Shown piece by piece: positions 1-64,000 of a DNA stretch of 64,000 bases. This stretch comes from Escherichia coli 042 (GTDB lineage Bacteria > Pseudomonadota > Gammaproteobacteria > Enterobacterales > Enterobacteriaceae). The notes beneath the pieces were generated by a model. The model saw only the letters and a program-made list of their open reading frames with translations. It was not told the origin of the DNA and made no database searches. Where the stretch lies: NCBI RefSeq assembly GCF_000027125.1, contig NC_017626.1; one strand, written 5' to 3'. The position numbers and the translations under genes are program-made. How positions within the stretch are numbered: the stretch's first letter is position 1; each line of letters begins with the position of its first letter.

Positions 1-1
1 G

Positions 2-1042
2 AAATTTACCCAGCAACGCCCTCATGCGCCGACCGATTACATGGAAGCGTTGCAAACCGATGGGCAGTTTGATTACGCAGCAAGCCTGGTTAAATCCCTT
101 GCCTCTCTGCTGGTAGTAACCAGCGGCAGTGCAATTGGTCGCGAAGGTGCGATGATTCTTTTAGCTGCCCTTGCTGCCTCCTATTTTGCGCAACGTTTTA
201 CGCCACGCCAGGAGTGGAAATTTTGGATCGCCTGTGGAGCTGCGGCGGGAATGGCTGCGGCCTATCGTGCCCCGCTTGCTGGCAGTTTATTTATAGCCGA
301 AGTGCTGTTTGGCACTATGATGTTGGCCTCTCTCGGCCCGGTGATTATTTCCGCCGTCGTGGCGTTGCTGGTTAGCAATCTGATTAATCATAGCGACGCG
401 TTACTCTACAGCGTACAACTCTCAGTGACGGTTCAGGCTCGTGACTATGCGCTGATTATCAGTACAGGTGTGCTGGCAGGTCTGTGCGGACCACTGTTGT
501 TAACGTTGATGAACGCCTGTCATCGTGGATTTGTAAGTCTCAAGCTTGCGCCGCCCTGGCAACTGGCACTGGGCGGGTTGATCGTGGGTCTGCTTTCCCT
601 GTTCACACCTGCAGTGTGGGGCAACGGCTATAGCACCGTACAATCCTTTTTAACCGCTCCGCCACTGTTAATGATCATTGCCGGGATCTTCCTCTGTAAA
701 CTGTTTGCCGTGCTGGCGAGTAGTGGTTCTGGCGCGCCCGGTGGTGTCTTTACACCGACGCTATTTATCGGTCTTGCCATTGGCATGTTGTATGGTCGTA
801 GCCTGGGATTATGGTTCCCTGATGGCGAAGAAATGACGCTTTTACTCGGATTGACCGGGATGGCGACACTGTTGGCGGCAACCACGCACGCGCCGATTAT
901 GTCGACGTTGATGATATGTGAAATGACCGGGGAATATCAGCTACTCCCCGGTTTATTGATTGCCTGCGTAATTGCGTCGGTAATTTCGCGGACGTTACAC
1001 CGTGACTCTATCTACCGCCAGCACACTGCGCAGCATAGCTAA
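2..1042 (+). CDS. clcB: ClC-family chloride channel, 5' end cut by window edge
   Basis: ORF 41..1042 extends in frame to position 2; translation matches remembered E. coli ClcB C-terminal two-thirds; synteny with bioD2/mlc. Confidence 0.9.
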
Positions 1043-1690
1043 GCGGATGTATTGCCCCAGTTCACGCTGTTCGGCGCGCGGCAGATAAGGCAGTTCACCA
1101 ATGAGCGGTGCCGGAAGTTTTTTACCCAGCACATCAATGATTTCCGCATAATGCGCCAGTCCTGGATTGATTCGGTTAGCCACCCAGCCAATGAGCGGCA
1201 GCCCGTCGTTGGCAATCGCCTGAGCTGTTAGTAGTGCATGGTTAATGCAACCTTCCTGAATACCGACAACCATCAATACCGGCAGTTGTTCCTGCACCAC
1301 CCATTCAGAGAGTGGACGCAAATCATTCATCAGACTGCGCCAGCCGCCAGTCCCTTCTACCACGACATGATCGACTTTTTCGGTCAGGTTTGCCAGGCCG
1401 TTTGAAATGAGGGTGTAATTGATTGGGCAACTGTGCGCCACGCTACTTTCTTCTTCGCTTAACGCGATAGGATTAACTGCTTCATAAGGCAGTTCGATGG
1501 TTGAAACACTCTGCAACACCAGGGCATCTTTATTACGCAGCCCTTCGGGTGTCTCTTTGCTCCCCTTCGCTACGGGTTTATATCCCGCAACCGTTTTTCC
1601 CTGGGAGGCTAACGCTTGTAGCAATGCGCGGGAAACCACCGTTTTCCCTACAGAAGTGTCTGTACCGGTAATAAAGAAACGCTTCAGCAT
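995..1690 (-). CDS. bioD2: dethiobiotin synthetase paralog
   Basis: ORF 995..1702; P-loop GTDTSVGKT; K-12 YnfK starts MLKRFF (internal Met, so start set to 1690). Confidence 0.85.
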
Positions 1691-1814
1691 CACTAACTCC
1701 ACCGTTATGCTTCACAAATATAAACTAGGAAAATAATTAACTTTGAAAGTCTAAGTTATGCTTTCCTGGCCCAAATTGAGATAGCGCAAATTTTGGTAGA
1801 ACAGTTAAAAAATG

Positions 1815-3035
1815 TTAACCCTGCAACAGACGAATCAACAAAGAACCGTTATACATCGCGTCTTTTACCAGCGCAGCCCCTGCCATCGTACCCTGGTTAG
1901 AAAACTGAGTACTCTCAACGCTAATGTGCTGACTATACGCAGGAAGGGCCTGCTGACGGATGCTGTCCGAGATGACCGGGAAGAGGATATCTGCCGCTTT
2001 ACTTAACGGTGAGCCAATCAGTATTTTTTGTGGGTTAAATAAATTCACCATGATGGCAAGAATGCGCCCGACATGCGCGCCCACCCCGGTAATGATGTCT
2101 TTTGCCAGCAGATCGCCGCGCAATGCCGCCTGACACAATGAGTCCACGGTTAACGGCTGTCCATGTAACATCGAGCTCATGGATTGATTGAGACGCAGCT
2201 GTGCCAGCTCAAGAATACTGTCCACACTGGCGATGGTTTCGAGGCAGCCGTGATTCCCGCAATAACAACGTTTCCCATACGGGTCGACCTGTGTGTGGCC
2301 TATTTCCACGAGACTACTGCTGCCTGCGTGTAGCAGATGACCATCGGTAATGACGCCCGCCCCCACGTTGTGATCGATAACCACCTGAATCACATCGCGC
2401 GCCCCGCGTGAGGCACCAAACAAGGCCTCAGCCATCGTCCATGCGCTGATATCATGCTGAATATAAACCGGTACGCCGGTATGCTGCTCCAGCGCCTCGC
2501 CGAGCGGCATCTCTTTTACATCCTCGTAGAACGGCATGCGATGTACAATACCATTTTCCGTATCAATAATTCCCGGCAAGGTAATGGCAATCGAAGTCAG
2601 ACGCTCAAGTTTTTTCTGATGGCGGATAAAAAACTGATCGATATGGGAAATAATACGATCCAGCAATGGCAAGTCATCTTTTAACGCCAGTTCCTGCGAC
2701 TCTTCCACCACCAGTTTGCTGCTCAGATCGCGCAGAGCAAGGAAAATCTCCCCGCGACTAATGCGCAGAGAAAGATAGTGCCAGGCTTCAGTTTCAACCA
2801 CCAGCCCCACCGCCGGACGGCCACGGTTCCCCGCTTCTTTGATTTCCAGCTCTTGCACCAGGTGTGCTTCGAGCATCTCACGGACAATTTTAGTGATACT
2901 GGCAGGAGCCAGTTGCGCCAGACGGGAAAGATCGATACGCGAGACTGGACCAAGCTGATCAATCAGGCGATAAACCGCGCCCGCGTTGGTCTGCTTTATT
3001 TGATCAATGTGCCCAGGCTGGTTTTCAGCAACCAC
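1815..3035 (-). CDS. mlc: ROK-family glucose-responsive transcriptional repressor Mlc
   Basis: 406 aa ORF matching remembered Mlc sequence (MVAENQPGHIDQIK...). Confidence 0.92.
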   Translation of the reverse strand: MVAENQPGHIDQIKQTNAGAVYRLIDQLGPVSRIDLSRLAQLAPASITKIVREMLEAHLVQELEIKEAGNRGRPAVGLVVETEAWHYLSLRISRGEIFLALRDLSSKLVVEESQELALKDDLPLLDRIISHIDQFFIRHQKKLERLTSIAITLPGIIDTENGIVHRMPFYEDVKEMPLGEALEQHTGVPVYIQHDISAWTMAEALFGASRGARDVIQVVIDHNVGAGVITDGHLLHAGSSSLVEIGHTQVDPYGKRCYCGNHGCLETIASVDSILELAQLRLNQSMSSMLHGQPLTVDSLCQAALRGDLLAKDIITGVGAHVGRILAIMVNLFNPQKILIGSPLSKAADILFPVISDSIRQQALPAYSQHISVESTQFSNQGTMAGAALVKDAMYNGSLLIRLLQG

Positions 3036-3169
3036 CGCATACTCCCTATATTTTCGCGCTCCGAAATAATCTGTAGGCTATGGTGAAGCACTTCAATACG
3101 TGTCGTCAAATTTTTACTTAGGCATGTGATTAACAGCACATTTTTCGGGCTTTTTCGCTGAAATTTCCC

Positions 3170-4063
3170 TCACCTGAGAGCATTCAGCAGATGAATACGA
3201 AAGTTACGCGCAGCTGGACTTTGTTCATGATGTTTCGGCCAGACCAACCACATTTCAGAAACTGCATCCTCTTCAGCAATCGGCACCCAGCGCATTTCGT
3301 TGAGCTGAACACGTTTAAATGACGCAGGCAAAATTGAAACACCCAGACCGGCGGAAACCAGACCGATGATGGTCATTGCCTCGCCCACCTCCTGAGTGAT
3401 GACGGGCGTCAAATGGTAACGTCGCATCAGTCCGAGAATATCGTCATACAGCCCTGTCCCTACATGCGGATCAAAAAAGACAAAGGGTTCTTTCGCCAGT
3501 TCAGCCAGCGTTACATTCGGGTTATTTGCCAGGGGATGATCGTGCGGGATCATCGCCATAAGCGGTTCATGGACGATGACTGCGTGTTCAAGCGTCTCCG
3601 GTAACGCTGTGTTACGCAGCAATCCCATATCCAGCGTTCCTTCAATGAGCGGGGCGATTTGCTCGCGAGTGTTCATTTCGCGGGTTTGTAAATGGACATC
3701 AGGATAATCACGGCGAAACAGCGATAACGTATCGGACACCGCCCGAATAAAAGGAGCGGACGAAGTAAAACCAATGCGCAACTCCCCCGCTTCGCCCTGA
3801 TGCAGCCTTTCAGCGCGAGCGGCAGCGTCATCCACCATAGACAGGATTTGCCGACTATCTGCAAGAAACTGTTTTCCTGCTGCCGTCAGCAATACACTGC
3901 GATTGGTCCGTGCCAGCAGTCGGGCACCGATTTGTTGCTCCAGTGCCTGAATCTGCTGACTTAGCGGCGGTTGCGAAATATTCAGGCGGGCAGCCGCGCG
4001 CCCAAAATGCAGCTCTTCCGCAACAGCAACAAAGTAACGCAGATGACGAAGTTCAATATTCAT
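3170..4063 (-). CDS. ynfL: LysR-family transcriptional regulator
   Basis: 297 aa, N-terminal LysR HTH (MNIELRHLRYFVAVAEELHFGRAA); divergent from ynfM as in K-12. Confidence 0.85.
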   Translation of the reverse strand: MNIELRHLRYFVAVAEELHFGRAAARLNISQPPLSQQIQALEQQIGARLLARTNRSVLLTAAGKQFLADSRQILSMVDDAAARAERLHQGEAGELRIGFTSSAPFIRAVSDTLSLFRRDYPDVHLQTREMNTREQIAPLIEGTLDMGLLRNTALPETLEHAVIVHEPLMAMIPHDHPLANNPNVTLAELAKEPFVFFDPHVGTGLYDDILGLMRRYHLTPVITQEVGEAMTIIGLVSAGLGVSILPASFKRVQLNEMRWVPIAEEDAVSEMWLVWPKHHEQSPAARNFRIHLLNALR

Positions 4064-4169
4064 ATTTAAAACATCTTATTTGAGATTATTAATATATTAG
4101 ACAGAACAATTCCATTTTCCTACCCTATGTATAAACCTGATCCACAGGCATACTTAGCAAGGATTTCAA

Positions 4170-5423
4170 GTGAGCCGTACTACAACTGTTGATGGCGCTC
4201 CGGCAAGCGACACTGACAAGCAAAGCATTTCTCAGCCAAATCAATTTATTAAACGCGGTACGCCGCAATTTATGCGCGTCACCCTGGCGCTGTTCTCTGC
4301 CGGACTGGCAACCTTCGCACTTCTCTATTGTGTGCAACCTATCCTTCCGGTGCTTTCACAAGAGTTTGGCTTAACGCCTGCTAACAGTAGTATTTCACTG
4401 TCCATTTCAACGGCGATGTTGGCTATCGGTTTGCTGTTTACTGGCCCGCTATCCGATGCCATTGGTCGCAAACCAGTGATGGTCACGGCGCTACTGTTGG
4501 CCTCCATTTGTACGTTACTTTCGACAATGATGACCAGCTGGCACGGCATTTTGATTATGCGCGCCTTGATTGGGCTTTCGTTAAGTGGCGTGGCAGCTGT
4601 TGGCATGACTTATCTTAGCGAGGAAATCCACCCCAGTTTCGTGGCCTTTTCGATGGGGTTGTATATCAGCGGCAACTCAATTGGCGGTATGAGCGGACGC
4701 TTAATTAGCGGTGTCTTCACGGACTTTTTCAACTGGCGAATTGCTTTGGCGGCAATCGGTTGTTTCGCGCTGGCCTCGGCGTTGATGTTCTGGAAAATCC
4801 TCCCGGAATCACGCCATTTTCGCCCGACTTCACTGCGCCCTAAGACGTTATTCATCAACTTTCGTCTGCACTGGCGTGACCGGGGATTACCGTTATTGTT
4901 CGCAGAAGGCTTTTTGCTGATGGGGTCGTTCGTCACGCTGTTTAATTACATCGGCTATCGGTTGATGCTCTCTCCCTGGCATGTCAGCCAGGCCGTGGTT
5001 GGCTTATTATCGCTGGCCTATTTGACCGGTACATGGAGCTCCCCCAAAGCCGGAACCATGACCACCCGCTATGGGCGCGGTCCGGTGATGTTGTTTTCGA
5101 CGGGGGTTATGCTGTTTGGTTTACTGATGACCTTATTTAGCTCGCTGTGGCTGATCTTTGCCGGAATGTTACTCTTCTCAGCCGGATTCTTCGCAGCCCA
5201 CTCAGTAGCCAGCAGCTGGATCGGCCCCCGCGCAAAACGCGCTAAAGGCCAGGCCTCCTCGCTGTATCTGTTCAGTTACTATCTGGGGTCGAGTATTGCC
5301 GGGACGCTGGGTGGTGTTTTCTGGCATAACTATGGCTGGAACGGCGTCGGCGCATTTATTGCTCTGATGCTGGTCATTGCTCTGCTGGTCGGGACGAGTT
5401 TGCATCGTCGTCTGCACGCCTGA
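4170..5423 (+). CDS. ynfM: MFS transporter
   Basis: 417 aa polytopic membrane protein; K-12 synteny. Confidence 0.85.
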   Translation: MSRTTTVDGAPASDTDKQSISQPNQFIKRGTPQFMRVTLALFSAGLATFALLYCVQPILPVLSQEFGLTPANSSISLSISTAMLAIGLLFTGPLSDAIGRKPVMVTALLLASICTLLSTMMTSWHGILIMRALIGLSLSGVAAVGMTYLSEEIHPSFVAFSMGLYISGNSIGGMSGRLISGVFTDFFNWRIALAAIGCFALASALMFWKILPESRHFRPTSLRPKTLFINFRLHWRDRGLPLLFAEGFLLMGSFVTLFNYIGYRLMLSPWHVSQAVVGLLSLAYLTGTWSSPKAGTMTTRYGRGPVMLFSTGVMLFGLLMTLFSSLWLIFAGMLLFSAGFFAAHSVASSWIGPRAKRAKGQASSLYLFSYYLGSSIAGTLGGVFWHNYGWNGVGAFIALMLVIALLVGTSLHRRLHA

Positions 5424-5846
5424 AAAATAAGTCCGGACTGCGGTAAATACCCATCCGGACTTATTGCCTGCTCAAACCAACGTTAATAGCCATCCTAAAA
5501 TAGACGAAGCGCCAGCCAATTCCCGCAGCGCATCTAGCGTCATCAGGATTATAAGTACCCAAATAAACGGATTCATTTTGCTGTGTGTCATTTATTACTG
5601 ATGCGCAGTTATTCTACCGCTTTGTAAGTAGTAAAATAGTTAACCTGATCAAGACTACTATTATTGGTAGCTAAATTTCCCTTAAGTCACAATACGTTAT
5701 TATCAACGCTGTAATTTATTCAGCGTTTGTACATATCGTTACACGCTGAAACCAACCACTCACGGAAGTCTGCCATTCCCAGGGATATAGTTATTTCAAC
5801 GGCCCCGCAGTGGGGTTAAATGAAAAAACAAATTGAGGGTATGACA

Positions 5847-6155
5847 ATGAAAAAAGTATTAGCTCTGGTTGTTGCCGCTGCTATGGGTCTGTCTTCTGCT
5901 GCCTTTGCTGCAGAGACTGCGACCACACCTGCTCCGACTGCGACGACCACCAAAGCAGCGCCGGCGAAAACCACACATCATAAAAAACAGCATAAAGCAG
6001 CACCTGCCCAGAAAGCGCAGGCGGCTAAAAAGCATCATAAAAATGCCAAAGCTGAACAGAAAGCTCCTGAACAAAAAGCGCAGGCAGCGAAGAAACACGC
6101 CAAGAAACACAGCCATCAGCAACCGGCAAAACCTGCTGCACAACCCGCAGCGTAA
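5847..6155 (+). CDS. asr: acid shock protein (periplasmic, Lys/His/Ala-rich)
   Basis: ORF 5820..6155; K-12 Asr begins [21 protein letters not shown] (internal Met at 5847); signal peptide plus [12 protein letters not shown] repeats. Confidence 0.88.
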
Positions 6156-6247
6156 GTTATCAATAGTAATGCTGGCGCGCCCCCTCGCGCCTGAAAATTA
6201 CGGTGCTAAGCGGATAACGTTTAGCACCGCCTTTAGCGGAGGGTAGT

Positions 6248-6331
6248 ATGGTGGGCCGTTATCGCTTTGAGTTCATTCTTATCATCCTTATTTTATGCGC
6301 ACTGATTGCCGCCCGTTTTTATCTTTCCTGA
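6248..6331 (+). CDS. ydgU: small membrane protein YdgU (27 aa)
   Basis: Short ORF MVGRYRFEFILIILILCALIAARFYLS between asr and ydgD; matches remembered YdgU; too short for the ORF track. Confidence 0.55.
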   Translation: MVGRYRFEFILIILILCALIAARFYLS

Positions 6332-6430
6332 TCGTAGTTATCTGATTTTACTCCCACTTTCATCCCGTCCCGTCTATAGTATTTATGAGGGTTTGCTTTT
6401 AATAATCATAATTACCCACCAGAGTGTGAT

Positions 6431-7252
6431 ATGCGTACAACCATTGCTGTAGTGTTGGGTGCAATTAGTTTGACGTCTGCTTTTGTGTTTGCAGATAAAC
6501 CAGACGTTGCCAAATCGGCAAACGATGAGGTCAGCACCCTGTTTTTTGGTCATGATGATCGTGTGCCAGTGAATGACACGACCCAATCACCGTGGGATGC
6601 GGTTGGCCAACTGGAAACGGCCAGCGGCAATTTATGTACGGCGACGCTGATTGCACCCAATCTGGCATTAACGGCAGGACACTGTTTATTGACGCCGCCA
6701 AAGGGTAAAGCCGATAAAGCGGTAGCGCTGCGTTTCGTGTCAAATAAAGGTCTTTGGCGCTATGAGATCCACGACATAGAAGGCCGCGTTGATCCGACAC
6801 TGGGAAAGCGGTTAAAAGCAGATGGGGATGGCTGGATTGTACCTCCCGCAGCTGCGCCCTGGGATTTCGGTTTGATTGTGCTACGTAATCCCCCTTCTGG
6901 CATTACACCGTTGCCGTTATTTGAGGGAGATAAAGCCGCGCTTACCGCCGCATTAAAAGAGGCAGGTCGTAAAGTGACTCAGGCGGGATACCCTGAAGAT
7001 CATCTCGATACGTTGTACAGTCATCAAAACTGTGAAGTGACTGGCTGGGCGCAAACGTCGGTGATGTCGCATCAGTGCGATACCTTGCCGGGTGACAGCG
7101 GTTCGCCTCTGATGTTGCATACCGATGACGGCTGGCAATTAATTGGGGTGCAAAGTTCGGCTCCTGCCGCGAAAGATCGCTGGCGCGCCGATAACCGGGC
7201 CATTTCTGTTACCGGTTTTCGCGACAGGCTGGATCAACTGTCGCAAAAATAA
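6431..7252 (+). CDS. ydgD: secreted trypsin-like serine protease
   Basis: 273 aa, signal peptide, TAGHC and GDSGSPL catalytic motifs. Confidence 0.88.
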
Positions 7253-7257
7253 TGTTC

Positions 7258-7283
7258 AAACGCTGCCCGACAGCGCGGGCAGC
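7258..7283. terminator. hairpin between convergent ydgD and mdtI (approximate coordinates)
   Basis: cgctgcccg-acag-cgggcagcg inverted repeat. Confidence 0.5.
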
Positions 7284-7290
7284 GTGTTCA

Positions 7291-7620
7291 TCAGGCAAGT
7301 TTCACCATGATCATTCCAGCCAACAGCAAGACCAGGCCAATCCAGCCTTTACGATTTAACCGTTGACCAAACAAGATCCAACCTGCGGCTAACGTGGCGG
7401 CAATACCAAACCCGCCCCACAATGCATAAGCGACAGACAAGTCGATCCCTTTAACGGCCTGAGAAAGCGCACTAAAGGCAGCCAGCACCGCCGACAGGGA
7501 GAGCAAGCCAAATATTTTGCGACGAAAGCCGTCAGAAAATTTCAAAAAGACGTTAGCAACGATTTCCAGCACGATTGCCAATGCCAGCCAGGCGGCGTGA
7601 ACCCATTCAAACTGCGCCAT
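7291..7620 (-). CDS. mdtI: SMR-family spermidine exporter subunit
   Basis: 109 aa small multidrug resistance fold; K-12 synteny. Confidence 0.9.
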
Positions 7621-7972
7621 GGTTCACCTCCAGTTCAGGTTTACGCGCTTTACGGGTACCTGATTTGATCAATACAATCCCGGCCACCAGGGTGGTTAAC
7701 CCGGCAATTTTCATCAGCGATAAACTTTCGTCGAATAACAAAACGCTAAACAAGGTAATAAATAAAATACCGATACCTTCCCACAGCGCATAAGCCACGC
7801 CTAAGGCGATTTTTTTAACGGCGAAAGAGAGAAATATATACGACAGAGAAATCATCACCAGCATTAAAATAAAGCCGCCATTTCCCTCACTGACGCTCGC
7901 CCATTTCATGGACAGCGTACCGGTAATTTCTGTAGCAATAGCCAGGCCTAATAAAATCCAATAAATATACAT
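7607..7972 (-). CDS. mdtJ: SMR-family spermidine exporter subunit
   Basis: 121 aa; overlaps mdtI start as in K-12. Confidence 0.9.
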
Positions 7973-8383
7973 TGTCCTTCTCCTGCAAGAGAATTATTTT
8001 AATTTTCGCTTAATTCAGCGAAACCAAAGTAAAGTGGTCAAGCCCCGCGCTTAGCGCAAGCTTTGGCAGAAGAAAGGACTAAAGCGCGTTGCGCCAGTGC
8101 TGCTCACCTACGAGCAAGATAGTGGATGAGGTACGAAGATGGGTAAATGTAGAAAATAACGTCCTGAACAAATTGTCCATAATATTACAATTATCCGCAG
8201 TGTTGCTTCTCGTCATCGCGGATGATAATTGTCCTCGGTAGTTGAACACGCCTGATTTGTATCATAGCTTAAGAATTAACTCAAAATATTTTCACTTCTT
8301 TACCTGAGCGGTTTGATTTTCGTTATGATGACGGAGCGAAAAAGACATTATTATTAGCAAAGGAAGAAAAAACGGGGACAAGC

Positions 8384-8530
8384 ATGGCAAAGCCGATCAT
8401 CACGCTCAATGGCCTAAAAATCGTCATTATGTTGGGAATGCTGGTCATTATTCTCTGCGGTATCCGTTTTGCCGCCGAGATCATCGTGCCGTTTATTCTC
8501 GCATTATTTATTGCTGTTATATATAACTAA
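8384..8530 (+). pseudogene. tqsA: tqsA 5' fragment (codons 1–45) ending at the island junction
   Basis: Encodes [45 protein letters not shown] then IYN-stop from island DNA; remainder of tqsA resumes at 19546. Confidence 0.8.
8512..8520. repeat. attL core (TGCTGTTAT)
   Basis: Identical 9-mer at 19546..19554; lies at tqsA codons 44–46. Confidence 0.7.
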
Positions 8531-8591
8531 TTTCACTTAACGCATTGATTTAATTAAATGATTTGCACTACAAAAAGTGCCATAAATCGCA

Positions 8592-8650
8592 AAATGACTA
8601 CACCAGTGACTACACCGTTCGGTGCACTGTATGAAACAACGTGGAACAAA
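8592..8650. promoter_or_regulatory. arm-type repeat block (GACTACACC x2), homologous to block near attR
   Basis: atGACTACACCagtGACTACACCg plus shared flanking motifs, matching 19391..19460. Confidence 0.5.
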
Positions 8651-8929
8651 TAGACACAAGAAATATACAGGCGGGTCATCTTTCCAGGGGGAAGCGCGCT
8701 AATTCATGAGGGGCGTTAATGTTGATATGGGGATCCCCATAACGGGGCTACCGGATTTTTTTTCCGGTTAACTGTTAATCAGGCTGGTGGGCTTTACCTG
8801 TTTTGTAGGAGTGGTCATTATGACCATTCAGACAATGACCTTAATCAGAACTTTTCGCTAAAAAATGACGTTGGTCACGTCGTCCGGAAAGCACAAAATC
8901 CCGTCAATTTTTAATTAACGGTTAAACCG

Positions 8930-8990
8930 TCTTTTGTCACGGCGTGTCACTGGTTGTCACTCTCCGTCACGGTATGTCGCTACTCGTTAA
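8930..8990. repeat. helically phased TGTCAC/GTCAC array (about 5 copies)
   Basis: tgtcacggcgtgtcactggttgtcactctccgtcacggtatgtcgc, ~10–11 bp spacing; at 3' end of the leftmost island gene. Confidence 0.45.
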
Positions 8991-9268
8991 CGCCGTAACC
9001 GCTCCGGCTTCTTCCAGTGGTACGTAATTTTCTCCGTTTCCCGATACAGTGCCACGCGGCGATTGTAGGCCAGCATTTCAAGAACGCGGATCCGTATGTT
9101 GCGCATATCCACATCATTAAGCTGGATACCATCACGGCGCATCACCTCAGCAACCACACGCGCGTAATTTTCGGCGGTCACGCTGTCCGGCTGCGTGGCC
9201 TGTTCGTCATGCTGCTGGCTGATTCCGGTAACGCGGCGGATTAATCCCAGTAGTTCGGCTTCTGTCAT
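8987..9268 (-). CDS. hypothetical protein (93 aa)
   Basis: ORF 8987..9466 trimmed to Met MTEAELLG; upstream part of the track ORF is read-through of the cos repeat. Confidence 0.45.
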   Translation of the reverse strand: MTEAELLGLIRRVTGISQQHDEQATQPDSVTAENYARVVAEVMRRDGIQLNDVDMRNIRIRVLEMLAYNRRVALYRETEKITYHWKKPERLRR

Positions 9269-9301
9269 TGTGCCCCCATCGCTCTGATAGTCTGGTGTCG
9301 T

Positions 9302-9365
9302 CGGGTCCTTCCTGGAATTATGGCCCGTTACGGGGCGGCGACCTCGCGCGTTTTCACTATTTATG
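9302..9365 (+). other. lambda-type cos site, copy A (cosN GGGCGGCGACCT at 9333..9344)
   Basis: cgggtccttcc...gttacg|GGGCGGCGACCT|cgcgcgttttcactatttatgaaaattttt matches remembered lambda cosQ–cosN–left-end sequence. Confidence 0.75.
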
Positions 9366-9547
9366 AAAATTTTTCGGGATCCATGTCCGGTTTCTCTGCA
9401 AGTTAACCATATGAAAAATATAAAAACATGCTTTCCATGAACCGGACATGCGCAAAAAACAGACACTAAAACCGGACATCGAACCAGTTAACCGAAAGTG
9501 TGCACAAATCACATGCATTGCTGCGAGTGATTAACAAGTTATCGGCT

Positions 9548-9982
9548 TTACTGTTCTGTATCGGCTGATTGCTCCATGCTGGCACGGCGAACGCTTATGG
9601 CATGACGCCACCCAGCCAGAAAGCCAGCCATTTTATTTCGTGCCTTGCTCACATCTTCCGGTGAATAGCCGTAAATCTGCAAACCTTCATCAAATCGATG
9701 TTCTGTTTCTTCACTGGAGTACTCGTCACGCTCAGATGAAAGCAGCCTGGCAAACATAATTTTTTCCAGCGCACTGGTTTCTACGTGATATCTGATGGTC
9801 TCAAGACGGCTTTTACCTGAAGACCAAAGCAATGTATGCCCGATGTGATAACCGCCAGACTTTCCGCGATCCGCATTAAGATACGGCATCCCCTGTTTGG
9901 TCCATGCGCGAATAGTGGTTCTGTTAACCTTGAAATGTTCAGCTATTTCCTGCTGACTTACAAAACAAGCTTTATCAATCAT
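9548..9982 (-). CDS. Nu1-like small terminase homolog (N-terminal HTH); possible packaging-redirecting protein
   Basis: 144 aa; VSQQEIAEHFKVNRTTIRAWTKQGMP resembles lambda Nu1 VNKKQLADIFGASIRTIQNWQEQGMP; flanked by cos copies. Confidence 0.7.
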   Translation of the reverse strand: MIDKACFVSQQEIAEHFKVNRTTIRAWTKQGMPYLNADRGKSGGYHIGHTLLWSSGKSRLETIRYHVETSALEKIMFARLLSSERDEYSSEETEHRFDEGLQIYGYSPEDVSKARNKMAGFLAGWRHAISVRRASMEQSADTEQ

Positions 9983-10050
9983 AATGTTACCTTAACTGCA
10001 TGGTTAAATATTAATCAAGTGGTGGTGGTGTCACCTTCACGGAAAAACGT

Positions 10051-10114
10051 CATAAATAGCGAAAACCCGCGAGGTCGCCGCCCCGTAACGGGCCATAATT
10101 CCAGGAAGGACCCG
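10051..10114 (-). other. lambda-type cos site, copy B (cosN at 10072..10083), inverted relative to copy A
   Basis: Reverse complement is cgggtccttcctggaattatggcccgttacgGGGCGGCGACCTcgcgggttttcgctatttatg; ~90 bp upstream of the Nu1-like start. Confidence 0.75.
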
Positions 10115-10117
10115 TAA

Positions 10118-10138
10118 AAAAGCCGGATTTCTCCGGCC
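10118..10138 (-). terminator. rho-independent terminator after the 137-aa gene
   Basis: Minus strand gccggagaaatccggc followed by T-run; same hairpin recurs near 12390 and 12759. Confidence 0.6.
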
Positions 10139-10143
10139 TTGTC

Positions 10144-10557
10144 TCAGATGTTTTTCAGTATGCGATCGATGTCGCCGTCATCGCCCTGGTTTCTGCCATC
10201 GTATGCCATGCCAGCTGATACGGCTTGCGGGCTGTGCATGTCCATAAAGTTTTCAAAGGCTGCGGTAAGTTCCGGCGCAACCTTCGGACGTTCCTGCTCT
10301 ATGGTCATGCTAAGGATGCTTTTAGCCGTACCAACATCGATACAAGGCACGTTTGCCATTGCACGCAACAGCGGCTGATAGTCTTTATGCTCATGAAGCG
10401 CCATAATCGCATCAGCGCGCGGCTTGTCCTGCTCTTCCAGTTTGTTTAGTTGATGTACGGCCTCATAGGTTGATAAACCTCTGTCAGCCATTGCCCGCGC
10501 TTCGACTTTAAATTTACTCGCCAGCGGTAGCGTCATGATGCTTTCATTCGTTGCCAT
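10144..10557 (-). CDS. hypothetical protein (137 aa), last gene of capsid operon
   Basis: ORF; tightly packed after the gpD-like gene. Confidence 0.5.
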   Translation of the reverse strand: MATNESIMTLPLASKFKVEARAMADRGLSTYEAVHQLNKLEEQDKPRADAIMALHEHKDYQPLLRAMANVPCIDVGTAKSILSMTIEQERPKVAPELTAAFENFMDMHSPQAVSAGMAYDGRNQGDDGDIDRILKNI

Positions 10558-10569
10558 CGTTCCCCCTGC

Positions 10570-10905
10570 TTATCGGGCCAGCGGCTGAACGGATACGCCG
10601 GAACCCGCAAAGGCGGCGCATTTTTTCGCATCGGTGTCGACGCTCTCAGGCCAGTTAACGGCGGCAATATTGAATATCCCCGTCTTGTAACACTGTGCTG
10701 ATTTCTGCTTTGACGTGTCCACAGGGTACGAGGTCAGATAAACAGCCTTGCCAGATTCCTGACCATCCCACGGCTTAAACTCGCCATTGTCTGCCAGCAT
10801 CAGCGGGGTAAATTCCTGAATAACGCCAGCATCAGCGGCAAAATGTACCAACGTCGTGGATACCTGCTGACTGCCTGCAAATAACTCAATGTATGGAGTG
10901 TCCAT
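10570..10905 (-). CDS. head decoration protein, lambda gpD-like
   Basis: 111 aa; TPLMLADNGEFKPWDG...KTGIFNIAAVNWPESVDTDAKKCAAFAGSGVSVQ parallels lambda gpD (110 aa). Confidence 0.72.
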   Translation of the reverse strand: MDTPYIELFAGSQQVSTTLVHFAADAGVIQEFTPLMLADNGEFKPWDGQESGKAVYLTSYPVDTSKQKSAQCYKTGIFNIAAVNWPESVDTDAKKCAAFAGSGVSVQPLAR

Positions 10906-10917
10906 AGAATCCCCCCG

Positions 10918-11973
10918 TTAACCAATTTTGACGGTAACAAATTTGCGAATATCTGCCGGTACCGGCTGCGGTGCACTGTGTGTCTGCACGTACTCAATCG
11001 CCGGATCGCCGTCCTCAATCCAGTTTTTCGGGTAAAACATGTTTTGTGTTGCGCCCGTTCTTACCGCTTCCTGATCCATTATCGCACCATAGGCCACCAG
11101 CCCTTTATTGTTGGTGTTACCCAGGACCAGCAAATCAGGCTCAAGGAAATATTTTTCGGTACCATCGCTGTCAGTGTATTTGCCGGAATAGACGATAAGG
11201 GCCAGATCACCAAGATAGCCTTTAAAGCTCACCACTTCGCCCAGGTTTTTACAGGCCAGTTCGGCGGCGGATTCTGAACCACGGGAAAGATCGTACAGCT
11301 CACGGAATTTTTTAAAGCTGCGTAATGTGCGCCATACCTCAGCGCCCATAATCATGACGTTTGCGGGGCAACCAGCCTGATCAGCATAAAGCTCGATGTC
11401 ATAGATTGGGTCGTGCATGTCTTTATCCTGCTCGGACCATTTTTTACCCTTGGCCTGCTCTATGATGCAGTTTTCCGGTATTTTCCAGTCGATTTCATAG
11501 CGTTCTATGCCTTCGCCCTCAATGATGTTTTTTCCGGTCGTTACCGCATTCACCGCCAGCCATTCCACGCGTGCCTTAATGGCGTTTATCTGGCGGCGCA
11601 TGTTGCCAGTAATCAGGCGCATACGGCGATAGGTAGGGTCGTTAAGCTGTGCCGGATCTTCTCCAGCCATGCGCATGATGGTTTTCGTTGGATCGATTTC
11701 GTGCTTTGGCTTCATGTAGCCAGGTTTGATTGTGCTGGTTTCGTACCCTTTATCGCGCTGAACCTGGCTACCCACCATAGGCGAACAAAACGCCGACATG
11801 GTGACTTCTTCAATGTCCAGGGTATCCAGCATGATGTTTTGCGTGCTGAATGTCGCCACGTTCGGGAAAAACAGCGTGGTAAACAGAGGGCTGAATTTAA
11901 AATCCGCAATATCCCCGCGATTCAGGTACATGAAAAGCTGGTTAGTGTTAAGTGCCGTTGCTTTGCCTGCCAT
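10918..11973 (-). CDS. major capsid protein, lambda gpE family
   Basis: 351 aa (lambda gpE is 341 aa); adjacent to gpD-like gene. Confidence 0.75.
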   Translation of the reverse strand: MAGKATALNTNQLFMYLNRGDIADFKFSPLFTTLFFPNVATFSTQNIMLDTLDIEEVTMSAFCSPMVGSQVQRDKGYETSTIKPGYMKPKHEIDPTKTIMRMAGEDPAQLNDPTYRRMRLITGNMRRQINAIKARVEWLAVNAVTTGKNIIEGEGIERYEIDWKIPENCIIEQAKGKKWSEQDKDMHDPIYDIELYADQAGCPANVMIMGAEVWRTLRSFKKFRELYDLSRGSESAAELACKNLGEVVSFKGYLGDLALIVYSGKYTDSDGTEKYFLEPDLLVLGNTNNKGLVAYGAIMDQEAVRTGATQNMFYPKNWIEDGDPAIEYVQTHSAPQPVPADIRKFVTVKIG

Positions 11974-12212
11974 TATTCACCCCCATAATTTTTATGCATC
12001 CCAAGCGCCGCAAGTAAATAAGAGCGTACAAGTGAACCTATCGACGGCTCCGGCGTCATCAGCGGATCCAGTCCAGCCGCAACGCCAGCTTCATAGTTTT
12101 TTTTGTGGCGCTGCTTGAGCACCTCCACGATTTCGGGGCTTATGTACACCGAAACACCGCCTTTTTTCTCTTCAGCCATAGTAAGAAATTCCTCTTCGAC
12201 TAAAAAAATCAT
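11973..12212 (-). CDS. hypothetical protein (79 aa, or 68 aa from internal Met), first gene of capsid operon
   Basis: ORF; stop overlaps capsid start (ATGA). Confidence 0.45.
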   Translation of the reverse strand: MIFLVEEEFLTMAEEKKGGVSVYISPEIVEVLKQRHKKNYEAGVAAGLDPLMTPEPSIGSLVRSYLLAALGMHKNYGGE

Positions 12213-12235
12213 AACTGGATGTTTATCCAGTTATG
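12208..12235. promoter_or_regulatory. 12-bp inverted repeat (tcataactggat-gttt-atccagttatga) overlapping capsid-operon start codon
   Basis: Perfect 12-bp arms with 4-bp spacer; AT-rich region with further palindrome ttgcattttatgcaa just upstream. Confidence 0.5.
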
Positions 12236-12344
12236 ATTATAATCAGAATTGCATTTTATGCAATGATATTGAGTTATGTTGCAAATTATGAAATGATTAT
12301 CCCGATCACGAACGCCAGTGCATCCAAAAACCTCATATGCAAAA

Positions 12345-12410
12345 GCCCGATAAGAACCCTCTGACCTTATCGGGCTTTTTTTGGGCGCAAAAAAGCCGGA
12401 TTGCTCCGGC
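12345..12410. terminator. tandem hairpins (bidirectional terminator region, approximate)
   Basis: gcccgataag...cttatcgggc + T7, then aaaaaagccggattgctccggc. Confidence 0.55.
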
Positions 12411-12430
12411 TATGTGTGCTGTGTGCTGGC

Positions 12431-12655
12431 TCAGTCTCTGATCTCTTTCAGAAATTCTATCAATGCATCTATCTGTTCAGGATTTACCGCCAGCATTTCA
12501 CCGGATAGAGCACATCTCACAAAACCATGCTGATCCTTTTCAATCAGTGCGCCCGTCTCCAGGAATGCGCGGTAATCATTGATGCTCATCGTCTCCATGT
12601 TGTCAGCATGGTATTTATCACGCTGTTTTAATATCTCATCAAATTTCATCGGCAT
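12431..12655 (-). CDS. hypothetical protein (74 aa)
   Basis: ORF followed by terminator hairpin. Confidence 0.45.
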   Translation of the reverse strand: MPMKFDEILKQRDKYHADNMETMSINDYRAFLETGALIEKDQHGFVRCALSGEMLAVNPEQIDALIEFLKEIRD

Positions 12656-12758
12656 TGTTTTTTTCCTCTGTTGTGTCTGTTTGTTTCAGATAGTAACTAT
12701 GCCTGACCGTGACGAAAACCCGGTAATGCGCCATACCGTTTCAACTGGTGCAAAAAAA

Positions 12759-12774
12759 GCCGGATTTCTCCGGC
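12759..12774 (-). terminator. rho-independent terminator after PerC-like gene
   Basis: aaaaaaagccggatttctccggc. Confidence 0.6.
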
Positions 12775-12781
12775 TGTTTGA

Positions 12782-13054
12782 TTAGCTGTCCTGGTAATTG
12801 CGCCATATTTCATCACCAGCACCATCTATACCCATTTCGGCATAAGTGCGATCGACTGCCTTTTTCAGGTCTCCGAAATTATCCGGCGGCTCCGGTGCCC
12901 TCTGTGCCTTCCTTGAACATTCCAGCCGTCGCATCGTGATGTGATGCCGTTCCTTGTCTGTCTCCACCAGCTGCATGACTTCACCCCATCGCGCCGCCGC
13001 CCTCCGGTAAAAGCCTTTCGCCTCCAGTTCCTCCGCTATGCGGTCATGTACCAT
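12782..13054 (-). CDS. PerC-family transcriptional regulator-like protein
   Basis: ORF 12782..13174 trimmed to Met MVHDRIAEELEAKGFYRRAAARWGEVM, which resembles the PerC/Pch motif LExxGxWRRAAxRW. Confidence 0.55.
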   Translation of the reverse strand: MVHDRIAEELEAKGFYRRAAARWGEVMQLVETDKERHHITMRRLECSRKAQRAPEPPDNFGDLKKAVDRTYAEMGIDGAGDEIWRNYQDS

Positions 13055-13064
13055 CGTCACCCCC

Positions 13065-13475
13065 TCAGAACGAAATATCATCACCGTAAGGGTCATCGCC
13101 TCCCGCTGGTGGCTGATTACCCTGTGTGCCTGTGGTTTTGCGTCTGTTCCCGCCTGGACGTGCCGCGCGGGCACTGATTACGCTGTCTGCGATAACCTGC
13201 CAGCCCTGCCGCGTTTCTCCGTTCTGTCCGGTCCACTGGCTTACCTGCATCGTGCCGGATACGCTGGCAACATCGCCTTTTTGATGTTTAGCCAGGAAGT
13301 CGGCCTGTTTGCCAAATGCGATGACCGATAACCATAACGTCGCCTGTCCGTCCTGTGCCTGGCTGCATGGCAAAGATACCGCCATACGCGCCAGCGTCAT
13401 CGGTGTGCCCTTGCTGGTCTGTTTTACCTGCGGGTCGTCCACCAGCCGCCCGTAAGCGGCTATCTGTGCCGTCAT
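13065..13475 (-). CDS. ssb: single-stranded DNA-binding protein
   Basis: 136 aa; OB-fold segments parallel E. coli SSB; Gly/Pro-rich tail ending DDPYGDDISF (compare DFDDDIPF). Confidence 0.8.
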   Translation of the reverse strand: MTAQIAAYGRLVDDPQVKQTSKGTPMTLARMAVSLPCSQAQDGQATLWLSVIAFGKQADFLAKHQKGDVASVSGTMQVSQWTGQNGETRQGWQVIADSVISARAARPGGNRRKTTGTQGNQPPAGGDDPYGDDISF

Positions 13476-13753
13476 AATTCCACCTCTCCGGTTTTAACGT
13501 TGATGGTTGTTACCTGTTCCGCTTCGGCAATCTCCCGTTCTGTCAGCGTGGCAAAGTTTGCCGCCGCCGTGGTCATGAATGCGCTTATCAGGTCGGGATG
13601 TTCCTTCGCGTATCCTTCCCGCGTGTGGCGGTCTATCGTTCTGATTGCCACCTTTAAGGTGTGCTCAGTCATGTCTAACGCTTTATATTTTGGCTCTGTT
13701 CTGTCTCTGCGTTTTTGGGTCATTTCTCGCAACCTCTCACTTTTTCGCCTCAC
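13472..13753 (-). CDS. hypothetical protein (93 aa)
   Basis: ORF overlapping ssb start by 4 nt; 5' end overlaps iteron region. Confidence 0.4.
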   Translation of the reverse strand: MRRKSERLREMTQKRRDRTEPKYKALDMTEHTLKVAIRTIDRHTREGYAKEHPDLISAFMTTAAANFATLTEREIAEAEQVTTINVKTGEVEL

Positions 13754-13925
13754 TTTTTCAAGCGTCTCACTTCGTCGCAGTTGGGATTTTCGGTTTTTCT
13801 ATGTGTGTGTTTCATAAGTATTTTTTTACCCCTCACTTTTGAGGATGTATACAGGTCGAAAAGTGAGGGAGAGCGGGCTAATTTTGGCCCTCTTTCTATC
13901 CCCCTCGCTTTTGCTCCTCACTTTT
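13733..13925. repeat. candidate replication origin: CCTCACTTTT iterons (about 6 direct, 1 inverted) with AT-rich spacer
   Basis: Iterons at about 13733, 13748, 13764, 13829, 13859 (inverted), 13901, 13916; directly 3' of the replication ATPase gene. Confidence 0.6.
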
Positions 13926-15324
13926 ATAGCGGCGCTACATCATCCCCATCGATACGAATAACCCCATCTTTTTCCAGCTTGTACAGCCAGCGCCGGAAGT
14001 TTTTCATTTCATACCCCAGCTTTTTCATGTCATCACGTAACAGCGGGATCGTGCACTTGTCGCCGTTCTGTGTGCGTGAACGGATGCACCCCCATAGCGC
14101 GGTATGGTTTTCCGTCTTGTTCCCTGCCTCCTCGATGCGCTCCAGTTCAACAGGAGGGCGCGGATCATCCACCACCACCAGCGACGTGATTAATTCACCG
14201 TCAGCGTCGGTAAAAAGCTCCACCACGCGTAAGTCATATGCGGCTTCTTTGAGTTCCTCCGCGTCCTTCATTTTGGTGCATGAGATAACCAGCGCTTCGC
14301 TTCCTGCGTCCTCCCTGCGTATCCGGTATTCAGCATCCAGCGAAGCACGAAATGCACTGGAACCGCGCGCGCCTTTCGTCTCATCCTTGCCGGAATGGTG
14401 AACCACCAGCACCGTGGCCCCTGTGCGTCGTTTCAGTTCGTCACAACCACGGATAAACGCCCCCATATCACGGGAATCATTTTCATCATTCCCACCAAAG
14501 CAACGCGCCAGCGTATCCAGAATAATCATGCGTACAGGTTTACCCGTTTCCCGCTCCACCTGACGGGCAGCGATAACCATTTCATCAACATCAAGCGGGG
14601 CAGCCGGAAAGATGGGGCGGTTTACCAGATACAGATTTTTCACCTGCTCATCGTGCACAACCTCCCAGGCTTTTACACGACGCGGAACACCTATACCGCC
14701 TTCACCAACCACATAGAGAACCGCACCATGTGCAACCCTGCGGCCTCCCCACTGGCGACCAGTGGCAACATGGCACGCCCACGATCCAGCAAGGAATGAT
14801 TTATAGGACCCGCTAGCCCCGTATATGCTGCATAGCGATACCGCCGGAATAATCCCCTTAACCACGTAATCCAGTTGCGTGTCGTATCCGGTAGATCCAA
14901 CGCTCATCGGTAGCGTGGTTTTTCGCTGGTGTTTTTTTTCTTCCGCCGGCTCTTTCCCGCGCACCCGTTCCAGGTATTCGCGCCAGTTCTCCCGCATATG
15001 GCTGTGCATCCCTTCGGGGTAATAATTCGCATCAGTTACACCCGCCGCCGCCAGCTTGTGCGCAATGGCATTAATATTTGATGGCCTGATGTGGCCTGCC
15101 TTGTACAGCCGGACACAATAGCGCCCCTCGTCGATGATTCTCAGGTCTGCCAGTTCATCCAGTTGATCATCAGCCAGCACAACGGGAGGCACATTATCGC
15201 CAGCCAGTCGCCCGTCCTGTTCCTGCCACTGTTTCGCATGTGCCCAGGCATCACTACCCGCAAAAATAATGACTTCGGTCATCTTGTCGTAAGGCTGTTT
15301 TTTTAAGTTCGGTGCGCTTTTCAT
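13924..15324 (-). CDS. replication protein, RecA-fold ATPase / helicase-like (primase-replicase candidate)
   Basis: 466 aa; Walker A GASGSYKS, Walker B MIILDTLARCFGG, VLVVHHSGK motif typical of phage/plasmid RepA or DnaB-like ATPases. Confidence 0.75.
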   Translation of the reverse strand: MKSAPNLKKQPYDKMTEVIIFAGSDAWAHAKQWQEQDGRLAGDNVPPVVLADDQLDELADLRIIDEGRYCVRLYKAGHIRPSNINAIAHKLAAAGVTDANYYPEGMHSHMRENWREYLERVRGKEPAEEKKHQRKTTLPMSVGSTGYDTQLDYVVKGIIPAVSLCSIYGASGSYKSFLAGSWACHVATGRQWGGRRVAHGAVLYVVGEGGIGVPRRVKAWEVVHDEQVKNLYLVNRPIFPAAPLDVDEMVIAARQVERETGKPVRMIILDTLARCFGGNDENDSRDMGAFIRGCDELKRRTGATVLVVHHSGKDETKGARGSSAFRASLDAEYRIRREDAGSEALVISCTKMKDAEELKEAAYDLRVVELFTDADGELITSLVVVDDPRPPVELERIEEAGNKTENHTALWGCIRSRTQNGDKCTIPLLRDDMKKLGYEMKNFRRWLYKLEKDGVIRIDGDDVAPL

Positions 15325-15620
15325 TTCTTGCCCCTGAATCCGTTAACCATGGTTTTCAGCTTCTGGATGTTTGCCCGTGCCCTGGCGTTGCTGGTGGGCA
15401 CGTTATGCGGCGCGGTCTGTACCAGAGAAAAATCACGCCGGAACTGATAAACAGGCATCACGCAATCATATTCGTAACCTTCACGGCGGTAGGTTACGCG
15501 CCGTTCTTCCACGTCCTTAATCATTACCGTGCCGCCGTACTGGTCGCGGTAAATATCACCGCGCGTAAATTTAGGGTGAGTGTTGCCACTGGCAGTTAAG
15601 CCAGAATATTTAAGTTTCAT
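15321..15620 (-). CDS. hypothetical protein (99 aa)
   Basis: ORF overlapping rep start by 4 nt. Confidence 0.45.
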   Translation of the reverse strand: MKLKYSGLTASGNTHPKFTRGDIYRDQYGGTVMIKDVEERRVTYRREGYEYDCVMPVYQFRRDFSLVQTAPHNVPTSNARARANIQKLKTMVNGFRGKK

Positions 15621-15625
15621 TATTT

Positions 15626-15859
15626 TTATTCTCCGGTGTGCTGTTCTTTATATCTGTCGTGCAATAGATCTATTTCTTGCAGTTCCATTATTACAGGCTC
15701 AAGAAGCGTTATTAATGCTGTGGCAATTCTTGATTTTTGTTTGTCGCGTTCATTGTCGCCAAGTGTTTCAAGCCATATGCGCAATATTTCCATCATGTTT
15801 TCACTGTGAGAAAGTGCAAGAAATGCGCGGTCTATTGTTTGGTGGTAAATATCACGCAT
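15626..15859 (-). CDS. hypothetical protein (77 aa)
   Basis: ORF in operon context. Confidence 0.4.
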   Translation of the reverse strand: MRDIYHQTIDRAFLALSHSENMMEILRIWLETLGDNERDKQKSRIATALITLLEPVIMELQEIDLLHDRYKEQHTGE

Positions 15860-16319
15860 GGCTTACATCCTCAGGAAATTTTCTTCTATAACGCGCCTCT
15901 GCCACATATTCCGCATAATCGGCGGCGATATTCAGTACATCAAGCCCCGTTGATTTATATTCTCTCGTGGAAAGTAAGAAAAAAGCCGCTCTAATAAGTT
16001 CTGGCATTGACGAAAGCGCATCAGCCGCATCATCAGGAACGCCGGAAAATTCCTGTTTCAGGGAATTAAAACGATCATCACGCATAACCCCCCCCCCATT
16101 TTCACAATCAGCAATCAGGATAGCTTTGGCCTCATTCAGCGCCGTATCAGCACTAAATTGCATGACAGCCAGTGAGTGAGGAACGAAAGCACCGGCATAT
16201 TCTGTTTCGCTGGTGGCGTGCTTATGTGCCCTGTCCGCGATAACAGAAATATCAATCAGCGCGTGCATCAGCGTTTTGATGGCTTCGGCGGCTGCGTCCG
16301 GTGTGGTTTTATTGTGCAT
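15852..16319 (-). CDS. hypothetical protein (155 aa) containing a G10 homopolymer
   Basis: ORF; codons GGG-GGG-GGG at 16088..16097. Confidence 0.45.
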   Translation of the reverse strand: MHNKTTPDAAAEAIKTLMHALIDISVIADRAHKHATSETEYAGAFVPHSLAVMQFSADTALNEAKAILIADCENGGGVMRDDRFNSLKQEFSGVPDDAADALSSMPELIRAAFFLLSTREYKSTGLDVLNIAADYAEYVAEARYRRKFPEDVSHA

Positions 16320-16521
16320 AAAGCATCCCCTGAATATTCGTGTTAATCATTCCGGCACGTTTTGTGATTTCCTGTAATGATTCCCTTGTGGCGACAATTG
16401 CTTCATCTGGTAAGTGGTAATTACACACCACGCGACCTTTATCCACATTGACCAGTAGCTGCCCTGTGAATTTCTCACGAAACTGAATGCGGTTAAGGTC
16501 AGTAAGTGACAGATTAATCAT
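16309..16521 (-). CDS. hypothetical protein (about 70 aa from internal Met MINLSL)
   Basis: ORF 16309..16563 starts at GTG; ATG at 16521 is the likelier start. Confidence 0.4.
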   Translation of the reverse strand: MINLSLTDLNRIQFREKFTGQLLVNVDKGRVVCNYHLPDEAIVATRESLQEITKRAGMINTNIQGMLYAQ

Positions 16522-16711
16522 GGCGCACCTCCTGACGAATACGGGCGGCAAATACAGCAACACAACCGGACGGGCAACGGTTACGCGCTTCGCGTTCCGT
16601 CCAGGCGGTTACGTGGATGATTTGAGATTCTCCGGCACTCAGTGCCAGAAAACGCCACACAAAGGCCGTTTGTGTGTGTACAAGGTGTGGTATATGATTT
16701 ACAGCAACCAT
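16514..16711 (-). CDS. hypothetical small protein (about 65 aa), first gene leftward of regulatory region
   Basis: ORF 16514..16786 trimmed to Met MVAVNH. Confidence 0.3.
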   Translation of the reverse strand: MVAVNHIPHLVHTQTAFVWRFLALSAGESQIIHVTAWTEREARNRCPSGCVAVFAARIRQEVRHD

Positions 16712-16803
16712 AACGGCTCCTAGTTTACGTTGTTGGTTAGAAGCCCTGCGAGTGGTAACGACACTTGCGGGGCTTTGTCTTTTCATCGATTACCTTGATA
16801 AAG

Positions 16804-16884
16804 GTGTCAGCCACTATATTAGTAACGGGTGTCAGCCACGTCAATAGTGTTTTTCCGTTTTCTTGTGTGTATACTGTCAGCCAC
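16804..16884. promoter_or_regulatory. divergent regulatory region with three direct repeats GTCAGCCAC
   Basis: Repeats at 16806..16814, 16831..16839, 16876..16884; tatact box and aggaaa RBS precede the plus-strand small gene. Confidence 0.6.
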
Positions 16885-16905
16885 CTAATAACGAGGAAAT
16901 CAGAT

Positions 16906-17085
16906 ATGGCAACAAAAGCAGTTAATGCAAAATCCAAAAAGCTTGAGGCTCGAGTACCACACGCAATAGCTGATGCTGTAGAAAATTTAAAGGAAGATGG
17001 CGAAAGTACAGGGCAATTTATCGTTTCGGCACTTGAAGGCGAGATCAAACGCCGCCAGCGCCGCAAGGCCAAAGAATCAGAATAA
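16906..17085 (+). CDS. small ribbon-helix-helix-like DNA-binding protein (59 aa), candidate island regulator
   Basis: KKLEARVPHAIADAVENLKEDGESTGQFIVSALEGEI resembles Arc/CopG RHH; transcribed divergently from the leftward gene block. Confidence 0.5.
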   Translation: MATKAVNAKSKKLEARVPHAIADAVENLKEDGESTGQFIVSALEGEIKRRQRRKAKESE

Positions 17086-17127
17086 TCACTATCAGCGCCG
17101 TGGTGTGAGGTATTACGGCGCATTGCT

Positions 17128-17316
17128 ATGCAGGACAACACAATGACCGATAAAGAATTGACCAAAACATTATCACCGGCACGGAAAAGACGGCGCAGAA
17201 AGATAGAGCATGAATCAGAAAGATTCGCACCATGTGCTTTTGCCCTTGAGCAATTCCTTAAAGAGTACAGGGAAAAGCGCTCATTGCAGGTATGGCAACG
17301 AACTGAACCAGACTGA
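17128..17316 (+). CDS. hypothetical basic small protein (62 aa)
   Basis: ORF downstream of RHH gene; Arg/Lys-rich. Confidence 0.35.
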   Translation: MQDNTMTDKELTKTLSPARKRRRRKIEHESERFAPCAFALEQFLKEYREKRSLQVWQRTEPD

Positions 17317-17394
17317 TTGCATTGCCCACCAGCCTGATAGCGGCTATCATCCCCGTGCTTATGTTTGGGATCACACACACAAACGGCGCAGCGG

Positions 17395-17430
17395 GTTATC
17401 TGTTCAGAAAGGCGGCTCCATTTCGGGGCC
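17395..17430 (+). terminator. candidate terminator of the plus-strand pair (approximate)
   Basis: ggcggctccatttcggggccgc followed by tttttta. Confidence 0.45.
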
Positions 17431-17585
17431 GCTTTTTTTATACCTGAAAAACCCCAATTTTGTTGTTTTTCAGTTTCACCAGGGCGAACGAATCCCCGCC
17501 CACGTTCTGGCGTATATTCAATCTTCATGGTTATAGCTCTGTGTTCAGATGATTGATGTGTGGCGGCTGCGTGCCGCCAGCGTGA

Positions 17586-17774
17586 TTAATGAACTGCCTT
17601 GCAGCTATCCTTCCAGGCCAGAACCTCGGATAAAGACCAGCCAACGGAACGACCGCCAAGTTTACGACGTGATGGGAATTGTCCGGCCTTTTCCAGGCGG
17701 TAGCGACACGTACGGCTAAGGCCGGTTAGTTTTTCGCATTCTTTTTCACGTATAAACCGATCAGTGCTTAACAC
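17586..17774 (-). CDS. alpA: AlpA-family phage transcriptional regulator / excisionase-like
   Basis: 62 aa; LTGLSRTCRYRLEKAGQFPSRRKLGGRSVGWSLSEVLAW matches AlpA HTH pattern. Confidence 0.8.
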   Translation of the reverse strand: MLSTDRFIREKECEKLTGLSRTCRYRLEKAGQFPSRRKLGGRSVGWSLSEVLAWKDSCKAVH

Positions 17775-18140
17775 TATTGCCCCCCCTTTCGTTTCTTAAA
17801 GAGTCATCAGGTGTCTTATTGTGTCGTATTGTTCCCGCTAGAGTGATGAATGGCAAATATTGAGGATGTATGATTTACAGAAAATGAAACAGTAAGAATA
17901 AAATCTTTTAAATTCATGTTAATACAAAGGCATAAAATATTGTTTCATGCCTTTTTTCTCGCTCTTTAAAGAGTGATTCGCTAGTGTATAAAAAACCAGT
18001 GACACATTAAAAATCAGCCACTTATAAATCTGTATGCTTTTTCGCCTCTTGTTCGTGGTTGTTCCACATTGTTGCTCATTGTTGCACGTTGTATCTGTTC
18101 GCATATACAGTATGCGCATACTGAAAAAACACGAAAAAAA

Positions 18141-19370
18141 TTATTTTCTTCTGGCTACTGGTAGCGTGGTTACGTTTTCATGTGTTCCCGCCAGTATCCC
18201 TAACCGCTCCGTCCACATATCCAGCGCATTGCGTTTAGCATCCAGATAACGGGAATGATTATAAACTCGCTGCATTCCTGGCATCTGGTGGCCTGTAAGC
18301 TGCTCCACGACATGCGGATCAACGCCTAAATCGTTCAGCATGGTTGTAAAGGTGCGCCGGATGTCATGCAGTGACCAGTGAGGATGATTAAGCCTCCTGT
18401 GCGCTAATCTTCCATACTGCGATACGCTGGCCTCCTGTTTCACTTCCCCCAGCAATAAGCCCGTGTGCCTGTTCTGCTCCACCAGCTGCGTGACGAACGG
18501 CAGGATCGCTTCCGGTATGGGCCGGAATATTGCGACCTTCGTTTTGCTGTGCTCCTTCGGAACGGTCCATAGCATTTCCGTAAAATCCCACTCCCCGATC
18601 TCCGATAACCTCAGTTCTACCGTTCTGGCTCCGAAGACAATCAGGAGGCGGATTAACGCGACGTAGTAAGGGGAGAATATTTTTTTGTCCAGTGCCTGCA
18701 ATAATTCGCCAAGTTCTTTGTTACTTAAGACACGTTCGCTTATATCCGGTTTTTTCCCAACGTCCGCCACGTTCAGATCGTCCAGAACGTTGCTGATTGC
18801 ATAGCGCCGCCTACGGCAGAACTTAAGCGCCTGTTTGCACGCCTGTAGCACGAATCCGGCAGTAACAGGCGTTCGCTTTGCCACCTGGTCAAAACAGGCC
18901 AGCCAGTGCCGTAGCTCGCATTTATCCAGCGGCATAGCACCAATCTGCTGTATTACGTGATTATTAAGTCGCCTTTTCAGGGCGATATAATCCACGCGGT
19001 TTTCCTTTACGTAATACTCAAGCCAGTAGGTGAGCGCATCGCCAACCGTTACCGGCTTTAACGCTTCCTGTACGGTGTAATTAAGCTCATGACGTGGATT
19101 TTTCCCCTCTGCCAGCCATGCGCGACACTGGGCGGCTTTTTCCCTGGCTGATTTCAGGCTCAGATCAGGATAACTTCCCAGCTTAATGCGTTCGGGTCGT
19201 GTCTCCCTTCCCGTTCCGGCCCTGTATGTGAAATACCAGGTCAATTTCCCTGATGTTAAATATTTCACGCTCAGGTTTCCGCCATCACTATAAAACGTGT
19301 TTTTCTCCGCTGGCTTACCATGAAGTTTCCTTAGCAAGGTATCGCTCAGTTTGTTCATTGCTCTGCTCAC
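18141..19370 (-). CDS. int: tyrosine site-specific integrase (P4-like, N-terminal arm-binding domain)
   Basis: 409 aa; C-terminal HDIRRT...GHQ...VYNHSRY catalytic motifs; adjacent to attR. Confidence 0.9.
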   Translation of the reverse strand: MSRAMNKLSDTLLRKLHGKPAEKNTFYSDGGNLSVKYLTSGKLTWYFTYRAGTGRETRPERIKLGSYPDLSLKSAREKAAQCRAWLAEGKNPRHELNYTVQEALKPVTVGDALTYWLEYYVKENRVDYIALKRRLNNHVIQQIGAMPLDKCELRHWLACFDQVAKRTPVTAGFVLQACKQALKFCRRRRYAISNVLDDLNVADVGKKPDISERVLSNKELGELLQALDKKIFSPYYVALIRLLIVFGARTVELRLSEIGEWDFTEMLWTVPKEHSKTKVAIFRPIPEAILPFVTQLVEQNRHTGLLLGEVKQEASVSQYGRLAHRRLNHPHWSLHDIRRTFTTMLNDLGVDPHVVEQLTGHQMPGMQRVYNHSRYLDAKRNALDMWTERLGILAGTHENVTTLPVARRK

Positions 19371-19390
19371 GTTTTACCCCCTCTTTACGA

Positions 19391-19460
19391 AAAAGTGACT
19401 ACACCAGTGACTACACCGATCGTTGCACAAAGGGCTACAACGTGAAACAAGCTGGAACAA
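19391..19460. promoter_or_regulatory. arm-type repeat block (GACTACACC x2) between int start and attR
   Basis: gtGACTACACCagtGACTACACCg at 19397..19417, homologous to 8592..8650. Confidence 0.5.
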
Positions 19461-19545
19461 GGAAAATCACAAATCTGTTGATAATCAAAAACATAATGCA
19501 CAGCCTGAAACATTATGAAACAGCAAAAAACACCAAATGATAAAA

Positions 19546-19554
19546 TGCTGTTAT
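19546..19554. repeat. attR core (TGCTGTTAT)
   Basis: Identical to 8512..8520; in-frame stops TGA TAA immediately upstream. Confidence 0.7.
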
Positions 19555-20452
19555 TCTTAACCCGCTGGTGCAACACATGGTCCGCTGGCGAGTGCCGCGT
19601 GTACTGGCGGTGTCGATTTTGATGACCATCATCGTGATGGCGATGGTGTTGCTGTTAGCTTATCTGGGTTCCGCGCTCAACGAGTTGACGCGGACGTTAC
19701 CGCAATATCGCAACTCTATTATGACGCCGCTGCAAGCGATTGAACCGTTGTTGCAACGCGTAGGGATTGATGTCTCAGTTGACCAACTGGCGCATTACAT
19801 TGATCCGAACGCGGCGATGACGTTGCTCACCAACTTATTGACGCAGTTATCTAATGCCATGTCATCAATATTTTTATTGCTGCTGACGGTGCTGTTTATG
19901 CTGCTCGAAGTGCCACAATTGCCCGGAAAATTTCAGCAAATGATGGCGCGTCCGGTTGAAGGGATGGCGGCGATTCAGCGTGCGATTGACAGTGTTTCTC
20001 ATTATCTGGTGCTGAAAACAGCCATCAGCATCATCACCGGCCTGGTCGCCTGGGCGATGCTCGCCGCACTCGATGTTCGCTTCGCTTTTGTCTGGGGATT
20101 GCTGGCCTTTGCGCTTAATTACATCCCTAATATTGGTTCAGTTCTCGCAGCAATTCCCCCTATCGCTCAGGTACTGGTGTTTAATGGCTTCTACGAAGCG
20201 TTGTTGGTGCTGGCGGGATATCTGCTGATTAATCTGGTCTTCGGCAATATTCTGGAGCCGCGCATCATGGGACGTGGGCTGGGGCTTTCGACATTGGTGG
20301 TATTTTTGTCGTTGATTTTTTGGGGATGGTTGTTAGGACCGGTGGGTATGCTGCTTTCCGTGCCGTTGACAATTATTGTCAAAATTGCGCTTGAACAAAC
20401 AGCGGGAGGTCAAAGCATCGCCGTTCTGTTAAGCGATCTCAATAAAGAGTGA
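19546..20452 (+). pseudogene. tqsA: tqsA 3' portion (codons 44–344), separated from its start and promoter by the island
   Basis: In-frame continuation [14 protein letters not shown]...; track ORF 19568..20452 begins at an internal GTG. Confidence 0.8.
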
Positions 20453-20476
20453 CGGCCTCCGCAGAGGCCGTCAGGG

Positions 20477-21868
<1,392 letters not shown>

Positions 21869-21875
21869 TTACCCC

Positions 21876-23471
<1,596 letters not shown>

Positions 23472-23931
23472 TCATGTACGAGCTAAATGTTACTCCGTTA
23501 AAATAAATTAGTAACAAACGCCCTATAACGTACTGAAAATTATGCCTGTGATCTAGCGCCAAAAATCAGTATTTCGGCGTGAACTCGCAAAATATTAACG
23601 ATTCAGCCGTGATAGTGGGATAAACACCTTAGAACGCCGGATAAAGACTGATAATTGTCTTCGACGGTCGGGTAAAACGTGATATCACCCCGGCACGAAT
23701 CACTACTTAACATTAAATTAACTTATACAATTCAGTTGCTTCAGTAGTATTGATGCTGATACGGCTGTTTTTTAAGCATAGACGGTCATTTGAGCAGGAT
23801 TAAAATTGGCTTAAGGAATGTGATATGAAAAATGACGCAGACAGTTACACCGTTTAAATGCAATAATCAGCCACGTTTCTCGTTAATAACAATACCAGTA
23901 CCTGGTTTGCGCAAGGCGAAGGATTATTTTT

Positions 23932-24876
23932 ATGAAGCTTAAGAACACCCTCCTGGCGTCGGCACTGCTTTCTGCTACGGCATTCTCCGTTAACGCAGCA
24001 ACAGAACTGACACCGGAGCAAGCGGCAGCGGTTAAACCTTTTGACCGTGTAGTGGTTACCGGTCGTTTTAATGCTATTGGCGAAGCGGTGAAAGCCGTTT
24101 CTCGTCGCGCAGATAAAGAAGGTGCCGCCTCTTTTTATGTTGTCGACACTTCTGATTTTGGTAACAGCGGTAACTGGCGTGTGGTCGCTGACCTCTATAA
24201 AGCCGATGCTGAAAAAGCAGAAACTGAAAAGAATCGTGTCTTCAACGGGGTAATTGAACTGCCTAAAGACCAGGCTGTTTTGATCGAACCGTATGACACA
24301 GTTACCGTCCAGGGCTTCTTCCGCAGCCAACCGGAAGTGAACGATGCCATCACCAAAGCGGCAAAAGCGAAAGGTGCCTACTCTTACTACATCGTTCGTC
24401 AAATCGATGCCAACCAGGGCGGCAACCAGCGTATTACTGCATTCATCTATAAAAAAGATGCAAAGAAACGTATCGTCCAGAGCCCGGATGTAATCCCGGC
24501 AGATTCCGAAGCAGGACGTGCAGCTCTGGCTGCCGGTGGCGAAGCCGCGAAGAAAGTTGAGATTCCGGGTGTTGCGACTACCGCATCACCAAGCTCTGAA
24601 GTCGGTCGCTTCTTTGAAACCCAGTCATCAAAAGGCGGGCGTTACACCGTCACGCTCCCGGATGGCACTAAAGTCGAAGAACTGAACAAAGCGACCGCAG
24701 CGATGATGGTCCCGTTCGACAGCATCAAATTCTCTGGCAACTACGGCAACATGACTGAAGTCTCCTATCAGGTTGCGAAACGTGCCGCGAAGAAAGGTGC
24801 TAAGTATTACCACATCACCCGCCAGTGGCAGGAACGTGGTAATAACCTGACCGTCAGCGCAGATCTGTATAAATAA
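23932..24876 (+). CDS. ydgH: periplasmic DUF1471-repeat protein
   Basis: 314 aa with signal peptide; K-12 synteny. Confidence 0.88.
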   Translation: MKLKNTLLASALLSATAFSVNAATELTPEQAAAVKPFDRVVVTGRFNAIGEAVKAVSRRADKEGAASFYVVDTSDFGNSGNWRVVADLYKADAEKAETEKNRVFNGVIELPKDQAVLIEPYDTVTVQGFFRSQPEVNDAITKAAKAKGAYSYYIVRQIDANQGGNQRITAFIYKKDAKKRIVQSPDVIPADSEAGRAALAAGGEAAKKVEIPGVATTASPSSEVGRFFETQSSKGGRYTVTLPDGTKVEELNKATAAMMVPFDSIKFSGNYGNMTEVSYQVAKRAAKKGAKYYHITRQWQERGNNLTVSADLYK

Positions 24877-25061
24877 CTATTCAGTTACTCCTATAAGGCG
24901 GCTTGATGCCGCCTTTCGCATTTTTAGTCACAAATTTCCCCGCGACCATTGCATGCAGACACATCTCTTCGTAAAATCCCGCGCTTCAGTGGCAAACTCC
25001 ATTTTTATGCGTTTTGCCCTAATATTTATTCTTCTTATCACGTTTTAATCACTGGATATCG

Positions 25062-26444
25062 ATGGAAAAGAAACTGGGACTGAGCGCACTCACCGCGCTG
25101 GTATTAAGCTCAATGCTGGGCGCGGGTGTTTTCAGTCTGCCGCAAAATATGGCGGCAGTTGCCAGCCCGGCAGCACTGCTCATCGGCTGGGGCATTACTG
25201 GCGCTGGCATTTTATTGCTGGCCTTTGCCATGCTGATCCTCACGCGCATTCGTCCCGAACTTGACGGCGGTATCTTTACCTATGCCCGCGAAGGGTTTGG
25301 CGAGCTAATCGGCTTTTGTTCCGCATGGGGATACTGGCTGTGCGCAGTCATCGCCAACGTCTCCTATCTGGTGATCGTTTTTTCCGCGTTAAGCTTTTTT
25401 ACGGACACGCCGGAATTGCGCCTGTTTGGCGATGGTAATACCTGGCAATCGATCCTCGGTGCATCGGCTTTATTGTGGATTGTTCACTTTTTGATCCTGC
25501 GCGGAGTGCAAACCGCTGCCAGCATTAACCTGGTGGCGACACTGGCAAAATTGTTGCCGCTGGGTCTGTTTGTTGTGCTGGCGATGATGATGTTCAAACT
25601 GGATACCTTCAAGCTCGACTTCACCGGACTTGCACTTGGCGTACCCGTTTGGGAACAGGTGAAAAACACCATGCTGATCACCCTGTGGGTTTTCATTGGT
25701 GTGGAAGGTGCCGTGGTTGTTTCTGCGCGTGCGCGTAATAAACGTGATGTTGGCAAAGCGACACTGCTGGCGGTTCTCTCCGCTCTGGGCGTTTACTTGC
25801 TGGTAACGCTGCTTTCGCTGGGCGTGGTGGCACGTCCTGAACTGGCTGAAATTCGTAACCCGTCAATGGCCGGTCTGATGGTGGAAATGATGGGACCGTG
25901 GGGCGAAATCATCATCGCTGCCGGTTTGATCGTTTCCGTTTGCGGCGCGTACTTAAGCTGGACCATCATGGCGGCAGAAGTTCCGTTCCTGGCTGCCACT
26001 CATAAAGCATTCCCACGCATTTTTGCGCGCCAGAACGCACAAGCTGCGCCATCCGCCTCACTGTGGTTGACCAACATCTGCGTGCAAATTTGTCTGGTAC
26101 TCATCTGGCTGACCGGTTCCGATTACAACACGTTGCTGACCATCGCCTCAGAAATGATTCTGGTGCCCTATTTCCTGGTCGGCGCGTTCTTGCTGAAAAT
26201 CGCAACCCGTCCACTGCATAAAGCGGTAGGTGTCGGTGCCTGCATTTATGGCTTATGGTTATTGTACGCCTCTGGTCCAATGCACTTGCTGTTATCCGTT
26301 GTTCTGTATGCGCCGGGGCTGCTGGTTTTCCTGTATGCGCGTAAAACGCATATACATGATAACGTACTGAACCGTCAGGAAATGGTGCTAATTGGCATGC
26401 TGTTAATTGCCTCAGTTCCGGCGACCTGGATGCTGGTGGGATAA
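25062..26444 (+). CDS. ydgI: APC-family amino acid antiporter (arginine/ornithine-type)
   Basis: 460 aa polytopic transporter; K-12 synteny. Confidence 0.88.
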   Translation: MEKKLGLSALTALVLSSMLGAGVFSLPQNMAAVASPAALLIGWGITGAGILLLAFAMLILTRIRPELDGGIFTYAREGFGELIGFCSAWGYWLCAVIANVSYLVIVFSALSFFTDTPELRLFGDGNTWQSILGASALLWIVHFLILRGVQTAASINLVATLAKLLPLGLFVVLAMMMFKLDTFKLDFTGLALGVPVWEQVKNTMLITLWVFIGVEGAVVVSARARNKRDVGKATLLAVLSALGVYLLVTLLSLGVVARPELAEIRNPSMAGLMVEMMGPWGEIIIAAGLIVSVCGAYLSWTIMAAEVPFLAATHKAFPRIFARQNAQAAPSASLWLTNICVQICLVLIWLTGSDYNTLLTIASEMILVPYFLVGAFLLKIATRPLHKAVGVGACIYGLWLLYASGPMHLLLSVVLYAPGLLVFLYARKTHIHDNVLNRQEMVLIGMLLIASVPATWMLVG

Positions 26445-26480
26445 CGTTCATCCCATCGTTGGATAGCAAAGGAGATAACG

Positions 26481-27203
26481 ATGGGTAAAGCCCAGCCCTT
26501 GCCAATATTAATTACTGGCGGAGGTCGTCGCATCGGCCTCGCACTCGCCTGGCATTTCATTAATCAAAAGCAACCGGTGATTGTCAGCTATCGGACGCAC
26601 TATCCAGCCATTGATGGACTGATTAAGGCAGGTGCGCAGTGTATTCAAGCTGATTTTTCGACCAACGACGGTGTGATGGCGTTTGCCGATGAAGTACTAA
26701 AAAGTACCCATGGTCTGCGTGCTATTTTGCATAACGCCAGCGCGTGGATGGCGGAAAAACCGGGTGCGCCACTGTCCGACGTGCTGGCTTGCATGATGCA
26801 GATCCACGTTAATACCCCATACCTGCTCAACCATGCGCTAGAAAGATTACTGCGTGGGCACGGACACGCCGCCAGCGATATCATTCACTTTACCGATTAT
26901 GTGGTGGAGCGCGGTAGCGACAAACATATTGCCTATGCTGCAAGCAAAGCGGCACTGGATAATATGACCCGCTCGTTTGCCCGCAAGCTGGCACCGGAAG
27001 TGAAAGTGAATTCTATTGCGCCATCGCTGATCCTGTTTAATGAACATGATGATGCCGAATATCGACAACAGGCGCTGAATAAATCACTGATGAAAACCGC
27101 GCCTGGCGAGAAAGAAGTGATCGACCTGGTCGATTACTTACTTACCAGCTGCTTTGTCACCGGACGCAGTTTCCCTCTTGATGGCGGTCGTCATCTGCGT
27201 TAA
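26481..27203 (+). CDS. folM: dihydromonapterin / dihydrofolate reductase (SDR family)
   Basis: 240 aa; TGGGRRIG NAD(P) motif. Confidence 0.9.
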   Translation: MGKAQPLPILITGGGRRIGLALAWHFINQKQPVIVSYRTHYPAIDGLIKAGAQCIQADFSTNDGVMAFADEVLKSTHGLRAILHNASAWMAEKPGAPLSDVLACMMQIHVNTPYLLNHALERLLRGHGHAASDIIHFTDYVVERGSDKHIAYAASKAALDNMTRSFARKLAPEVKVNSIAPSLILFNEHDDAEYRQQALNKSLMKTAPGEKEVIDLVDYLLTSCFVTGRSFPLDGGRHLR

Positions 27204-27535
27204 TGCAGCTTAATCCAGCATATAATCAACACCCATACGCTTATCCCCCAGCATGCAACAGAACCAACAAAAGCGGCGGGCAAGCGCATCATTCCGGTGA
27301 AATACCACAGCGACGCCAGGTAAACAAAATAGGGAATAATCGACCACATGCTAAAAATGATGGTTGCGCGTAAGGCTTCAATGCCGCGTTCGCTGGCAAC
27401 AATATAATGCGCGATGAGCGCAAAGGTCGGGAAAAGTGGGATCAGCCCGGCGATATAATAATTTTTCGTTTTTGCTAAAACACCAATCAACAGCACTACC
27501 AGCGCACCGAGCGCGGCTTTGATTACCAGCCCCAT
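27200..27535 (-). CDS. ydgC: GlpM-family inner membrane protein
   Basis: 111 aa; K-12 synteny. Confidence 0.85.
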   Translation of the reverse strand: MGLVIKAALGALVVLLIGVLAKTKNYYIAGLIPLFPTFALIAHYIVASERGIEALRATIIFSMWSIIPYFVYLASLWYFTGMMRLPAAFVGSVACWGISVWVLIICWIKLH

Positions 27536-27663
27536 CTTTTTACCTTAACACTTCCATAACAAGTCATCAGTAGAATACCTGATGAAACCTTGTTTAGAAA
27601 CGATTGATAGTAAGTAAAAACAGCGCGGTGTATTGTGACGTTTTTATATCTACCGTGAATAAT

Positions 27664-28383
27664 ATGAACACTATCGTATTTGTGGAAGATGATGCGGAAG
27701 TCGGTTCACTGATTGCTGCGTACCTGGCAAAACATGATATGCAGGTTAACGTAGAGCCGCGCGGCGACCAGGCCGAAGAAACTATTCTGCGAGAAAATCC
27801 GGATTTGGTGTTACTCGACATCATGCTACCAGGCAAGGATGGCATGACCATTTGTCGTGATTTACGCGCAAAGTGGTCCGGACCGATTGTTCTTCTAACC
27901 TCTCTCGATAGCGATATGAACCACATCCTGGCACTGGAAATGGGTGCCTGCGACTATATTCTCAAAACGACACCCCCTGCTGTATTGTTAGCGCGCTTAC
28001 GTTTGCATTTGCGTCAAAATGAGCAAGCCACACTGAGCAAAGGTCTTCAGGAAACGTCTCTGACGCCCTACAAAGCCCTGCATTTCGGCACGTTGACCAT
28101 CGATCCCATCAACCGCGTAGTCACCCTCGCTAACACTGAAATCTCGCTCTCGACAGCTGATTTCGAATTATTGTGGGAATTAGCTACCCATGCTGGGCAA
28201 ATTATGGACCGCGATGCATTGCTGAAAAATTTACGCGGCGTCAGTTATGACGGACTGGATCGTAGCGTGGACGTGGCTATTTCGCGGTTAAGAAAAAAAC
28301 TGCTCGATAACGCCGCAGAACCTTATCGCATTAAAACTGTGCGTAACAAAGGCTATCTTTTTGCGCCTCATGCATGGGAATAA
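27664..28383 (+). CDS. rstA: two-component response regulator (OmpR family)
   Basis: ORF 27604..28383; K-12 RstA starts MNTIVFVEDD. Confidence 0.92.
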   Translation: MNTIVFVEDDAEVGSLIAAYLAKHDMQVNVEPRGDQAEETILRENPDLVLLDIMLPGKDGMTICRDLRAKWSGPIVLLTSLDSDMNHILALEMGACDYILKTTPPAVLLARLRLHLRQNEQATLSKGLQETSLTPYKALHFGTLTIDPINRVVTLANTEISLSTADFELLWELATHAGQIMDRDALLKNLRGVSYDGLDRSVDVAISRLRKKLLDNAAEPYRIKTVRNKGYLFAPHAWE

Positions 28384-28386
28384 GCG

Positions 28387-29688
28387 ATGAAAAAACTGTT
28401 TATCCAGTTTTACCTGTTATTGTTTGTCTGCTTCCTTGTGATGTCTCTGCTGGTTGGGCTGGTGTACAAATTTACCGCCGAACGCGCGGGCAAACAGTCG
28501 CTGGATGATTTGATGAACAGTTCGCTGTATCTGATGCGCAGCGAATTGCGTGAGATCCCCCCACACGACTGGGGTAAGACGCTGAAAGAGATGGATTTAA
28601 ATCTCTCTTTCGATCTGCGTGTCGAGCCACTGAGTAAATATCATCTTGATGATATTTCCATGCACCGGCTGCGTGGCGGCGAAATTGTCGCCCTGGACGA
28701 TCAGTACACGTTTTTGCAACGTATCCCGCGCAGCCACTACGTGCTGGCAGTTGGTCCTGTTCCTTATCTTTATTACCTCCATCAGATGCGATTACTGGAT
28801 ATCGCCCTGATCGCTTTTATTGCCATTTCCCTCGCCTTTCCGGTGTTTATCTGGATGCGTCCGCACTGGCAGGATATGTTAAAACTGGAAGCAGCGGCGC
28901 AACGATTTGGCGATGGGCATCTCAATGAGCGTATCCACTTTGATGAGGGTTCGAGCTTTGAACGACTTGGCGTCGCATTTAACCAGATGGCGGACAATAT
29001 CAACGCCTTGATTGCCAGCAAAAAACAGCTTATTGACGGTATCGCTCATGAACTGCGAACACCGTTAGTGCGCCTGCGTTATCGACTGGAGATGAGCGAT
29101 AACCTGAGCGCCGCCGAATCCCAGGCGTTGAATCGCGATATCAGTCAACTTGAAGCTTTAATTGAAGAGCTGCTGACTTATGCCCGACTCGATCGCCCAC
29201 AAAACGAGCTTCATCTTAGCGAACCAGACCTGCCGTTGTGGCTGTCAACGCATCTGGCAGACATTCAGGCAGTAACGCCCGATAAAACGGTACGGATTAA
29301 AACGCTCGCGCAAGGCCATTATGCGGCGTTGGATATGCGCTTAATGGAGCGCGTGCTGGATAATTTGCTCAATAACGCCCTGCGCTACTGTCACTCAACG
29401 GTTGAAACCAGCCTGCTACTGTCGGGGAATAGAGCGACATTAATTGTTGAGGATGATGGCCCAGGGATTGCCCCAGAAAACCGCGAACATATCTTTGAAC
29501 CTTTTGTTCGCCTCGATCCCAGCCGGGATCGCTCAACCGGCGGCTGCGGGCTGGGGCTGGCAATTGTCCACTCTATAGCACTGGCAATGGGCGGTACGGT
29601 TAATTGTGACACCAGCGAACTGGGTGGTGCTCGCTTCTCGTTTAGCTGGCCGTTATGGCATAACATCCCGCAATTTACCTCTGCCTGA
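28387..29688 (+). CDS. rstB: two-component sensor histidine kinase
   Basis: 433 aa; H-box IAHELRTPL; ATP-binding domain. Confidence 0.92.
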   Translation: MKKLFIQFYLLLFVCFLVMSLLVGLVYKFTAERAGKQSLDDLMNSSLYLMRSELREIPPHDWGKTLKEMDLNLSFDLRVEPLSKYHLDDISMHRLRGGEIVALDDQYTFLQRIPRSHYVLAVGPVPYLYYLHQMRLLDIALIAFIAISLAFPVFIWMRPHWQDMLKLEAAAQRFGDGHLNERIHFDEGSSFERLGVAFNQMADNINALIASKKQLIDGIAHELRTPLVRLRYRLEMSDNLSAAESQALNRDISQLEALIEELLTYARLDRPQNELHLSEPDLPLWLSTHLADIQAVTPDKTVRIKTLAQGHYAALDMRLMERVLDNLLNNALRYCHSTVETSLLLSGNRATLIVEDDGPGIAPENREHIFEPFVRLDPSRDRSTGGCGLGLAIVHSIALAMGGTVNCDTSELGGARFSFSWPLWHNIPQFTSA

Positions 29689-29730
29689 CACTACGCGCAC
29701 GATGGTCAAGTCACCACCATTGTGCTATAA

Positions 29731-32093
<2,363 letters not shown>

Positions 32094-32206
32094 GGCCTGC
32101 TCCTCACCTGATTAATTTTTTCTTTCTGTTTTGCTTTCGTTAAGCAACTTTTAGCTCACTCATTATTTACTATTTGATAACAAATGTTTGGTCTTTCGTG
32201 CCATGT

Positions 32207-32230
32207 AAAAAAACCGCCCCGAAGGGCGGC
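32207..32230 (-). terminator. rho-independent terminator after fumA
   Basis: Minus strand gccgcccttcggggcgg followed by T7. Confidence 0.7.
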
Positions 32231-32235
32231 TCTGT

Positions 32236-33882
32236 TTATTTCACACAGCGGGTGCACTGTGTGAGTTGTATCTGCTGGAAGAAGTCATTTCCTTTATCAT
32301 CCACAAGGATAAACGCCGGGAAATCTTCCACTTCAATTTTCCAGATGGCTTCCATTCCCAGTTCCGGATATTCAACACATTCCAGGCTCTTAATGCTTCC
32401 CTGCGCCAATACAGCTGCCGGACCACCGATACTACCGAGGTAGAAACCGCCGTGTTTTTTACAGGCATCCGTCACCTGCTGGCTGCGGTTGCCTTTCGCC
32501 AGCATGATCATACTTCCGCCCTGCGCTTGCAGTTGATCGACATAAGAATCCATCCGGCCGGCGGTCGTTGGGCCAAGAGAACCGGAGGCATAACCTTCCG
32601 GCGTTTTGGCCGGACCCGCGTAGTAAATCGGATGATCTTTAATATACTGCGGCAGCCCTTCGCCGTTATCCATCCGCTCTTTCAGTTTGGCGTGAGCAAT
32701 ATCACGACCAACGATAATCGTGCCATTCAGCGACAAGCGCGTAGAAACGGGATACTGCGACAACTGTGCGAGGATCTCTTTCATCGGACGGTTAAGGTCA
32801 ACGCGCACCGCTTCGCCTTCTCCCGCTTTACGCAGCTCTTCAGGGATATATTTACCTGGATTATGTTCCAGTTTTTCGATCCAGATCCCCTGACGGTTGA
32901 TCTTCGCTTTGATATTACGGTCAGCAGAGCAGGAGACGCCCATACCGACCGGGCAGGATGCGCCGTGACGTGGCAGGCGAATCACGCGGATGTCGTGAGC
33001 GAAGTATTTACCACCAAACTGCGCACCCAGACCAAGATTTTGCGCTTCGATCAGCAATTCTTTTTCCAGTTCCACATCGCGGAACGCCTGACCGTGCTCA
33101 TTCCCTTCCGTTGGCAGTTCATCATAGTATTTAGCGGAAGCCAGTTTCACCGTTTTAAGGTTCGTTTCCGCAGAAGTTCCACCAATCACAAATGCAATAT
33201 GATAGGGAGGACAGGCTGCCGTACCCAGCGTGCGCATTTTCTCAACCAGGTAATTTTTCAGTTTTCCCGGCGTCAGTAACGCTTTGGTTTCCTGATACAG
33301 ATACGTCTTGTTTGCCGAACCGCCACCTTTGGCGATACAGAGGAATTTGTACTCGTCGCCATCAACGGCATAAAGATCGATCTGCGCCGGCAAGTTGGTG
33401 CCGGTATTCACCTCTTTATACATATCCAGCGGCGCGTTTTGCGAGTAGCGCAGATTATCTTCGATATAAGTGTTATAGACACCGCGCGCCAGCGCCGCTT
33501 CATCACCACCACCGGTCCATACACGCTGCCCTTTTTTACCAACAATAATCGCGGTGCCGGTATCCTGACAGGTTGGCAGAACGCCTTTCGCCGCGATGTC
33601 GGAGTTGCGCAGGAATTGCAGCGCCACATATTTATCATTTTCGCTGGCTTCCGGGTCACGCAGAATGTCGGCCACCTGTTGTTGGTGAGCCGGACGCAGC
33701 ATAAATGACGCATCATGAAACGCCTGACGCGCCAACAAAGTTAACGCTTCGGGTGCGACTTTCAAAATCTCCTGCCCTTCAAATTCAGATACGCTAACGT
33801 GTTCGCTGGTTAGCAGGTAATACTCAGTATCATCTTTTTTGAGTGGAAAAGGAGCCTGATAATGAAAGGGTTTGTTTGACAT
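32236..33882 (-). CDS. fumA: class I fumarate hydratase (Fe-S)
   Basis: 548 aa; K-12 synteny. Confidence 0.95.
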
Positions 33883-34080
33883 TGTTCTCTCACTTACTGC
33901 CTGGTTTGGTTATGCTCTGGGCGGGTGTTCCGTTGCCCTGTTAAAAGCGAGTAACAATATCCTACACACTTTTTTAACAAAAACTGAGACTAGTACGACT
34001 TTTTGCGGCTCCAGGTTACTTCCCGTAGGATTCTTGCTTTAATAGCGGGATTAATTTCCACATATAAACAGGGATTGATC

Positions 34081-35256
34081 ATGCAAAAACTCATTAACTC
34101 AGTGCAAAACTATGCCTGGGGCAGCAAAACGGCGTTGACTGAACTTTATGGTATGGAAAATCCGTCCAGCCAGCCGATGGCCGAGCTGTGGATGGGCGCA
34201 CATCCAAAAAGCAGTTCACGAGTGCAGAATGCCGCCGGAGATATCGTTTCACTGCGTGATGTGATTGAGAGTAATAAATCGACTCTGCTCGGAGAGGCCG
34301 TTGCCAAACGCTTTGGCGAACTGCCTTTCCTGTTCAAAGTATTATGCGCAGCACAGCCGCTCTCCATTCAGGTTCATCCAAACAAACGCAATTCTGAAAT
34401 CGGTTTTGCCAAAGAAAATGCCGCAGGTATTCCGATGGATGCCGCCGAGCGTAACTATAAAGATCCTAACCACAAGCCGGAGCTGGTTTTTGCGCTGACG
34501 CCTTTCCTTGCGATGAACGCGTTTCGTGAATTTTCCGAGATTGTCTCCCTACTCCAGCCAGTCGCAGGTGCACATCCGGCGATTGCTCACTTTTTACAAC
34601 AGCCTGATGCCGAACGTTTAAGCGAACTGTTCGCCAGCCTGCTGAATATGCAGGGGGAAGAAAAATCCCGCGCGCTGGCGATTTTAAAATCGGCCCTTGA
34701 CAGTCAGCAGGGTGAACCGTGGCAAACGATTCGTTTAATTTCTGAATTTTACCCGGATGACAGCGGTCTGTTCTCCCCGCTGTTGCTGAATGTGGTGAAA
34801 TTGAATCCTGGCGAAGCGATGTTCCTGTTCGCTGAAACACCGCACGCTTACCTGCAAGGCGTGGCGCTGGAAGTGATGGCGAACTCCGATAACGTGCTGC
34901 GTGCGGGTCTGACGCCTAAATACATTGATATTCCGGAACTGGTTGCCAATGTGAAGTTCGAAGCCAAACCGGCTAACCAGTTGTTGACCCAGCCGGTGAA
35001 ACAAGGTGCAGAACTGGACTTCCCGATTCCTGTGGATGATTTTGCCTTCTCGCTGCATGACCTTAGTGATAAAGAAACCACCATCAGCCAGCAGAGTGCC
35101 GCCATTTTGTTCTGCGTCGAAGGCGATGCAACGCTGTGGAAAGGTTCTCAGCAGTTACAGCTTAAACCGGGTGAATCAGCGTTTATTGCCGCCAACGAAT
35201 CACCGGTGAGTGTCAAAGGCCACGGCCGTTTAGCGCGTGTTTACAACAAGCTGTAA
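34081..35256 (+). CDS. manA: mannose-6-phosphate isomerase
   Basis: ORF 34003..35256; ManA starts MQKLINSVQNYAWGS (391 aa). Confidence 0.93.
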   Translation: MQKLINSVQNYAWGSKTALTELYGMENPSSQPMAELWMGAHPKSSSRVQNAAGDIVSLRDVIESNKSTLLGEAVAKRFGELPFLFKVLCAAQPLSIQVHPNKRNSEIGFAKENAAGIPMDAAERNYKDPNHKPELVFALTPFLAMNAFREFSEIVSLLQPVAGAHPAIAHFLQQPDAERLSELFASLLNMQGEEKSRALAILKSALDSQQGEPWQTIRLISEFYPDDSGLFSPLLLNVVKLNPGEAMFLFAETPHAYLQGVALEVMANSDNVLRAGLTPKYIDIPELVANVKFEAKPANQLLTQPVKQGAELDFPIPVDDFAFSLHDLSDKETTISQQSAAILFCVEGDATLWKGSQQLQLKPGESAFIAANESPVSVKGHGRLARVYNKL

Positions 35257-35356
35257 GAGCTTACTGAAAAAATTAACATCTCTTGCTAAGCTTATTAAAG
35301 GCTTATAACACCTTCAGGCGGCCAGTCCGCCTGATTTCATTTTATGGATAATCATT

Positions 35357-36865
35357 ATGAATAAATCGCTGGTAGCGGTAGGCGTCATTGTTGCGCTAGG
35401 CGTAGTCTGGACAGGCGGCGCATGGTATACAGGCAAGAAGATTGAAACCCATCTCGAAGACATGGTCGCGCAGGCGAACGCGCAACTCAAACTGACCGCT
35501 CCTGAATCCAACCTGGAAGTGAGTTATCAAAACTATCATCGCGGCGTATTCAGCAGTCAGCTGCAACTGTTGGTGAAACCCATTGCCGGGAAAGAAAATC
35601 CGTGGATTAAAAGTGGTCAGAGCGTCATCTTCAACGAATCGGTTGATCATGGTCCCTTCCCCCTTGCCCAGCTAAAAAAACTGAACCTGATCCCGTCGAT
35701 GGCATCAATTCAAACCACGCTGGTTAATAACGAAGTTAGCAAGCCACTGTTTGATATGGCAAAAGGTGAAACGCCTTTTGAGATTAACTCCCGCATTGGT
35801 TACAGCGGAGATTCCAGTTCCGATATTTCGCTCAAGCCACTGAATTACGAGCAAAAGGATGAAAAAGTCGCCTTTAGCGGCGGCGAGTTCCAGTTAAATG
35901 CAGACAGAGACGGCAAAGCTATCTCCCTTTCCGGGGAGGCGCAAAGTGGTCGGATAGACGCGGTTAACGAATATAACCAGAAAGTACAGTTGACCTTTAA
36001 TAATCTGAAAACCGACGGTTCCAGCACGCTGGCAAGTTTTGGTGAGCGCGTAGGAAATCAAAAACTGTCACTGGAAAAAATGACCATTTCAGTGGAAGGC
36101 AAAGAACTGGCACTGCTGGAAGGCATGGAGATCAGCGGTAAATCGGATCTGGTCAATGACGGTAAAACGATCAATAGCCAACTGGATTACTCGCTAAACA
36201 GCCTGAAGGTACAGAATCAGGATCTGGGCAGCGGCAAGCTGACTTTAAAAGTCGGCCAGATTGATGGTGAAGCCTGGCATCAGTTTAGCCAGCAATATAA
36301 CGCGCAAACTCAGGCGCTGCTGGCACAGCCAGAAATTGCCAACAATCCCGAACTCTATCAGGAGAAAGTGACGGAAGCCTTCTTTAGCGCCCTGCCACTG
36401 ATGTTGAAAGGCGATCCGGTGATTACTATCGCGCCACTAAGCTGGAAGAACAGTCAGGGTGAAAGTGCGCTGAATCTGTCGCTGTTCCTGAAAGATCCGG
36501 CAACGACTAAAGAAGCGCCGCAAACGCTGGCGCAGGAAGTAGACCGCTCGGTTAAATCTCTGGATGCGAAACTGACCATTCCGGTGGATATGGCAACTGA
36601 GTTGATGACTCAGGTAGCGAAGCTGGAAGGTTATCAGGAAGATCAAGCGAAAAAACTGGCGAAACAGCAAGTTGAAGGTGCGTCAGCAATGGGGCAGATG
36701 TTCCGTCTGACCACCTTGCAGGACAATACCATCACCACCAGCCTGCAATATGCTAACGGTCAGATCACGTTAAACGGGCAGAAAATGCCACTGGAAGATT
36801 TTGTTGGGATGTTTGCGATGCCGGCATTAAATGTTCCGGCTGTACCCGCTATTCCGCAGCAGTAA
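35357..36865 (+). CDS. ydgA: DUF945-family protein
   Basis: 502 aa with N-terminal membrane anchor; K-12 synteny. Confidence 0.88.
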   Translation: MNKSLVAVGVIVALGVVWTGGAWYTGKKIETHLEDMVAQANAQLKLTAPESNLEVSYQNYHRGVFSSQLQLLVKPIAGKENPWIKSGQSVIFNESVDHGPFPLAQLKKLNLIPSMASIQTTLVNNEVSKPLFDMAKGETPFEINSRIGYSGDSSSDISLKPLNYEQKDEKVAFSGGEFQLNADRDGKAISLSGEAQSGRIDAVNEYNQKVQLTFNNLKTDGSSTLASFGERVGNQKLSLEKMTISVEGKELALLEGMEISGKSDLVNDGKTINSQLDYSLNSLKVQNQDLGSGKLTLKVGQIDGEAWHQFSQQYNAQTQALLAQPEIANNPELYQEKVTEAFFSALPLMLKGDPVITIAPLSWKNSQGESALNLSLFLKDPATTKEAPQTLAQEVDRSVKSLDAKLTIPVDMATELMTQVAKLEGYQEDQAKKLAKQQVEGASAMGQMFRLTTLQDNTITTSLQYANGQITLNGQKMPLEDFVGMFAMPALNVPAVPAIPQQ

Positions 36866-36909
36866 TTCACAGCCAAAATGCCGGAGATTTTTCTCTCCGG
36901 CGTTTTTTC

Positions 36910-38175
36910 TTACTTCAGCATAAAGTCATACTGAATACTCATTTTCACATCCCAGTAATTCAGGCGATCGCCCAGCGCACTGCCATCGCGCTTTTCCCGC
37001 CCTTTATCGGCAGCAAGAAAGAAATTCATCCCTTGTAACGGCCCTTCGCTGACCCGATAGTTCATACCACCTAAGATACCCGCGCCTTCAATCCGCACAT
37101 CTCGTTTACTGGATTCATAGCCGCGAGTCACAATCGGTGCAAATATCAGCGTAAATTGAGGAGTTAAACGATAGTTAACGCCCAATTGCCAGGACTGCAT
37201 TCCTTCACGGTTACGATCAAGACTTAATGAAAAGGGATAGCCAATGTCGGTGTCCACCACGGCACCATTCATTGCATGGCGCAAATAACCACCACTGCCA
37301 AATACGCTTCCCCACGGCGCATTCCAGGTCAATTGTCCACTAACCAACGCCGTTTCATTGGGCTGGCTGGTATTACGACTTAAACCTTCGAGTTGCGCGT
37401 AAAAGCCGAGCAACTCCCCTTTCAACGTATAATTCGGGTCAAGCGGTATGCTTTTCTCGAGAATACTTTGTATCTGATTGGAAACATCTTTCTGTACCGA
37501 TGCTCCCAGAGAATAGCGACTGGTATCATCATGCCAACTGGCGGCTAAAAAAGAACGTGCGCGATGTTTATCGTATTTTCCCGTCTGGCTGTTATAAACC
37601 CCTTCATCACGAATACCGGTTGTTGAATCGGTCCATAAAAATACTCGTGAACGCCACATTCCCCACAGATCAATATTTGGCGTTAAAGCCCAGTAACCTA
37701 ATGCTCCTTCAGAAACTGTCGGTAATGTACGTTGCGAACTGCCAGCCATTAACGGAATACGATAAGGTAAGCTACCATAACTATAATCCGTCCCGAAGCG
37801 ACCTAATTTAAGCAGGCTATTTTCACTGGGTTTTATTTTTACTGCCCCCAGGGCAAAGCCAAAACTTTTATCACCATCAAGATACCACCGGGTACTCATA
37901 TCAGCACGAGCACCTAATTTATAAACATAATACGCTCCGCCTTCAACGCCAATAATATTGGAATAATAACCACTATTGAAATCGAGCAATCCTCCCTGTA
38001 CCCATGCGTAAATATCTCTTCCCGCGCCAGCACTGGGCTTATCAGCCCTGCGCAATTCGTTTTTCAGTCTGATGCGTAGTCCCGCTTCATCGTCAGCCAG
38101 TTGCGCCGCGTAAGCAGAGGTAAGGCCAGAGGCAGCCGTCAGGCAAATAACGGCCATGGCCACTATTTTTCTCAT
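36910..38175 (-). CDS. uidC: outer-membrane glucuronide porin
   Basis: 421 aa with signal peptide; uid operon. Confidence 0.9.
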   Translation of the reverse strand: MRKIVAMAVICLTAASGLTSAYAAQLADDEAGLRIRLKNELRRADKPSAGAGRDIYAWVQGGLLDFNSGYYSNIIGVEGGAYYVYKLGARADMSTRWYLDGDKSFGFALGAVKIKPSENSLLKLGRFGTDYSYGSLPYRIPLMAGSSQRTLPTVSEGALGYWALTPNIDLWGMWRSRVFLWTDSTTGIRDEGVYNSQTGKYDKHRARSFLAASWHDDTSRYSLGASVQKDVSNQIQSILEKSIPLDPNYTLKGELLGFYAQLEGLSRNTSQPNETALVSGQLTWNAPWGSVFGSGGYLRHAMNGAVVDTDIGYPFSLSLDRNREGMQSWQLGVNYRLTPQFTLIFAPIVTRGYESSKRDVRIEGAGILGGMNYRVSEGPLQGMNFFLAADKGREKRDGSALGDRLNYWDVKMSIQYDFMLK

Positions 38176-38213
38176 AGTTGCACCTTTGATGTTCTGATTA
38201 TTTTTATTGAATA

Positions 38214-41446
<3,233 letters not shown>

Positions 41447-41785
41447 TTAACCAATTCTGTGTTGCACACAGTTATCTGTGAGAAACCCATGGAAGAGAAA
41501 TGGAAATAAAAAGAACTGACACCGCGATCAAAAAACCAAAAACTGCAATACCCACAGCGTGATATAGATCGCATTAATCTTTAAAACGGCGTTGACAGAA
41601 GCCATAAAATAAGCAACCGAACGTTCGTTCGAGCATAATGGGAACGATAAACTCTCATGACATATGGCTACAGTGAATATTTTGGGGGGAATTCTCCGAA
41701 CCCGGGAAGGATAATTTTTGCACAGAGAAATTACGATATGAAACGCGGGCTCAGTTGTCACCAGCCCGCGGAAAGAGAGAGAGGA

Positions 41786-42376
41786 TCAGGATGCGGTTAA
41801 GATACCGCCAATCATCGCGCGTAATCCCTGAGCAAACGACGCTTCACGCGCCAGATCTTCCGCTTCGATATCGGCCAGTACACCGTAGGTCAGATCCAGC
41901 AGTAAACGTGAAGTCATTGCCGTGTTGATGTCTGGGCTTATCTCGCCTTTTTGCTGGGCATCACGCATCCGCTGGGCAACAAATTCCGTGATCGTCATAT
42001 GCTTATTTTTAAGCATGGCGGCGACCTGTGGGTTACGCATCCCTTCCGCCATAATTTCGACCACCAGCGCCCGTTGTCCAAAGGCTTCATGGGTGAGAGA
42101 GACAATAGACTTGACCATATAGTCAACGAAATGAATCCCTTCAATCGGTTCCCGGAAACGGGCCAGCGCCCTCTCCTGGTCCTGTAAGATAATCGCCTGA
42201 ATCAGGGCTTCTTTGGAGATGAAATGGTGATAGAGCGTCCCGGGACTAATGGCGCAAGATTTACAGATGGCTTTCATCGAGGCACTGTGAAATCCATTTT
42301 CTGAAAAAATCTCTCTGGCAGCATTGAGGATCCGGGTCCGTGTCGGTTGTGCTTCAGTCTGCATGTTATCCATCAT
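41786..42376 (-). CDS. uidR: TetR-family repressor of the uid operon
   Basis: 196 aa; TetR HTH. Confidence 0.92.
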   Translation of the reverse strand: MMDNMQTEAQPTRTRILNAAREIFSENGFHSASMKAICKSCAISPGTLYHHFISKEALIQAIILQDQERALARFREPIEGIHFVDYMVKSIVSLTHEAFGQRALVVEIMAEGMRNPQVAAMLKNKHMTITEFVAQRMRDAQQKGEISPDINTAMTSRLLLDLTYGVLADIEAEDLAREASFAQGLRAMIGGILTAS

Positions 42377-42596
42377 TAAACCATTATAGTTAGCGTGAAT
42401 AACTAGTTTACCGCGTTGTCAGGTGAGCGCCTATCATTGCTGTTGAATAGTGCGAAGGCACACTCTATTCGTATACTTTTCACTCGGAAATTGGTTAACC
42501 AATAGCCGTGATTTGGCTGCCAGTTATTTAGCTGAGACGTTGATGAGTTTATCCCGATAAACAACACGCACGGTTGTTTACCGGTCCGTTAGTGTA

Positions 42597-43364
42597 TTAA
42601 TTGAGCTCCTGTACCCCACCACCGGAGACGGTGAGAATTTGTCCGCTTACCCAGCTGGCTGCAGGCGAGCAAAGGAACAGCGCCGCGTTAGCAATATCTT
42701 GCGGTTGGCCCAGACGTCTAATCGGTGTGTGCTGTAACATTTTTTGTTCAATTTCAGGTGTAATAACGGATTTCAGGGCATCGGTTAATATTGCCCCCGG
42801 CGCAATGCCATTCACCCGAATATTTTTTTCACCCAGGTCAAACGCCATGTTTCTGACCAGATGACTGGCCGCAGCTTTAGATGATGCATAGGAGGTCATG
42901 TTTATATTTTTATTTTCTGCCGCCATAGAAGTAATGGTCAGAATAACGCCACCGCCATTTTTTTCCATTTCTGGCGCAACAAGTTGTGACAGATGGAAAA
43001 AAGAAAATACATTCAGTTCATAAGCGCGGCGAAAATCTGCCATTGGCATATCAAACGGTTTAGGCCCACCGCCACCGGCGTTGTTAACCAGGATATCAAC
43101 TTTACCCAGCTTACTGACGGCAAAGTCTGCCAGTGCAGAGAGTTCCTGTTCGGAAGTAATATCGCAGCGCCAGGCAAATGCCTGACCACCCAGTTGTTGA
43201 ATTTCATCTACAACATGATTAGCTGCATCGGCGTTAATATCACTGACCACCACAGATGCGCCAGCTGTCGCGAATGTAATGGCAATTTCTTTACCAATAC
43301 CTGCACCGGCACCTGTGATGATGGCACATTTTCCGTCGAGTCTCAGGTTGTCAGAATTAAACAC
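42597..43364 (-). CDS. hdhA: 7-alpha-hydroxysteroid dehydrogenase
   Basis: 255 aa SDR; TGAGAGIG motif. Confidence 0.92.
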   Translation of the reverse strand: MFNSDNLRLDGKCAIITGAGAGIGKEIAITFATAGASVVVSDINADAANHVVDEIQQLGGQAFAWRCDITSEQELSALADFAVSKLGKVDILVNNAGGGGPKPFDMPMADFRRAYELNVFSFFHLSQLVAPEMEKNGGGVILTITSMAAENKNINMTSYASSKAAASHLVRNMAFDLGEKNIRVNGIAPGAILTDALKSVITPEIEQKMLQHTPIRRLGQPQDIANAALFLCSPAASWVSGQILTVSGGGVQELN

Positions 43365-43475
43365 ATAAACCTCCTGTGAACTTCAGTAAAAATAAAAGGC
43401 ACCGCCTGTGTGCCACATTTTTTATCATTAACCTTGAGGAAAGGACACTACCAGGTATAGCAGATAAAGAGAGGG

Positions 43476-44573
<1,098 letters not shown>

Positions 44574-44574
44574 A

Positions 44575-44606
<32 letters not shown>

Positions 44607-44607
44607 T

Positions 44608-46271
<1,664 letters not shown>

Positions 46272-46280
46272 GGATAAGAT

Positions 46281-47453
46281 ATGTTCGATTTTTCAAAGGT
46301 CGTGGATCGTCATGGCACATGGTGTACGCAGTGGGATTATGTCGCTGACCGTTTCGGCACTGCTGACCTGTTACCGTTCACGATTTCAGACATGGATTTT
46401 GCCACTGCCCCCTGCATTATCGAGGCGCTGAATCAGCGCCTGATGCACGGCGTGTTTGGCTACAGCCGCTGGAAAAACGATGAGTTTCTCGCGGCTATTG
46501 CCCACTGGTTTTCCACCCAGCATTACACCGCAATTGATACGCAGTCGGTGGTGTATGGCCCTTCTGTTATCTACATGGTCTCGGAACTGATTCGTCAGTG
46601 GTCTGAAAAAGGTGAAGGCGTGGTGATCCACACACCCGCCTATGACGCATTTTACAAGGCCATTGAAGGTAACCAGCGCACAGTAATGCCCGTCGCTTTA
46701 GAGAAGCGGGCTGACGGCTGGTTTTGCGATATGGGCAAGCTGGAAGCCGTGTTGGCGAAACCAGAATGTAAAATTATGCTCCTGTGTAGCCCACAGAATC
46801 CTACCGGGAAAGTGTGGACGTGCGATGAACTGGAGATCATGGCTGACCTGTGCGAGCGTCATGGTGTGCGGGTTATTTCCGATGAAATCCATATGGATAT
46901 GGTTTGGGGCGAGCAGCCGCATATTCCCTGGAGTAATGTGGCGCGCGGAGACTGGGCATTGCTAACGTCGGGATCGAAAAGTTTCAATATTCCCGCCCTG
47001 ACCGGTGCTTACGGGATTATAGAAAATTGCAGCAGCCGTGATGCCTATTTATCGGCACTGAAAGGACGTGATGGCCTTTCTTCCCCTTCAGTACTGGCGT
47101 TAACTGCCCATATCGCCGCCTATCAGCAAGGCGCGCCGTGGCTGGATGCCTTACGCGTCTATCTGAAAGATAACCTGACGTATATCGCAGATAAAATGAA
47201 CTCCGCGTTCCCTGAACTCAACTGGCAGATCCCGCAATCCACTTATCTGGCCTGGATTGATCTACGTCCGTTGAATATTGACGACAACGCGTTGCAAAAA
47301 GCGCTTATCGAGCAAGAGAAGGTCGCGATCATGCCGGGGTATACCTACGGTGAAGAAGGTCGTGGTTTTGTCCGTCTCAATGCCGGGTGCCCGCGTTCGA
47401 AACTGGAAAAAGGTGTTGCTGGATTAATTAACGCCATCCGCGCTGTTCGCTAA
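46281..47453 (+). CDS. malY: PLP-dependent cystathionine beta-lyase / MalT-interacting protein
   Basis: 390 aa; K-12 synteny. Confidence 0.93.
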   Translation: MFDFSKVVDRHGTWCTQWDYVADRFGTADLLPFTISDMDFATAPCIIEALNQRLMHGVFGYSRWKNDEFLAAIAHWFSTQHYTAIDTQSVVYGPSVIYMVSELIRQWSEKGEGVVIHTPAYDAFYKAIEGNQRTVMPVALEKRADGWFCDMGKLEAVLAKPECKIMLLCSPQNPTGKVWTCDELEIMADLCERHGVRVISDEIHMDMVWGEQPHIPWSNVARGDWALLTSGSKSFNIPALTGAYGIIENCSSRDAYLSALKGRDGLSSPSVLALTAHIAAYQQGAPWLDALRVYLKDNLTYIADKMNSAFPELNWQIPQSTYLAWIDLRPLNIDDNALQKALIEQEKVAIMPGYTYGEEGRGFVRLNAGCPRSKLEKGVAGLINAIRAVR

Positions 47454-47556
47454 CCCCAATTGCGCAACGTAAAAAATCGTTGCGCAATCGTGGATTTTTA
47501 CCCTGCTTTGTTTTTATAATGGTGCGCACTTTTATATCCAGAAAAAGAGTGCGACC

Positions 47557-48558
47557 ATGATTGATACCACCCTGCCATTAACTGATATCCATCGCCACCT
47601 TGATGGCAACATTCGTCCCCAGACCATTCTTGAACTTGGCCGCCAGTATAATATCTCGCTTCCTGCACAATCCCTGGAAACACTGATTCCCCACGTTCAG
47701 GTCATTGCCAACGAACCCGATCTGGTGAGCTTTCTGACCAAACTTGACTGGGGTGTTAAAGTTCTCGCCTCTCTTGATGCCTGTCGCCGCGTGGCATTTG
47801 AAAACATTGAAGATGCATCCCGTAACGGCCTGCACTATGTCGAGCTGCGTTTTTCACCGGGCTACATGGCAATGGCTCATCAGCTGCCTGTAGCGGGTGT
47901 TGTCGAAGCGGTGATCGATGGCGTATGTGAAGGTTGCCGCACCTTTGGTGTGCAGGCGAAGCTTATCGGCATTATGAGCCGGACCTTCGGTGAAGCCGCC
48001 TGTCAGCAAGAGCTGGAGGCCTTTTTAGCCCATCGTGACCAGATTACCGCACTTGATTTAGCCGGTGATGAACTTGGTTTCCCGGGAAGTCTGTTCCTTT
48101 CTCACTTCAACCGCGCGCGTGATGCGGGCTGGCATATTACCGTCCATGCAGGCGAAGCTGCCGGGCCGGAAAGCATCTGGCAGGCGATTCGTGAACTGGG
48201 GGCGGAACGTATTGGACATGGCGTAAAAGCCATTGAAGATCGGGCGCTGATGGATTTTCTCGCCGAGCAGCAAATTGGTATTGAATCCTGTCTGACCTCC
48301 AATATTCAGACCAGCACCGTGGCAGAGCTGGCGGCACATCCGCTGAAAACGTTCCTTGAGCATGGCATTCGTGCCAGCATTAACACTGACGATCCCGGCG
48401 TACAGGGAGTGGATATCATTCACGAATATACCGTTGCCGCGCCGGCTGCTGGGTTATCCCGCGAGCAAATCCGCCAGGCGCAGATTAATGGTCTGGAAAT
48501 GGCTTTCCTCAGCGCAGAGGAAAAACGCGCACTGCGAGAAAAAGTCGCTGCGAAGTAA
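47557..48558 (+). CDS. add: adenosine deaminase
   Basis: 333 aa; HRHLDG motif. Confidence 0.95.
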
Positions 48559-48593
48559 CAAAAATGGATGGTGCTAATTGCACCATCCTCTTT

Positions 48594-49634
48594 TCACGCA
48601 AGGCACAGCGTCGCGCGATGTTTGGCGGATTCGATGCCCAGCTCAATCAACTCCATTACCTGGATTGCCTGACTTGCCGGAACAGGATTTTCACCATCGC
48701 CATTTAACGCATCACGAATAGCCGCATAGTAAGCCGGATAATTCCCTGGTACTGTCAACAGCGTTTCTTCGACACGTTCCTCACCTTCCACGCGGGTAAG
48801 TACGCCATCACGCATATCGTAGCCCCAGTCTTCCTGCGGCAGACGCTCGCCATTTTTCAGACGTTCTTCCTGTGGATCGAGGCCATATTTCACATAACTG
48901 CCTCGGGATCCATGCACGATATAACGTGCTGACTCAGCGGCTGCCAGCATGGTGCCGTGTAAAATGACTCGCCGCTGCGGATAGGACAAGATGGCGTGGA
49001 AATAATCAGTCGACTGCGCTCCGGGCCGTAACTGTGCCAAATCTACCGTCATGCTAACCGGTAAACCAAATAGCGTAATGGCCTGATCAAGAAGATGCGG
49101 TGCTAAATCGTACCAGATACCGCTGCCAGGGCCGCCCTGTTCACGCCAACGATCGCGCACCTGCGGACGGAAGCGGTCAAAATGAGACTCAAAGTAAGCA
49201 ACTTCACCCAGTACGCCTTCCGCGAGCAAACCTTTTAGCGTCAGGAAATCGCTATCCCAGCGACGGTTATGGAATACAGACAGCACAAGCCCCAGGCTTT
49301 TTGCCAGCGCTTCCAGCTCTCGCGCTTGCGACAGTGTCACGGTAAAGGGTTTATCAACGACCACATGTTTACCCGCCTCAAGCGCCGCTTTGGCTAACGG
49401 GAAATGGGTATCGTTGGGTGTAGGGATGACAATCAGGTCTATGTTGGGATCGTTAAACAGATGCTTCGGCTCAGAGACAACCGTAACCGTTGGCCAGTCG
49501 GCTTTTACTTTTGTTTCATCGCTGCTGGAGATTACCGCCAGTTCCAGCCCGGGCGTGCCCGCAATCAGGGGCGCATGGAAGGTTTTGCTCGCATAACCAT
49601 ACCCAATCAACCCAACACGGATGTTGTCGCTCAT
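48594..49634 (-). CDS. ydgJ: Gfo/Idh/MocA-family oxidoreductase
   Basis: ORF 48594..49673; K-12 YdgJ starts MSDNIRVGLIGYG (346 aa). Confidence 0.9.
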   Translation of the reverse strand: MSDNIRVGLIGYGYASKTFHAPLIAGTPGLELAVISSSDETKVKADWPTVTVVSEPKHLFNDPNIDLIVIPTPNDTHFPLAKAALEAGKHVVVDKPFTVTLSQARELEALAKSLGLVLSVFHNRRWDSDFLTLKGLLAEGVLGEVAYFESHFDRFRPQVRDRWREQGGPGSGIWYDLAPHLLDQAITLFGLPVSMTVDLAQLRPGAQSTDYFHAILSYPQRRVILHGTMLAAAESARYIVHGSRGSYVKYGLDPQEERLKNGERLPQEDWGYDMRDGVLTRVEGEERVEETLLTVPGNYPAYYAAIRDALNGDGENPVPASQAIQVMELIELGIESAKHRATLCLA

Positions 49635-49876
49635 GTCATTGCCTCTCATTGAAGTATGATGGCTATTTGACACTATCCTTTACCCTCGCTCAACAGTTTA
49701 ATAACCTGCCAGCAATAAGGGATGTTGTTTAACTTAAGTCAAAAAAATAGCGAATTTTCCAACGACAAAAGCTAAATATCGCAAAAACCTCAGTAAAAAT
49801 CTTGCTGGAGCTATTATTGCTAAGTAACATTTACCCCCTGAAGTTAATGGATCAATCAACAGAGATGTGGGCTGTA

Positions 49877-50002
49877 ATGAATCGTCTTATTGAATTAACA
49901 GGTTGGATCGTTCTTGTCGTTTCAGTCATTCTTCTTGGCGTGGCGAGTCACATTGACAACTATCAGCCACCTGAACAGAGTACTACGGTACAACACAAGT
50001 AA
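49877..50002 (+). CDS. blr: beta-lactam resistance small membrane protein (41 aa)
   Basis: MNRLIELTGWIVLVVSVILLGVASHIDNYQPPEQ... within ORF 49802..50002. Confidence 0.75.
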   Translation: MNRLIELTGWIVLVVSVILLGVASHIDNYQPPEQSTTVQHK

Positions 50003-50274
50003 GCTCTACGCTTGTAGAGCGACATGCTGGCCGACCGGGTGCATGTTTTAACTTGTCGGATATTAAACCAGGAATTTATTATCTTGTTCGATGTTGTTGG
50101 TGATTGTCAGGGATAGTAAAGCGCGTTACTCTTTTCAGAGCAGTTTTTCATCCCTGAATATTTGCCATCAGCGCATTCTTATTATTGTAATAATACAAAC
50201 GTTCACTTTTGGTGAAATTTTATCATCACTAATAATACCTACCCCTTTGGTATTAATTATTTTATGGATCTTTT

Positions 50275-50490
50275 ATGACTGTTCAGGACTACTTATTAAA
50301 ATTTCGCAAAATCAGTTCACTCGAAAGTCTGGAAAAACTCTACGACCATCTTAATTACACCCTGACGGACGATCAGGAACTGATCAATATGTATCGTGCT
50401 GCCGATCACCGTCGCGCAGAGCTGGTTTCTGGCGGCCGTTTGTTTGACCTCGGCCAGGTACCGAAGTCCGTCTGGCACTATGTCCAATAA
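50275..50490 (+). CDS. cnu: Hha-family nucleoid-associated protein Cnu
   Basis: 71 aa matching remembered YdgT/Cnu. Confidence 0.9.
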
Positions 50491-50575
50491 AGAAAGTAGC
50501 GATCGGTTATAAAAGCCTTATAATAACGCCCCTAAAATTAGATTTGCCTGTTTGCGCCGCTATTCTGGAGAACCT

Positions 50576-51016
50576 ATGACCACCACAACGCCACAACGTA
50601 TTGGAGGCTGGTTGCTTGGCCCATTGGCCTGGCTTTTAGTCGCTCTGTTAAGTACGACGCTGGCGTTGTTGCTGTATACCGCTGCGTTATCTTCTCCGCA
50701 AACATTTCAAACGCTCGGCGAACAAGCACTGACGACACAAATCTTATGGGGCGTTTCTTTTATTACCGCTATCGCCATGTGGTATTACACACTGTGGTTG
50801 ACCATCGCTTTCTTTAAACGTCGGCGTTGTGTTCCTAAACACTATATTATCTGGCTGCTTATTTCCGTATTGCTGGCAGTAAAAGCGTTCGCTTTTTCAC
50901 CCGTGGAAGATGGCATAGCCGTTCGCCAGTTACTGTTTACTTTGTTGGCAACCGCATTGATCGTCCCCTATTTTAAACGCTCGTCGCGGGTGAAAGCGAC
51001 GTTTGTGAATCCGTAA
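50576..51016 (+). CDS. ydgK: DUF2569 inner membrane protein
   Basis: ORF 50552..51016; YdgK starts MTTTTPQRIG (146 aa). Confidence 0.88.
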   Translation: MTTTTPQRIGGWLLGPLAWLLVALLSTTLALLLYTAALSSPQTFQTLGEQALTTQILWGVSFITAIAMWYYTLWLTIAFFKRRRCVPKHYIIWLLISVLLAVKAFAFSPVEDGIAVRQLLFTLLATALIVPYFKRSSRVKATFVNP

Positions 51017-51092
51017 TAACCTTACAGTTAACCTGTTGTCGCCTGCTCTGGATTAACGGATAATAGGCGGCTTTTTTATTTCAGGCCGAAAA

Positions 51093-51673
51093 ATGACTGA
51101 CTACCTGTTACTGTTTGTCGGAACTGTACTGGTCAATAACTTTGTACTGGTCAAGTTTCTCGGTCTCTGTCCGTTTATGGGGGTTTCCAAAAAGCTGGAA
51201 ACCGCGATGGGCATGGGGCTGGCTACAACGTTTGTGATGACGCTGGCGTCTATTTGCGCCTGGCTTATCGATACGTGGATTTTGATCCCGCTTAATCTGA
51301 TTTACCTGCGCACCCTGGCGTTTATTCTGGTGATTGCTGTGGTTGTGCAGTTCACCGAGATGGTGGTGCGCAAAACCAGCCCGGTGCTTTACCGTCTGCT
51401 GGGGATTTTTTTGCCGCTTATCACCACCAACTGTGCAGTGCTCGGCGTGGCGTTGCTGAATATCAATCTCGGGCACAATTTCTTGCAGTCGGCGCTGTAC
51501 GGTTTTTCCGCCGCTGTCGGTTTCTCGCTGGTGATGGTGCTCTTCGCCGCCATCCGCGAACGCCTTGCTGTGGCTGATGTCCCGGCACCTTTTCGCGGTA
51601 ATGCCATTGCGTTAATTACCGCAGGTCTTATGTCTCTGGCCTTTATGGGCTTTAGTGGTTTGGTGAAGTTGTA

Positions 51674-51674
<1 letters not shown>
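51093..51674 (+). CDS. rsxA: Rnf/Rsx electron transport complex subunit A
   Basis: 193 aa; rsxABCDGE operon. Confidence 0.93.
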
Positions 51675-54470
<2,796 letters not shown>

Positions 54471-55529
54471 ATGGTATTCAGAATAGCTAGCTCCCCTTAT
54501 ACCCATAACCAGCGCCAGACATCGCGCATTATGCTGTTGGTGTTGCTCGCAGCCGTGCCAGGAATCGCAGCGCAACTGTGGTTTTTTGGTTGGGGTACTC
54601 TCGTTCAGATCCTGTTGGCGTCGGTCAGTGCTCTGTTAGCCGAAGCTCTCGTACTCAAACTACGCAAGCAGTCGGTAGCCGCAACGTTGAAAGATAACTC
54701 AGCATTGCTGACAGGCTTATTGCTGGCGGTAAGTATTCCCCCCCTCGCGCCATGGTGGATGGTCGTACTGGGTACGGTGTTTGCGGTGATCATCGCTAAA
54801 CAGTTGTATGGCGGTCTGGGGCAAAACCCGTTTAATCCGGCAATGATTGGTTATGTGGTCTTACTGATCTCCTTCCCGGTGCAGATGACCAGCTGGTTAC
54901 CGCCACATGAAATTGCGGTCAACATCCCTGGTTTTATCGACGCCATACAGGTTATTTTCAGCGGTCATACCGCCAGTGGTGGTGATATGAACACGCTACG
55001 CTTAGGTATTGATGGCATTAGTCAGGCGACACCGCTGGATACATTCAAAACCTCTGTCCGCGCAGGTCATTCGGTTGAACAGATTATGCAATATCCGATC
55101 TACAGCGGTATGCTGGCGGGCGCTGGTTGGCAATGGGTAAATCTCGCCTGGCTGGCTGGCGGCGTATGGTTGCTGTGGCAGAAAGCGATTCGCTGGCATA
55201 TTCCCCTCAGCTTCTTAGTAACGCTGGCGTTATGCGCAACGTTGGGCTGGTTGTTCTCACCAGAAACACTGGCATCACCGCAAATTCATCTGCTGTCTGG
55301 TGCGACTATGCTCGGCGCATTCTTTATTTTGACTGACCCGGTTACCGCTTCTACGACCAATCGTGGTCGTCTTATTTTCGGCGCGCTGGCGGGCTTATTA
55401 GTCTGGTTGATCCGCAGTTTCGGCGGCTATCCTGACGGCGTGGCTTTTGCCGTCCTGCTGGCGAACATCACGGTTCCTCTGATCGATTACTACACGCGTC
55501 CGCGCGTCTACGGCCATCGCAAAGGGTAA
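54471..55529 (+). CDS. rsxD: Rsx complex subunit D
   Basis: 352 aa membrane protein. Confidence 0.93.
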
Positions 55530-55532
55530 ACC

Positions 55533-56153
55533 ATGCTGAAAACTATCCGAAAACACGGCATTACACTGGCACTATTTGCAGCGGGTTCTACAGGGTTAAC
55601 TGCGGCCATCAACCAGATGACCAAAACGACAATTGCTGAACAAGCCAGTCTGCAACAAAAGGCGTTATTTGATCAGGTGCTGCCAGCCGAACGCTATAAC
55701 AATGCGCTGGCACAGAGTTGCTATCTGGTCACTGCGCCAGAGTTAGGTAAAGGTGAGCATCGGGTTTACATCGCCAAACAGGATGACAAACCGGTAGCCG
55801 CCGTTCTGGAAACAACCGCGCCAGATGGCTATTCCGGTGCGATTCAGCTGCTGGTGGGAGCCGATTTTAACGGCACGGTACTTGGCACGCGCGTGACAGA
55901 GCACCACGAAACGCCAGGGCTTGGCGATAAAATCGAACTGCGCCTTTCTGACTGGATCACCCATTTTGCGGGTAAAAAAATCAGTGGTGCGGATGATGCG
56001 CACTGGGCGGTGAAGAAAGATGGTGGTGATTTCGACCAGTTCACCGGCGCGACGATTACTCCCCGCGCGGTGGTTAATGCGGTAAAACGCGCCGGATTGT
56101 ACGCTCAGACGTTACCGTCACAACTTTCTCAACTTCCTGCCTGTGGAGAATAA
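55533..56153 (+). CDS. rsxG: Rsx complex subunit G
   Basis: 206 aa. Confidence 0.93.
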
Positions 56154-56156
56154 AGC

Positions 56157-56852
56157 GTGAGCGAAATTAAAGACGTTATTGTTCAGGGGTTGTGGAAAAA
56201 CAACTCTGCGCTAGTCCAGCTGCTCGGCCTCTGTCCGCTATTGGCGGTCACGTCAACTGCCACTAACGCTCTGGGTTTAGGACTTGCGACTACGCTGGTA
56301 CTGACGCTGACCAACTTGACCATTTCGACGCTGCGTCACTGGACGCCAGCCGAGATCCGCATTCCCATTTACGTGATGATCATCGCCTCGGTGGTCAGCG
56401 CTGTACAGATGCTGATCAACGCCTACGCCTTTGGCCTGTATCAATCATTAGGGATTTTTATTCCGCTGATTGTCACTAACTGTATCGTTGTGGGCCGCGC
56501 TGAAGCCTTCGCCGCCAAAAAAGGTCCGGCGCTTTCGGCACTGGACGGCTTTTCAATTGGTATGGGCGCAACCTGCGCTATGTTCGTGCTGGGTTCACTA
56601 CGCGAAATAATCGGCAATGGCACGTTGTTTGACGGTGCAGATGCGCTGTTAGGTAGCTGGGCAAAAGTATTACGCGTGGAGATTTTCCACACCGACTCCC
56701 CTTTCCTGCTGGCGATGCTGCCACCTGGTGCATTTATTGGCCTGGGACTGATGCTGGCAGGGAAATACCTGATTGATGAAAGAATGAAAAAGCGCCGTAC
56801 TGAAGCAGCTGCCGAACGTGCATTGCCAAACGGTGAAACAGGGAATGTCTGA
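56157..56852 (+). CDS. rsxE: Rsx complex subunit E
   Basis: 231 aa. Confidence 0.93.
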
Positions 56853-57487
56853 TGAACAAAGCAAAACGCCTGGAGATCCTCACTCGCCTGCGTGAGAACA
56901 ATCCTCATCCCACCACTGAGCTTAATTTCAGTTCGCCTTTTGAATTGCTGATTGCCGTACTGCTTTCCGCTCAGGCGACCGATGTCAGTGTTAATAAGGC
57001 GACGGCGAAACTCTACCCGGTGGCTAATACACCTGCAGCGATGCTTGAACTGGGCGTCGAAGGGGTGAAAACCTATATCAAAACCATTGGGCTTTATAAC
57101 AGCAAAGCAGAAAATATCATCAAAACCTGCCGTATCTTACTGGAACAGCATAATGGCGAGGTTCCGGAAGATCGTGCTGCGCTTGAAGCCCTGCCTGGTG
57201 TAGGTCGTAAAACAGCCAACGTCGTATTAAACACTGCATTCGGCTGGCCGACTATTGCTGTCGACACGCACATTTTCCGCGTTTGTAATCGTACTCAATT
57301 TGCGCCGGGGAAAAACGTCGAACAAGTAGAAGAAAAGCTACTGAAAGTGGTTCCGGCAGAGTTTAAAGTCGACTGCCACCATTGGTTGATCCTGCACGGG
57401 CGTTATACCTGTATTGCCCGCAAGCCTCGCTGTGGCTCTTGTATTATTGAAGATCTTTGTGAATACAAAGAGAAAGTTGACATCTGA
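56852..57487 (+). CDS. nth: endonuclease III
   Basis: 211 aa; HhH and C-terminal 4Fe-4S Cys cluster. Confidence 0.95.
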   Translation: MNKAKRLEILTRLRENNPHPTTELNFSSPFELLIAVLLSAQATDVSVNKATAKLYPVANTPAAMLELGVEGVKTYIKTIGLYNSKAENIIKTCRILLEQHNGEVPEDRAALEALPGVGRKTANVVLNTAFGWPTIAVDTHIFRVCNRTQFAPGKNVEQVEEKLLKVVPAEFKVDCHHWLILHGRYTCIARKPRCGSCIIEDLCEYKEKVDI

Positions 57488-58097
57488 AGAAAAGGGGTAA
57501 CACCGATTACCCCATTGATAACCTTTCTTTATCCTCTTTTAAAACATCTTTTTAACGTCAATGATGCCATTGCTTAGCGTTATCATCAGGTAATCCGTTT
57601 GCGGATAACCAAAAATGCAGGTTAATTGTTTTTTTAATAGCGAAATTTTCTATTCATTCGTGATCAAGATCACGATGCTGTGGCAATGTAAAAACATTGC
57701 AAGAACTAGGTTAAAATCATTTAAATTTACACACGCAACAAATATTGACCTACAAAACATTACACTGGCTATTTTTCAGAAACTGGACTATCTCACTAGG
57801 AAAAACGCTAAATAGCAGAACATATCGCCGTTAAGCCATCATCCCCCTCTCAGGGTAGTGAAAAAATCTGCCGTTACGTTTTTTGAAAAATTTAACGCTG
57901 GATAACATTTCCCGGAATGGTTGAATTCCCCGCCTCAGTTATATGTAACAGATTATTACAAAGGACTTGTCTGAAAGTGCAAGATAGTGAACATTACCTG
58001 CCGTTTCCCCTCCCACTATAACAATTGCGCGTATGTTTTTTAGGCATAACGCGAGAAAGCACCCCCGTTAATATGGGATGTAAAAAAAGAGGTAAAA

Positions 58098-59600
58098 GTG
58101 TCCACTGCAAACCAAAAACCAACTGAAAGCGTCAGTTTGAACGCTTTCAAACAACCGAAGGCGTTCTATCTCATCTTCTCGATTGAGTTATGGGAACGTT
58201 TTGGTTATTACGGCCTACAAGGAATTATGGCTGTTTACCTGGTTAAACAACTGGGTATGTCTGAAGCGGATTCAATCACCCTTTTCTCTTCCTTTAGTGC
58301 CCTGGTTTATGGTCTGGTCGCTATCGGCGGCTGGTTAGGTGACAAGGTACTGGGTACTAAACGCGTAATTATGCTTGGCGCTATTGTGCTGGCGATTGGT
58401 TATGCTCTGGTTGCCTGGTCTGGTCACGACGCCGGTATCGTTTATATGGGTATGGCGGCTATTGCGGTCGGTAACGGCCTGTTTAAAGCTAACCCGTCTT
58501 CTCTGCTTTCTACATGCTATGAGAAAAACGACCCGCGTCTGGACGGTGCATTCACCATGTACTACATGTCCGTCAACATCGGCTCTTTCTTCTCTATGAT
58601 CGCCACCCCGTGGCTGGCCGCGAAATACGGCTGGAGTGTTGCGTTTGCGTTGAGCGTTGTAGGCCTGCTGATCACTATCGTTAACTTCGCCTTCTGCCAA
58701 CGCTGGGTTAAACAGTACGGTTCAAAACCAGACTTCGAGCCTATCAACTACCGTAACCTGCTGCTGACCATTATTGGTGTTGTGGCACTGATCGCTATCG
58801 CCACCTGGCTGCTGCACAATCAGGAAGTTGCGCGTATGGCGCTGGGCGTTGTTGCCTTCGGTATTGTGGTTATCTTCGGTAAAGAAGCCTTCGCGATGAA
58901 AGGTGCTGCGCGTCGTAAAATGATCGTTGCCTTCATCCTGATGCTCGAAGCCATTATCTTCTTCGTGCTGTACAGCCAGATGCCAACGTCACTGAACTTC
59001 TTTGCGATTCGTAACGTTGAGCACTCCATTCTGGGTCTGGCCGTAGAACCTGAGCAGTATCAGGCACTGAACCCGTTCTGGATCATCATCGGTAGTCCGA
59101 TTCTGGCCGCTATCTATAACAAGATGGGCGATACCCTGCCGATGCCAACCAAGTTTGCAATCGGCATGGTGATGTGTTCTGGTGCGTTCCTGATTCTGCC
59201 GCTGGGTGCGAAATTCGCGTCTGACGCTGGTATCGTGTCTGTAAGCTGGCTGGTCGCGAGCTATGGCCTGCAGAGTATCGGGGAACTGATGATCTCTGGT
59301 CTGGGTCTGGCAATGGTCGCACAACTCGTTCCGCAGCGTCTGATGGGCTTCATTATGGGTAGCTGGTTCCTGACCACTGCCGGTGCAAACCTGATTGGTG
59401 GTTATGTTGCGGGTATGATGGCTGTGCCGGATAACGTTACCGATCCGCTGATGTCACTGGAAGTCTATGGTCGCGTATTCTTGCAGATTGGTGTCGCTAC
59501 TGCCGTTATTGCAGTACTGATGCTGCTGACCGCGCCGAAACTGCACCGCATGACGCAGGATGACGCTGCAGACAAAGCGGCGAAAGCTGCTGTAGCGTAA
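58098..59600 (+). CDS. dtpA: proton-dependent di/tripeptide permease
   Basis: 500 aa POT-family transporter. Confidence 0.93.
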
Positions 59601-59622
59601 AATTCAGGGAAACTCTTTTACA

Positions 59623-59656
59623 AGCCGCTAACTTTTCGTTAGCGGCTTTTTTTTTG
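59623..59656 (+). terminator. rho-independent terminator after dtpA
   Basis: agccgctaac-tttt-cgttagcggct followed by T9. Confidence 0.8.
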
Positions 59657-59705
59657 TTCAGCAACGCACTACCATACTTTAAACCACAGACAAAAGGAGT
59701 TACCG

Positions 59706-60311
59706 ATGAAATTGTTCTACAAACCGGGTGCCTGCTCTCTCGCTTCCCATATCACCCTGCGTGAGAGCGGAAAGGATTTTACGCTCGTCAGTGTGGATTT
59801 AATGAAAAAACGTCTCGAAAACGGTGACGATTACTTTGCCGTTAACCCTAAGGGACAGGTGCCTGCATTGCTGCTGGACGATGGTACTTTGCTGACGGAA
59901 GGCGTAGCAATTATGCAGTATCTTGCCGACAGCGTCCCCGACCGCCAGTTGCTGGCACCGGTAAACAGTATTTCCCGCTATAAAACCATCGAATGGCTGA
60001 ATTACATCGCCACCGAGCTGCATAAAGGCTTCACACCTCTGTTTCGCCCTGATACACCGGAAGAGTACAAACCAACAGTTCGCGCACAGCTGGAGAAGAA
60101 GCTGCAATATGTGAACGATGCTCTGAAGGATGAGCACTGGATCTGCGGGCAACGATTTACAATTGCTGATGCCTATCTGTTTACGGTTCTGCGCTGGGCA
60201 TACGCGGTGAAACTGAATCTGGAAGGGTTAGAGCACATTGCGGCATTTATGCAACGTATGGCTGAACGTCCGGAAGTACAAGACGCGCTGTCAGCGGAAG
60301 GCTTAAAGTAA
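59706..60311 (+). CDS. gstA: glutathione S-transferase
   Basis: 201 aa; [16 protein letters not shown]. Confidence 0.95.
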
Positions 60312-60354
60312 TAGCCATCGGCCCACAGGTCGTTGTGGGCCGAAATGAGATATT

Positions 60355-61218
60355 TCAGAGCTTTGTTGCGCTGAAATAATGTTCTGGTTTGGCAATACGA
60401 TCCTGAGCAGCAACCACTTGCAGCTCATATTCCTGCATTGCTTTGGTGGTCACCATGATTTCGTATACTGCAGCGGTCACATGTTCCAGGGCCTCCTGCA
60501 GCGTTGCCCCCTGAAGCAGTTTCACCAGCAGTAAACCGCTCGTCACATCACCAACACCTACCGGCTGGCGCATACCAAAATCCACCAGCGGACGGCTGAT
60601 ATGCCAAGCTTCATCGGCGGTAACCAGCAGCATTTCAAAACGGTCACGGCTGTAGCCAGCCCGCGCCAGGTGTTTAACCAACACAATTTGTGGCCCTTGC
60701 GCAATGAGTTCACGCGCTGCCAGAACCGCTTCTTCGACGTTATTTACCGGATGCTCACAGAGTATCTCCAGCTCAACCAGATTCGGCGCAATGATATCGC
60801 TGGCAGGCAAACCGTGACGCACATGAAACTCTGCGACACCCGGTGCAACGATACAGCCTTTTTCCGGATGACCCATTACCGGATCGCAAAAATATTTCGC
60901 CTGCGGATTTGCTGCTTTCACCTGACGAACGATACCGAGAATATGTTCACCCTGCTCCGCCGAACCCAGATAGCCACTTAATACGGCATCACAGGTGTGT
61001 AATTTATCAATGGCGGCAATGCCTTGCACAATTTCGGTTAAATGGCTGGGCGGCATCACGCAGCCAGTCCATTTGCCGTATTGGGTGTGATTAGAAAATT
61101 GAACGGTGTTCAGCGGCCAGACGTTCGCGCCCAGGCGGCGCATCGGAAACTCTGCCGCACTGTTACCCGCATGACCATAAACAACGTGAGACTGGATAGC
61201 GAGAATATTTTTCATCAT
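60355..61218 (-). CDS. pdxY: pyridoxal kinase 2
   Basis: 287 aa. Confidence 0.93.
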
Positions 61219-61237
61219 GTTCCCTGTATAAAAACCA

Positions 61238-61262
61238 GGGGGAGTGATTTCTCACTCCCCCT
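61238..61262 (-). terminator. terminator after tyrS (approximate)
   Basis: gggggagtga-tttc-tcactccccc hairpin followed by T-run on minus strand. Confidence 0.6.
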
Positions 61263-61276
61263 TTCCACTTAATGCA

Positions 61277-62551
61277 TTATTTCCAGCAAATCAGACAGTA
61301 ATTCTTTTTGCCGCGACGCAGTAAGGTAAAACGACCAAACAGACGATCTTCTTCTTTAAAGAAGTATTCAGGATCGGACTGTTTTTCACCGTTAATGGTG
61401 ATGGCATTGGAAGCGATAGTTTTACGCGCCTGACCACGAGAAGGTTGCAGTTCAGAATCGACCAGCGCCTGCATCAGGTCTGCGCCCTTTTCCATCTCAA
61501 CCATCGGTACGCCGTCCTGCGCCAGCTGTTCGAAGTCCGCTTCACTCAGCGCACTCAAGGAACCGCTGAACAGGCATTCGGTAATACGTTTTGCCGCCTG
61601 CAAACCTTCTTCACCATGCACCAGACGTGTCACCTGTTCCGCCAGTACATACTGGGCGCGCGGTGCTTTACCACTGTTTTTATCTTCTTCTTCCAGGGCG
61701 TTGATCTCTTCAATGCTCATAAAGGTGAAGAACTTCAGGAAGCGGTAAACGTCGGCATCCGCAGTGTTGATCCAGAACTGGTAGAATTTGTACGGGCTGG
61801 TTTTCTTCGGATCCAACCAGACTGCGCCGCCTTCAGTTTTACCAAATTTGGTGCCGTCTGCTTTAGTGATCAGCGGAACGGTCAGGCCAAACACCTGATT
61901 CTGATGCAGACGACGGGTCAGGTCGATACCAGAAGTGATGTTACCCCACTGGTCAGAACCACCAATTTGCAGCACCACACCGTACTGTTTGTTCAGACAG
62001 GCGAAGTCATAACCCTGCAACAGGTTGTAGGAAAACTCAGTGAACGAAATCCCCTGATCTTCACGGTTGAGACGCTGCTTAACCGCTTCTTTGTTGATCA
62101 TCTGGTTAACGGAGAAGTGTTTGCCAATATCGCGCAGGAAGGTCAGCACATTCATATTGCCGAACCAGTCATAGTTGTTCGCCGCGATAGCAGAGTTTTC
62201 TCCACAGTCGAAATCGAGGAACGGGGCAACCTGCTTGCGGATTTTGTCCACCCACTCCTGAACAGTTTCTTCGGTGTTCAGCTTACGCTCAGCAGCTTTG
62301 AAGCTCGGGTCGCCAATCAGACCCGTCGCGCCGCCTACCAGCGCAACCGGCTTGTGGCCCGCCTGCTGGAAGCGTTTCAGGCATAACAATGGAACAAGAT
62401 GCCCCAAATGCAAGCTGTCAGCGGTAGGATCGAAGCCGCAATAGAGCGCGATCGGGCCTTGCGCCAGTCGCTCTGCTAACGCTTCCTCGTCCGTCACCTG
62501 GGCTACCAGCCCCCGCTCTTGCAATTGTTTAATCAAGTTACTGCTTGCCAT
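61277..62551 (-). CDS. tyrS: tyrosyl-tRNA synthetase
   Basis: ORF 61277..62563; TyrS starts [10 protein letters not shown]; HLGH and KFGKT motifs. Confidence 0.95.
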
Positions 62552-62679
62552 CAAAATCTCCATGTATATAACGACTGCACCTTTGCCGGTACACGACTTT
62601 TCGCCAGATGCGAAAGAGACATAGAATAAAGTGCCAGAATCAGGAGTACCAGCGATTAAAGCAAGATTTTTGCATCTTT

Positions 62680-63336
62680 TCAGGGGGCAAGACGATCAAT
62701 CTTCCACGCATCATTTTCACGCTGGTACAAAAAGCGGTCATGCAGGCGATGCTCACCGCCCTGCCAGAACTCAATCTGTTCAAGGCTGACGCGAAAACCG
62801 CCCCAAAAACTCGGCAATGGCACTTCGCCCTGTTGAAACTTCTGCTTCAGCTCCAGGAATTTACTTTCAAGGATACCGCGGGCAGAAATGCGACTGGACT
62901 GCTTCGAAACCCATGCACCAATCTGGCTATCACGGGGGCGACTATGAAAATATTTCATCACTTCGAGAGTCGAAAGTCGTTCCGCTTTACCGATCACCAT
63001 CACTTGGCGCTCAAGGGTATGCCACGGGAACAGCAGGCTAACGCGCGGATTATTTTCGATTTGATGTGCTTTACGGCTGCCGAGGTTGGTGTAAAACACC
63101 ATGCCTTTTTCGTCGTAATGTTTGAGTAAAACGATGCGCTGATAAGGCTGACCATGTTCATCCACGGTAGCGACCACCATCGCGGTAGGGTCCGCCAGTT
63201 TGGCTTCACACGCCTGAGAGAGCCAGCGTTCAAAAAGGGTTAATGGATCGGCGGGAAGATCGCGGCGGCGTAATCCGCCTTTGGTGTATTCACGGCGCAG
63301 ATGCGCGATTTGCTGCAATTCGTCGTTATCAGACAT
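62680..63336 (-). CDS. pdxH: pyridoxine/pyridoxamine 5'-phosphate oxidase
   Basis: 218 aa. Confidence 0.95.
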
Positions 63337-63394
63337 GGTTTTCTTTACGGATTGTCAGTGGGTGACGCTATTGTGCGCCGCCCCTGGAAAAATC

Positions 63395-63724
63395 TCAACG
63401 CTGTGGATTTTGTAACTGACAGTTATTCAAGACGATGCGGTCGCGTTTATAGACAGTCGCTTCCTCGCCTTTCGACCAGAAAACATAGATCCCGTCGGTG
63501 TAACGTGCACCAGACGCAGAAATGCCCTGTTTGAGATGCAGTAGTTGATTATCGTAAACAAAACTGACTTCCTGGCGCGGATTATTCAGTTTGACCGTCA
63601 ACGGTTTTTCATCACACTGGTATTCCAGCGTATCGGTTTGCATGCGCTCAACCAGTTGATTGAACGCGCTACAGCCGGTGAGAAGGACCGGCAAACAGAT
63701 CAGTAACAGTTTTTTCATAGACAT
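63395..63724 (-). CDS. mliC: membrane-bound lysozyme inhibitor of C-type lysozyme
   Basis: 109 aa lipoprotein (LTGCSAF lipobox). Confidence 0.9.
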
Positions 63725-63828
63725 ATCCCGAAGACTTTCCTGGTCTGGAGGGCAATACGCCCTCCCTAACGTTCCAAGTGTAACGGCAGACGCGGTAAGA
63801 AAAATTCAGTTAACTCTGATATCACGGG

Positions 63829-64000
63829 TTAGCGGGGAAAATAGCCCCGAGTACCGTCTCCTGGCTTGCGCCAGTGACGGAAGGCAGATTTCCTGGTAAT
63901 CCCGCCAGCGTCCGCCAGGCAAGCCAGGCGAAAGCCAATGCTTCCATGTCATCGCCACTAATGCCAACGGCATCGGTGGTGGTGACTTCTGTGCCTGGCA
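63829..64000 (-). CDS. anmK: anhydro-N-acetylmuramic acid kinase, 3' end only (window edge)
   Basis: Minus-strand reading frame ending ...GYFPR-stop at 63829; position matches K-12 anmK after mliC. Confidence 0.6.

Follow-up and report, generated by a model that had tools for sequence, protein, structure and literature searches.

The DNA at 8512-19554 of the window (the whole 64,000-nt stretch of Escherichia coli 042 analysed here) is very probably the phage-inducible chromosomal island (PICI) EcCI042, or a copy that cannot be told from it at the junctions: a Gram-negative PICI of the EcCICFT073 family, integrated by its own tyrosine integrase at a 9-bp core within codons 43-46 of tqsA. The basis for this identification is length, attachment core and agreement over 314 nt of the published junctions. 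In the reference set of Gram-negative PICIs (Fillol-Salom et al. 2018, ISME J, Table S1), EcCI042 is an 11,034-bp element of E. coli 042 (FN554766.1:1832521-1843554) sited in tqsA, with core ATAACAGCA and with rgdR and perC as accessory genes, and the window element shares its length, site, core (ATAACAGCA/TGCTGTTAT) and both accessory genes. At 8418-8571 and 19451-19610 the window reproduces the published junction strings (154 and 160 nt) exactly, while those of the variant EcCIK1516 fail to match. The 405-aa integrase annotation for EcCI042 also fits, and no difference was found across length, core, the 314 nt of junctions and integrase length. The original prediction of a helper-dependent satellite or PICI inserted near the 5′ end of the tqsA coding sequence is supported by int and alpA at one end, an own replicon, lambda-type cos sites, and the absence of portal, large terminase, tail and lysis genes from the PHROG matches. 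It overrated novelty, since EcCI042 had been catalogued at exactly this site, with the same core, in the 2018 reference set. Its remark that insertion within a gene is atypical holds for integrative elements in general, but three earlier papers had already described tqsA disruption by such islands (Flockhart 2011, Bobay 2013, Mageeney 2020), the last of them listing the site as a candidate for 'regulated gene integrity'.

The core TGCTGTTAT occurs on the plus strand at 8512-8520 (attL, the int-distal element end, where it is the core published for EcCI042 on the other strand) and at 19546-19554 (attR, located by repeat search and sequence reading), with a start-to-start spacing of 11,034 bp. 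Because this 9-mer is found four times in the window against 0.65 expected, the repeat alone is weak evidence for insertion. Reconstruction of the flanks is the decisive test: left flank, one repeat copy and right flank (283 bp) are 100% identical to uninterrupted tqsA in many E. coli genomes. Of 5426 complete E. coli genomes, about 5169 have the site empty, and about 245 show the same junctions (left 242, right 246). When joined, 8384-8520 and 19555-20452 translate to an intact 344-aa TqsA. The sequence thus shows a precise insertion that leaves tqsA restorable. The length and direct repeat originally claimed stand, and the split placed at codon 44/45 was essentially right: the repeat begins with the third base of codon 43, takes in codons 44-45 whole and reaches the second base of codon 46.

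The 5′ tqsA fragment (8384..8530, plus strand) is a 48-aa ORF of codons 1-46 that ends ...FIAVI-YN*, the YN* coming from element DNA; PGAP calls the same fragment a partial 'pheromone autoinducer 2 transporter'. The 3′ fragment (19546..20452, plus strand, codons 44-344; PGAP, 'missing N-terminus') has no start before GTG-51/ATG-54, because an in-frame TGA and TAA precede its frame. In one genome with the same junctions, PGAP treats both pieces as pseudogene fragments.

From the end with int and alpA the layout continues as a unidirectional operon. The 62-aa product of alpA (17586..17774, minus strand; phrog_2790, PF05930), the PICI cycle activator, is 93.5% identical to EcCICFT073 AlpA. Two small divergent ORFs lie at 16906..17316 (plus strand; phrog_949, phrog_21027), one YlcI/YnfO-like (59 aa, end 17085) and one of 62 aa (17128-17316), and the CFT073 and CFSAN067215 annotations agree with them; a 263-aa minus-strand ORF that overlaps them has no family match in PHROG and is probably spurious or a pseudogene. 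The early region (15626..16786, minus strand) holds small ORFs of 77, 155 and about 70-84 aa and an Icd-like protein (PHROG matches; NF033153 phage_ICD_like; PGAP names). It is followed by rgdR (15321..15620, minus strand; DUF4222), whose 99-aa product has RGD at residues 20-22 and is 99% identical to the O157 protein; the gene is listed for EcCI042. ECs1581/RgdR, described with the same length and RGD position, regulates LEE/T3SS and motility in O157.

RepA-type helicase, six iterons and SSB together argue strongly for an autonomous replicon. The 466-aa RepA-like initiator/helicase (13924..15324, minus strand) belongs to AAA_25 (PF13481, E 5e-43; phrog_2850, phrog_906). Its role is put forward by analogy, because the allele differs from the one tested in EcCICFT073, whose Pri shares only the N-terminal 122 aa with it (62% identity). 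Directly downstream of repA, a predicted origin (13735..13925; repeat families D4, D6) contains six iterons AAAAGTGAGG, one of them inverted, in agreement with the ori position described for PICIs. Between the origin and ssb is a conserved ORF of 83-93 aa (13472..13753, minus strand; phrog_1231); the SSB gene (13065..13475, minus strand; 136 aa; phrog_44, PF00436) and a gene for a 90-aa PerC-family transcriptional activator (12782..13054, minus strand; phrog_994, phrog_10396; PF06069; named by PGAP) come next.

The late module is lambda-like. Past a 74-aa conserved ORF (12431..12655, minus strand; phrog_1957; 100% identical in the O157 element) and a small conserved ORF of 68-79 aa upstream of the capsid gene (11973..12212, minus strand; phrog_3255; annotated in relatives) lie genes, also on the minus strand, for a gpE-like major capsid protein (10918..11973; 351 aa; phrog_29, E 1.5e-107; 43% identical to lambda E and 96.6% to CFT073 c1499) and a gpD-like head decoration protein (10570..10905; 111 aa; phrog_49; 36% identical to lambda D; PF02924 on relatives). 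The conserved 137-aa protein p137 (10144..10557, minus strand; phrog_1999) resembles head-protease families weakly in profile searches, in their C-terminal (scaffold) portion (phrog_53 positions 496-567, E 5.8e-9); it has no Pfam or NCBIfam match, and BLAST found it similar to neither lambda Nu3 nor FI. Deletion of the capsid, decoration and p137 genes in EcCICFT073 gave no phenotype. The small terminase homolog of the original prediction is indeed TerS-like and can be refined to rppA (redirecting phage packaging protein A; 9548..9982, minus strand), encoding a 144-aa mimic of the TerS DNA-binding domain that is 98.6% identical to the 144-aa CFT073 protein in the same position; it matches the RppC structure 6hlk (E 4.5e-31) and is 30% identical to the lambda Nu1 N-terminus. 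Published RppA has 144 residues (c1503). The last late-operon gene encodes a 93-aa conserved protein (8987..9268, minus strand), 91-100% identical in the CFT073, O157 and CFSAN067215 elements, for which family searches gave no match. The other gene assignments first proposed (integrase, AlpA, replication ATPase with iterons, SSB, PerC, capsid and decoration proteins) were all recovered.

Two perfect lambda cosN sequences surround rppA within a 78-nt inverted repeat (I1, 91%). The downstream copy (9302..9379, plus strand; cosN GGGCGGCGACCT at 9333-9344) is inverted relative to the upstream one (10037..10114, minus strand; cosN at 10072-10083). The upstream copy is probably the functional 'cos1', because the order cosN, cosB-like region, rppA mirrors cosN-cosB-nu1 of lambda; cos1 and the role of its cosB in packaging are taken from the EcCICFT073 literature, where two cos sites are reported.

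A P4-like satellite dependent on a P2-type helper could account for the P4-type Arm-DNA-bind_3 architecture of the integrase and the AlpA/Vis-like regulator, and 'P4 ancestry' has been ascribed to OI-51 in the literature. We give this reading next to no chance: cosN is of lambda and not P2 type, the capsid genes resemble lambda E/D, homologs of Psu, Delta, Sid and alpha-primase are absent among the PHROG matches, and the literature explicitly separates PICIs from P4. Encoded capsid, decoration and possibly scaffold-like p137 proteins would also suit a cf-PICI (capsid-forming), in which the island itself builds small capsids and only the tails come from the helper, and at the same tqsA site islands with an identical integrase do have a cf-PICI module, made up of HK97-type capsid, S78 protease, portal, connectors and HNH. 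That assignment has only a very slight chance of being correct, as portal, protease, head-tail connector and large terminase genes are absent from the PHROG matches of the window island; tail and lysis genes were likewise not among them.

The assignment to the EcCICFT073 family follows from comparison with that experimentally characterised model (E. coli CFT073, roxA/ycfD-phoQ site). Gene order agrees, each island carries RgdR, PerC and a pair of cos sites around rppA, and the DNA of the late region is 95.5% identical, with late proteins at 95-99% (MCP 96.6%, decoration 98.2%, p137 95.6%, RppA 98.6%); SSB is 98%, AlpA 93.5% and Int about 91% identical. EcCICFT073 differs in its site (phoQ 3′ end, core AAATATGTCC), in arm-site sequence, and in having a 584-aa D5_N primase in place of the 466-aa AAA_25 RepA-type protein. 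EcCIRM12579/O-island 51 (CP-933C, Sp7) of O55:H7 and O157:H7 is 99.5% identical in DNA over 6.7 kb (window 10042-16783), a stretch that runs from p137 to the early genes and takes in RepA, RgdR, SSB, PerC, MCP and decoration, but it occupies phoQ, has an Int of phoQ type (92% identical) and carries another, 180-aa Nu1-like Rpp/TerS allele in its inter-cos cassette. The tqsA cf-PICIs (e.g. EcCIED1a-type, 15-16 kb) have the identical 409-aa integrase, the same AlpA family and site, RgdR and PerC, but where the window island has lambda E/D plus RppA, their late module supplies a complete HK97-type head set of capsid, protease, portal, connectors and HNH/terminase. The window island is a mosaic: the replication/early block shares 99.5% identity with the O157/O55 phoQ island, and the int-att module and rppA cassette match other tqsA islands.

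A life cycle can be proposed from experiments with EcCICFT073 (Fillol-Salom 2018, 2019), given the 95-99% identity of the late proteins. A lambdoid helper (lambda/phi80-type) would turn on alpA, and AlpA would activate the island operon. Int would excise the island, thereby restoring tqsA, and replication from the island's own ori would yield concatemers. RppA would form a heterodimer with helper TerS, retargeting terminase from phage cosB to the island cos (the copy upstream of rppA) and blocking phage packaging, and island DNA would be packaged in helper-made virions and transferred. When strain 042 with a marked island ('O42 1749::cat') was treated with mitomycin C, no transfer to any of four recipients was detected (Fillol-Salom 2018, Table 1); therefore either a suitable helper is absent from strain 042 or its island moves less readily than EcCICFT073.

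That result would also fit a decayed lambdoid prophage, a cryptic remnant stripped of most genes and no longer functional as a mobile element, as would the lambda-type capsid and decoration genes, the lambda cosN, the Icd-like pseudogene in the early region and the historical annotation of relatives as cryptic prophage CP-933C/OI-51. We allow this a small chance. Against it, the compact architecture is kept in hundreds of genomes and at two or more sites with the main ORFs all intact, the replicon is non-lambdoid and the int module AlpA/P4-type, the near-identical EcCICFT073 is experimentally mobile, and the 99.5% identity of the 6.7-kb block to islands in unrelated lineages implies recent exchange.

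Site choice in EcCI042 can be examined through its integrase (18141..19370, minus strand; PF13356, PF22022 and PF00589; phrog_1), whose length is 409 aa if translation begins at GTG and 405 aa if it begins at M5, the form annotated as EC042_1767. It is 92% identical to the O157 and about 91% to the CFT073 phoQ-site integrase. Between two tqsA-type and two phoQ-type integrases (including that of EcCICFT073), 29 positions differ consistently by type: the arm-binding domain holds 18 of them, the core-binding domain 8 and the start of the catalytic domain the other 3. A doubled arm-type motif ATGACTACACC-A-GTGACTACACC (8594..8616, plus strand; repeat family D1) starts 78 bp from the core centre and is presumably bound by the integrase arm domain; a second, GTGACTACACC-A-GTGACTACACC (19395..19417, plus strand), ends 133 bp from the core centre. 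Relative to that of EcCICFT073, the integrase is retargeted from the phoQ 3′ end to tqsA, with changes mostly in the arm- and core-binding domains and with arm sites that differ to match. HE-PICIs (helper-embedded PICIs, Mageeney et al. 2023) have a different motif, TGTATTGC rather than GTGACTACACC, and target a prophage late gene instead of a chromosomal gene; they resemble the window element in gene-disrupting integration, in an attP with no replacement sequence, and in two co-oriented doubled-motif copies placed roughly 80 and roughly 132 bp away from the centre of attP.

The island between positions 8512 and 19554 had been predicted to be an insertion of 11,034 bp within tqsA, flanked by a 9-bp direct repeat, and this description holds in every part. 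The repeat TGCTGTTAT is found at 8512-8520 and 19546-19554, a separation of 11,034 bp; the window has four copies of this 9-mer, where 0.65 would be expected. Because such a repeat is by itself weak evidence, we joined the left flank, a single repeat copy and the right flank into a 283-bp empty-site query and searched it against complete E. coli genomes. The reconstructed site is uninterrupted tqsA, matched at 100% identity in many strains. Comparison with genomes carrying the whole gene came out in favor of the original prediction, the site being uninterrupted in 5169 of 5426, and so did the proposal that related elements use the same site elsewhere: the window's left junction was found in 242 genomes and its right junction in 246 (about 245 occupied sites). 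All eight loci with the identical integrase that we sampled from these occupied sites hold phage-inducible chromosomal islands (PICIs) or islands of the capsid-forming type (cf-PICIs).

The repeat covers tqsA codons 43-46, and joining the two gene fragments restores an intact ORF for the 344-aa TqsA. Insertion of the island cuts off at least 50 N-terminal residues and leaves in-frame stops at both junctions: the 5′ fragment terminates in YN and a stop codon, and the 3′ fragment has in-frame stops upstream, with its first possible start not before residue 51. In a genome with identical junctions both pieces are partial pseudogenes in the PGAP annotation. The predicted attP, in which position 19554 adjoins 8521, contains GATAAAATGCTGTTATATATAAC, and the empty attB contains TTATTGCTGTTATTCTTAAC. 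All three features of regulated gene integrity (Mageeney 2020) can thus be read from the DNA, in that tqsA should be inactivated, attP holds no replacement sequence and excision would restore the gene. An outward promoter into the 3′ fragment cannot be claimed, because our promoter scan did no better than shuffled sequence (12 found, 14 expected). No RNA genes were detected when the whole window was scanned with Rfam and for tRNAs, and the att site is not of the tRNA type.

The element is a known one. Fillol-Salom et al. (2018, Table S1) list EcCI042 of E. coli 042 at FN554766.1:1832521-1843554, exactly 11,034 bp, with att core ATAACAGCA, site tqsA, and accessory genes rgdR and perC; ATAACAGCA is the reverse complement of the window core TGCTGTTAT. 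The EcCI042 attL (160 nt) and attR (154 nt) strings of Mageeney et al. (2023) match exactly at 19451-19610 and 8418-8571, respectively, and the junction string of the other reference tqsA island, EcCIK1516, has no exact match in the window. The published length of EC042_1767, 405 aa, is that of our integrase ORF counted from its first ATG. From the published coordinates, the junction strings and the integrase length we conclude that the island is EcCI042.

Almost all genes of the island, including all main ORFs, are on the minus strand, with int and then alpA at one end. The tyrosine integrase (18141-19370, minus strand) has Arm-DNA-bind_3, central and catalytic domains, and alpA (17586-17774, minus strand) is called from profile matches. 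The early region after alpA holds two small divergent ORFs, then Icd-like and other small ORFs. A 263-aa ORF at 16737-17528 (minus strand) has no family match and overlaps two small plus-strand ORFs that have PHROG support; PGAP in relatives calls an Icd-like pseudogene along this stretch, and the ORF is probably not a real gene. RgdR is a 99-aa DUF4222 protein with an RGD motif at residues 20-22. The 466-aa replication protein is of the AAA_25 RepA type, and directly downstream of its gene is an iteron ori (13735-13925) with six copies of AAAAGTGAGG. SSB and PerC, both with PHROG matches, follow the ori. The late module encodes a lambda-E-like major capsid protein (43% identity to gpE), a lambda D-like decoration protein (36% identity), a conserved 137-aa protein (p137), a 144-aa TerS-like protein and a 93-aa ORF. 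No defence system was found by PADLOC in ten island ORFs. A weak PHROG match connects p137 to the C-terminus of head-protease families, and p137 matched nothing in Pfam or NCBIfam; as a homolog of the lambda Nu3 scaffold or FI it was rejected, having no BLASTP match.

This inventory upholds the predicted gene content, and it also agrees with the predicted lack of large terminase, portal and tail genes: PHROG searches of 20 ORFs matched no portal, protease, large terminase, tail or lysis gene, and the structural and packaging classes they returned were only capsid, decoration and a TerS-like HTH protein. The one entry to be refined is the gene that had been described as a small terminase homolog, here the 144-aa ORF at 9548..9982 (minus strand). 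Its product is 98.6% identical to RppA (c1503) of EcCICFT073, a characterised relative at phoQ, and matches the RppC crystal structure 6hlk (E 4.5e-31), and on these two grounds we assign it as RppA. RppA of EcCICFT073, also of 144 residues, forms a heterodimer with helper TerS, prevents packaging of the phage, and directs terminase to the cosB of the island instead (Fillol-Salom 2018 and 2019).

A 78-nt inverted repeat, 91% complementary, lies on both sides of rppA (9302..9379, plus strand, and 10037..10114, minus strand). Both arms include an exact copy of lambda cosN, GGGCGGCGACCT, at 9333-9344(+) and 10072-10083(-), and upstream of rppA the order cosN, cosB-like sequence, rppA mirrors lambda cosN-cosB-nu1. 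The DNA between the inverted cos copies (9378-10041) is an exchangeable cassette, as comparison with positions 3964-4755 of the relative locus L001 shows; it holds the 144-aa RppA here, whereas in the O157 and O55 islands the cassette between the cos copies encodes a 180-aa Nu1-like (PF07471) protein on DNA unrelated to that of the window.

The integrase-alpA end, the iteron ori, the cos sites and RppA all support the earlier reading of the island as a satellite of the PICI class. It is a discrete element bounded by att repeats and within the 10-15 kb or so expected of PICIs (Fillol-Salom 2018), and it has the unidirectional genes, the own replication initiator with an iteron ori immediately downstream, the lack of lysis, tail, portal and large terminase genes, and the packaging hijack module of helper-type cos and Rpp that mark Gram-negative PICIs. 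Three neighboring classes do not fit. A cf-PICI would bring capsid, protease, portal, connectors and terminase, but only the capsid and decoration proteins and p137 are present. For a P4-like satellite there are no psu, delta, sid or alpha primase-helicase PHROG matches, and cosN is of the lambda type. Helper-embedded PICIs (HE-PICIs) sit in a late gene of a helper prophage, but the target here is chromosomal tqsA, and its flanks are mdtJI and ydgV on one side and pntBA on the other, with no prophage.

No full-length match was found in our E. coli collection, in which the largest single-place coverage of the island was 86%, because the collection was searched without the strain 042 genome (NC_017626.1). 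The best whole-element matches are islands of O55:H7 and O157:H7 between phoQ and roxA, with 99.5% identity across window positions 10042-16783 and 94% across the int region. The O157 island is known as O-island 51/CP-933C, and its RgdR is an activator of LEE expression and a repressor of motility; the same study noted that strain ED1a has a related element located between ydgD and ydgG (tqsA) (Flockhart 2011). The tqsA island of CFSAN067215 has its int/att module (98.2%) and late region (97.5%) in common with the window, but a primase-type replication module. EcCICFT073, between roxA and phoQ in CFT073, has the gene order of the window and late proteins 95-99% identical, but its Pri is a different allele from the AAA_25 RepA-type protein; four allelic variants of the replication protein have been reported among E. 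coli PICIs (Fillol-Salom 2018). Since different relatives match in different modules, the island is a mosaic of known modules. A terminator hairpin, AAAAAAGCCGGAnnnCTCCGGC, is present in three copies (10113-10142, 12386-12415 and 12750-12779). Homology with other islands breaks at the cos inverted repeats (9378 and 10041) and at the middle hairpin (12381-12423), and the latter coincidence suggests that the hairpin repeats serve as points of module exchange.

Integrases of the tqsA and phoQ types are about 92% identical and have 29 fixed differences: the arm-binding domain has 18, the core-binding domain 8, and the beginning of the catalytic domain the other 3. In parallel, the phoQ type has the arm motif (A/T)T(T/G)A(A/C)CTACACC and the tqsA type GTGACTACACC, and some 20-30 bp around the core also differ. 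The integrase has been retargeted naturally from phoQ to tqsA, with its changes concentrated in the arm- and core-binding domains and with arm-site changes to match. The 11-nt arm motif is itself doubled, and the doubled form has two co-oriented copies, at 8594-8616 and 19395-19417 in the window and at 3056-3078 and 14032-14055 in L001; distances from the core center are 78 and 133 bp in the window, while those of the phoQ type are about 80 and 131 bp. HE-PICIs have a doubled motif at 81 and 132 bp that was reported as unique to them. The window shares this geometry, but its motif sequence differs from that of HE-PICIs and co-varies with the integrase arm domain.

Among the sampled loci, quite different cargo accompanies the identical 409-aa integrase at tqsA. 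Three of them (L008, L012 and L014) have the same integrase/AlpA module and tqsA site, with the full set of cf-PICI-type head genes (HK97-type capsid, S78 protease, portal, connectors and HNH) replacing lambda-E/D and RppA, which indicates that entire late modules are swapped behind one integration module. Another (L009, JBFCVG010000001.1) is a deletion derivative at tqsA with an in-frame fusion of the RepA-type and decoration genes (locus positions 14046-15737, 563 aa, AAA_25 and HDPD); it is without ori, SSB, PerC and capsid gene, losses that mark a decayed island. L015 (CP057500.1:567230-588459), with junctions at locus positions 9817 and 20741, has hybrid ends: at the tqsA-type int end, core ATAACAGCA adjoins the tqsA 3′ fragment and pntB, and at the phoQ-type far end, core GGACATATTT adjoins phoQ. 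Such ends are expected if two resident PICIs, at tqsA and phoQ and inverted relative to each other, recombined and flipped the segment of about 0.5 Mb between them; the alternative is misassembly.

EcCICFT073 is the model Gram-negative PICI. Its alpA is induced by lambda, phi80 and a resident lambdoid prophage, AlpA activates the island, and transfer needs int, alpA and pri (Fillol-Salom 2018). Of its two cos sites it requires cos1; no role could be detected for the capsid (c1499) and decoration (c1500) genes, and its DNA is packaged in phage-sized heads (Fillol-Salom 2018). A helper-dependent cycle, high-frequency transfer and helper interference were all demonstrated for it (Fillol-Salom 2018 and 2019), and the icd lambdoid prophage of CFT073 is its reported helper region. 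By homology, a helper phage would induce alpA of the window island, Int would excise the island, the excised form would replicate from its own ori, RppA-TerS would redirect packaging to the cos copy upstream of rppA, and the island would be transferred in helper virions. What the DNA itself displays is a precise and apparently reversible insertion, the modules, cos sites and iterons, and near-identity to tested proteins. The single published test of the island in its native strain 042 ('O42 1749::cat') showed no transfer (<1; Fillol-Salom 2018); strain 042 may have no suitable helper.

The element has been described and named before, its tqsA site is on record, and its mechanism has been established in a near-identical relative. 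Disruption of tqsA by integrated elements was reported earlier (Bobay et al. 2013), TIGER listed Eco33.11.tqsA, Eco557.15.tqsA and Eco282.16.tqsA as gene-inactivating, and tqsA was named a candidate for regulated gene integrity (Mageeney et al. 2020). We consider it unlikely that insertion and helper-induced excision of the island serve to switch TqsA, the AI-2 exporter, off and on reversibly; our data bear on such a switch only through the clean disruption, fully reversible as judged from the joined ORF, and through a site common to several PICI and cf-PICI types with an identical integrase. If it were true, some 4-5% of E. coli would have AI-2 export turned off under phage control, with effects on biofilm and motility that add to those of the island's own regulators RgdR and PerC.

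Such islands use RppA to interfere with lambdoid phages, are spread by helpers at high frequency, and carry in RgdR and PerC two regulators that act on motility and type III secretion of pathogenic E. coli. These effects are already established for close relatives, and the window adds no new principle. Annotation should label the element PICI EcCI042 (EcCICFT073 family), with tqsA as two restorable fragments, rather than a 'cryptic prophage'. Integrase retargeting, the HE-PICI-like arm geometry and late-module exchange behind an identical integrase may interest specialists; the integrase differences, arm geometry, cargo exchange and L015 go slightly beyond the literature consulted.

The remainder of the window, from clcB to anmK, is ordinary E. 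coli chromosome, collinear with other strains. The rsxC coding region has internal tandem repeats at 53900-54423, giving offset self-alignments of 88-91% identity against another strain; these repeats are an ordinary feature of rsxC.

Follow-up and report, generated by a model that had tools for sequence, protein, structure and literature searches.

An EcCI042-type phage satellite within tqsA of Escherichia coli 042 and the fate of the interrupted gene

TqsA is a proposed AI-2 exporter with three paralogues in E. coli, YhhT, YdiK and PerM (PMC9475539). In the stretch of 64,000 nucleotides of E. coli 042 analysed here (the window), its gene is cut in two, and the locus raises the question of what this interruption stands for: a switch serving the host, a knockout useful in itself, a shortened but working transporter, or the by-product of an element settled in its preferred site. 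The last of these seems to us the probable answer: a phage-inducible chromosomal island (PICI) of the EcCI042 type would occupy its own att site within tqsA, the disruption being a tolerated side effect rather than a host-serving switch.

The two pieces of tqsA and their junctions

The original prediction of a tqsA gene split by a mobile island holds in all its coordinates. The gene is interrupted at codons 44-46 by an island of 11,034 bp, flanked on both sides by the same 9-bp repeat, TGCTGTTAT, whose exact direct copies constitute the attL core (8512..8520) and the attR core (19546..19554). The 5′ stub (8384..8530, + strand) is an open reading frame of 48 aa that matches positions 1-48 of NF008930 (E 9e-21), scoring 74.8 bits against a curated cut-off of 318. 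Native DNA stops at 8520, within codon 46, after 45 whole tqsA codons, and the frame closes with three codons using island bases, ATA (Ile), TAT (Tyr) and AAC (Asn), followed by TAA; residues 46 (Ile) and 48 (Asn) match native TqsA. The stub had indeed been described as 45 TqsA residues plus three encoded by the island.

The 3′ part (19547..20452, + strand), which lacks the native promoter and start codon, comprises the 301 codons from 44 to 344 and matches positions 44-344 only of NF008930 (591 bits, E 7e-178). As had been foreseen, it resumes behind in-frame stops, a TGA (19538-40) and a TAA (19541-43), and contains two candidate starts, a GTG at 19568 (tqsA codon 51) and an ATG at 19577 (codon 54), opening frames of 294 or 291 codons. 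The reading frame is rebuilt at neither junction, and no full-length TqsA match (NF008930 / PF01594) above cut-off occurs in one frame at the split locus. The split tqsA is thus most likely a null allele, judging from its sequence; its 3′ piece would be silent, and regulation of the interruption presumably absent.

When the flanks are joined in silico, an intact open reading frame of 1,035 nt (344 aa) results; K-12 tqsA departs from it at 15 nt and 1 aa, and the 3′ part gives a 100% tblastn match to the protein so restored. An exact excision through the 9-bp core would therefore repair the gene, as the original prediction proposed, and the int and alpA genes of the island are both intact. Since the halves join into an intact frame, an integrase gene adjoins attR and the same junctions recur across genomes, the split is not a matter of chance.

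A phage satellite and its attachment site

Judged by its sequence, the island is an EcCI042-type Gram-negative PICI, i.e., a phage satellite. Its 11,034 bp between 9-bp repeats fall within the roughly 8-15 kb described for these elements (Fillol-Salom 2018), and int, alpA and repA are present, all on the − strand. The integrase (18141..19370) is a P4-like tyrosine recombinase with an arm-binding domain (phrog_1, E 1e-71; PF13356 and PF00589), a tqsA-specific allele with 99% identity to that of another tqsA-borne island. It is followed by an AlpA-type regulator or excisionase (17586..17774, − strand; phrog_2790, E 2.5e-17), PF05930 (Phage_AlpA) being found on the equivalent 62-aa gene adjoining an identical integrase, and by a RepA-type replicative helicase, the replication gene of the island (13924..15324, − strand; phrog_2850, E 1e-266; helicase/primase families; PF13481, AAA_25). 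Just 3′ of repA lie three 17-nt iterons spaced by 83-85 nt (13741..13925, repeat family D5), whose position makes them a probable replication origin; the origins of Gram-negative PICIs sit downstream of pri (PMC6092414).

For packaging, the island carries two exact lambda cosN 12-mers and a homologue of the Rpp (redirecting phage packaging) proteins, which divert the TerS of the helper phage. The cos copies occupy opposite arms of a 78-nt inverted repeat, one at 9302..9379 (+ strand, cosN at 9333-9344) and the other at 10037..10114 (− strand, cosN at 10072-10083). Between them, the Rpp protein (9548..9982, − strand) has 144 aa, the length of RppA, resembles RppC (phmmer, PDB 6HLK, E 4.5e-31) and matches TerS (phrog_57) at its N-terminus. 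Next come, on the − strand, a protein of 137 aa similar to the C-terminal end of a head maturation protease or scaffold (10144..10557; phrog_1999, E 1e-65; C-terminal stretch of phrog_53, E 6e-9), a lambda D-like head decoration protein (10570..10905; phrog_49, E 1.5e-27; PF02924 on an identical locus) and a lambda E-like major capsid protein (10918..11973; phrog_29, E 1.5e-107; PF03864, Phage_cap_E). Among the 20 island ORFs scanned, these four products are the sole morphogenesis or packaging matches, and the PHROG scans gave no TerL, portal, tail or lysis family, pointing to reliance on a helper phage. The earlier term lysogen is accordingly inexact: the element is mobile, but it is a satellite and no prophage. 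The class of capsid-forming PICIs (cf-PICIs) was also considered and rejected, its own TerL, TerS, HNH, portal, protease, capsid and connector families being unmatched.

The remaining genes comprise a PerC-family transcriptional activator as accessory gene (12782..13054, − strand; phrog_994 and transcriptional-activator families; PF06069), a single-stranded DNA-binding protein (ssb, 13065..13475, − strand; phrog_44, E 1e-39; PF00436), a DUF4222 protein (15321..15620, − strand) and a small conserved ORF of 93 aa (8987..9268, − strand; phrog_1561, residues 67-159 of a longer ORF), annotated as a hypothetical protein in related islands. An Icd-like region (16737..17528, − strand) had no PHROG match and is a pseudogene in the RefSeq annotation of related islands; the only clear + strand gene encodes a small protein of the YlcI/YnfO family (16906..17085; NF041551, E 5e-16; phrog_949).

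The attachment site is already in the literature. In Table S1 of Fillol-Salom 2018 (ISME J; PMC6092414), tqsA is the att gene of EcCI042 and EcCIK1516, with the core ATAACAGCA, of which the window core TGCTGTTAT is the reverse complement. Both share with the window island the att gene, the 9-bp core and the size class; EcCI042, listed as 11 kb, spans 11,034 bp by its coordinates, as does the window island with one core copy, and perC is its listed accessory gene, present likewise here. The window sequence is 100% identical over 14 kb to another public draft, the assembly GCA_015160475.1. The reversible-switch idea has been published as well, and the finding adds no new biology.

Two other groups of islands bear comparison. 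The model RppA-type PICIs at ycfD(roxA)-phoQ, EcCICFT073 and EcCIRM12579, have the same gene order as the window island, and the body of the O157:H7/O55:H7 copy of this type has about 98% DNA identity to it; lambda E/D-like capsid genes, an Rpp protein and two cos sites are common to both. Nevertheless, the ycfD-phoQ type uses an intergenic core, GGACATATTT, and disrupts no gene there, and its integrase is 92% identical; of the 32 positions at which the two differ, 17 lie among residues 1-58. Conversely, cf-PICIs in tqsA (O26:H11 11368, PCN033 and others) share the attR junction and are almost identical at the int-alpA end, but measure about 15 kb and encode TerL, TerS, HNH, portal, HK97 protease and capsid, and connector, all absent from the window island, which relies on Rpp and cos instead. 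The exact integrase sequence adjoins pntB in all eight places among the matches listed (766 blocks in the index), which ties the insertion site to the integrase. Moreover, conserved blocks with tandem arm-type repeats lie at 8591..8666 in the left arm (GTGACTACACC, two copies) and 19392..19467 in the right arm, forming a direct repeat of 76% identity (D1). These are likely integrase arm-binding sites, since in the ycfD-phoQ type the repeat, there TTAACTACACC, co-varies with the integrase N-terminus.

We picture the P4-like integrase as having recombined, through the 9-bp core in codons 44-46, an attP that would carry no replacement sequence, unlike those of integrases targeting gene 3′ ends or tRNA genes. 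For want of such a sequence, what is left of tqsA would be a stub of 48 codons, under the tqsA promoter, and a 301-codon remainder with neither promoter nor start codon.

A switch, a useful knockout or a tolerated insertion

The site is in recurrent use. Among 5,426 complete E. coli genomes, 245 carry this attL, 246 this attR (about 4.5%, or 1 in 22) and 5,169 an intact attB, so that 95% keep tqsA whole. The carriers have varied backgrounds (O26:H11, O103, O18:H1, O157:H16 and the pig isolate PCN033), and their islands, of two different satellite architectures with different bodies, sit in different tqsA alleles. In other island-bearing genomes, RefSeq labels both tqsA pieces pseudogene fragments. 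At 12 of 13 sampled island-bearing loci the 3′ fragment has neither stops nor frameshifts, which fits recent insertion and equally selection for restorability. The int gene carries a frameshift in one island-bearing genome, and the 3′ piece does so in a second, indicating that the loss of tqsA can become fixed. Furthermore, tqsA has been reported among disrupted core genes (Bobay 2013).

It had been suggested that the island might be a reversible switch, and tqsA is in fact one of 19 new candidates for regulated gene integrity in the TIGER survey, picked because integrases of one tight clade repeatedly insert at such a site and disrupt a protein domain (Mageeney 2020, PMC7192596). The locus has both features, with a stop two codons past the attL junction, two stops before attR, and recurrent insertion by integrases 99% identical. 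As in the skin element of sigK, phi10403S in comK and the prophages in mlrA and hlb, the gene is interrupted, unrestored and repairable by precise excision; the core repeat permits scarless repair, and the undamaged state of most sampled 3′ fragments agrees with such a role. In the established cases, however, excision is coupled to a programme of the host that the cell survives, whereas the window element is a helper-dependent satellite. Precise Int/AlpA-mediated excision would rebuild tqsA as part of the satellite's own helper-phage-induced life cycle, as in studied relatives: in EcCICFT073, induction needs a helper phage and proceeds through excision and replication to packaging (PMC6092414). 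Helper-induced excision would presumably occur in cells about to lyse, and the notion of a switch at the service of the host is weaker for it. EcCICFT073 also excises and circularises spontaneously, as detected by PCR (PMC6092414), making rare tqsA+ revertants plausible without helper phage; yet a plasmid state is reportedly lacking in PICIs (PMC6092414), and an island once excised would presumably disappear if it did not reintegrate. Elsewhere in Table S1, the att sites of E. coli PICIs lie mostly between genes (PMC6092414), as does that of the 92%-identical integrase, which suggests a site choice unrelated to the host gene. Adding the genomes in which the integrase is dead or the 3′ piece has decayed, and the lack of any regulatory link to quorum sensing found here, we consider it unlikely that non-lethal, conditional excision restores AI-2 export and that such on/off behaviour has been selected: the restorability stands in silico, but the host-serving role loses ground.

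The loss of TqsA could also be useful in itself, to the host or to the satellite, through biofilm, motility or intracellular AI-2, and strains lacking it be favoured. Deletion of tqsA reportedly raises biofilm formation, motility, intracellular AI-2 and lsr expression (Herzberg 2006, as related in PMC9475539), and the breadth of carrier backgrounds, together with the use of the site by two architectures, speaks for such an advantage. Against this stand the large majority of genomes with tqsA intact, and the fact that spread of the island by transduction accounts for the distribution with no benefit from the knockout, so that this explanation appears quite improbable. No paper measuring a phenotype of a tqsA-borne island was found in the literature searched. 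Even as a tolerated side effect of a PICI in its own att site, the insertion has some practical weight: the carriers include O26:H11 and O103 Shiga-toxin strains, and island-bearing strains, with a satellite in the gene of a proposed AI-2 exporter, may differ from island-free relatives in quorum sensing. The pseudogene status of tqsA in such strains should be kept in mind.

Expression of the 3′ piece

Would the 3′ portion still yield a transporter, translated from the GTG or the ATG and at least partly active? The long open frame after these starts, for which certain gene-calling programs give a product of 291 aa, speaks for it; so does the sequence with which the island closes, TGaTAAAAT (19538-19546), which resembles an extended -10 element, faces the 3′ piece from 22-31 nt upstream of both starts and might allow low-level transcription. 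Nevertheless, a strict promoter scan found nothing facing this piece, and a lenient one gave a match count at chance level. Predicted Shine-Dalgarno pairing is weak (+1.5 kcal/mol for the GTG and -2.8 for the ATG, against -5.7 at the native start), the neighbouring int is transcribed divergently, away from the piece, and RefSeq calls the latter a pseudogene. The expectation of expression from an internal start is thus not sustained.

The same can be said of a functional truncated product. In the cryo-EM structure, helix H1 (T7-F29) and the horizontal helix H2 (A31-W57) form the main contact of the TqsA pentamer, those of H1 being termed 'vital' (PMC9475539). A product from the internal starts would lack H1 and nearly all of H2. 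The N-terminus that had been called TM1 is indeed missing, but it is not a classical first transmembrane segment: both termini are cytoplasmic, and H1 and H2 do not cross the membrane (PMC9475539). Their removal need not, we infer, invert the topology of the remainder, a point in favour of residual activity. On balance, a truncated and at least partly active TqsA made in this way is very improbable.

The TGaTAAAAT motif recurs in the island of the ycfD-phoQ type, pointing there towards roxA. It may be, though we find this highly doubtful, a conserved outward promoter transcribing the host gene beyond attR, in which case TqsA without its first 50-53 residues would be made, with residual or altered activity, and the insertion would then reshape the transporter instead of merely abolishing it.

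The split tqsA gene and its attachment site

The gene order of the window (ydgD, mdtI, mdtJ, tqsA, pntB, pntA) is that of K-12, and tqsA, encoding the AI-2 exporter, is found there in two pieces, both assigned with the NCBIfam TqsA model NF008930. The 5′ stub of 48 aa (8384-8530, plus strand) corresponds to model positions 1-48 (E = 9e-21), and the 3′ part of 301 codons, here called tqsA′ (19547-20452, plus strand), to positions 44-344 (E = 7e-178). These matches, together with the 9-bp repeat TGCTGTTAT that bounds the insertion at 8512-8520 and 19546-19554, confirm that the gene is split by the island, as originally predicted. On the left side, the tqsA DNA stops within codon 46, so that the stub consists of 45 native codons followed by Ile, Tyr and Asn, read from island bases, and TAA, in agreement with the expected composition. 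On the right side, in-frame TGA (19538-40) and TAA (19541-43) stand directly upstream of the 3′ part, ruling out an N-terminus supplied by the island, and the candidate internal starts, GTG at 19568 (codon 51) and ATG at 19577 (codon 54), lie where they had been placed.

When the left flank, one core copy and the right flank are joined in silico, an open frame of 1,035 nt is obtained, encoding an intact protein of 344 aa, which bears out the proposal that excision would restore tqsA. Compared with K-12 tqsA, the rejoined gene has 15 nucleotide differences and a single amino-acid change, L108I. Within the window, tblastn of the rebuilt TqsA matched the two halves alone, with no second copy.

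The site is not new. Table S1 of Fillol-Salom et al. (2018; PMC6092414) gives the core ATAACAGCA, the reverse complement of TGCTGTTAT, with tqsA as att gene, for EcCI042 and EcCIK1516. The coordinates listed there for EcCI042 (E. coli 042, FN554766.1 1832521-1843554, 11 kb) span 11,034 bp, which is the length of the island described here plus one core copy. Furthermore, tqsA is among the 19 new candidates for “regulated gene integrity” (Mageeney et al., 2020; PMC7192596), and among the core genes disrupted by integration (Bobay et al., 2013). Site, core and switch idea have thus all been published before; in the literature searched, we found neither a main-text mention of tqsA together with a PICI nor a report of a phenotype.

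Content and class of the island

Nearly every gene of the island is on the minus strand. A tyrosine integrase of 409 aa with an arm-binding domain (18141-19370, minus strand; phrog_1, PF13356 and PF00589) and an AlpA-type regulator/excisionase of 62 aa make up the integration and regulation group. The replication group comprises an Icd-like remnant, a DUF4222 protein, a RepA-type helicase (PF13481) and an SSB. Directly downstream of repA, three 17-nt iterons TTTTnCnCCTCACTTTT, 83-85 nt apart (13741-13925), occupy the position expected for a PICI replication origin and constitute a putative origin. A PerC-family activator is the accessory gene. In the capsid and packaging group, the major capsid protein is lambda E-like (PF03864) and the decoration protein lambda D-like (PF02924); a scaffold/protease-C-like protein is also present, as is an Rpp protein of 144 aa matching the solved RppC structure 6HLK (E = 4.5e-31). 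The Rpp gene is flanked by two exact lambda cosN 12-mers, GGGCGGCGACCT, inverted relative to each other and sitting in a 78-nt inverted repeat, 91% complementary, with arms at 9302-9379 and 10037-10114. The O157:H7 and O18:H1 islands have this layout too, and the two copies are the counterpart of the published cos1/cos2 pair of EcCICFT073, the model island of the ycfD-phoQ type.

Altogether, the gene set is that of an Rpp-type Gram-negative PICI as described for EcCICFT073 (PMC6092414, PMC6739421, PMC10111431), including the two cos sites and an Rpp protein as long as RppA, 144 residues. PHROG scans of 20 island ORFs gave no match to tail, lysis, portal or large-terminase families, discarding for this window both a prophage and a capsid-forming PICI (cf-PICI). 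Accordingly, the original prediction holds as regards an element integrated in tqsA, but “satellite-bearing strain” is the appropriate term in place of its “lysogen”. No known RNA family was detected when the entire window was scanned with Rfam.

A 60-aa ORF (19358-19540, plus strand; WP_001332680.1, “hypothetical protein” in RefSeq) overlaps the int start on the opposite strand, ends 7 nt upstream of tqsA′ and falls in the conserved att arm. It matches no PHROG family and is probably spurious.

Consequences of the split and alternative readings

In the cryo-EM structure of TqsA (PDB 7NB6), the H1 helices (T7-F29) of all five protomers form the main cytoplasmic contact, their mutual interactions being described as vital for the pentamer, and helix H2 (A31-W57) lies horizontally, embedded in the membrane (PMC9475539). 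The insertion falls in the middle of H2, and a product begun at residue 51 or 54 would be devoid of H1 and of almost all of H2. Since the stub stops after the junction, stop codons precede the 3′ part and H1 and H2 are lost or cut, the predicted inactivation is probable, and the split gene is most likely a null allele.

The alternative that the 3′ piece yields a functional truncated TqsA appears highly improbable, and the proposed internal start finds no support. The adjoining int is transcribed away from tqsA′, and a strict sigma-70 scan detected no promoter facing it. A lenient scan gave two weak matches, where 2.3 would be expected per 450 nt. One of them, the extended -10-like motif TGaTAAAAT in the last bases of the island (19538-19546), points outward toward tqsA′ and is conserved in the ycfD-phoQ-type island as well, there facing roxA (ycfD); it may just as well belong to the core-binding site of the integrase. 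The predicted Shine-Dalgarno pairing is weak, +1.5 kcal/mol for GTG 19568 and -2.8 for ATG 19577, versus -5.7 for the native tqsA start and -12.4 for int. Low-level expression of truncated TqsA is possible.

That the island serves its host as a reversible switch for tqsA is unlikely, even though repair on excision would be scarless, both int and alpA are undamaged, EcCICFT073 has been found to excise spontaneously (PMC6092414) and tqsA′ carries neither stops nor frameshifts in 12 of the 13 island-bearing loci sampled. Induction of EcCICFT073 requires a helper phage and ends in packaging, and a plasmid state is reportedly lacking in PICIs (PMC6092414), so that an excised copy would presumably disappear from the cell if it did not integrate again. 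Moreover, the integrase is frameshifted in one sampled genome and tqsA′ in another, and loss of tqsA can therefore become permanent; three paralogues, YhhT, YdiK and PerM, may also buffer it (PMC9475539). An adaptive knockout of tqsA is, in our view, rather improbable. The sequence conservation of tqsA′ was discarded as evidence of selection, because strains differ there by ordinary allelic variation older than the insertion.

Choice and occupancy of the tqsA site

At the DNA level, the body of the island shares about 98% identity with the island found at ycfD-phoQ in O157:H7 and O55:H7. The core at that site, GGACATATTT, was recovered independently through the O157:H7 comparison and is the one published for EcCICFT073 and EcCIRM12579 (PMC6092414, Table S1). 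The tqsA-type integrase and its ycfD-phoQ-type counterpart (12780-14009 in the compared locus, L001) are 92% identical, with 17 of their 32 differences concentrated in residues 1-58, the arm-binding domain, and none beyond residue 293; the first 123 nt of the two genes share just 70% identity. The arm-type repeats co-vary with the integrase, being GTGACTACACC in the window island and TTAACTACACC in the ycfD-phoQ type. Modest integrase changes thus accompany the shift from an intergenic to an intragenic site, which argues that tqsA is hit owing to the sequence it contains rather than to its function. The two enzymes are a compact natural case of att-site retargeting.

Among 5,426 complete E. 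coli genomes, the same attL junction occurs in 245 and the same attR in 246, while attB is uninterrupted in 5,169; in RefSeq annotation of island-bearing genomes, both tqsA pieces are incomplete pseudogenes. Two satellite architectures occupy the site. The 11-kb Rpp/cos type is found in the window and in O18:H1 CFSAN067215, and 15-kb cf-PICIs in O26:H11 11368, PCN033, O157:H16 Res13 and WP7-S18-ESBL-09 (L004-L007). The latter carry TerL, TerS, HNH, portal, and HK97 protease and capsid; they share with the window island the tqsA core and a near-identical int-alpA end, and leave a stub of 54 codons instead of 48. In the assembly collection, 766 blocks are indexed as carrying the exact integrase sequence of the window island, and it adjoins pntB in all eight places shown, with variable replication modules behind it. 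No whole island with these flanks was found in the complete-genome collection, where the best match covers 86%; window positions 7000-21000 (14,001 bases) are 100% identical to JADDSX010000001.1, from the draft assembly GCA_015160475.1.

Signs of decay in place are seen at two of the compared loci: O157:H16 strain Res13-Lact-PEA12-26 has a frameshift in the integrase gene (L006, 15754-16982), and the tqsA 3′ fragment of CP026840.1 (L015, 1921-2824) is frameshifted, with two gaps and four internal stops.

Follow-up and report, generated by a model that had tools for sequence, protein, structure and literature searches.

Paired 12-bp repeats as probable integrase arm-type sites in the attP of a phage satellite inserted in Escherichia coli tqsA

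The tqsA island and its repeat pairs

The window (the whole 64,000-nucleotide stretch of Escherichia coli 042 DNA analyzed here) carries an 11,034-bp PICI-type phage satellite inserted in tqsA, between mdtJI and pntB. A 9-bp identity block, TGCTGTTAT, is found at both ends of the island and in empty tqsA, and the uninterrupted gene of strain PEC1021 reads ttattgctgttattcttaacc at the empty site, which confirms the junctions. Among 5,426 complete E. coli genomes, tqsA is intact in most, and at least 80% of the queried region was recovered in 326. All of the island genes lie on the minus strand. The integrase matches the Pfam families PF13356 (Arm-DNA-bind_3, residues 8 to 95; E value, 1.3e-18; 67 bits against a cutoff of 27) and PF00589 (E value, 3e-16), as well as the N-terminal domain of a CP4-like integrase in the PDB (3jtz; E value, 9.5e-6), and the beta-hairpin of its arm domain is DGGNLSVKYLTSGKLTWYFTYR. 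Other island genes encode an AlpA-family protein, a RepA-type helicase, an SSB, a lambda E-like capsid protein, a D-like decoration protein, and a helix-turn-helix (HTH) protein that occupies the position annotated as the small terminase in related islands. This gene set matches that of Gram-negative phage-inducible chromosomal islands. The features on which the attP analysis is built are as follows.

8512 to 8520, plus strand: attL core, or identity block, TGCTGTTAT (9 bp), the crossover region in tqsA, common to attL, attR, and empty tqsA
8593 to 8616, plus strand: P' arm doublet, two 12-bp units, AATGACTACACC and AGTGACTACACC; candidate Int arm-type sites P'1 and P'2
17586 to 17774, minus strand: alpA, encoding a winged-HTH protein of the Phage_AlpA family (Pfam PF05930; E value, 5e-17)
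18141 to 19370, minus strand: int, encoding a tyrosine integrase with an N-terminal arm-binding domain (residues ~8 to 95; Pfam)
19394 to 19417, plus strand: P arm doublet, two 12-bp units, both AGTGACTACACC; candidate Int arm-type sites P1 and P2
19546 to 19554, plus strand: attR core TGCTGTTAT, common to attL, attR, and empty tqsA

The interrupted tqsA gene, which encodes an AI-2 transporter, persists as remnants at 8386 to 8520 and 19568 to 20452. It is cut after about 46 codons, and the downstream part is called a pseudogene in the RefSeq annotation of a strain with the identical insertion (L003), so carriers of the island probably lack TqsA. Within the island, a 78-nucleotide inverted repeat (9302 to 9379 and 10037 to 10114, 91% complementary) flanks a terS-like gene (9548 to 9982). 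The same inverted repeat flanks a terminase small-subunit gene in a neighboring element, L002, in which the DNA between the arms is unlike that of the window; the terS-like region looks like a cassette exchanged between two islands that are otherwise 99.8% identical. Directly downstream of the RepA-type helicase gene (13924 to 15324, minus strand), three copies of a 17-nucleotide repeat, TTTTnCnCCTCACTTTT, are spaced 83 to 85 bp apart at 13741 to 13925, together with a 24-nucleotide palindrome at 13830 to 13869, and this region is a candidate replication origin of the island. A hairpin-containing element, AAAAAAGCCGGATTTCTCCGGC, is found three times between island genes (10113 to 10142, 12386 to 12415, and 12750 to 12779), and its copies are probably intergenic terminators or attenuators.

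A search of the whole 64-kb window yielded four exact copies of GACTACACC, all on the plus strand, at 8596 to 8604, 8608 to 8616, 19397 to 19405, and 19409 to 19417; about 0.5 copies of an exact 9-mer are expected by chance per 128 kb, that is, 64 kb on both strands. The four copies make up two tandem pairs, 8596 to 8616 and 19397 to 19417. The left pair begins 76 bp into the island from the attL core, and the right pair, which lies between the attR core and the int start codon (GTG at 19370), ends 129 bp from that core. An initial annotation of the stretch had placed two directly oriented copies near each junction, and its coordinates and distances were correct. It had also described nearly identical blocks of about 60 bp, which holds for the first ~27 nucleotides (one mismatch) and is overstated beyond them: a repeat search returned a direct repeat of 76 nucleotides (8591 to 8666 and 19392 to 19467) with 76% identity and with the GACTACACC pairs at its head. 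The longest exact stretch common to both blocks is 23 nucleotides, TGACTACACCAGTGACTACACCG, and a match of that length between two 200-bp regions has a chance expectation of 200 × 200 × 4^-23 = 6e-10. In the remainder of the blocks, agreement is found mainly at a second, different motif, AACAA with a 10-bp period.

The core TGCTGTTAT is unrelated in sequence to the doublet word. The P' arm doublet starts 80 bp from the core center, and it is kept at five of the six E. coli insertion sites examined. The P arm doublet ends 133 bp from the core center and lies 24 to 47 bp upstream of the int start codon, a placement in which it could serve also as a candidate int operator.

attP at other insertion sites and in other integrase clades

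Joining the excised ends gives an attP of about 290 bp, in which two co-oriented doublets of the 12-bp unit N4-ACTACACC are separated by 233 bp, measured between their starts. Matches to the int-side arm, diverged to varying extents, were found in more than 1,000 E. coli genomes, and comparison elements were taken from tqsA, caiT, phoQ/roxA (three, including that of strain CFT073), allC/allE, smrA/abgR, and clpS/cspD. At five of these six sites, eight elements showed a site-specific identity block of 9 to 11 bp at both junctions and a tandem ACTACACC pair on each side. The sites with a reconstructed attP were tqsA, caiT, phoQ/roxA (including EcCICFT073), smrA/abgR, and clpS/cspD, each with a different core. 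In the allC/allE element (L006), both doublets were present, and the search for a shared core of 9 bp or more gave no hit.

Across the eight reconstructed attPs, the int-side doublet ends 130.5 to 133.5 bp from the core center, and the far-side doublet starts 79 to 82.5 bp from it. The start-to-start distance between doublets is 232 to 233 bp, with the one exception of L007, at 222 bp. There, exactly one 10- to 11-bp unit of the int-side AACAA array is missing, making the attP about one helical turn shorter. This element is from strain CFIAFB20120266 (relevant stretch, 16060 to 16100), and its Int lacks four residues (AEGK) after the arm domain. In the attP alignment, the best-conserved islands are the doublets and the AACAA-type units that follow each doublet with a 10-bp period. 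The core of the word is invariant in the eight elements while the flanking DNA diverges; the unit flank is AGTG in the window and in L004, and ATTA or ATTG in others. The comparison with attP regions of related integrases that the initial annotation had proposed thus turned out in its favor, the doublets being present in eight reconstructed attPs from five E. coli sites.

Two observations concern the mobility of the module. The integrase of L004 (strain 94-3024) is 97% identical to that of the window, yet the element is inserted in caiT and not in tqsA. The attP cores of L004 and the window differ by 2 nucleotides (AAAATGTTTTTAT versus AAAATGCTGTTAT), and the pair looks like a case of retargeting through the overlap sequence with the enzyme almost unchanged. 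As to cargo, L003, L006, and L011 carry genes for an HK97-type capsid, a protease, a portal, an HNH protein, and a large terminase (the capsid-forming PICI type), and the window element, L002, and L005 carry lambda E/D-like capsid and decoration genes and a small terminase. One int/attP/alpA module is joined to two cargo sets and would move between satellite types.

A protein search identified integrase relatives at 53 to 74% identity. The more distant elements were collected by protein database and contig look-ups, with the addition of a Klebsiella record and of HE-PICI examples located through the published motif. Each distant clade has a doublet or triplet of a 12-bp unit starting 14 to 60 bp upstream of int, with a word of its own.

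L014, E. coli: CTGACCACACAA, three units
L015, L016, and L021, Salmonella: CTGACCTCACA, two units
L017 and L018, Salmonella: ATTAACTACAC, two units
L019, fis-PICI (E. coli): CTGACTACAC, two units
L020, Yersinia: AGACTACACC, two units
L013, Klebsiella: TGTTTATACA, two units
L029, HE-PICI: TGCAATACACA, two units

With integrases at 41 to 74% identity (fis-PICIs, HE-PICIs, Salmonella, Yersinia, and Klebsiella), the 12-bp period is kept and the word is changed. Where both arms were available, the pair-to-pair distance was 231 to 234 bp (232 for L013, about 234 for L019, and 231 for L029). Most units, placed in register, fit [G/C/T][T/A][G/A]AC[T/C][A/T]CAC[C/A]A; outside this consensus are the Klebsiella word, which is more divergent, and the HE-PICI unit, which shares the A-N-TACAC center only.

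The Klebsiella element comes from a 106-kb "phage genome" record (Klebsiella phage P12620-1, PQ569648.1) with a PICI-type integrase at 93 to 94 kb and an apparently intact attP, in which two doublets 232 bp apart flank a sequence resembling the 3' end of fis. A satellite may have been included in the record, or the assembly may be mixed. A further element, L022 (GCA_018102155.1 contig, locus 1 to 13702), encodes a 74%-identical integrase and has an ATTAACT[G/A]CACC doublet. It lies just downstream of the Stx toxin genes, the lysis genes, and two unidentified ORFs of an Stx prophage, which is a helper-embedded arrangement, but its word is of the ACTACACC type and not the published HE-PICI word.

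Which protein reads the doublets

The window element and L004, which share the AGTG flank, have Int arm domains that are 97% identical, and in all elements with ATTA or ATTG flanks, the arm domain is 69 to 76% identical to that of the window. Among 13 elements, word distance was correlated with arm-domain identity at a rho of −0.68, compared with −0.45 for AlpA and −0.32 for the rest of Int; the p-values leave shared ancestry and physical linkage uncontrolled, and the AGTG-versus-ATTA flank change is a single evolutionary event, so these correlations are supportive and not decisive. Three pairs of elements separate the two proteins.

Window and L002: AlpA 100% identical, arm domain 76% identical, 4 word mismatches (of 22)
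L010 and L014: AlpA 87% identical, arm domain 57% identical, 7 word mismatches (of 22)
L002 and L010: AlpA 61% identical, arm domain 77% identical, 1 word mismatch (of 22)

These comparisons support the view that changes in the word follow the Int arm domain and not AlpA. The int-side doublet is ~30 to 60 bp from the coding sequence of the arm domain, so joint inheritance by linkage can mimic covariation; the far-side doublet is ~230 bp away in attP. Overall identity is also a crude proxy, since L002 and L017 share a word at 65% arm-domain identity.

It is unlikely, in our judgment, that the 12-bp doublets are AlpA sites and that Int uses some other arm sequence, such as the 10-bp AACAA arrays. 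The arm-type sites of lambda can also be tandem with a period of about 10 bp, and the AACAA arrays could in principle be arm sites for that reason. Induction of EcCICFT073 requires AlpA (PMC6092414), proteins of the AlpA family bind direct repeats, and AlpA was listed as a possible binder of the doubled motif in the HE-PICI study (PMC10111431). Against this, the window and L002 have the same AlpA, yet their word flanks and Int arm domains differ, and the words of L010 and L014 differ at seven positions with AlpA 87% identical. AlpA must, moreover, act upstream of alpA, and the doublet word is absent there in the window and in the other clades compared, whereas a clade-specific AACAA-type array is present. 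The typical spacing of recombination directionality factor (RDF) sites, one helical turn (PMC7498355), fits the 10-bp arrays and not the 12-bp doublets, and the equivalent 12-bp repeats are labeled arm repeats in the P4 record. The arrays, and one further candidate site, are located as follows.

8538 to 8550, minus strand: exact IHF-consensus match AATCAATGCGTTA, between the core and the far-side doublet; candidate bend site
8633 to 8661, plus strand: P' arm array, three AACAA-type units with a 10-bp period (AACAA at 8635, AACAA at 8645, and CACAA at 8655); candidate AlpA/RDF sites
18047 to 18095, minus strand: four to five [C/G]AACAA units with an exact 10-bp period in the int-alpA intergenic region, in alpA sense; candidate AlpA operator
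19436 to 19462, plus strand: P arm array A, TACAA, AACAA, and AACAA with a 10-bp period; candidate AlpA/RDF sites
19507 to 19533, plus strand: P arm array B, next to the core, GAAACA, GAAACA, and AAAACA with a 10-bp period; read from the sequence

In the window, AACAA-N5-AACAA occurs seven times against 0.27 expected, and five of the seven occurrences lie in the two arms and upstream of alpA. The matches at 33872 and 50084, outside the island, were set aside as chance, being isolated two-unit matches with no att or int context. In other clades, an array specific to the clade is found at both places, the arm and the alpA upstream region (TAAACCA-N3-TGAACGA in L021; GGACAA/GGACGA in L017), and 10-bp arrays are found at the position equivalent to P arm array B in L014, L017, and L021. 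The three att-arm arrays (8633 to 8661, 19436 to 19462, and 19507 to 19533) are direct repeats one helical turn apart, the arrangement typical of RDF sites (PMC7498355); the 12-bp doublets do not have this spacing. AlpA activates its own promoter and is needed for EcCICFT073 induction (PMC6092414). On the grounds of the recurrence upstream of alpA, AlpA self-activation, the RDF-type spacing, and a comparable array in P4, the 10-bp-period AACAA arrays most likely bind a protein other than Int, for which AlpA, as activator and likely excision factor, is the candidate. The arm-site reading of the blocks would thus apply to the first ~24 nucleotides of each and not to the remainder, which is a 10-bp-period array. 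The IHF-consensus match is one of six exact WATCAANNNNTTR matches in the 64 kb, and by eye, the consensus is kept in the attP alignment of L002, L004, L005, and L007. We infer that IHF may bind at 8538 to 8550.

A second alternative, that the doublets are mainly an int operator (and control read-through across attP), that they contribute little or nothing to synapsis, and that the far-arm copy is secondary, we consider improbable. The int-side doublet does lie just upstream of the int start codon, and autorepression by Int through att-arm sites is documented for P4 (PMC7286903) and KplE1 (PMC2951348). However, an operator leaves unexplained a second doublet 233 bp away across the core, with a spacing that is constant to about 1 bp across clades and that changes, in L007, by about one helical turn only. 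A scan of the arm for sigma-70 promoters and terminators (19300 to 19620) also found no int promoter. An operator role is compatible with arm-site function as an addition and not as a replacement.

Very improbable is a third reading, in which the blocks are passive duplicates (the remnant of a tandem insertion or an internal duplication) or sites for a host protein, with no role for Int. Passive duplicates would decay and drift, and the word core is instead invariant in eight elements whose flanks diverge. The layout persists, moreover, with other words at 41 to 74% Int identity and in P4, and a host-protein site would keep one word per host species, while L014 and L019, both from E. coli, differ. 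The doublets were also rejected as replication iterons, since the candidate origin repeats are elsewhere (13741 to 13925) and iterons would not be split between island ends, and as a packaging site, since no relation to the terS region was found.

The GACTACACC pairs are very probably docking sites for the N-terminal arm domain of the island integrase. The integrase has a separate arm domain, the repeats are inside the element on both sides of the core and unlike it, their positions are fixed whatever the chromosomal target, and their word covaries with the arm domain. The suggestion of the initial annotation that they are likely integrase arm-binding sites is favored by all of the sequence-level tests run.

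Known attP architectures and a possible mechanism

The concept of arm sites and the layout of the P4 attP reportedly date from 1987 (Pierson and Kahn). The GenBank record of P4 (NC_001609) annotates an "attP arm sequence repeat" at 3942 to 3953, 3954 to 3965, 4151 to 4162, and 4163 to 4174, around a core at 4078 to 4097, and the int-side pair is 16 bp from the int start. The units read [A/T][G/T]ATGCCCCCAA on the int side and ATATGCCCCCTT and TTGTGCCCCCAC on the far side. Like the window element, P4 has two-plus-two co-oriented tandem 12-bp units, in the order of a pair next to int, the core, and the second pair. It likewise has a 10-bp-period array after the int-side pair (CGGACAA, CGGAAGA, and AGGACGA), an integrase of the same N-terminal arm-binding domain family, and an AlpA-family protein (Vis). 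The 10-bp repeats upstream of vis that are labeled "ori type 2" were rejected as a counterpart of the alpA-upstream array, being of an unrelated, TTGCTTTAAG-type sequence. Unlike the window element, P4 has a ATGCCCCC unit in place of ACTACACC and a pair distance of 209 bp in place of 233 bp, two helical turns shorter; its record lists two further single repeats without a counterpart in the window element. The integrases are only 24% identical, and P4 targets a tRNA-Leu gene (PMC7286903), whereas the window element disrupts tqsA. As judged from these sequences, P4 and the window element are of one design and belong to different specificity groups.

The closest published description is that of the HE-PICI motif, a doubled 8-bp core with a 12-bp period, present in two co-oriented copies 81 ± 2 and 132 ± 2 bp from the attP center (PMC10111431, 2023). 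That study left the binder open between Int arm domains and AlpA and reported the motif as absent from other PICIs, including fis-PICIs (PMC10111431). The window doublets, at 80 and 133 bp, are within the published geometry, and the HE-PICI L029 has its doublets 231 bp apart, start to start. The HE-PICI word, TGTATTGC (GCAATACA in the orientation of the window), differs from ACTACACC and in register shares the A-N-TACAC center only. The HE-PICI integrase is 41% identical to that of the window, and HE-PICIs reside inside prophage late genes, in contrast to the chromosomal tqsA location of the window element. Contrary to an HE-PICI-only reading, the fis-PICI, Salmonella, Yersinia, and Klebsiella clades have doublets with words of their own. 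The doubled motif of 2023 is one version of a design common to many PICI integrases and P4. The window element has an HE-PICI/P4-type layout with its own word, which is ordinary and calls for no new mechanism.

EcCICFT073, the model Gram-negative PICI, is element L005 of our comparison, and its Int is 91% identical to that of the window. It resembles the window element in its doublets, arrays, and spacing and in the array upstream of alpA. It differs in its location between phoQ and roxA, its core (AAATATGTCC), its flank (ATTA versus AGTG), and its arm domain, which is 75 to 76% identical. EcCICFT073 has been shown experimentally to excise, replicate, and transfer, with AlpA as an activator (PMC6092414). 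Our literature searches found no description of EcCICFT073 arm sites, and a full-text search for ACTACACC together with integrase returned nothing relevant. The IntS/TorI module of KplE1 and the Int/Xis module of lambda also share with the window element a heterobivalent integrase whose arm-type sites are separate from the core. In lambda, there are five arm sites (two plus three), with Xis sites on one arm only, unlike the four arm units (two plus two) and the candidate RDF arrays on both arms of the window element. The RDF sites of both modules are direct repeats, and in KplE1, the arm and RDF sites overlap the int promoter (PMC2951348).

Taking these comparisons together, we consider it likely that the doublets are Int arm-type sites in the attP of the tqsA satellite and take part in intasome folding. 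The four 12-bp units would be bound by the N-terminal domains of the four protomers of an Int tetramer, and the core would be bound and cleaved by the C-terminal parts of Int. Bending of the DNA between core and arms, where the one exact IHF-consensus site is found, would fold the arms onto the core to give the intasome. Since integration leaves one doublet in attL and one in attR, excision would again need both. The location of the int-side doublet 24 to 47 bp upstream of the int start implies that Int occupancy should also limit int transcription. The Int of P4 represses its own promoter (PMC7286903), and the KplE1 arm sites overlap the int promoter (PMC2951348); with no int promoter found in the scan of 19300 to 19620, int autoregulation in the window element is argued purely by analogy with these two. 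A less confident step is the role of the AACAA arrays as AlpA sites, which would couple island induction to recombination directionality.

More tentatively, and with somewhat less than even confidence, we suggest that the ~76-nucleotide block, present on both arms, is a two-protein module that combines an Int doublet with an AlpA array, with AlpA as activator and directionality factor and with a common intasome geometry. In such a module, AlpA, induced by the helper, would act on both arms, unlike Xis of lambda, which acts on one. The ~22 helical turns between the doublets would fix the geometry across PICI integrases from 41% to 100% identity, and P4 would be a version two turns shorter.

The analysis provides a base-level attP map for the EcCICFT073-type integrase clade, with the core, four arm units, a candidate IHF bend, and three candidate AlpA arrays, and it generalizes the motif of 2023, with a nearly constant spacing of 231 to 234 bp in PICI integrases. 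The map may help to define the boundaries of satellites in genome sequences, to design minimal attP cassettes for PICI-based delivery vehicles, and to select residues and bases in specificity-swap work. If the two-protein module exists as proposed, the attP and the arm-site word would be predictable from sequence for any member of the family, and retargeting would be possible by changing the core alone.

Follow-up and report, generated by a model that had tools for sequence, protein, structure and literature searches.

The published cis elements that we found for the EcCICFT073 family of phage-inducible chromosomal islands (PICIs), namely, att, ori, cos, and cosB, are each paired with an island-encoded protein, and the question raised by this locus is what partner a further row of short, helically phased repeats at the left end of one such island may have. 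PICIs of E. coli spread virulence and defence genes at high frequency; EcCICFT073 is the model cos-type PICI of this species, and lambdoid phages serve as helpers of its family. In the window (the whole stretch of DNA that was analyzed, 64,000 nucleotides), an 11 kb island is inserted in tqsA, with the 9 bp att core TGCTGTTAT at 8512–8520 (attL copy) and its repeat at 19546–19554. This island is a cos-type PICI of the EcCICFT073 family and a close relative of EcCICFT073. Nearly all of its genes are transcribed leftward, and they include int (18141–19370), alpA (17586–17774), the gene of a Rep of the RepA-helicase type (13924–15324) with the origin iterons CCTCACTTTT (13730–13925), the genes of the major capsid (10918–11973) and decoration (10570–10905) proteins, the gene of a 144-aa Rpp homologue (9548–9982), which was called a Nu1-like protein in an earlier note on this DNA, and orf94 (8987–9268, minus strand, 93 aa), the final gene of the island operon. 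Two copies of the lambda cohesive-end sequence GGGCGGCGACCT were found in the island, one on the plus strand between orf94 and rpp (9333–9344), representing cosN, and one at 10072–10083 on the minus strand, immediately preceding the start codon of rpp. The array is located between attL and the stop codon of orf94, which lies 6 bp from the fifth array unit.

The plus strand of the window at 8930–8990 is tcttTTGTCACggcgTGTCACtggtTGTCACtctccGTCACggtaTGTCGCtactcgTTA. The array occupies 8935–8980 on this strand and consists of five direct repeats with a 10 bp period (TGTCAC, ggcg, TGTCAC, tggt, TGTCAC, tctcc, GTCAC, ggta, TGTCGC), so that GTCAC starts at 8936, 8946, 8956, and 8966, in steps of exactly 10 bp, and the fifth in-phase unit, GTCGC, starts at 8976. 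Extended by the preceding base, the units are TGTCAC in three cases (unit 1, 8935–8940; unit 2, 8945–8950; unit 3, 8955–8960), CGTCAC in one (unit 4, 8965–8970), and TGTCGC in one (unit 5, 8975–8980). The earlier note had described about five TGTCAC/GTCAC motifs spaced roughly one helical turn apart between attL and the first island gene, and both the description and the location were accurate, given the attL core at 8512–8520 and the end of orf94 at 8987 on the minus strand; the two palindromes that it mentioned are also present (tatggggatccccata at 8726–8741 and ggtcattatgacc at 8813–8825). GTCAC as such is not enriched in the 64 kb window (92 copies versus 97 expected), and the chance expectation for four GTCAC motifs in exact 10 bp phase is about 3 × 10−8 per window. 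The only other 5-mer with four copies at 10 bp steps in the 64 kb was TTGTT, at 18049, a row that is likely a regulatory array itself. No small ORF of at least 40 aa in the window ORF list crosses the array, and no Rfam family was found at it. Similar motifs of host regulators were considered and rejected. The GTCAC half-site fits a matS/MatP site, but the repeats of the array are direct, and the lone inverted pair nearby is mis-spaced. The boxes of PhoB, CreB, and ArcA have similar motifs, yet their period is 11 bp and their spacers are AT-rich.

Matches to the 190 bp segment that carries the array (8798–8985) were found in 266 of 5426 complete E. coli genomes. This segment is variable and mosaic between islands and is replaced in CFT073. 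Array-bearing islands were found at three sites (tqsA, clpS/cspD, and tRNA-Pro), and the array co-occurred with at least three integrase types, at least four AlpA types, three Rep/iteron types, and either Rpp or TerS. In L005-type islands (L numbers denote island lineages), the array together with the conserved leader ACCGTCTTTT (8925–8934, plus strand) is the sole part common with the window, both flanks being unrelated or replaced. An array-blind scan anchored on the orf94 3′ end yielded 69 islands with enough left flank, in which either 4–5 intact units or none were present; islands with 2–3 units did not occur among them. The array is absent from EcCICFT073 and from about half of the sampled relatives, and it is therefore dispensable for the basic life cycle. 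In the L141/L142 lineage, unit 2 with its spacer is precisely deleted, i.e., one 10 bp unit is lost and the phase is kept. Unit 5, degenerate in the window, is a perfect TGTCAC in the L005, L012, L057, and L112 lineages and is missing in the 042 and L004 types, where a different sequence is inserted between unit 4 and orf94. The core of unit 1 is invariant in all 12 array variants, and the C preceding the GTCAC core of unit 4, which is in phase, is identical in all of them. Variable positions were 1 of 29 in the cores (unit 5, A/G) versus 7 of 17 in the spacers (Fisher p = 0.002), where it should be noted that the islands are closely related and that the counts of variants and islands are not independent events. 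The spacers are also fairly conserved between islands, and, judging by this, part of the conservation of the array is due to recent common descent. Thus, the array is conserved as a module, in an all-or-none and core-constrained manner, and it is a portable module independent of every variable island module. It looks to be under selection, as judged from the all-or-none occurrence, the placement of substitutions in the spacers, and the one-unit deletion that keeps the phase.

The same comparison bears on the possibility that the array is a hitchhiking relic, namely, a short tandem repeat or a piece of captured phage DNA that has no function and is carried between two recombination anchors, the orf94 3′ end and the att arm. 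The mosaic nature of the surrounding 190 bp, the variability of this segment between islands, the presence of many islands that do without the array, and the conservation of the spacers are all consistent with such an origin, as is the resemblance of 8842–8901 to the DNA that directly follows the lysozyme gene R in Stx/lambdoid phages. When 50,697 phage records were searched with the segment by BLAST, the sole match was a weak one of 60 bp, located outside the array; arrays with other spacers are invisible to BLAST. However, the spacers differ from unit to unit within the array while the cores are identical, which is the pattern of a binding array, and recent slippage would give the opposite. 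Moreover, decayed copies were not seen among the 69 informative islands, substitutions between islands avoid the cores, and the array is retained where both flanks are replaced, so that a relic appears unlikely. A transcriptional boundary, in which either a roadblock protein or the bare sequence would help to shield the end of the leftward operon from rightward read-through of host genes (tqsA here, phoQ in CFT073), is suggested by the flanks. Just beyond the array, on the minus strand, a terminator-like hairpin with a T-run (8901–8921) is predicted from the sequence for the leftward operon, followed by a second one (GACGTGACCAACGTC and ATTTTTT, 8867–8881, minus strand), and the array is thus placed between the stop codon of orf94 and two terminator-like hairpins. 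The leader ACCGTCTTTT accompanies the array in every flank type and in the window supplies a small plus-strand hairpin (8918–8930) with its 3′ arm and T-run; it is also retained in array-less islands. In the latter, the equivalent region is crowded with hairpin-plus-T-run units opposing incoming host transcription, and the arrays of other viral families often abut the stop codon of the upstream gene. Against a boundary, there is neither a promoter nor a strong terminator within the array, its RNA fold is not notable (z = −1.96 and −0.45), its base composition is not rut-like, and a roadblock protein would be needed, just as a landing pad needs a binder; overall, this function is doubtful. No sigma-70-like promoter was predicted in 8450–9600 on either strand. 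The palindromes of the CCTCAAATTGAGG type in array-less islands resemble lambda O-type iterons, but their stems vary and yet stay palindromic, and T-runs follow them, which favors a reading as terminator hairpins. Only in the 042 and L004 types is the array followed by IHF-consensus sites.

A cosB-like site for the Nu1-like protein was one of the examples given in the earlier note. A site for Rpp or an Rpp–TerS complex would agree with the location of the array near the packaging corner of the island, with the binding of TerS proteins to repeated sites, and with the position of some unrelated TGTCAC arrays just upstream of terS genes. However, the array lies 353–409 bp from cosN on the cosQ side, whereas cosB in lambda and EcCICFT073 is on the opposite side of cosN from cosQ, and the array and cos are about 350 to 800 bp apart, depending on the island. 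The correct side already carries an R-type set of three AACCGGACATG-type copies between cosN and the rpp 3′ end (9382–9479), comprising CATGTCCGGTT (9382–9392, inverted), AACCGGACATG (9440–9450), and AACCGGACAT (9470–9479) with an AT-rich stretch between; this layout mirrors the R3-I1-R2-R1 order of lambda. The array is also independent of the Rpp, TerS, and cos types. It co-occurs with the 144-aa Rpp, with a 146-aa HTH protein accompanied by different cos-side repeats, and with a 180-aa TerS; L005 has a different cos and different cos-side repeats, L004 has TerS in place of Rpp, and both carry the array. In EcCICFT073, the cos and R-like repeats are identical to those of the window and the array is absent, yet packaging reportedly proceeds via Rpp and cosB, and cloned cos1 was reported to be transferred in an RppA-dependent manner. 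The array shares with the lambda R elements and with the cosB of EcCICFT073 cos1, the target of Rpp–TerS, only the general feature of repeated elements near cos in the same island family, and the cosB candidate of the window is the set at 9382–9479. A role of the array as cosB is thus not supported and has hardly any probability left.

Integrase or excisionase arm sites, the other example of the earlier note, fared little better. Tandem direct repeats at 10 bp are the architecture of both arm-type sites and sites of recombination directionality factors (RDFs), the array has such a layout (five units at about one helical turn), and nine bases, GTCACTGGT, are common to the array and the doubled arm motif in inverted orientation. 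Nevertheless, the array is 416–468 bp from the att core (8512–8520) and lies on one arm only, and no counterpart of it was found near attR. The arms are already occupied. A doubled 12 bp motif, TGACTACACC-nn-TGACTACACC, is present at 8595–8616 on the int-distal arm, about 90 bp from the core, and at 19396–19417 on the int side, about 144 bp from the core. By analogy with P4, whose annotated record has doubled 12 bp arm repeats at +75 and −134, these are P4-like integrase arm sites, a role that the array does not fill. In related helper-embedded PICIs, the doubled motif is at −81 and +132 (PMC10111431). The resemblance to the window thus consists in P4-like integrases and short repeats near att, whereas the P4 and helper-embedded PICI repeats are doubled 12 bp motifs about 75–145 bp from the core on both arms, and the array has a 10 bp period, five units, and a distance of more than 400 bp on one side. 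Both arms of the island also carry RAACAA triplets at steps of about 10 bp (8634–8659 and 19445–19472), and a row of five TTGTTS motifs is found upstream of alpA (18049–18098), with one also in CFT073, which has almost the same AlpA; as far as the sequence indicates, the RAACAA and TTGTTS rows are the natural candidates for AlpA sites. Co-variation was not observed either. Array-bearing islands at tqsA, clpS/cspD, and tRNA-Pro each have a different arm motif, at least four divergent AlpA types accompany the array, identical AlpA proteins are shared by array-bearing and array-less islands, and CFT073, with a nearly identical AlpA and an Int of the same length and neighboring accession, lacks the array. 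Sites for the island integrase, or for AlpA as an excisionase, are accordingly very improbable at this position.

A replication element, either a second, crr-like site for the island Rep or an auxiliary origin activated by the initiator of a helper phage, would have several points in its favor. Replication-initiator genes of phages are the most frequent setting of unrelated TGTCAC arrays (9 of 33 contexts), the array is placed relative to attP and the operon end as crr is in P4, a short AT-rich run, caatttttaattaa, adjoins it, and there is a weak link with the RepA-helicase type of Rep (15 of 21 versus 8 of 29 islands, p = 0.004, relatedness uncorrected). On the other hand, the iterons of the island itself are CCTCACTTTT, a different motif, as the earlier note had supposed when it called the array distinct from the origin iterons. 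The array is present with all three Rep types, whose iterons in array-bearing relatives are GTCTACC, CC(T)CACTTTT (CCCACTTTT), and P4-type TGTTCACC, and the P4-type TGTTCACC iterons that L004 uses are absent from its left end. In addition, initiators with TGTCAC iterons were not encountered among E. coli phages. Sites for the island Rep were rejected on the grounds of the different motif and the three Rep/iteron types, and a replication element in the broader sense is quite unlikely. The array is thus read as neither cosB, nor a set of island Int or AlpA sites, nor a set of island origin iterons.

The proteins of the islands were then compared with the distribution of the array. The ORFs of 50 islands (23 with and 27 without the array) were clustered at 30–95% identity, and no cluster tracked the array among them. 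The best association was that of RepA-helicase (13 of 16 versus 10 of 34, p = 0.0008), which was neither necessary nor sufficient. The product of the adjacent gene, orf94, was rejected as a binder: it is present in every island, shows about 90% identity whether or not the island carries the array, and belongs to PHROG 1561 (unknown function); it gave no Pfam match, its all-helical model was of moderate confidence (pLDDT 70), a fold search returned no match with E < 1, and tblastn against the 50,697 phage records returned none. Nothing relevant was found in the published literature on TGTCAC repeats, iterons, or phage, and we know of no E. coli phage or host protein that recognizes phased TGTCAC. 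Since no island protein co-varies with the array, the binder would be a trans-acting factor from a helper phage, another element, or the host, or else, with less likelihood, an island protein that is conserved throughout.

Similar arrays were sought elsewhere with the pattern TGTCAC-N4-TGTCAC-N4-TGTCAC-N5-GTCAC. In viral contigs, at least 120 stretches contained it, whereas the same layout built from two permuted hexamers yielded 4 and 5 hits. The viral matches fell into at least 33 unrelated flank families. Nine of these lie inside genes of phage replication-initiation proteins, the usual place of an origin; at least five lie directly between the gene of an ArpU/RinA-like regulator, or another gene, and terS or HNH; one family of 51 contigs has 4–9 copies between terL and portal; and a few arrays are beside genes that, judging from the sequence, encode integrase-like proteins (333–425 aa). 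In 100,044 species genomes, the pattern was found 65 times, in many phyla. Phased TGTCAC arrays are thus, to judge by their recurrence in unrelated flanks, a recurrent binding-array design in mobile elements with several functional settings, and the heterogeneity of these contexts does not indicate a single function.

Taken together, the array is probably a functional cooperative protein-binding site. The general idea of a cooperative protein-binding array in the earlier note is therefore upheld, albeit indirectly, by the invariant cores, the all-or-none occurrence, and the loss of exactly one unit, while both of the examples by which it was illustrated fail. We infer protein binding, a helper origin of the protein, and an effect of its binding, and we tentatively regard the array as an orphan, portable landing pad of the iteron type, used by a protein that is provided in trans and most likely encoded by the helper and that would act late at the cos-proximal end; this reading has a real chance of being correct. 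On such a landing pad, a small DNA-binding domain, of the winged-helix or the arm type, would bind as four to five protomers arranged head-to-tail, one per turn, on one face of the DNA; winged-helix RDFs are known to bind one protomer per 10 bp. The binder would be none of the lineage-specific specificity proteins of the island (Int, AlpA, Rep, and Rpp/TerS), and for this reason it would act in trans and most likely originate from a helper phage or from some other element resident in the same cell. After excision, while the island replicates, the complex would assemble on it beside the terminus of the late operon, at a distance of about 350 bp from the cos end, and would modulate a late helper-dependent step, such as replication or the packaging of concatemers, or would titrate a helper protein, rather than affect integration or excision. 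PICIs would swap the landing pad by recombination at the cos-proximal, int-distal end. In an unlikely but more specific form of this reading, the array would imitate a site bound by a helper-phage protein and be passed among PICIs, the imitated site being either a "super P′ arm" of lambda-family Int sites (GTCAC, tandem, 10 bp) or helper initiator iterons, in which five sites on each amplified copy would hijack or titrate the helper protein.

None of the island-encoded partners matches this conserved cis element, which moves between islands as a cassette. If it is bound by a helper-phage or host protein, it would represent a further point of contact between satellite and helper, which might set the helper range or act as a DNA decoy, and it would offer a simple handle for the engineering of PICI-based delivery vectors. 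If it mimics a helper site, a cis-acting, DNA-based layer of satellite–helper piracy would exist beside the protein-based mechanism of Rpp. Even if nothing binds it, a false annotation of cosB or arm sites has been removed and the actual candidate sites have been located.

Comparison with known systems shows partial likenesses. The arm-type Int sites of lambda attP (P1, P2, and P′1–P′3; consensus MAGTCACTAT) have the GTCAC core in common with the array, and the P′ arm carries three tandem sites at 10–11 bp (GGTCACTAT, CAGTCAAAAT, and AAATCATTAT) in a similar layout. However, the array units match 5, 6, 7, 7, and 7 of the 10 consensus positions, compared with 8–10 for the five lambda sites, no core-type site is adjacent to the array, and the island integrase is P4-like and has a different arm motif. 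TGTCAC with a 10 bp period is found in nine unrelated phage initiator genes (viral families f3, f10, f11, f17, f21, f26, f28, f31, and f32), where iterons are located as they are in lambda O; in contrast to such iterons and to those of the island, the array is neither inside nor beside a replication gene. The crr of P4 adjoins attP on the non-int side, at the operon end, and the array occupies the same position, but the iteron of crr is that of the P4 origin, whereas the motif of the array is not that of the island origin. Satellite P4 also contains "ori type 2 repeats", three tandem 10 bp CAYTTAAAGY units at 9176–9205, which we take to be cox boxes through which the helper P2 Cox activates the P4 promoter PLL. 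Cox of P2 is a small winged-helix protein encoded by the helper and not by the satellite. The P4 repeats are located at a promoter, in a regulatory/origin region, whereas the array is at the far end of the operon and has no promoter-like site in 8450–9600, which counts against a landing pad. The unit of P4 is TTAAAG rather than TGTCAC and occurs three times rather than five. For a landing pad on a satellite, at least three direct repeats at about 10 bp would be expected, and the array has five. Like the cox boxes, it consists of satellite-borne short direct repeats at exactly one helical turn, and the P4 row of 10 bp repeats bound by the helper protein P2 Cox would be its nearest precedent.

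GTCA/TGAC was overrepresented at the left end of the island: in the 188 bp at 8798–8985 it occurred 10 times versus the 1.4 expected, and 6 of the 10 copies lay outside the phased array, both halves of the palindrome GGTCATTATGACC being among these six. In the 042-type island the array was followed by a palindrome that resembles it, GGTGATTATCACC. The 60-bp segment to the left of the array (8842–8901) was ~77% identical to positions 701–760 of the phage locus L271, the sequence that directly follows the stop codon of lysozyme R in lambdoid phages, Stx-converting ones among them; this similarity suggests that captured phage late-region DNA is contained within the left end of the island.

In the related islands lacking the array, the equivalent region was filled with tandem units (14255–14521 in the CFT073 island, L002; left ends of L134–L204), each consisting of a short hairpin, a T-run, ~10 bp and ATATCAAC-NN-GTTA, a motif fitting the IHF consensus WATCAANNNNTTR. 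The hairpins had an A/T loop and stems that were variable yet always palindromic; up to five or more units were found per island, and the last of them overlapped the stop codon of orf94, the last island gene. These units could combine terminators that block read-through from the host with putative IHF sites. The left end also carried a Chi site, GCTGGTGG (8783–8790, plus strand), ~550 bp from the cos end, oriented so that RecBCD coming in from the free DNA end to the left of cosN would read it. Chi in the same orientation, no more than 700 bp to the left of orf94, was found in 48 of the 69 related islands, versus the ~22% expected from its density in island bodies.

The cosN sequence, GGGCGGCGACCT, was located at 9333–9344, and to the right of it there were three copies of AACCGGACAT(G) (9382–9392, inverted; 9440–9450; 9470–9479) with an AT-rich stretch between copies. 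The corresponding EcCICFT073 repeats were identical, and these elements are good candidates for the R elements in the PICI cosB to which Rpp–TerS binds. An inverted second cos copy (10072–10083, minus strand), a 65-bp duplicate of the cosQ–cosN region, immediately preceded the start codon of rpp (9982); its "cosB" comprised only ~70 bp of unrelated sequence. Of the two cos sites published for EcCICFT073, this copy probably corresponds to one.

The AI-2 exporter gene tqsA was split by the island (8384–8530 and 19555 onward), and its halves were annotated by NCBI as pseudogene fragments in identical strains. Both att arms contained the doubled 12-bp motif TGACTACACC-nn-TGACTACACC (8595–8616, ~90 bp from the core; 19396–19417, ~144 bp away), which likely represents the integrase arm sites; the arm motif was TTAACTACACC in the 042-type island and GTRTAGCTWA in the related islands L004 and L005. 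A second helically phased array, TTGTTC/TTGTTG repeated four to five times with a 10-bp period, was found between int and alpA (18049–18098) and was also present in CFT073. RAACAA triplets in 10-bp steps, complementary to this motif, occurred in both att arms (8634–8659 and 19445–19472), the 042-type island having three perfect copies of GAACAA, and three AAACA copies adjoined the attR core (19508–19532). The phased array, the triplets and the AAACA copies are candidates for regulatory and RDF sites of AlpA or Int.

Among viral contigs with TGTCAC arrays, family f0 (at least 51 contigs among the matches listed, including L013 and L018–L024; ~10 kb, GC-rich) carried 4–9 copies of TGTCACCGTT/TGTCACTGAA exactly between the large terminase stop codon and the portal gene, their number varying among close relatives. 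In four unrelated phage families (f12, f14, f15 and f18; L035, L037, L039 and L054), the array lay directly between the ArpU/RinA-like late regulator gene (PHROG 36) and the terS/HNH gene, where it could be a late promoter/activator site or a packaging site.

Comparison of the rep–iteron regions (L001 20780–21100, L002 18880–19200, L003 17660–17800, L004 18330–18640, L005 18240–18470) revealed three Rep types among the related islands, used with three different sets of iterons, namely GTCTACC, CC(T)CACTTTT and TGTTCACC. The doubled TGACTACACC motif matches one reported in helper-embedded PICIs (PMC10111431). It also matches the annotated doubled arm repeats of P4, whose annotated type 1 iteron is the same as the island iteron TGTTCACC. 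The three AACCGGACAT(G) copies with their AT-rich stretch are similar in layout to R3-I1-R2-R1 of lambda, and the inverted cos copy together with rpp matches the lambda cos–Nu1 arrangement.

Follow-up and report, generated by a model that had tools for sequence, protein, structure and literature searches.

Two small genes that lie just outside the cos pair of a phage satellite island in Escherichia coli 042, encoding proteins of 137 and 93 amino acids (p137 and p93), are real, conserved genes under purifying selection. In the explanation that best accounts for both, which we hold at about even confidence, p137 is a cut-down scaffold, p93 is a satellite-specific late protein, and both are conserved genes of EcCICFT073-type PICIs. 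This explanation draws on the observed homologies, gene order, operon boundaries, selection and distribution of the two genes. The DNA analyzed, referred to as the window, was a stretch of 64,000 nucleotides from contig NC_017626.1.

The island in tqsA is an EcCICFT073-type PICI by sequence

The island occupies about 8.5 to 19.6 kb of the window and is integrated in tqsA. Judged from its sequence, it is an EcCICFT073-type PICI. The backbone consists of an integrase, an AlpA-like regulator, a primase/RepA and flanking direct repeats, with a size of about 11 kb, as read from the ORFs, the PGAP annotation of a near-identical island and the att repeats (Table 1). No tail or lysis genes were found in the island among the ORFs or in that annotation. 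The order of the capsid gene (c1499), decoration gene (c1500), p137, cos, rppA, cos and p93 is the same as in EcCICFT073, with identities of 96% for p137, 99% for RppA and 91% for p93. The integration site is different, being roxA/phoQ in CFT073 and tqsA here.

The gene between the two cos copies had been taken for a small terminase in a preliminary description of the sequence. Table 1 shows that it instead encodes RppA, which matched both RppC in the PDB and RppA of CFT073. The cos copies, first described as direct, are in opposite orientation and form a 78-nt inverted repeat (9302-9379 versus 10037-10114, 91% complementary). The window contains exactly two copies of the cosN core GGGCGGCGACCTCGCG, at 9333 (+) and 10068 (-), where chance would give none, and both cos regions align to cos regions of CFT073. 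The cos sites are a lambda-type, inverted pair. Copy 1 is oriented toward the 3' end of rppA, carries cosB repeats ATGTCCGG/CCGGACAT at 9383-9390, 9442-9449 and 9472-9479, and matches the cos region that precedes Nu1 in PhiR12 phages with 93% identity over 179 nt; it is probably the "cos2" of EcCICFT073. Copy 2 directly precedes rppA in the same orientation, as cos does Nu1 in lambda, and resembles the cos-rpp layout described previously (PMC9026076). It is probably the Rpp-responsive "cos1."

The position and extent of the two flanking ORFs were confirmed. Both appeared in the ORF list and, with the same boundaries, among the PGAP coding sequences of an E. coli genome that is 99.8% identical, and they start or end just outside the cos repeat arms, at distances of 34 nt (p93) and 30 nt (p137). 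A 159-aa reading of p93 from a GTG at 9466 was rejected: it crosses cos, and its start is not the conserved one.

In the annotated frame, pN/pS was 0.26 for p93 (48 distinct alleles) and 0.30 for p137 (27 distinct alleles), and it exceeded 1.2 in the antisense and shifted frames of both genes. This restriction of low pN/pS to the annotated frame, together with good ribosome-binding sites and the intact, full-length state of p93 in 75 and of p137 in 43 sampled loci, makes it very improbable that either gene is a decaying, functionless remnant, as might be supposed from the absence of a published phenotype for p93 or p137 and from the few islands that lack p137.

Table 1. Features of the island around the cos pair, in window coordinates
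Feature	Position	Strand	Basis
att direct repeats (D1)	8591-8666 and 19392-19467		Repeat scan of window
p93	8987..9268	-	93 aa; PGAP CDS; phrog_1561; 85/93 identical to CFT073 gene
cos copy 1	9302..9479	+	cosQ-cosN 9302-9379 plus phage-type cosB; inverted repeats I1, I18; cosN match
rppA (redirecting phage packaging protein)	9548..9982	-	PDB 6HLK RppC, E 4.5e-31; 142/144 identical to CFT073 c1503 (RppA); PMC6739421
cos copy 2	10037..10114	-	cosQ-cosN; inverted repeat, cosN match, CFT073 alignment
Rho-independent terminator-like hairpin	10113..10142	-	GCCGGAGAAATCCGGC then T run, straight after p137 stop; read from sequence
p137, c1501 orthologue	10144..10557	-	137 aa; phrog_1999 and phrog_53; 131/137 identical to CFT073 gene
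Head decoration protein (gpD-like), c1500 orthologue	10570..10905	-	phrog_49, E 1.5e-27
Major capsid protein (gpE-like), c1499 orthologue	10918..11973	-	phrog_29, E 1.5e-107
68-aa first cistron of head operon	11973..12179	-	phrog_3255; PGAP CDS, start MAEEKKGG

p137 is the last gene of the head operon and resembles the C terminus of gpC/Nu3

The head operon runs from the 68-aa cistron, which in related loci is always upstream of the capsid gene, through the gpE-like capsid and gpD-like decoration genes to p137, and is followed by the terminator and then cos. The gene order, the 12-nt spacing and the presence of a terminator only after p137 suggest that p137 is co-transcribed with the gpD and gpE homologues. 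The island has three near-identical hairpins of this kind (direct-repeat family D2), of which the one beside cos is the first; the scan called the two sister hairpins, at 12394-12411 and 12758-12775, as terminators. Of the 48 IMG/VR loci showing capsid and decoration genes, 43 kept the capsid-decoration-p137 order, and one further, truncated IMG/VR locus also contained p137. Some islands have no p137 or have an AlpA-like gene in its position.

The preliminary description had seen no recognizable motif in either protein and had proposed remote homology searches and structure prediction. When these were run, p137 was found to be homologous to the C-terminal segment of gpC/Nu3 scaffolding proteins. 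The region of homology is the last ~85 to 135 residues of the S49 protease/scaffold of 21/PhiR12-like lambdoid phages. p137 aligned with positions 496 to 567 of 583 in phrog_53 (head maturation protease; E 5.8e-9, PHROG) and with residues 416 to 493 of CFT073 prophage-4 gpC (37% identity over 83 aa; E 3e-10, BLASTP). We take CFT073 prophage 4 to be the natural helper of EcCICFT073. The sole matches to p137 in a tblastn search of all phages (E 4e-5) were features annotated as Nu3 in the PhiR12 and PhiR5 phages, and profile-profile comparison with gpC/Nu3 (hhalign) gave 95.1% and E 2.9e-8. When gpC was used as the tblastn query against the window, p137 was missed at default settings owing to seeding and was recovered at E 9e-8 with a word size of 2. 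p137 consists of two helical repeats of the form "xxRIMAxxEAxG...LAxxPxxTVxxAxxIL" followed by a C-terminal tail, and its N-terminal half aligns to the preceding gpC repeat. The homology is to the gpC/Nu3 scaffolding segment but not to lambda Nu3 specifically, as p137 had no detectable similarity to lambda Nu3 itself. In a 44%-identical orthologue (locus L091), the tail motif FExFMxxHSP is lost and BLASTP gave no gpC match.

Like the lambdoid gpC/Nu3 proteins, p137 is acidic (pI 5.1; Nu3, pI 4.5), is predicted to be all-helical, and lies in a head-gene cluster beside D and E homologues. It is different in that it stands alone, without a protease domain, and does not arise by internal in-frame initiation within a protease gene, the island having no S49 domain; the gene order is also different, E-D-p137 in the island versus C/Nu3-D-E. 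The AlphaFold2 (AF2) model of p137 was of low confidence (pLDDT 62), and Foldseek searches of the PDB and BFVD returned no match below E 0.7 for the model of p137 or that of p93. No match to p137 was found in Pfam, and PDB sequence searches with the single sequence and with a profile gave noise only. The candidate that p137 is gpFI-like was rejected (BLASTP against prophage-4 gpFI, E 9.2).

The three head proteins of the island point to one phage group. The best phage matches of capsid protein, decoration protein and p137 all fall in it, at 47%, 44% and 37% identity; the capsid protein is 45 to 47% identical to 21/PhiR12-type gpE, and the decoration protein is 44% identical to the D protein of CFT073 prophage 4. 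Phages of the 21/PhiR12/CFT073-prophage-4 type are probably the cognate helper group for the island.

Since p137 has gpC/Nu3 homology and a place in the head operon, with a terminator before cos, it is better seen as a head-assembly protein of the scaffold type than as a terminase partner. The packaging-related role proposed in the preliminary description is thus retained for p137 in the sense of virion morphogenesis, and adjacency to cos is dropped as the reason for it. We suggest that p137 is an internal scaffold cut down from the gpC/Nu3 C terminus. It would bind gpE-type capsid protein, of the island or of the helper, through the conserved repeat and tail, and when bound would chaperone or bias shell assembly, as Nu3 does for lambda and CpmB in a satellite. 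Lambda Nu3 binds E, B and C, and the precedents for the lambda scaffold, including capsid and portal binding, presence in the prohead and removal before DNA packaging, have been summarized (PMC3224144).

The same segment could instead serve interference. p137 shares the C-terminal segment of helper-type gpC, a putative capsid-binding end, and this end might compete with gpC/Nu3 and poison prohead assembly or maturation of the helper. The loss of the protease domain with retention of the C-terminal repeats and tail would suit such a decoy, as would the fact that the closest phage matches of p137 are in the probable cognate helper group. There is also a precedent in SaPI1 CpmB, which, as cited in PMC6092414, competes with the 80alpha scaffold via a common C terminus (Dearborn et al. 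2017). However, the co-transcription suggested for p137 and the island capsid and decoration genes fits a constructive role, and when post-ori genes of EcCICFT073 were expressed singly, lambda was inhibited by c1503 only (PMC6739421). Lambda is a poor test in this case, because lambda Nu3 has no segment homologous to p137. We consider the decoy explanation unlikely and prefer the cut-down scaffold.

In concept, the island may be compared with SaPI1 and SaPIbov5, in which a satellite protein shares the end of the helper scaffold that binds capsid protein (CpmB) or is a capsid homologue (Ccm), and in which such proteins redirect the capsid assembly of the helper. The likeness is one of functional analogy only, and a sequence relationship is not expected. 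A further difference is that EcCICFT073 with lambda gave no small capsids (PMC6092414).

p93 is an orphan late protein common to several satellite module types

Among the conserved genes of the island, p93 comes last. Gene order identifies it as orthologous to the CFT073 gene that follows rppA and to EDL933_RS08745 of the cf-PICI EcCIEDL933. The latter (WP_000133425.1) is a 93-aa member of the p93 family and the last late-operon gene before phoQ, and it differs in following an HK97-type TerS/TerL module, not a cos-rppA-cos cassette. Sequence conservation among islands ends at the p93 stop codon. Directly 3' of this codon, we observed a phased 10-bp GTCAC array in the present island. A conserved p93 binding site in the array was considered and rejected as a general feature, the region being variable among islands.

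The earlier impression that no motif is recognizable was borne out for p93. No match was found in Pfam, NCBIfam or PADLOC; PDB sequence searches with the single sequence and with a profile gave noise only; Foldseek with the p93 model against the PDB and BFVD gave no match; and a tblastn search of all phages yielded no hit below E 0.6. Lambda W, FI, FII and Nu1 are small head-completion or packaging proteins of the kind that the preliminary description had in mind. The p93 profile showed no similarity to any of the four (hhalign probabilities, 0.06 to 0.3%), and p137 showed none to FI. The AF2 model of p93, of moderate confidence (pLDDT 70), has three helices and a basic tail. p93 is a basic protein in which the N-terminal half is acidic and the C-terminal half basic (pI 10.3), and the C-terminal tail YxWKKPERLRR is invariant.

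The p93 family is narrow, with 38 clusters at 50% identity in a representative-library search; one extra library match was discarded as a spurious repeat protein. A search of 5.8 billion proteins returned near-identical E. coli copies only. In every module type of this PICI lineage, at least five in number and capsid-forming PICIs among them, p93 came last of the conserved late genes, and it was preceded by RppA, by TerS, by neither, by cf-PICI TerL (14-nt gap), by a protease-capsid fusion, or by a TerS-like HTH protein (the fifth module type). No cosN was found in the protease-capsid-fusion loci with p93, and five loci with p93 had no rpp or terS ORF between the cos sites.

The p93 alleles did not co-vary with the type of the adjacent Rpp or TerS. 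Alleles were identical across module types (RppA versus TerS) in 5 of 38 cases, and the mean identity was 0.91 within module types versus 0.90 between them. The role of p93 is generic, and the protein does not act as a partner that gives Rpp, TerS or cos their specificity. Nothing supported the specific role at terminase or cos that was first proposed: alleles were mixed across neighbors, the gene occurred in multiple module types, and similarity to W, FI, FII and Nu1 was lacking.

Could both proteins nevertheless be packaging accessories that act at cos with terminase or Rpp, in interaction, interference or head completion? Both genes adjoin the two cos sites, and in most module types p93 comes straight after a gene related to terminase (RppA, TerS, cf-PICI TerL or the TerS-like HTH protein), an arrangement compatible with a packaging role. 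A mutation in "hypothetical gene 1792" of the EcCIEDL933 packaging module severely reduced transfer (10.1101/2022.09.08.507074), which would add to this if the gene, a candidate only, is the p93 orthologue. On the other side, p137 is homologous to scaffold and not FI-like, and the terminator separates it from cos and rpp; p93 resembles none of lambda W, FI, FII and Nu1, the same p93 allele can accompany different Rpp or TerS proteins or none, and p93 also follows the protease-capsid fusion where no cosN was found. The singly expressed post-ori genes again argue against it, c1503 alone having blocked lambda (PMC6739421). We regard this explanation as doubtful.

A third explanation is that p93 is not a virion or packaging factor but a DNA-binding protein of the island backbone, with a function in regulation or recombination (attP/int or late transcription). 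p93 is kept whatever morphogenesis or packaging module the island carries, and its C-terminal half is basic. It is the gene nearest to attR and, in the excised circle, would lie upstream of attP and int in the same orientation; the GTCAC array adjoins it here. However, no HTH or Xis-like signature was found in p93 by Pfam, NCBIfam or fold searches, and the repeats downstream of p93 are not conserved among islands. In cf-PICIs, p93 is translationally adjacent to TerL, i.e., expressed with late genes, and an excision/induction factor is already known in AlpA (PMC6092414). These points make a backbone DNA-binding role improbable, and we favor a satellite-specific late protein. Since p93 has no homology or fold match at all, its mechanism is a conjecture: the basic, invariant tail might dock on something that all these satellites share, be it DNA or a host or helper factor, and the docking might serve a late, transfer-related step. 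We hold both steps with low confidence.

Discussion

Packaging piracy has a textbook example in the cos/Rpp cassette of these islands. We know of no role on record for the capsid-related genes beside it. The present results are ordinary and add modestly to the annotation of the islands. All binding partners and phenotypes proposed here for p137 and p93 are ones that we infer.

Published work on EcCICFT073 reports no lambda phenotype and no assigned function for c1501 or the gene downstream of rppA (PMC6092414, PMC6739421). EcCICFT073 DNA was packaged by lambda in full-size capsids, no small capsids were seen, and deletion of the capsid or decoration gene gave no phenotype (PMC6092414). The preliminary description had named a deletion without effect on island transfer or helper titer as evidence against packaging roles. 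Such evidence exists in part: EcCICFT073 with c1501::tetA still transfers and still blocks lambda, c1501 being used in that study as a marker insertion site only (PMC6092414).

A more ambitious joint reading, which we consider quite unlikely, is that the capsid, decoration and Nu3-derived mini-scaffold genes form a minimal shell kit and that p93 is a universal late transfer factor of PICIs and cf-PICIs. With a helper of the 21/PhiR12/CFT073-prophage-4 type, the kit would use the helper portal and protease to build shells that are specific to the satellite and possibly smaller. p93 would be needed for efficient transfer across the enterobacterial PICI/cf-PICI lineage, and the gene 1792 phenotype might be its own. 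If this reading were true, EcCICFT073-type PICIs would be an evolutionary intermediate between classical and capsid-forming PICIs.

The points on p137 and p93 will alter current understanding only if experiments yield a phenotype. With c1501/p137 as a scaffold homologue, the island would carry three cooperating head-assembly parts, not two, and the homology makes 21/PhiR12-like phages, instead of lambda, the helpers of choice in a search for a capsid phenotype. p93 proves to be the one small gene common to classical, TerS-type and capsid-forming PICIs. It is a cheap, well-defined knockout target and could expose a common late step of satellite transfer.

Organization of the island

A satellite of about 11 kb, inserted in tqsA, occupies 8.5-19.6 kb of the window, and all of its genes are carried on the minus strand. 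The flanking direct repeats (76 nt) are 76% identical and share the exact core GTGACTACACCAGTGACTACACCG. The close relatives of this island in CFT073, O157 and EDL933 sit between roxA and phoQ.

The preliminary description had placed a 93-aa ORF (p93) and a 137-aa ORF (p137) immediately outside two cos copies. Both ORFs are indeed present there, with boundaries 30-34 nt outside the arms of the cos repeat, and the PGAP annotation gives them identical boundaries. Using the distinct alleles of related loci (48 for p93 and 27 for p137), we found that pN/pS in the annotated frame was 0.26 for p93 and 0.30 for p137, and that it exceeded 1.2 in the antisense and shifted frames of the same allele sets. 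Both p93 and p137 are genuine genes.

Features of the island in gene order
Feature	Position	Strand	Remark
att repeat	19392-19467		
Integrase	18141-19370	-	first gene
AlpA-like HTH protein		-	
RepA/primase		-	
SSB		-	
PerC-like protein		-	
Hairpin	12750-12779	-	after PerC-like gene
74-aa gene		-	
Hairpin	12386-12415	-	after 74-aa gene
Hairpin, 14-bp stem	12207-12238	-	directly upstream of 68-aa gene
68-aa gene	11973-12212	-	position of the mechanical ORF (79 aa)
gpE-like capsid protein		-	
gpD-like decoration protein		-	
p137	10144-10557	-	
Hairpin	10113-10142	-	directly after p137 stop
cos site			
RppA (144-aa HTH protein)		-	
Second cos site	9302-9479	+	opposite orientation; 3' of rppA
cosB-like repeats	9383-9390, 9442-9449, 9472-9479		
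p93	8987-9268	-	
GTCAC/GTCGC array	8936-8980		immediately 3' of p93 stop
att repeat	8591-8666		island end, with ~320 nt non-coding DNA

The hairpins after the PerC-like gene, the 74-aa gene and p137 are near-identical, with the sequence AGCCGGAG(A/C)AATCCGGCT followed by a T run. The copy after p137 is terminator-like, and the other two were called as terminators. The late region thus consists of separate transcription units, and the hairpin after p137 defines an operon of the 68-aa, capsid, decoration and p137 genes that ends before cos. The 14-bp-stem hairpin, also followed by a T run, precedes the first gene of this capsid operon and might give regulated or anti-terminated access to it. For that first gene, PGAP and the related loci favour a 68-aa product starting MAEEKKGG; it is always 5' of the capsid gene, and its two allelic forms (~69% identity) are shuffled among islands. 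At the other end of the island, the GTCAC/GTCGC motif occurs five times with a spacing of exactly 10 bp. This array is common only to islands of the same tqsA type (related locus L008), and unrelated sequence takes its place in CFT073, EDL933 and other islands.

The cos sites and RppA

The two cos copies are the arms of a 78-nt inverted repeat (91% complementary). The window contains exactly two occurrences of the 16-nt cosN core, where none would be expected by chance. The gene between them had been read as a small terminase. Its product matches the RppC structure 6HLK (E = 4.5e-31) and is identical to CFT073 c1503 at 142 of 144 residues. Judged by its sequence, the gene is RppA, not a small terminase, which makes the island an EcCICFT073-type phage-inducible chromosomal island (PICI). 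The cos1/cos2 sites and the Rpp mechanism of EcCICFT073 have already been published (PMC6092414, PMC6739421, PMC9026076).

Beyond cosQ-cosN, the cos copy 3' of rppA matches the entire cos region of PhiR12 phages, which lies just upstream of Nu1, with 93% identity over 179 nt, and has cosB-like ATGTCCGG/CCGGACAT repeats. EcCICFT073 carries the same PhiR12-like sequence; the published comparison with lambda and phi80 found a recognisable phage cosB in neither island cos. Since the match extends over the full PhiR12 cos, cosB-like repeats included, this copy may serve as a packaging site that is cognate to PhiR12-like helper phages and independent of Rpp. In many sister islands (L002 10539-11081, from O157 ATCC 43889; 28 IMG/VR loci), a 180-aa TerS takes the place of rppA, while the two cos sites and the flanking genes around it are the same. 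The C-terminal half of this TerS is 48% identical to PhiR12 Nu1, and its N-terminal DNA-binding part differs.

p137 is related to the gpC/Nu3 scaffold

In PHROGs, p137 falls in a family without annotation, and it also aligns with the far C-terminal end of phrog_53, the "head maturation protease" family (positions 496-567 of 583; E = 5.8e-9). In CFT073 prophage 4, the gpC/Nu3 homologue is a 501-aa S49 protease/scaffold, and its residues 416-493 align with p137 residues 49-131 at 37% identity (E = 3e-10); EcCICFT073 has this prophage as its natural helper. Among 50,697 phage records searched by tblastn with p137, the only hits were in PhiR12 and PhiR5 phages, within features annotated Nu3. The N-terminal half matches the gpC repeat that comes before, and p137 as a whole thus corresponds approximately to the last 135 residues of gpC. 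Profile comparison with gpC, a 44%-identical orthologue included, gave 95.1% probability (E = 2.9e-8), and no similarity was detected to gpFI or to lambda Nu3 itself. Like Nu3, p137 is acidic; its predicted structure consists of helices alone, the last of them preceded by a disordered stretch. The tail motif is lost in one divergent orthologue. The best phage matches of the island capsid (45-47%) and decoration (44%) proteins belong to the same phage group.

Our conclusion is that p137 belongs to the scaffold-type proteins of head assembly and is not a partner of terminase. The packaging-related roles suggested earlier for both ORFs are thus partly right for p137, as virion morphogenesis through scaffold rather than terminase homology, and are unsupported for p93. 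Nu3 contacts E, B and C (PMC3224144), and by analogy p137 would bind a gpE-type capsid protein.

At NCBI, many p137 family members carry the label "phage head-tail connector protein"; the names in use for the phage relatives are "S49 family peptidase" and "head-tail preconnector protein GP5". The word "connector" was probably mis-propagated from the "head-tail preconnector" label of phage gpC relatives; the link to gpC is therefore already implicit in the NCBI annotation, though the name misleads.

Of 48 IMG/VR loci showing capsid and decoration genes, 43 keep the order capsid-decoration-p137, and p137 is also present in one further locus, which is truncated. A few islands are without p137 (deleted in L053 and L072) or have an AlpA-like gene in its position. 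The latter is a 114-aa HTH protein in L060 (4657-5001), where the capsid/decoration pair is more divergent (~55% identity).

By gene order (c1499 capsid, c1500 decoration, c1503 rppA), p137 is the orthologue of c1501 (131/137 identical), and p93 is that of the CFT073 gene after rppA (85/93 identical). The accessible EcCICFT073 literature gives a function to neither. c1501 was the insertion site of a tetA marker, and the marked island kept transfer and the lambda block (PMC6092414); of all the post-ori genes, each expressed by itself, c1503 was the only one to inhibit lambda (PMC6739421). With lambda, no capsid phenotype is known (PMC6092414). Lambda Nu3 has no segment homologous to p137, so lambda is a weak test for such a phenotype.

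p93 is the last conserved late gene of this PICI lineage

Searches with p93 yielded no match in Pfam, NCBIfam, PADLOC or PDB, and no score below E = 0.6 in the phage collection. Profile comparison also failed to link p93 to lambda W, FI, FII or Nu1. The family is narrow (38 clusters at 50% identity; farthest member 44% identical). The AF2 model (pLDDT 70) has helices at 3-14, 28-45 and 52-82, and fold searches with it returned nothing informative. The N-terminal half is acidic and the C-terminal half basic, with an invariant C-terminus, Y-x-W-K-K-P-E-R-L-R-R.

We surveyed the context of p93 in 80 IMG/VR loci. The layout capsid-decoration-(p137)-cos-X-cos-p93 was found in 49, with a cos site or p137 undetected in some; X was RppA in 16, the unrelated 180-aa TerS in 28 and no gene whatever in 5. 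Another 25 loci are capsid-forming PICIs (cf-PICIs), a type that includes the prototype EcCIEDL933; there, 14 nt separate TerL from the start of p93. A protease-capsid fusion lies upstream of p93 in 6 loci; in L010 (3858-5747) and L066 (1725-3614), the module ending in p93 encodes a 629-aa ClpP-type protease-capsid fusion. A fifth module type (L088/L089) ends in a 44%-identical p93 relative directly after a TerS-like HTH protein. Its products are a 223-aa protein resembling proteases, a 678-aa protein in which one region is transglycosylase-like, and a 175-aa protein whose N-terminal HTH is TerS/Rpp-like. The p93 stop codon is the exact end of sequence conservation, and RppA-type and TerS-type islands share identical p93 alleles. 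Since p93 ends all these module types and its alleles are common to RppA and TerS islands, it is the last conserved late gene of this PICI lineage as a whole, independent of cos and of Rpp specificity.

A packaging role for p93 is conceivable, because p93 very often adjoins an upstream terminase-related gene; a cf-PICI preprint also reported a transfer defect for a packaging-module gene named there only "hypothetical gene 1792" (10.1101/2022.09.08.507074). With low confidence, we suggest that p93 would act in generic late, transfer-related docking via its basic tail.

The system itself is already known. Added here are an improved annotation of c1501/p137 and the lineage-wide distribution of p93, and 21/PhiR12-like phages are indicated as the helpers for phenotype tests.

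Follow-up and report, generated by a model that had tools for sequence, protein, structure and literature searches.

A convergent pair of cos sites with different cosB regions around rppA in an EcCICFT073-family island of Escherichia coli 042: a likely phage source for cos2 and natural inversion of the cassette

Two lambda-type cos sites with different cosB regions face each other around the rppA gene of a phage-inducible satellite (PICI) in E. coli 042. The module corresponds to the published cos1-rppA-cos2 module of EcCICFT073 and, as such, is a rediscovery of something already known; the island represents a known kind, here at another integration site. New relative to published work are the phage source of cos2, the generality of the convergent cos pair among sister islands, and a natural inversion polymorphism of the cassette, which was previously unreported. 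By alignment, cos2 is a near-exact copy of the cosN-cosB region of a natural group of lambdoid phages (PhiR12-type, with a 169-aa TerS). We regard two helper specificities, with inversion as a by-product, as the best reading of the module and a fairly probable one. All positions refer to the window, the whole 64-kb stretch of DNA analyzed (64,000 nucleotides), and the features are collected in Table 1.

Table 1. Features of the island and its packaging module in the window.
Feature	Position	Strand	Remarks
Whole satellite, EcCICFT073-family PICI	8520-19555	-	about 11.0 kb, inserted in tqsA
93-aa gene beside cos2	8987-9268	-	conserved; PHROG 1561 (E = 1e-56), function unknown
Inverted arms	9302-9379 / 10037-10114	+ / -	78 nt, 91% complementary, 657 nt apart (repeat search)
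Arm A, conserved part of cos2	9302-9379	+	cosQ-like GGGTCCTTCC at 9303-9312, cosN, lambda left-end-like bases
cosN of cos2 (copy A)	9333-9344	+	exact GGGCGGCGACCT, 12-nt cohesive-end sequence
cosB of cos2, phage type	9345-9479	+	three R-like repeats
R-like repeats of cos2	9383-9390; 9442-9449 and 9472-9479	+	ATGTCCGG; CCGGACAT (both)
rppA (redirecting phage packaging protein)	9548-9982	-	144 aa, winged-HTH N-terminus
cosB of cos1, PICI-specific	9983-10071	-	identical to published 'CFT073 cos.1'
R3-PICI (proposed by Murialdo & Feiss)	10036-10019 (bp 48-65)	-	AGGTGACACCACCACCAC, inside cos1 cosB
Arm B, conserved part of cos1	10037-10114	-	cosQ-like at 10104-10113, cosN, lambda left-end-like bases
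cosN of cos1 (copy B)	10072-10083	-	exact GGGCGGCGACCT
G+C-rich hairpin and T run	10118-10140	-	directly after the 137-aa gene, before cos1
137-aa gene beside cos1	10144-10557	-	conserved; PHROG 1999 (E = 1e-65), function unknown
Island integrase	18141-19370		409-aa tyrosine recombinase ORF (ORF list)

The repeat search and a direct comparison agree on the inverted repeat given in the preliminary description (64 bp with two mismatches): the first 64 nt of the arms differ at two positions, and the perfect stretch is 47 nt long. Each arm carries the lambda cohesive-end sequence exactly, as had been claimed. When up to one mismatch was allowed, the 64-kb window contained three matches to this 12-nt sequence against 0.31 expected, the third, at 42016, being a mismatched copy. 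In an alignment anchored on cosN, both arms follow the lambda cos junction over cosQ (GGGTCC..), cosN, and the first 35 nt or so of the lambda left end; farther in, the similarity to lambda and between the arms is lost. In each arm, GGGTCC..CC is found 30 nt upstream, at the lambda spacing. The alignment bears out the earlier view of lambda-type cos sites in convergent orientation, with their cosB sides pointing inward around a 144-aa HTH ORF that resembles Nu1. Copy A lies 203 nt past the stop codon of this ORF on the opposite strand. The cosN of copy B ends 89 nt before the ATG (9982), close to the 90 bp estimated before, which places the ATG at bp 102 from the cohesive end. The earlier account of copy A as an inverted duplicate holds for the arm but not for the site as a whole, as the inner flanks of the two copies are unrelated beyond about 35 nt inside cosN and form different cosB regions. 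Packaging from copy A would run rightwards and packaging from copy B leftwards, through rppA.

The island splits tqsA into an N-terminal part (8384-8530) and the rest (19568-20452). It falls within the 10-12 kb class typical of PICIs, with the integrase at one end and a site-specific insertion. On the minus strand, the gene order is int, HTH regulator, Icd-like, DUF4222, helicase/primase, and SSB, followed by capsid (lambda E-like), decoration (D-like, both by PHROG matches), the 137-aa protein, the packaging cassette, and the 93-aa protein. A 99.8%-identical locus (L001) in strain 300033 is annotated with an HTH regulator, a DNA primase family protein, DUF4222, and SSB, and the replication gene of the window is a 466-aa RepA-type helicase ORF; an AlpA-type regulator and a primase/replication module are recognized here from annotation and synteny only. 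Residues 47-119 of the 137-aa protein match PHROG 53 (E = 6e-9), and the protein resembles the C-terminal, scaffold-like end of head-maturation proteases. A search of NCBIfam with the 93-aa and 137-aa proteins returned no match.

The 144-aa protein matches RppC (PDB 6HLK) over residues 2-125 (phmmer, E = 4.5e-31). Residues 1-64 align with lambda Nu1 at 30% identity, the C-terminal half of Nu1 is absent, and the small terminase family PHROG 57 is matched at the N-terminus only. It thus has the TerS-like winged HTH without the TerL-binding C-terminus that defines Rpp, at a length within the published range of 135-154 residues. The preliminary description had called the gene a small terminase, which is right for the Nu1-like HTH but not for a complete small terminase; we assign the product to Rpp, as RppA, and not to the true small terminases. 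Copy B has the features of a PICI cos1: its cosQ and cosN are lambda-like, its cosB is not of phage type, and it lies about 100 bp ahead of rpp. No phage counterpart of this cosB was found, phage matches ending about 50 nt after cosN, and no R repeats are evident in it, as published. A consensus scan weakly suggests promoter-like hexamers in the spacer between cos1 and rppA (10034-10007 and 10007-9978, minus strand). On the other side of cos1, the RNA fold of the hairpin comprises a 9-bp stem, a GGCCGGAGA/UCCGGCUUU-type helix, followed by UUUUUU (MFE -19.5 kcal/mol, z = -2.4); the consensus terminator scan did not list it. We read it as the probable terminator of the capsid operon, in which case transcription of the cassette would be independent.

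The prototype Gram-negative PICI, EcCICFT073, "carries two cosN sequences" (Fillol-Salom et al., ISME J 2018, PMC6092414), and its induction, excision, replication, and high-frequency transfer by helpers have been shown experimentally (PMC6092414, PMC6739421). Each of cos1 and cos2 mobilizes a plasmid into which it is cloned (PMC6092414, Fig. 4), and the sequences of the two are given in Fig. S5 of that work. Deletion of cos1 lowers transfer by lambda and phi80, deletion of cos2 raises it, and only the double deletion abolishes transfer (PMC6092414). With these two helpers, cos1 is required, and cos2 is dispensable and unaided by RppA (PMC6092414, PMC6739421). RppA-TerS was shown by cosB swaps to act via the cos1 cosB but not via the cos2 cosB (Mol Cell 2019, PMC6739421, Fig. 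6), the heterodimer of RppA and helper TerS recognizing cos1 and recruiting helper TerL to cut cosN (PMC6739421). A start codon at bp 102 is likewise part of the published description of the cos-rpp layout (Murialdo & Feiss 2022, PMC9026076). Fillol-Salom et al. compared lambda, phi80, and CFT073 phage 4 and found no phage cosB in the island, and the reason for two cos sites was left open by the authors (PMC6739421).

The CFT073 genome has its two cosN sequences convergent around a 435-nt rppA gene, and from cosN inward its cos1 and cos2 are identical to copy B and copy A of the window, respectively; arm A is identical both to the published 'CFT073 cos.2' and to the genome. We accordingly equate copy B with cos1 and copy A with cos2. 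The two islands also share gene order, the position of the ATG, the convergent geometry, the neighboring 93-aa, 137-aa, decoration, and capsid genes, and RppA proteins that are 98.6% identical. They differ in that EcCICFT073 sits between phoQ and roxA and carries a 584-aa primase gene, in contrast to the insertion in tqsA and the 466-aa helicase/primase gene of the window island. The arrangement had not been recognized among cos satellites in the preliminary description, yet it is sequence-identical to the cos1 and cos2 of EcCICFT073, published with deletion and plasmid-transfer tests. The suggestion that packaging can start from either site agrees with those data, as each cloned site mobilizes a plasmid and the double deletion abolishes transfer. 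From the published transfer and deletion data on identical sequences, we infer that terminase would cleave the window sites as well. The convergent geometry follows from the published sequences, though the word 'orientation' does not occur there; orientation, inversion, and the phage source of cos2 are not discussed in PMC6092414 or PMC6739421, and we found no literature on inversion or orientation of PICI cos sites in open-access papers and bioRxiv.

In the current phage collection, copy A matches PhiR12_1 to PhiR12_5 (PV340549, PV340550, PV340551, PV340553, and PV340554) over cosQ, cosN, and cosB, at a site just upstream of Nu1 and A; we found no literature on these phages in open-access papers and bioRxiv. 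From cosN to the third R-like repeat, cos2 is identical to PhiR12_1 and to one prophage at 143 of 147 positions and to a second prophage at 135 of 147. Against PhiR12_1 and the two prophages, the identity is 25-29 of 45 nt upstream of cosN and 7-13 of 60 nt past the last repeat; the homology sets in at cosN and stops past the third R repeat. The R elements of cos2, of the repeated kind that marks a lambda-type cosB, are three 8-nt repeats, one opposed to the other two, and are kept in phage and prophage copies whose spacers differ. In the phages, their own terS and terL come next; in the window island, the next gene is rppA, pointing the other way, and the cosQ side is island-specific.

Of 5426 complete E. 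coli genomes, 222 have the cos2-type cosB, about 82 of them in islands and the rest (about 140) as a prophage cos directly upstream of the 169-aa TerS and TerL genes. This TerS has only its C-terminal half in common with lambda Nu1, which points to a different DNA-binding domain. The 141-bp cosB of cos2 is at least 99% identical in 72 genomes, and all seven IMG/VR cassettes of this type retain the PhiR12-type cosB. When rppA and the first 330 nt of the phage terS were queried together, the second match was present in 40 of 60 listed island genomes over a background of about 21%. Because about 1,140 genomes match the terS fragment, many more than have a matching cosB, and lineage effects are uncontrolled, we place no weight on this co-occurrence of the island with PhiR12-type prophages.

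A phage-type cos on a multicopy replicon could soak up helper terminase and thereby interfere with the helper. That cos2 copies a phage cosB, and that PICIs are known to interfere with helper packaging (PMC6739421), would suit such a decoy, an idea already raised in the preliminary description. However, binding and cutting of cos2 by a terminase would lead to packaging of island DNA, which amounts to transfer and not to mere titration, the published interference maps to Rpp (PMC6739421, PMC9026076), and no data link cos2 to interference. We find no support for the decoy and consider it very improbable.

Among cassettes classified in RefSeq and IMG/VR loci, we distinguished five cosB types, always arranged as a convergent pair. 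The rppA cassette combines an island-specific cosB at the gene start (A1) with a second cosB of PhiR12-type or X-type. In the terS cassette, which encodes a full-length, 180-aa homologue of Nu1, the gene-start cosB (T1) is likewise island-specific and the second is 21-like or of the CAGATCC-type. A 536-bp gene-less cassette with a 22-aa rpp remnant has no gene-start cosB and pairs X-type with PhiR12-type. From cosN on, the X-type cosB of PICIs is identical to the cos of 42-50 kb phage contigs at 146 of 149 positions. The 21-like cosB contains the R3 block of phage 21 and is 68% identical to phage 21 overall. The CAGATCC-type, the second cosB of O157/O55 islands, has lambda architecture; in phages we found only partial matches of 72-76% and no close counterpart, nearly all its matches in E. 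coli genomes are at least 99% identical, consistent with the PICI copies themselves, and its four exact matches in IMG/VR are all on island-sized contigs of 2-15 kb. The generalization that the second cos is a phage cos is therefore supported for two types, partly for a third, and not for the fourth. Family members with a single cos exist as well (EcCIDi14, L003).

We also considered whether the TerS or Rpp of the island itself binds the second cosB. Islands whose TerS proteins share about 95% identity and the same recognition helix differ in the type of the second cosB, while the cos beside the gene start is conserved, which makes the second cosB unlikely to be the site of the island protein itself; for Rpp, the published cosB swaps, in which RppA acts on the cosB of cos1 only (PMC6739421), exclude it.

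The second site might be nothing but a functionless, harmless leftover of past phage recombination at cos, with inversions that are equally meaningless. A leftover would be consistent with the deletion of cos2, which does not lower transfer by lambda or phi80 but raises it (PMC6092414), with relatives such as L003 that lack the second cos, and with the one second-site cosB type that has no phage match. It is harder to reconcile with three R repeats that are intact together with their spacing, with the near-identity of the 141-bp cosB and its retention in every IMG/VR cassette of the type, and with the loss of transfer only upon deletion of both sites (PMC6092414). Moreover, every cassette type examined has a convergent second cos, with at least four cosB types, which suggests repeated acquisition or retention and not one accident. 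On balance, we judge a leftover unlikely.

For scoring the orientation of the cassette, the 93-aa gene served as the fixed left flank and the 137-aa gene as the fixed right flank. A synthetic query, in which the window flanks were kept and 9302-10114 was reversed, matched 15 complete E. coli genomes with 98% coverage in one piece, compared with 67 in the native orientation (82 in total; 18% inverted). In the inverted genomes, rppA is annotated on the strand opposite to the capsid genes. One inverted sequence, when un-flipped, matched native islands in other strains at 100.0% over 2813 nt: the 813-bp segment is 100% identical in reverse between collinear flanks, and the 1-kb flanks searched on each side are also 100% identical. 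All 15 inverted genomes of the rppA type share one island variant. Of 494 complete E. coli genomes with the terS-type cassette, five are inverted and 489 native (1% inverted), the inverted ones belonging to two distinct islands, which are inserted in tqsA in one case and at a tRNA-Pro gene in the other. The 536-bp cassette in IMG/VR has the X-type cosB on the 93-aa side in four copies and the other way round in four; a 542-bp variant of the gene-less cassette, with X-type on the 93-aa side, brings the split to 5:4, and both orientations of the 536-bp cassette occur in islands with the same divergent integrase type. The invertible cassette proposed in the preliminary description is therefore supported by both orientations in independent complete genomes. 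From these loci we count no fewer than four independent inversions, and the breakpoints of all of them fall in the short core around cosN. The core that the arms share perfectly is 24-47 bp long and always spans cosN, measuring 47 bp in the window, where the cosQ sides are identical, and 25 bp in CFT073, where they differ.

Inverted repeats can confuse assemblers, and the inverted copy, or the flipped state elsewhere, might have been produced in this way. The arms of 78 nt are, however, shorter than ordinary reads, and the flipped state is identical in 15 assemblies from many laboratories, which makes an artefact unlikely. More than 500 complete genomes show this structure, and it is also found in CFT073, for which both sites were cloned and deleted experimentally (PMC6092414). 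An assembly artefact is effectively refuted.

Regulated inversion could also act as a programmed switch, a form of phase variation that alters expression of rpp or the 93-aa gene, or the direction of packaging. Both orientations are found in nature in several lineages, and a flipped rpp no longer points toward the 93-aa gene, as a switch would allow. Against this, orientation is uniform within each inverted group, including the 15 of 15 rppA-type genomes on one island variant, and the inverted state is the minority in both cassette types. The cassette has its own promoter-like sites, with the terminator-like hairpin upstream, and should work either way. We found no dedicated invertase in or beside the cassette, where the only proteins are RppA and the 93-aa and 137-aa proteins, none of which matches a recombinase; the island integrase is 8 kb away. 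The genome survey gave no sign of rapid switching. A programmed switch thus seems highly unlikely.

We favor two helper specificities as the explanation. The module consists of two lambda-type cos sites with different specificity regions, opposed around rppA, of which cos1 would serve RppA-TerS (lambda, phi80, 21) and cos2 would serve the PhiR12-type TerS directly. The second cos would permit direct packaging by the unmodified terminase of a second helper family and so widen the helper range. Initiation requires cosN and a matching cosB; for termination, cosQ, cosN, and I2 are required and the type of cosB makes no difference (PMC4669245). As termination ignores the cosB type, two direct cos sites would be expected to terminate on each other, and mutual termination would delete or duplicate the segment between them. 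The opposed orientation should keep either site from terminating packaging begun at the other. In older work on lambda, an inverted cos is reported not to be cut by translocating terminase; if this applies, the opposed layout would avoid mutual termination.

Several points speak against dual specificity. With lambda and phi80, cos2 is a cost, its deletion raising transfer. If RppA also bound the PhiR12-type TerS, use of cos2 would be blocked. Some relatives have one cos only, and the CAGATCC-type lacks a close phage match.

The inverted arms may occasionally recombine at or around cosN and flip what would be a self-contained cassette. One route could be RecA or Red recombination, stimulated by breaks, in the 24-47 bp core. 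Alternatively, terminase might cut both sites, and the fragment with its two 5'-GGGCGGCGACCT overhangs could religate either way. Since the hairpin precedes cos1 and the cassette has promoter-like sites of its own, it should work in either orientation, and inversion is probably neutral, a by-product. The sharp boundary between phage and island sequence at cosN, seen for cos2 and the X-type, fits capture of cosB by cohesive-end joining; the 12-nt cohesive ends, identical in all these elements, would make joining exactly at cosN possible. Extending this, the cos pair could be a modular, invertible specificity cassette in which helper-phage cosB is captured at cosN and flips and swaps are centered there, a possibility that we put forward tentatively.

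Packaging by mimicry of a helper cos is the principle also known for P4 (with P2), SaPIbov5, and SaPIbov4, the last being another satellite reported with two putative cos sites (PMC6092414). In the present islands, in contrast, mimicry accounts for one site, the other depends on a protein of the satellite (Rpp or island TerS), and the two cos sites are inverted and flank the satellite packaging gene. The cassette shares with Hin, Gin, Cin, and the fim switch a short segment between inverted repeats that is found in both orientations. Unlike those systems, it has no dedicated recombinase, its repeats are functional cos sites, and the flipped form looks rare and stably inherited, with no evident expression switch.

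As a rediscovery, the observation of the two cos sites adds nothing on its own. The correspondence of cos2 to the cos of specific natural phages points to a candidate second helper family, and this phage source, together with the varied cosB regions of sister islands, makes the published question of the two cos sites testable at the bench. Helper range governs the spread of these islands. The inversion polymorphism shows that recombination in the evolution of satellites can take place at functional cos sites. If true, the modular-cassette reading would provide the islands with two helper specificities and a means of gaining others, and would explain the presence of two different cos sites in some PICIs, the question raised in the published work.

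How far the two cos sites of the cassette match each other on their cosQ sides differs between islands. At the CFT073 locus (L004), cos1 and cos2 are unlike on their cosQ sides, leaving a perfect core of 25 bp, and the cosQ side of cos1 is similar to that of phage PhiR5_1. The window island and the flipped lineage have identical cosQ sides in both arms, with a core of 47 bp, suggesting that one arm has been converted to match the other by gene conversion. Within cos1, Murialdo and Feiss proposed an Rpp-binding site at bp 48–65 (PMC9026076). The -35-like element of a promoter-like site overlaps this proposed site, and therefore Rpp bound at cos1 could also affect the transcription of rpp.

Some same-family islands in IMG/VR have a cassette of only 536 bp, in which a 22-residue rpp remnant is left between two phage-type cos sites, one X-type and one PhiR12-type. 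The orientation of this short cassette is evenly divided, with four islands (L034, L036, L037, and L051) in one orientation versus four (L040, L045, L046, and L053) in the other. Neither rpp nor terS was found elsewhere on these IMG/VR contigs, which extend up to ~10 kb.

Adjacent to the cassette, the window island encodes proteins resembling those of phage heads, and the same capsid, decoration, and 137-aa genes are present in CFT073. The 137-residue protein resembles the scaffold-like C-terminus of head-maturation proteases. EcCICFT073 was described in 2018 as lacking capsid morphogenesis genes and as being packaged in phage-sized capsids (PMC6092414); the presence of capsid-type genes in the CFT073 sequence differs from this statement of absence. 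The repeats close to the island ends may represent integrase arm-type sites or iterons.

Features of the island in window coordinates
Feature	Position	Strand	Location
Genes for lambda E-like major capsid protein, D-like decoration protein, and 137-aa protein	10144-11973		
Promoter-like site with -35-like GTGACA and the overlapping proposed Rpp-binding site	10007-10036	-	
23-nt direct repeat TGACTACACCAGTGACTACACCG	8595-8617 and 19396-19418		close to both island ends
Cluster of GTCAC-containing repeats	8940-8975		close to left island end

Far from the island, TGGCGGCGACCT at 42016-42027 matches the cosN sequence with one mismatch, probably by chance.

One end of the 36.7-kb IMG/VR contig L079 bears an X-type phage cos, at about position 55, accompanied by terS and terL. 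At 12800-13640, 13 kb from the phage cos, the contig has a terS resembling that of the islands (80% identity) and the 93-aa gene (77% identity). It may represent a satellite embedded in a helper, or else a chimera.

The X-type cos was also found in phage-sized IMG/VR contigs of 45–51 kb (L064, L076, L080, L082, and L103), where cosB carries GGTTGTTGT-type repeats. Next to this cos are a TerS sharing 48% identity with the TerS of the islands and then a TerL sharing 66% identity with lambda gpA, both lying after the site. Three other phage contigs from IMG/VR (L071, L073, and L095) have an X-type cosB but a different sequence at the expected GGGCGGCGACCT position, and may combine this cosB with another cosN. 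The five contigs of 45–51 kb likely represent a further helper family for these islands.
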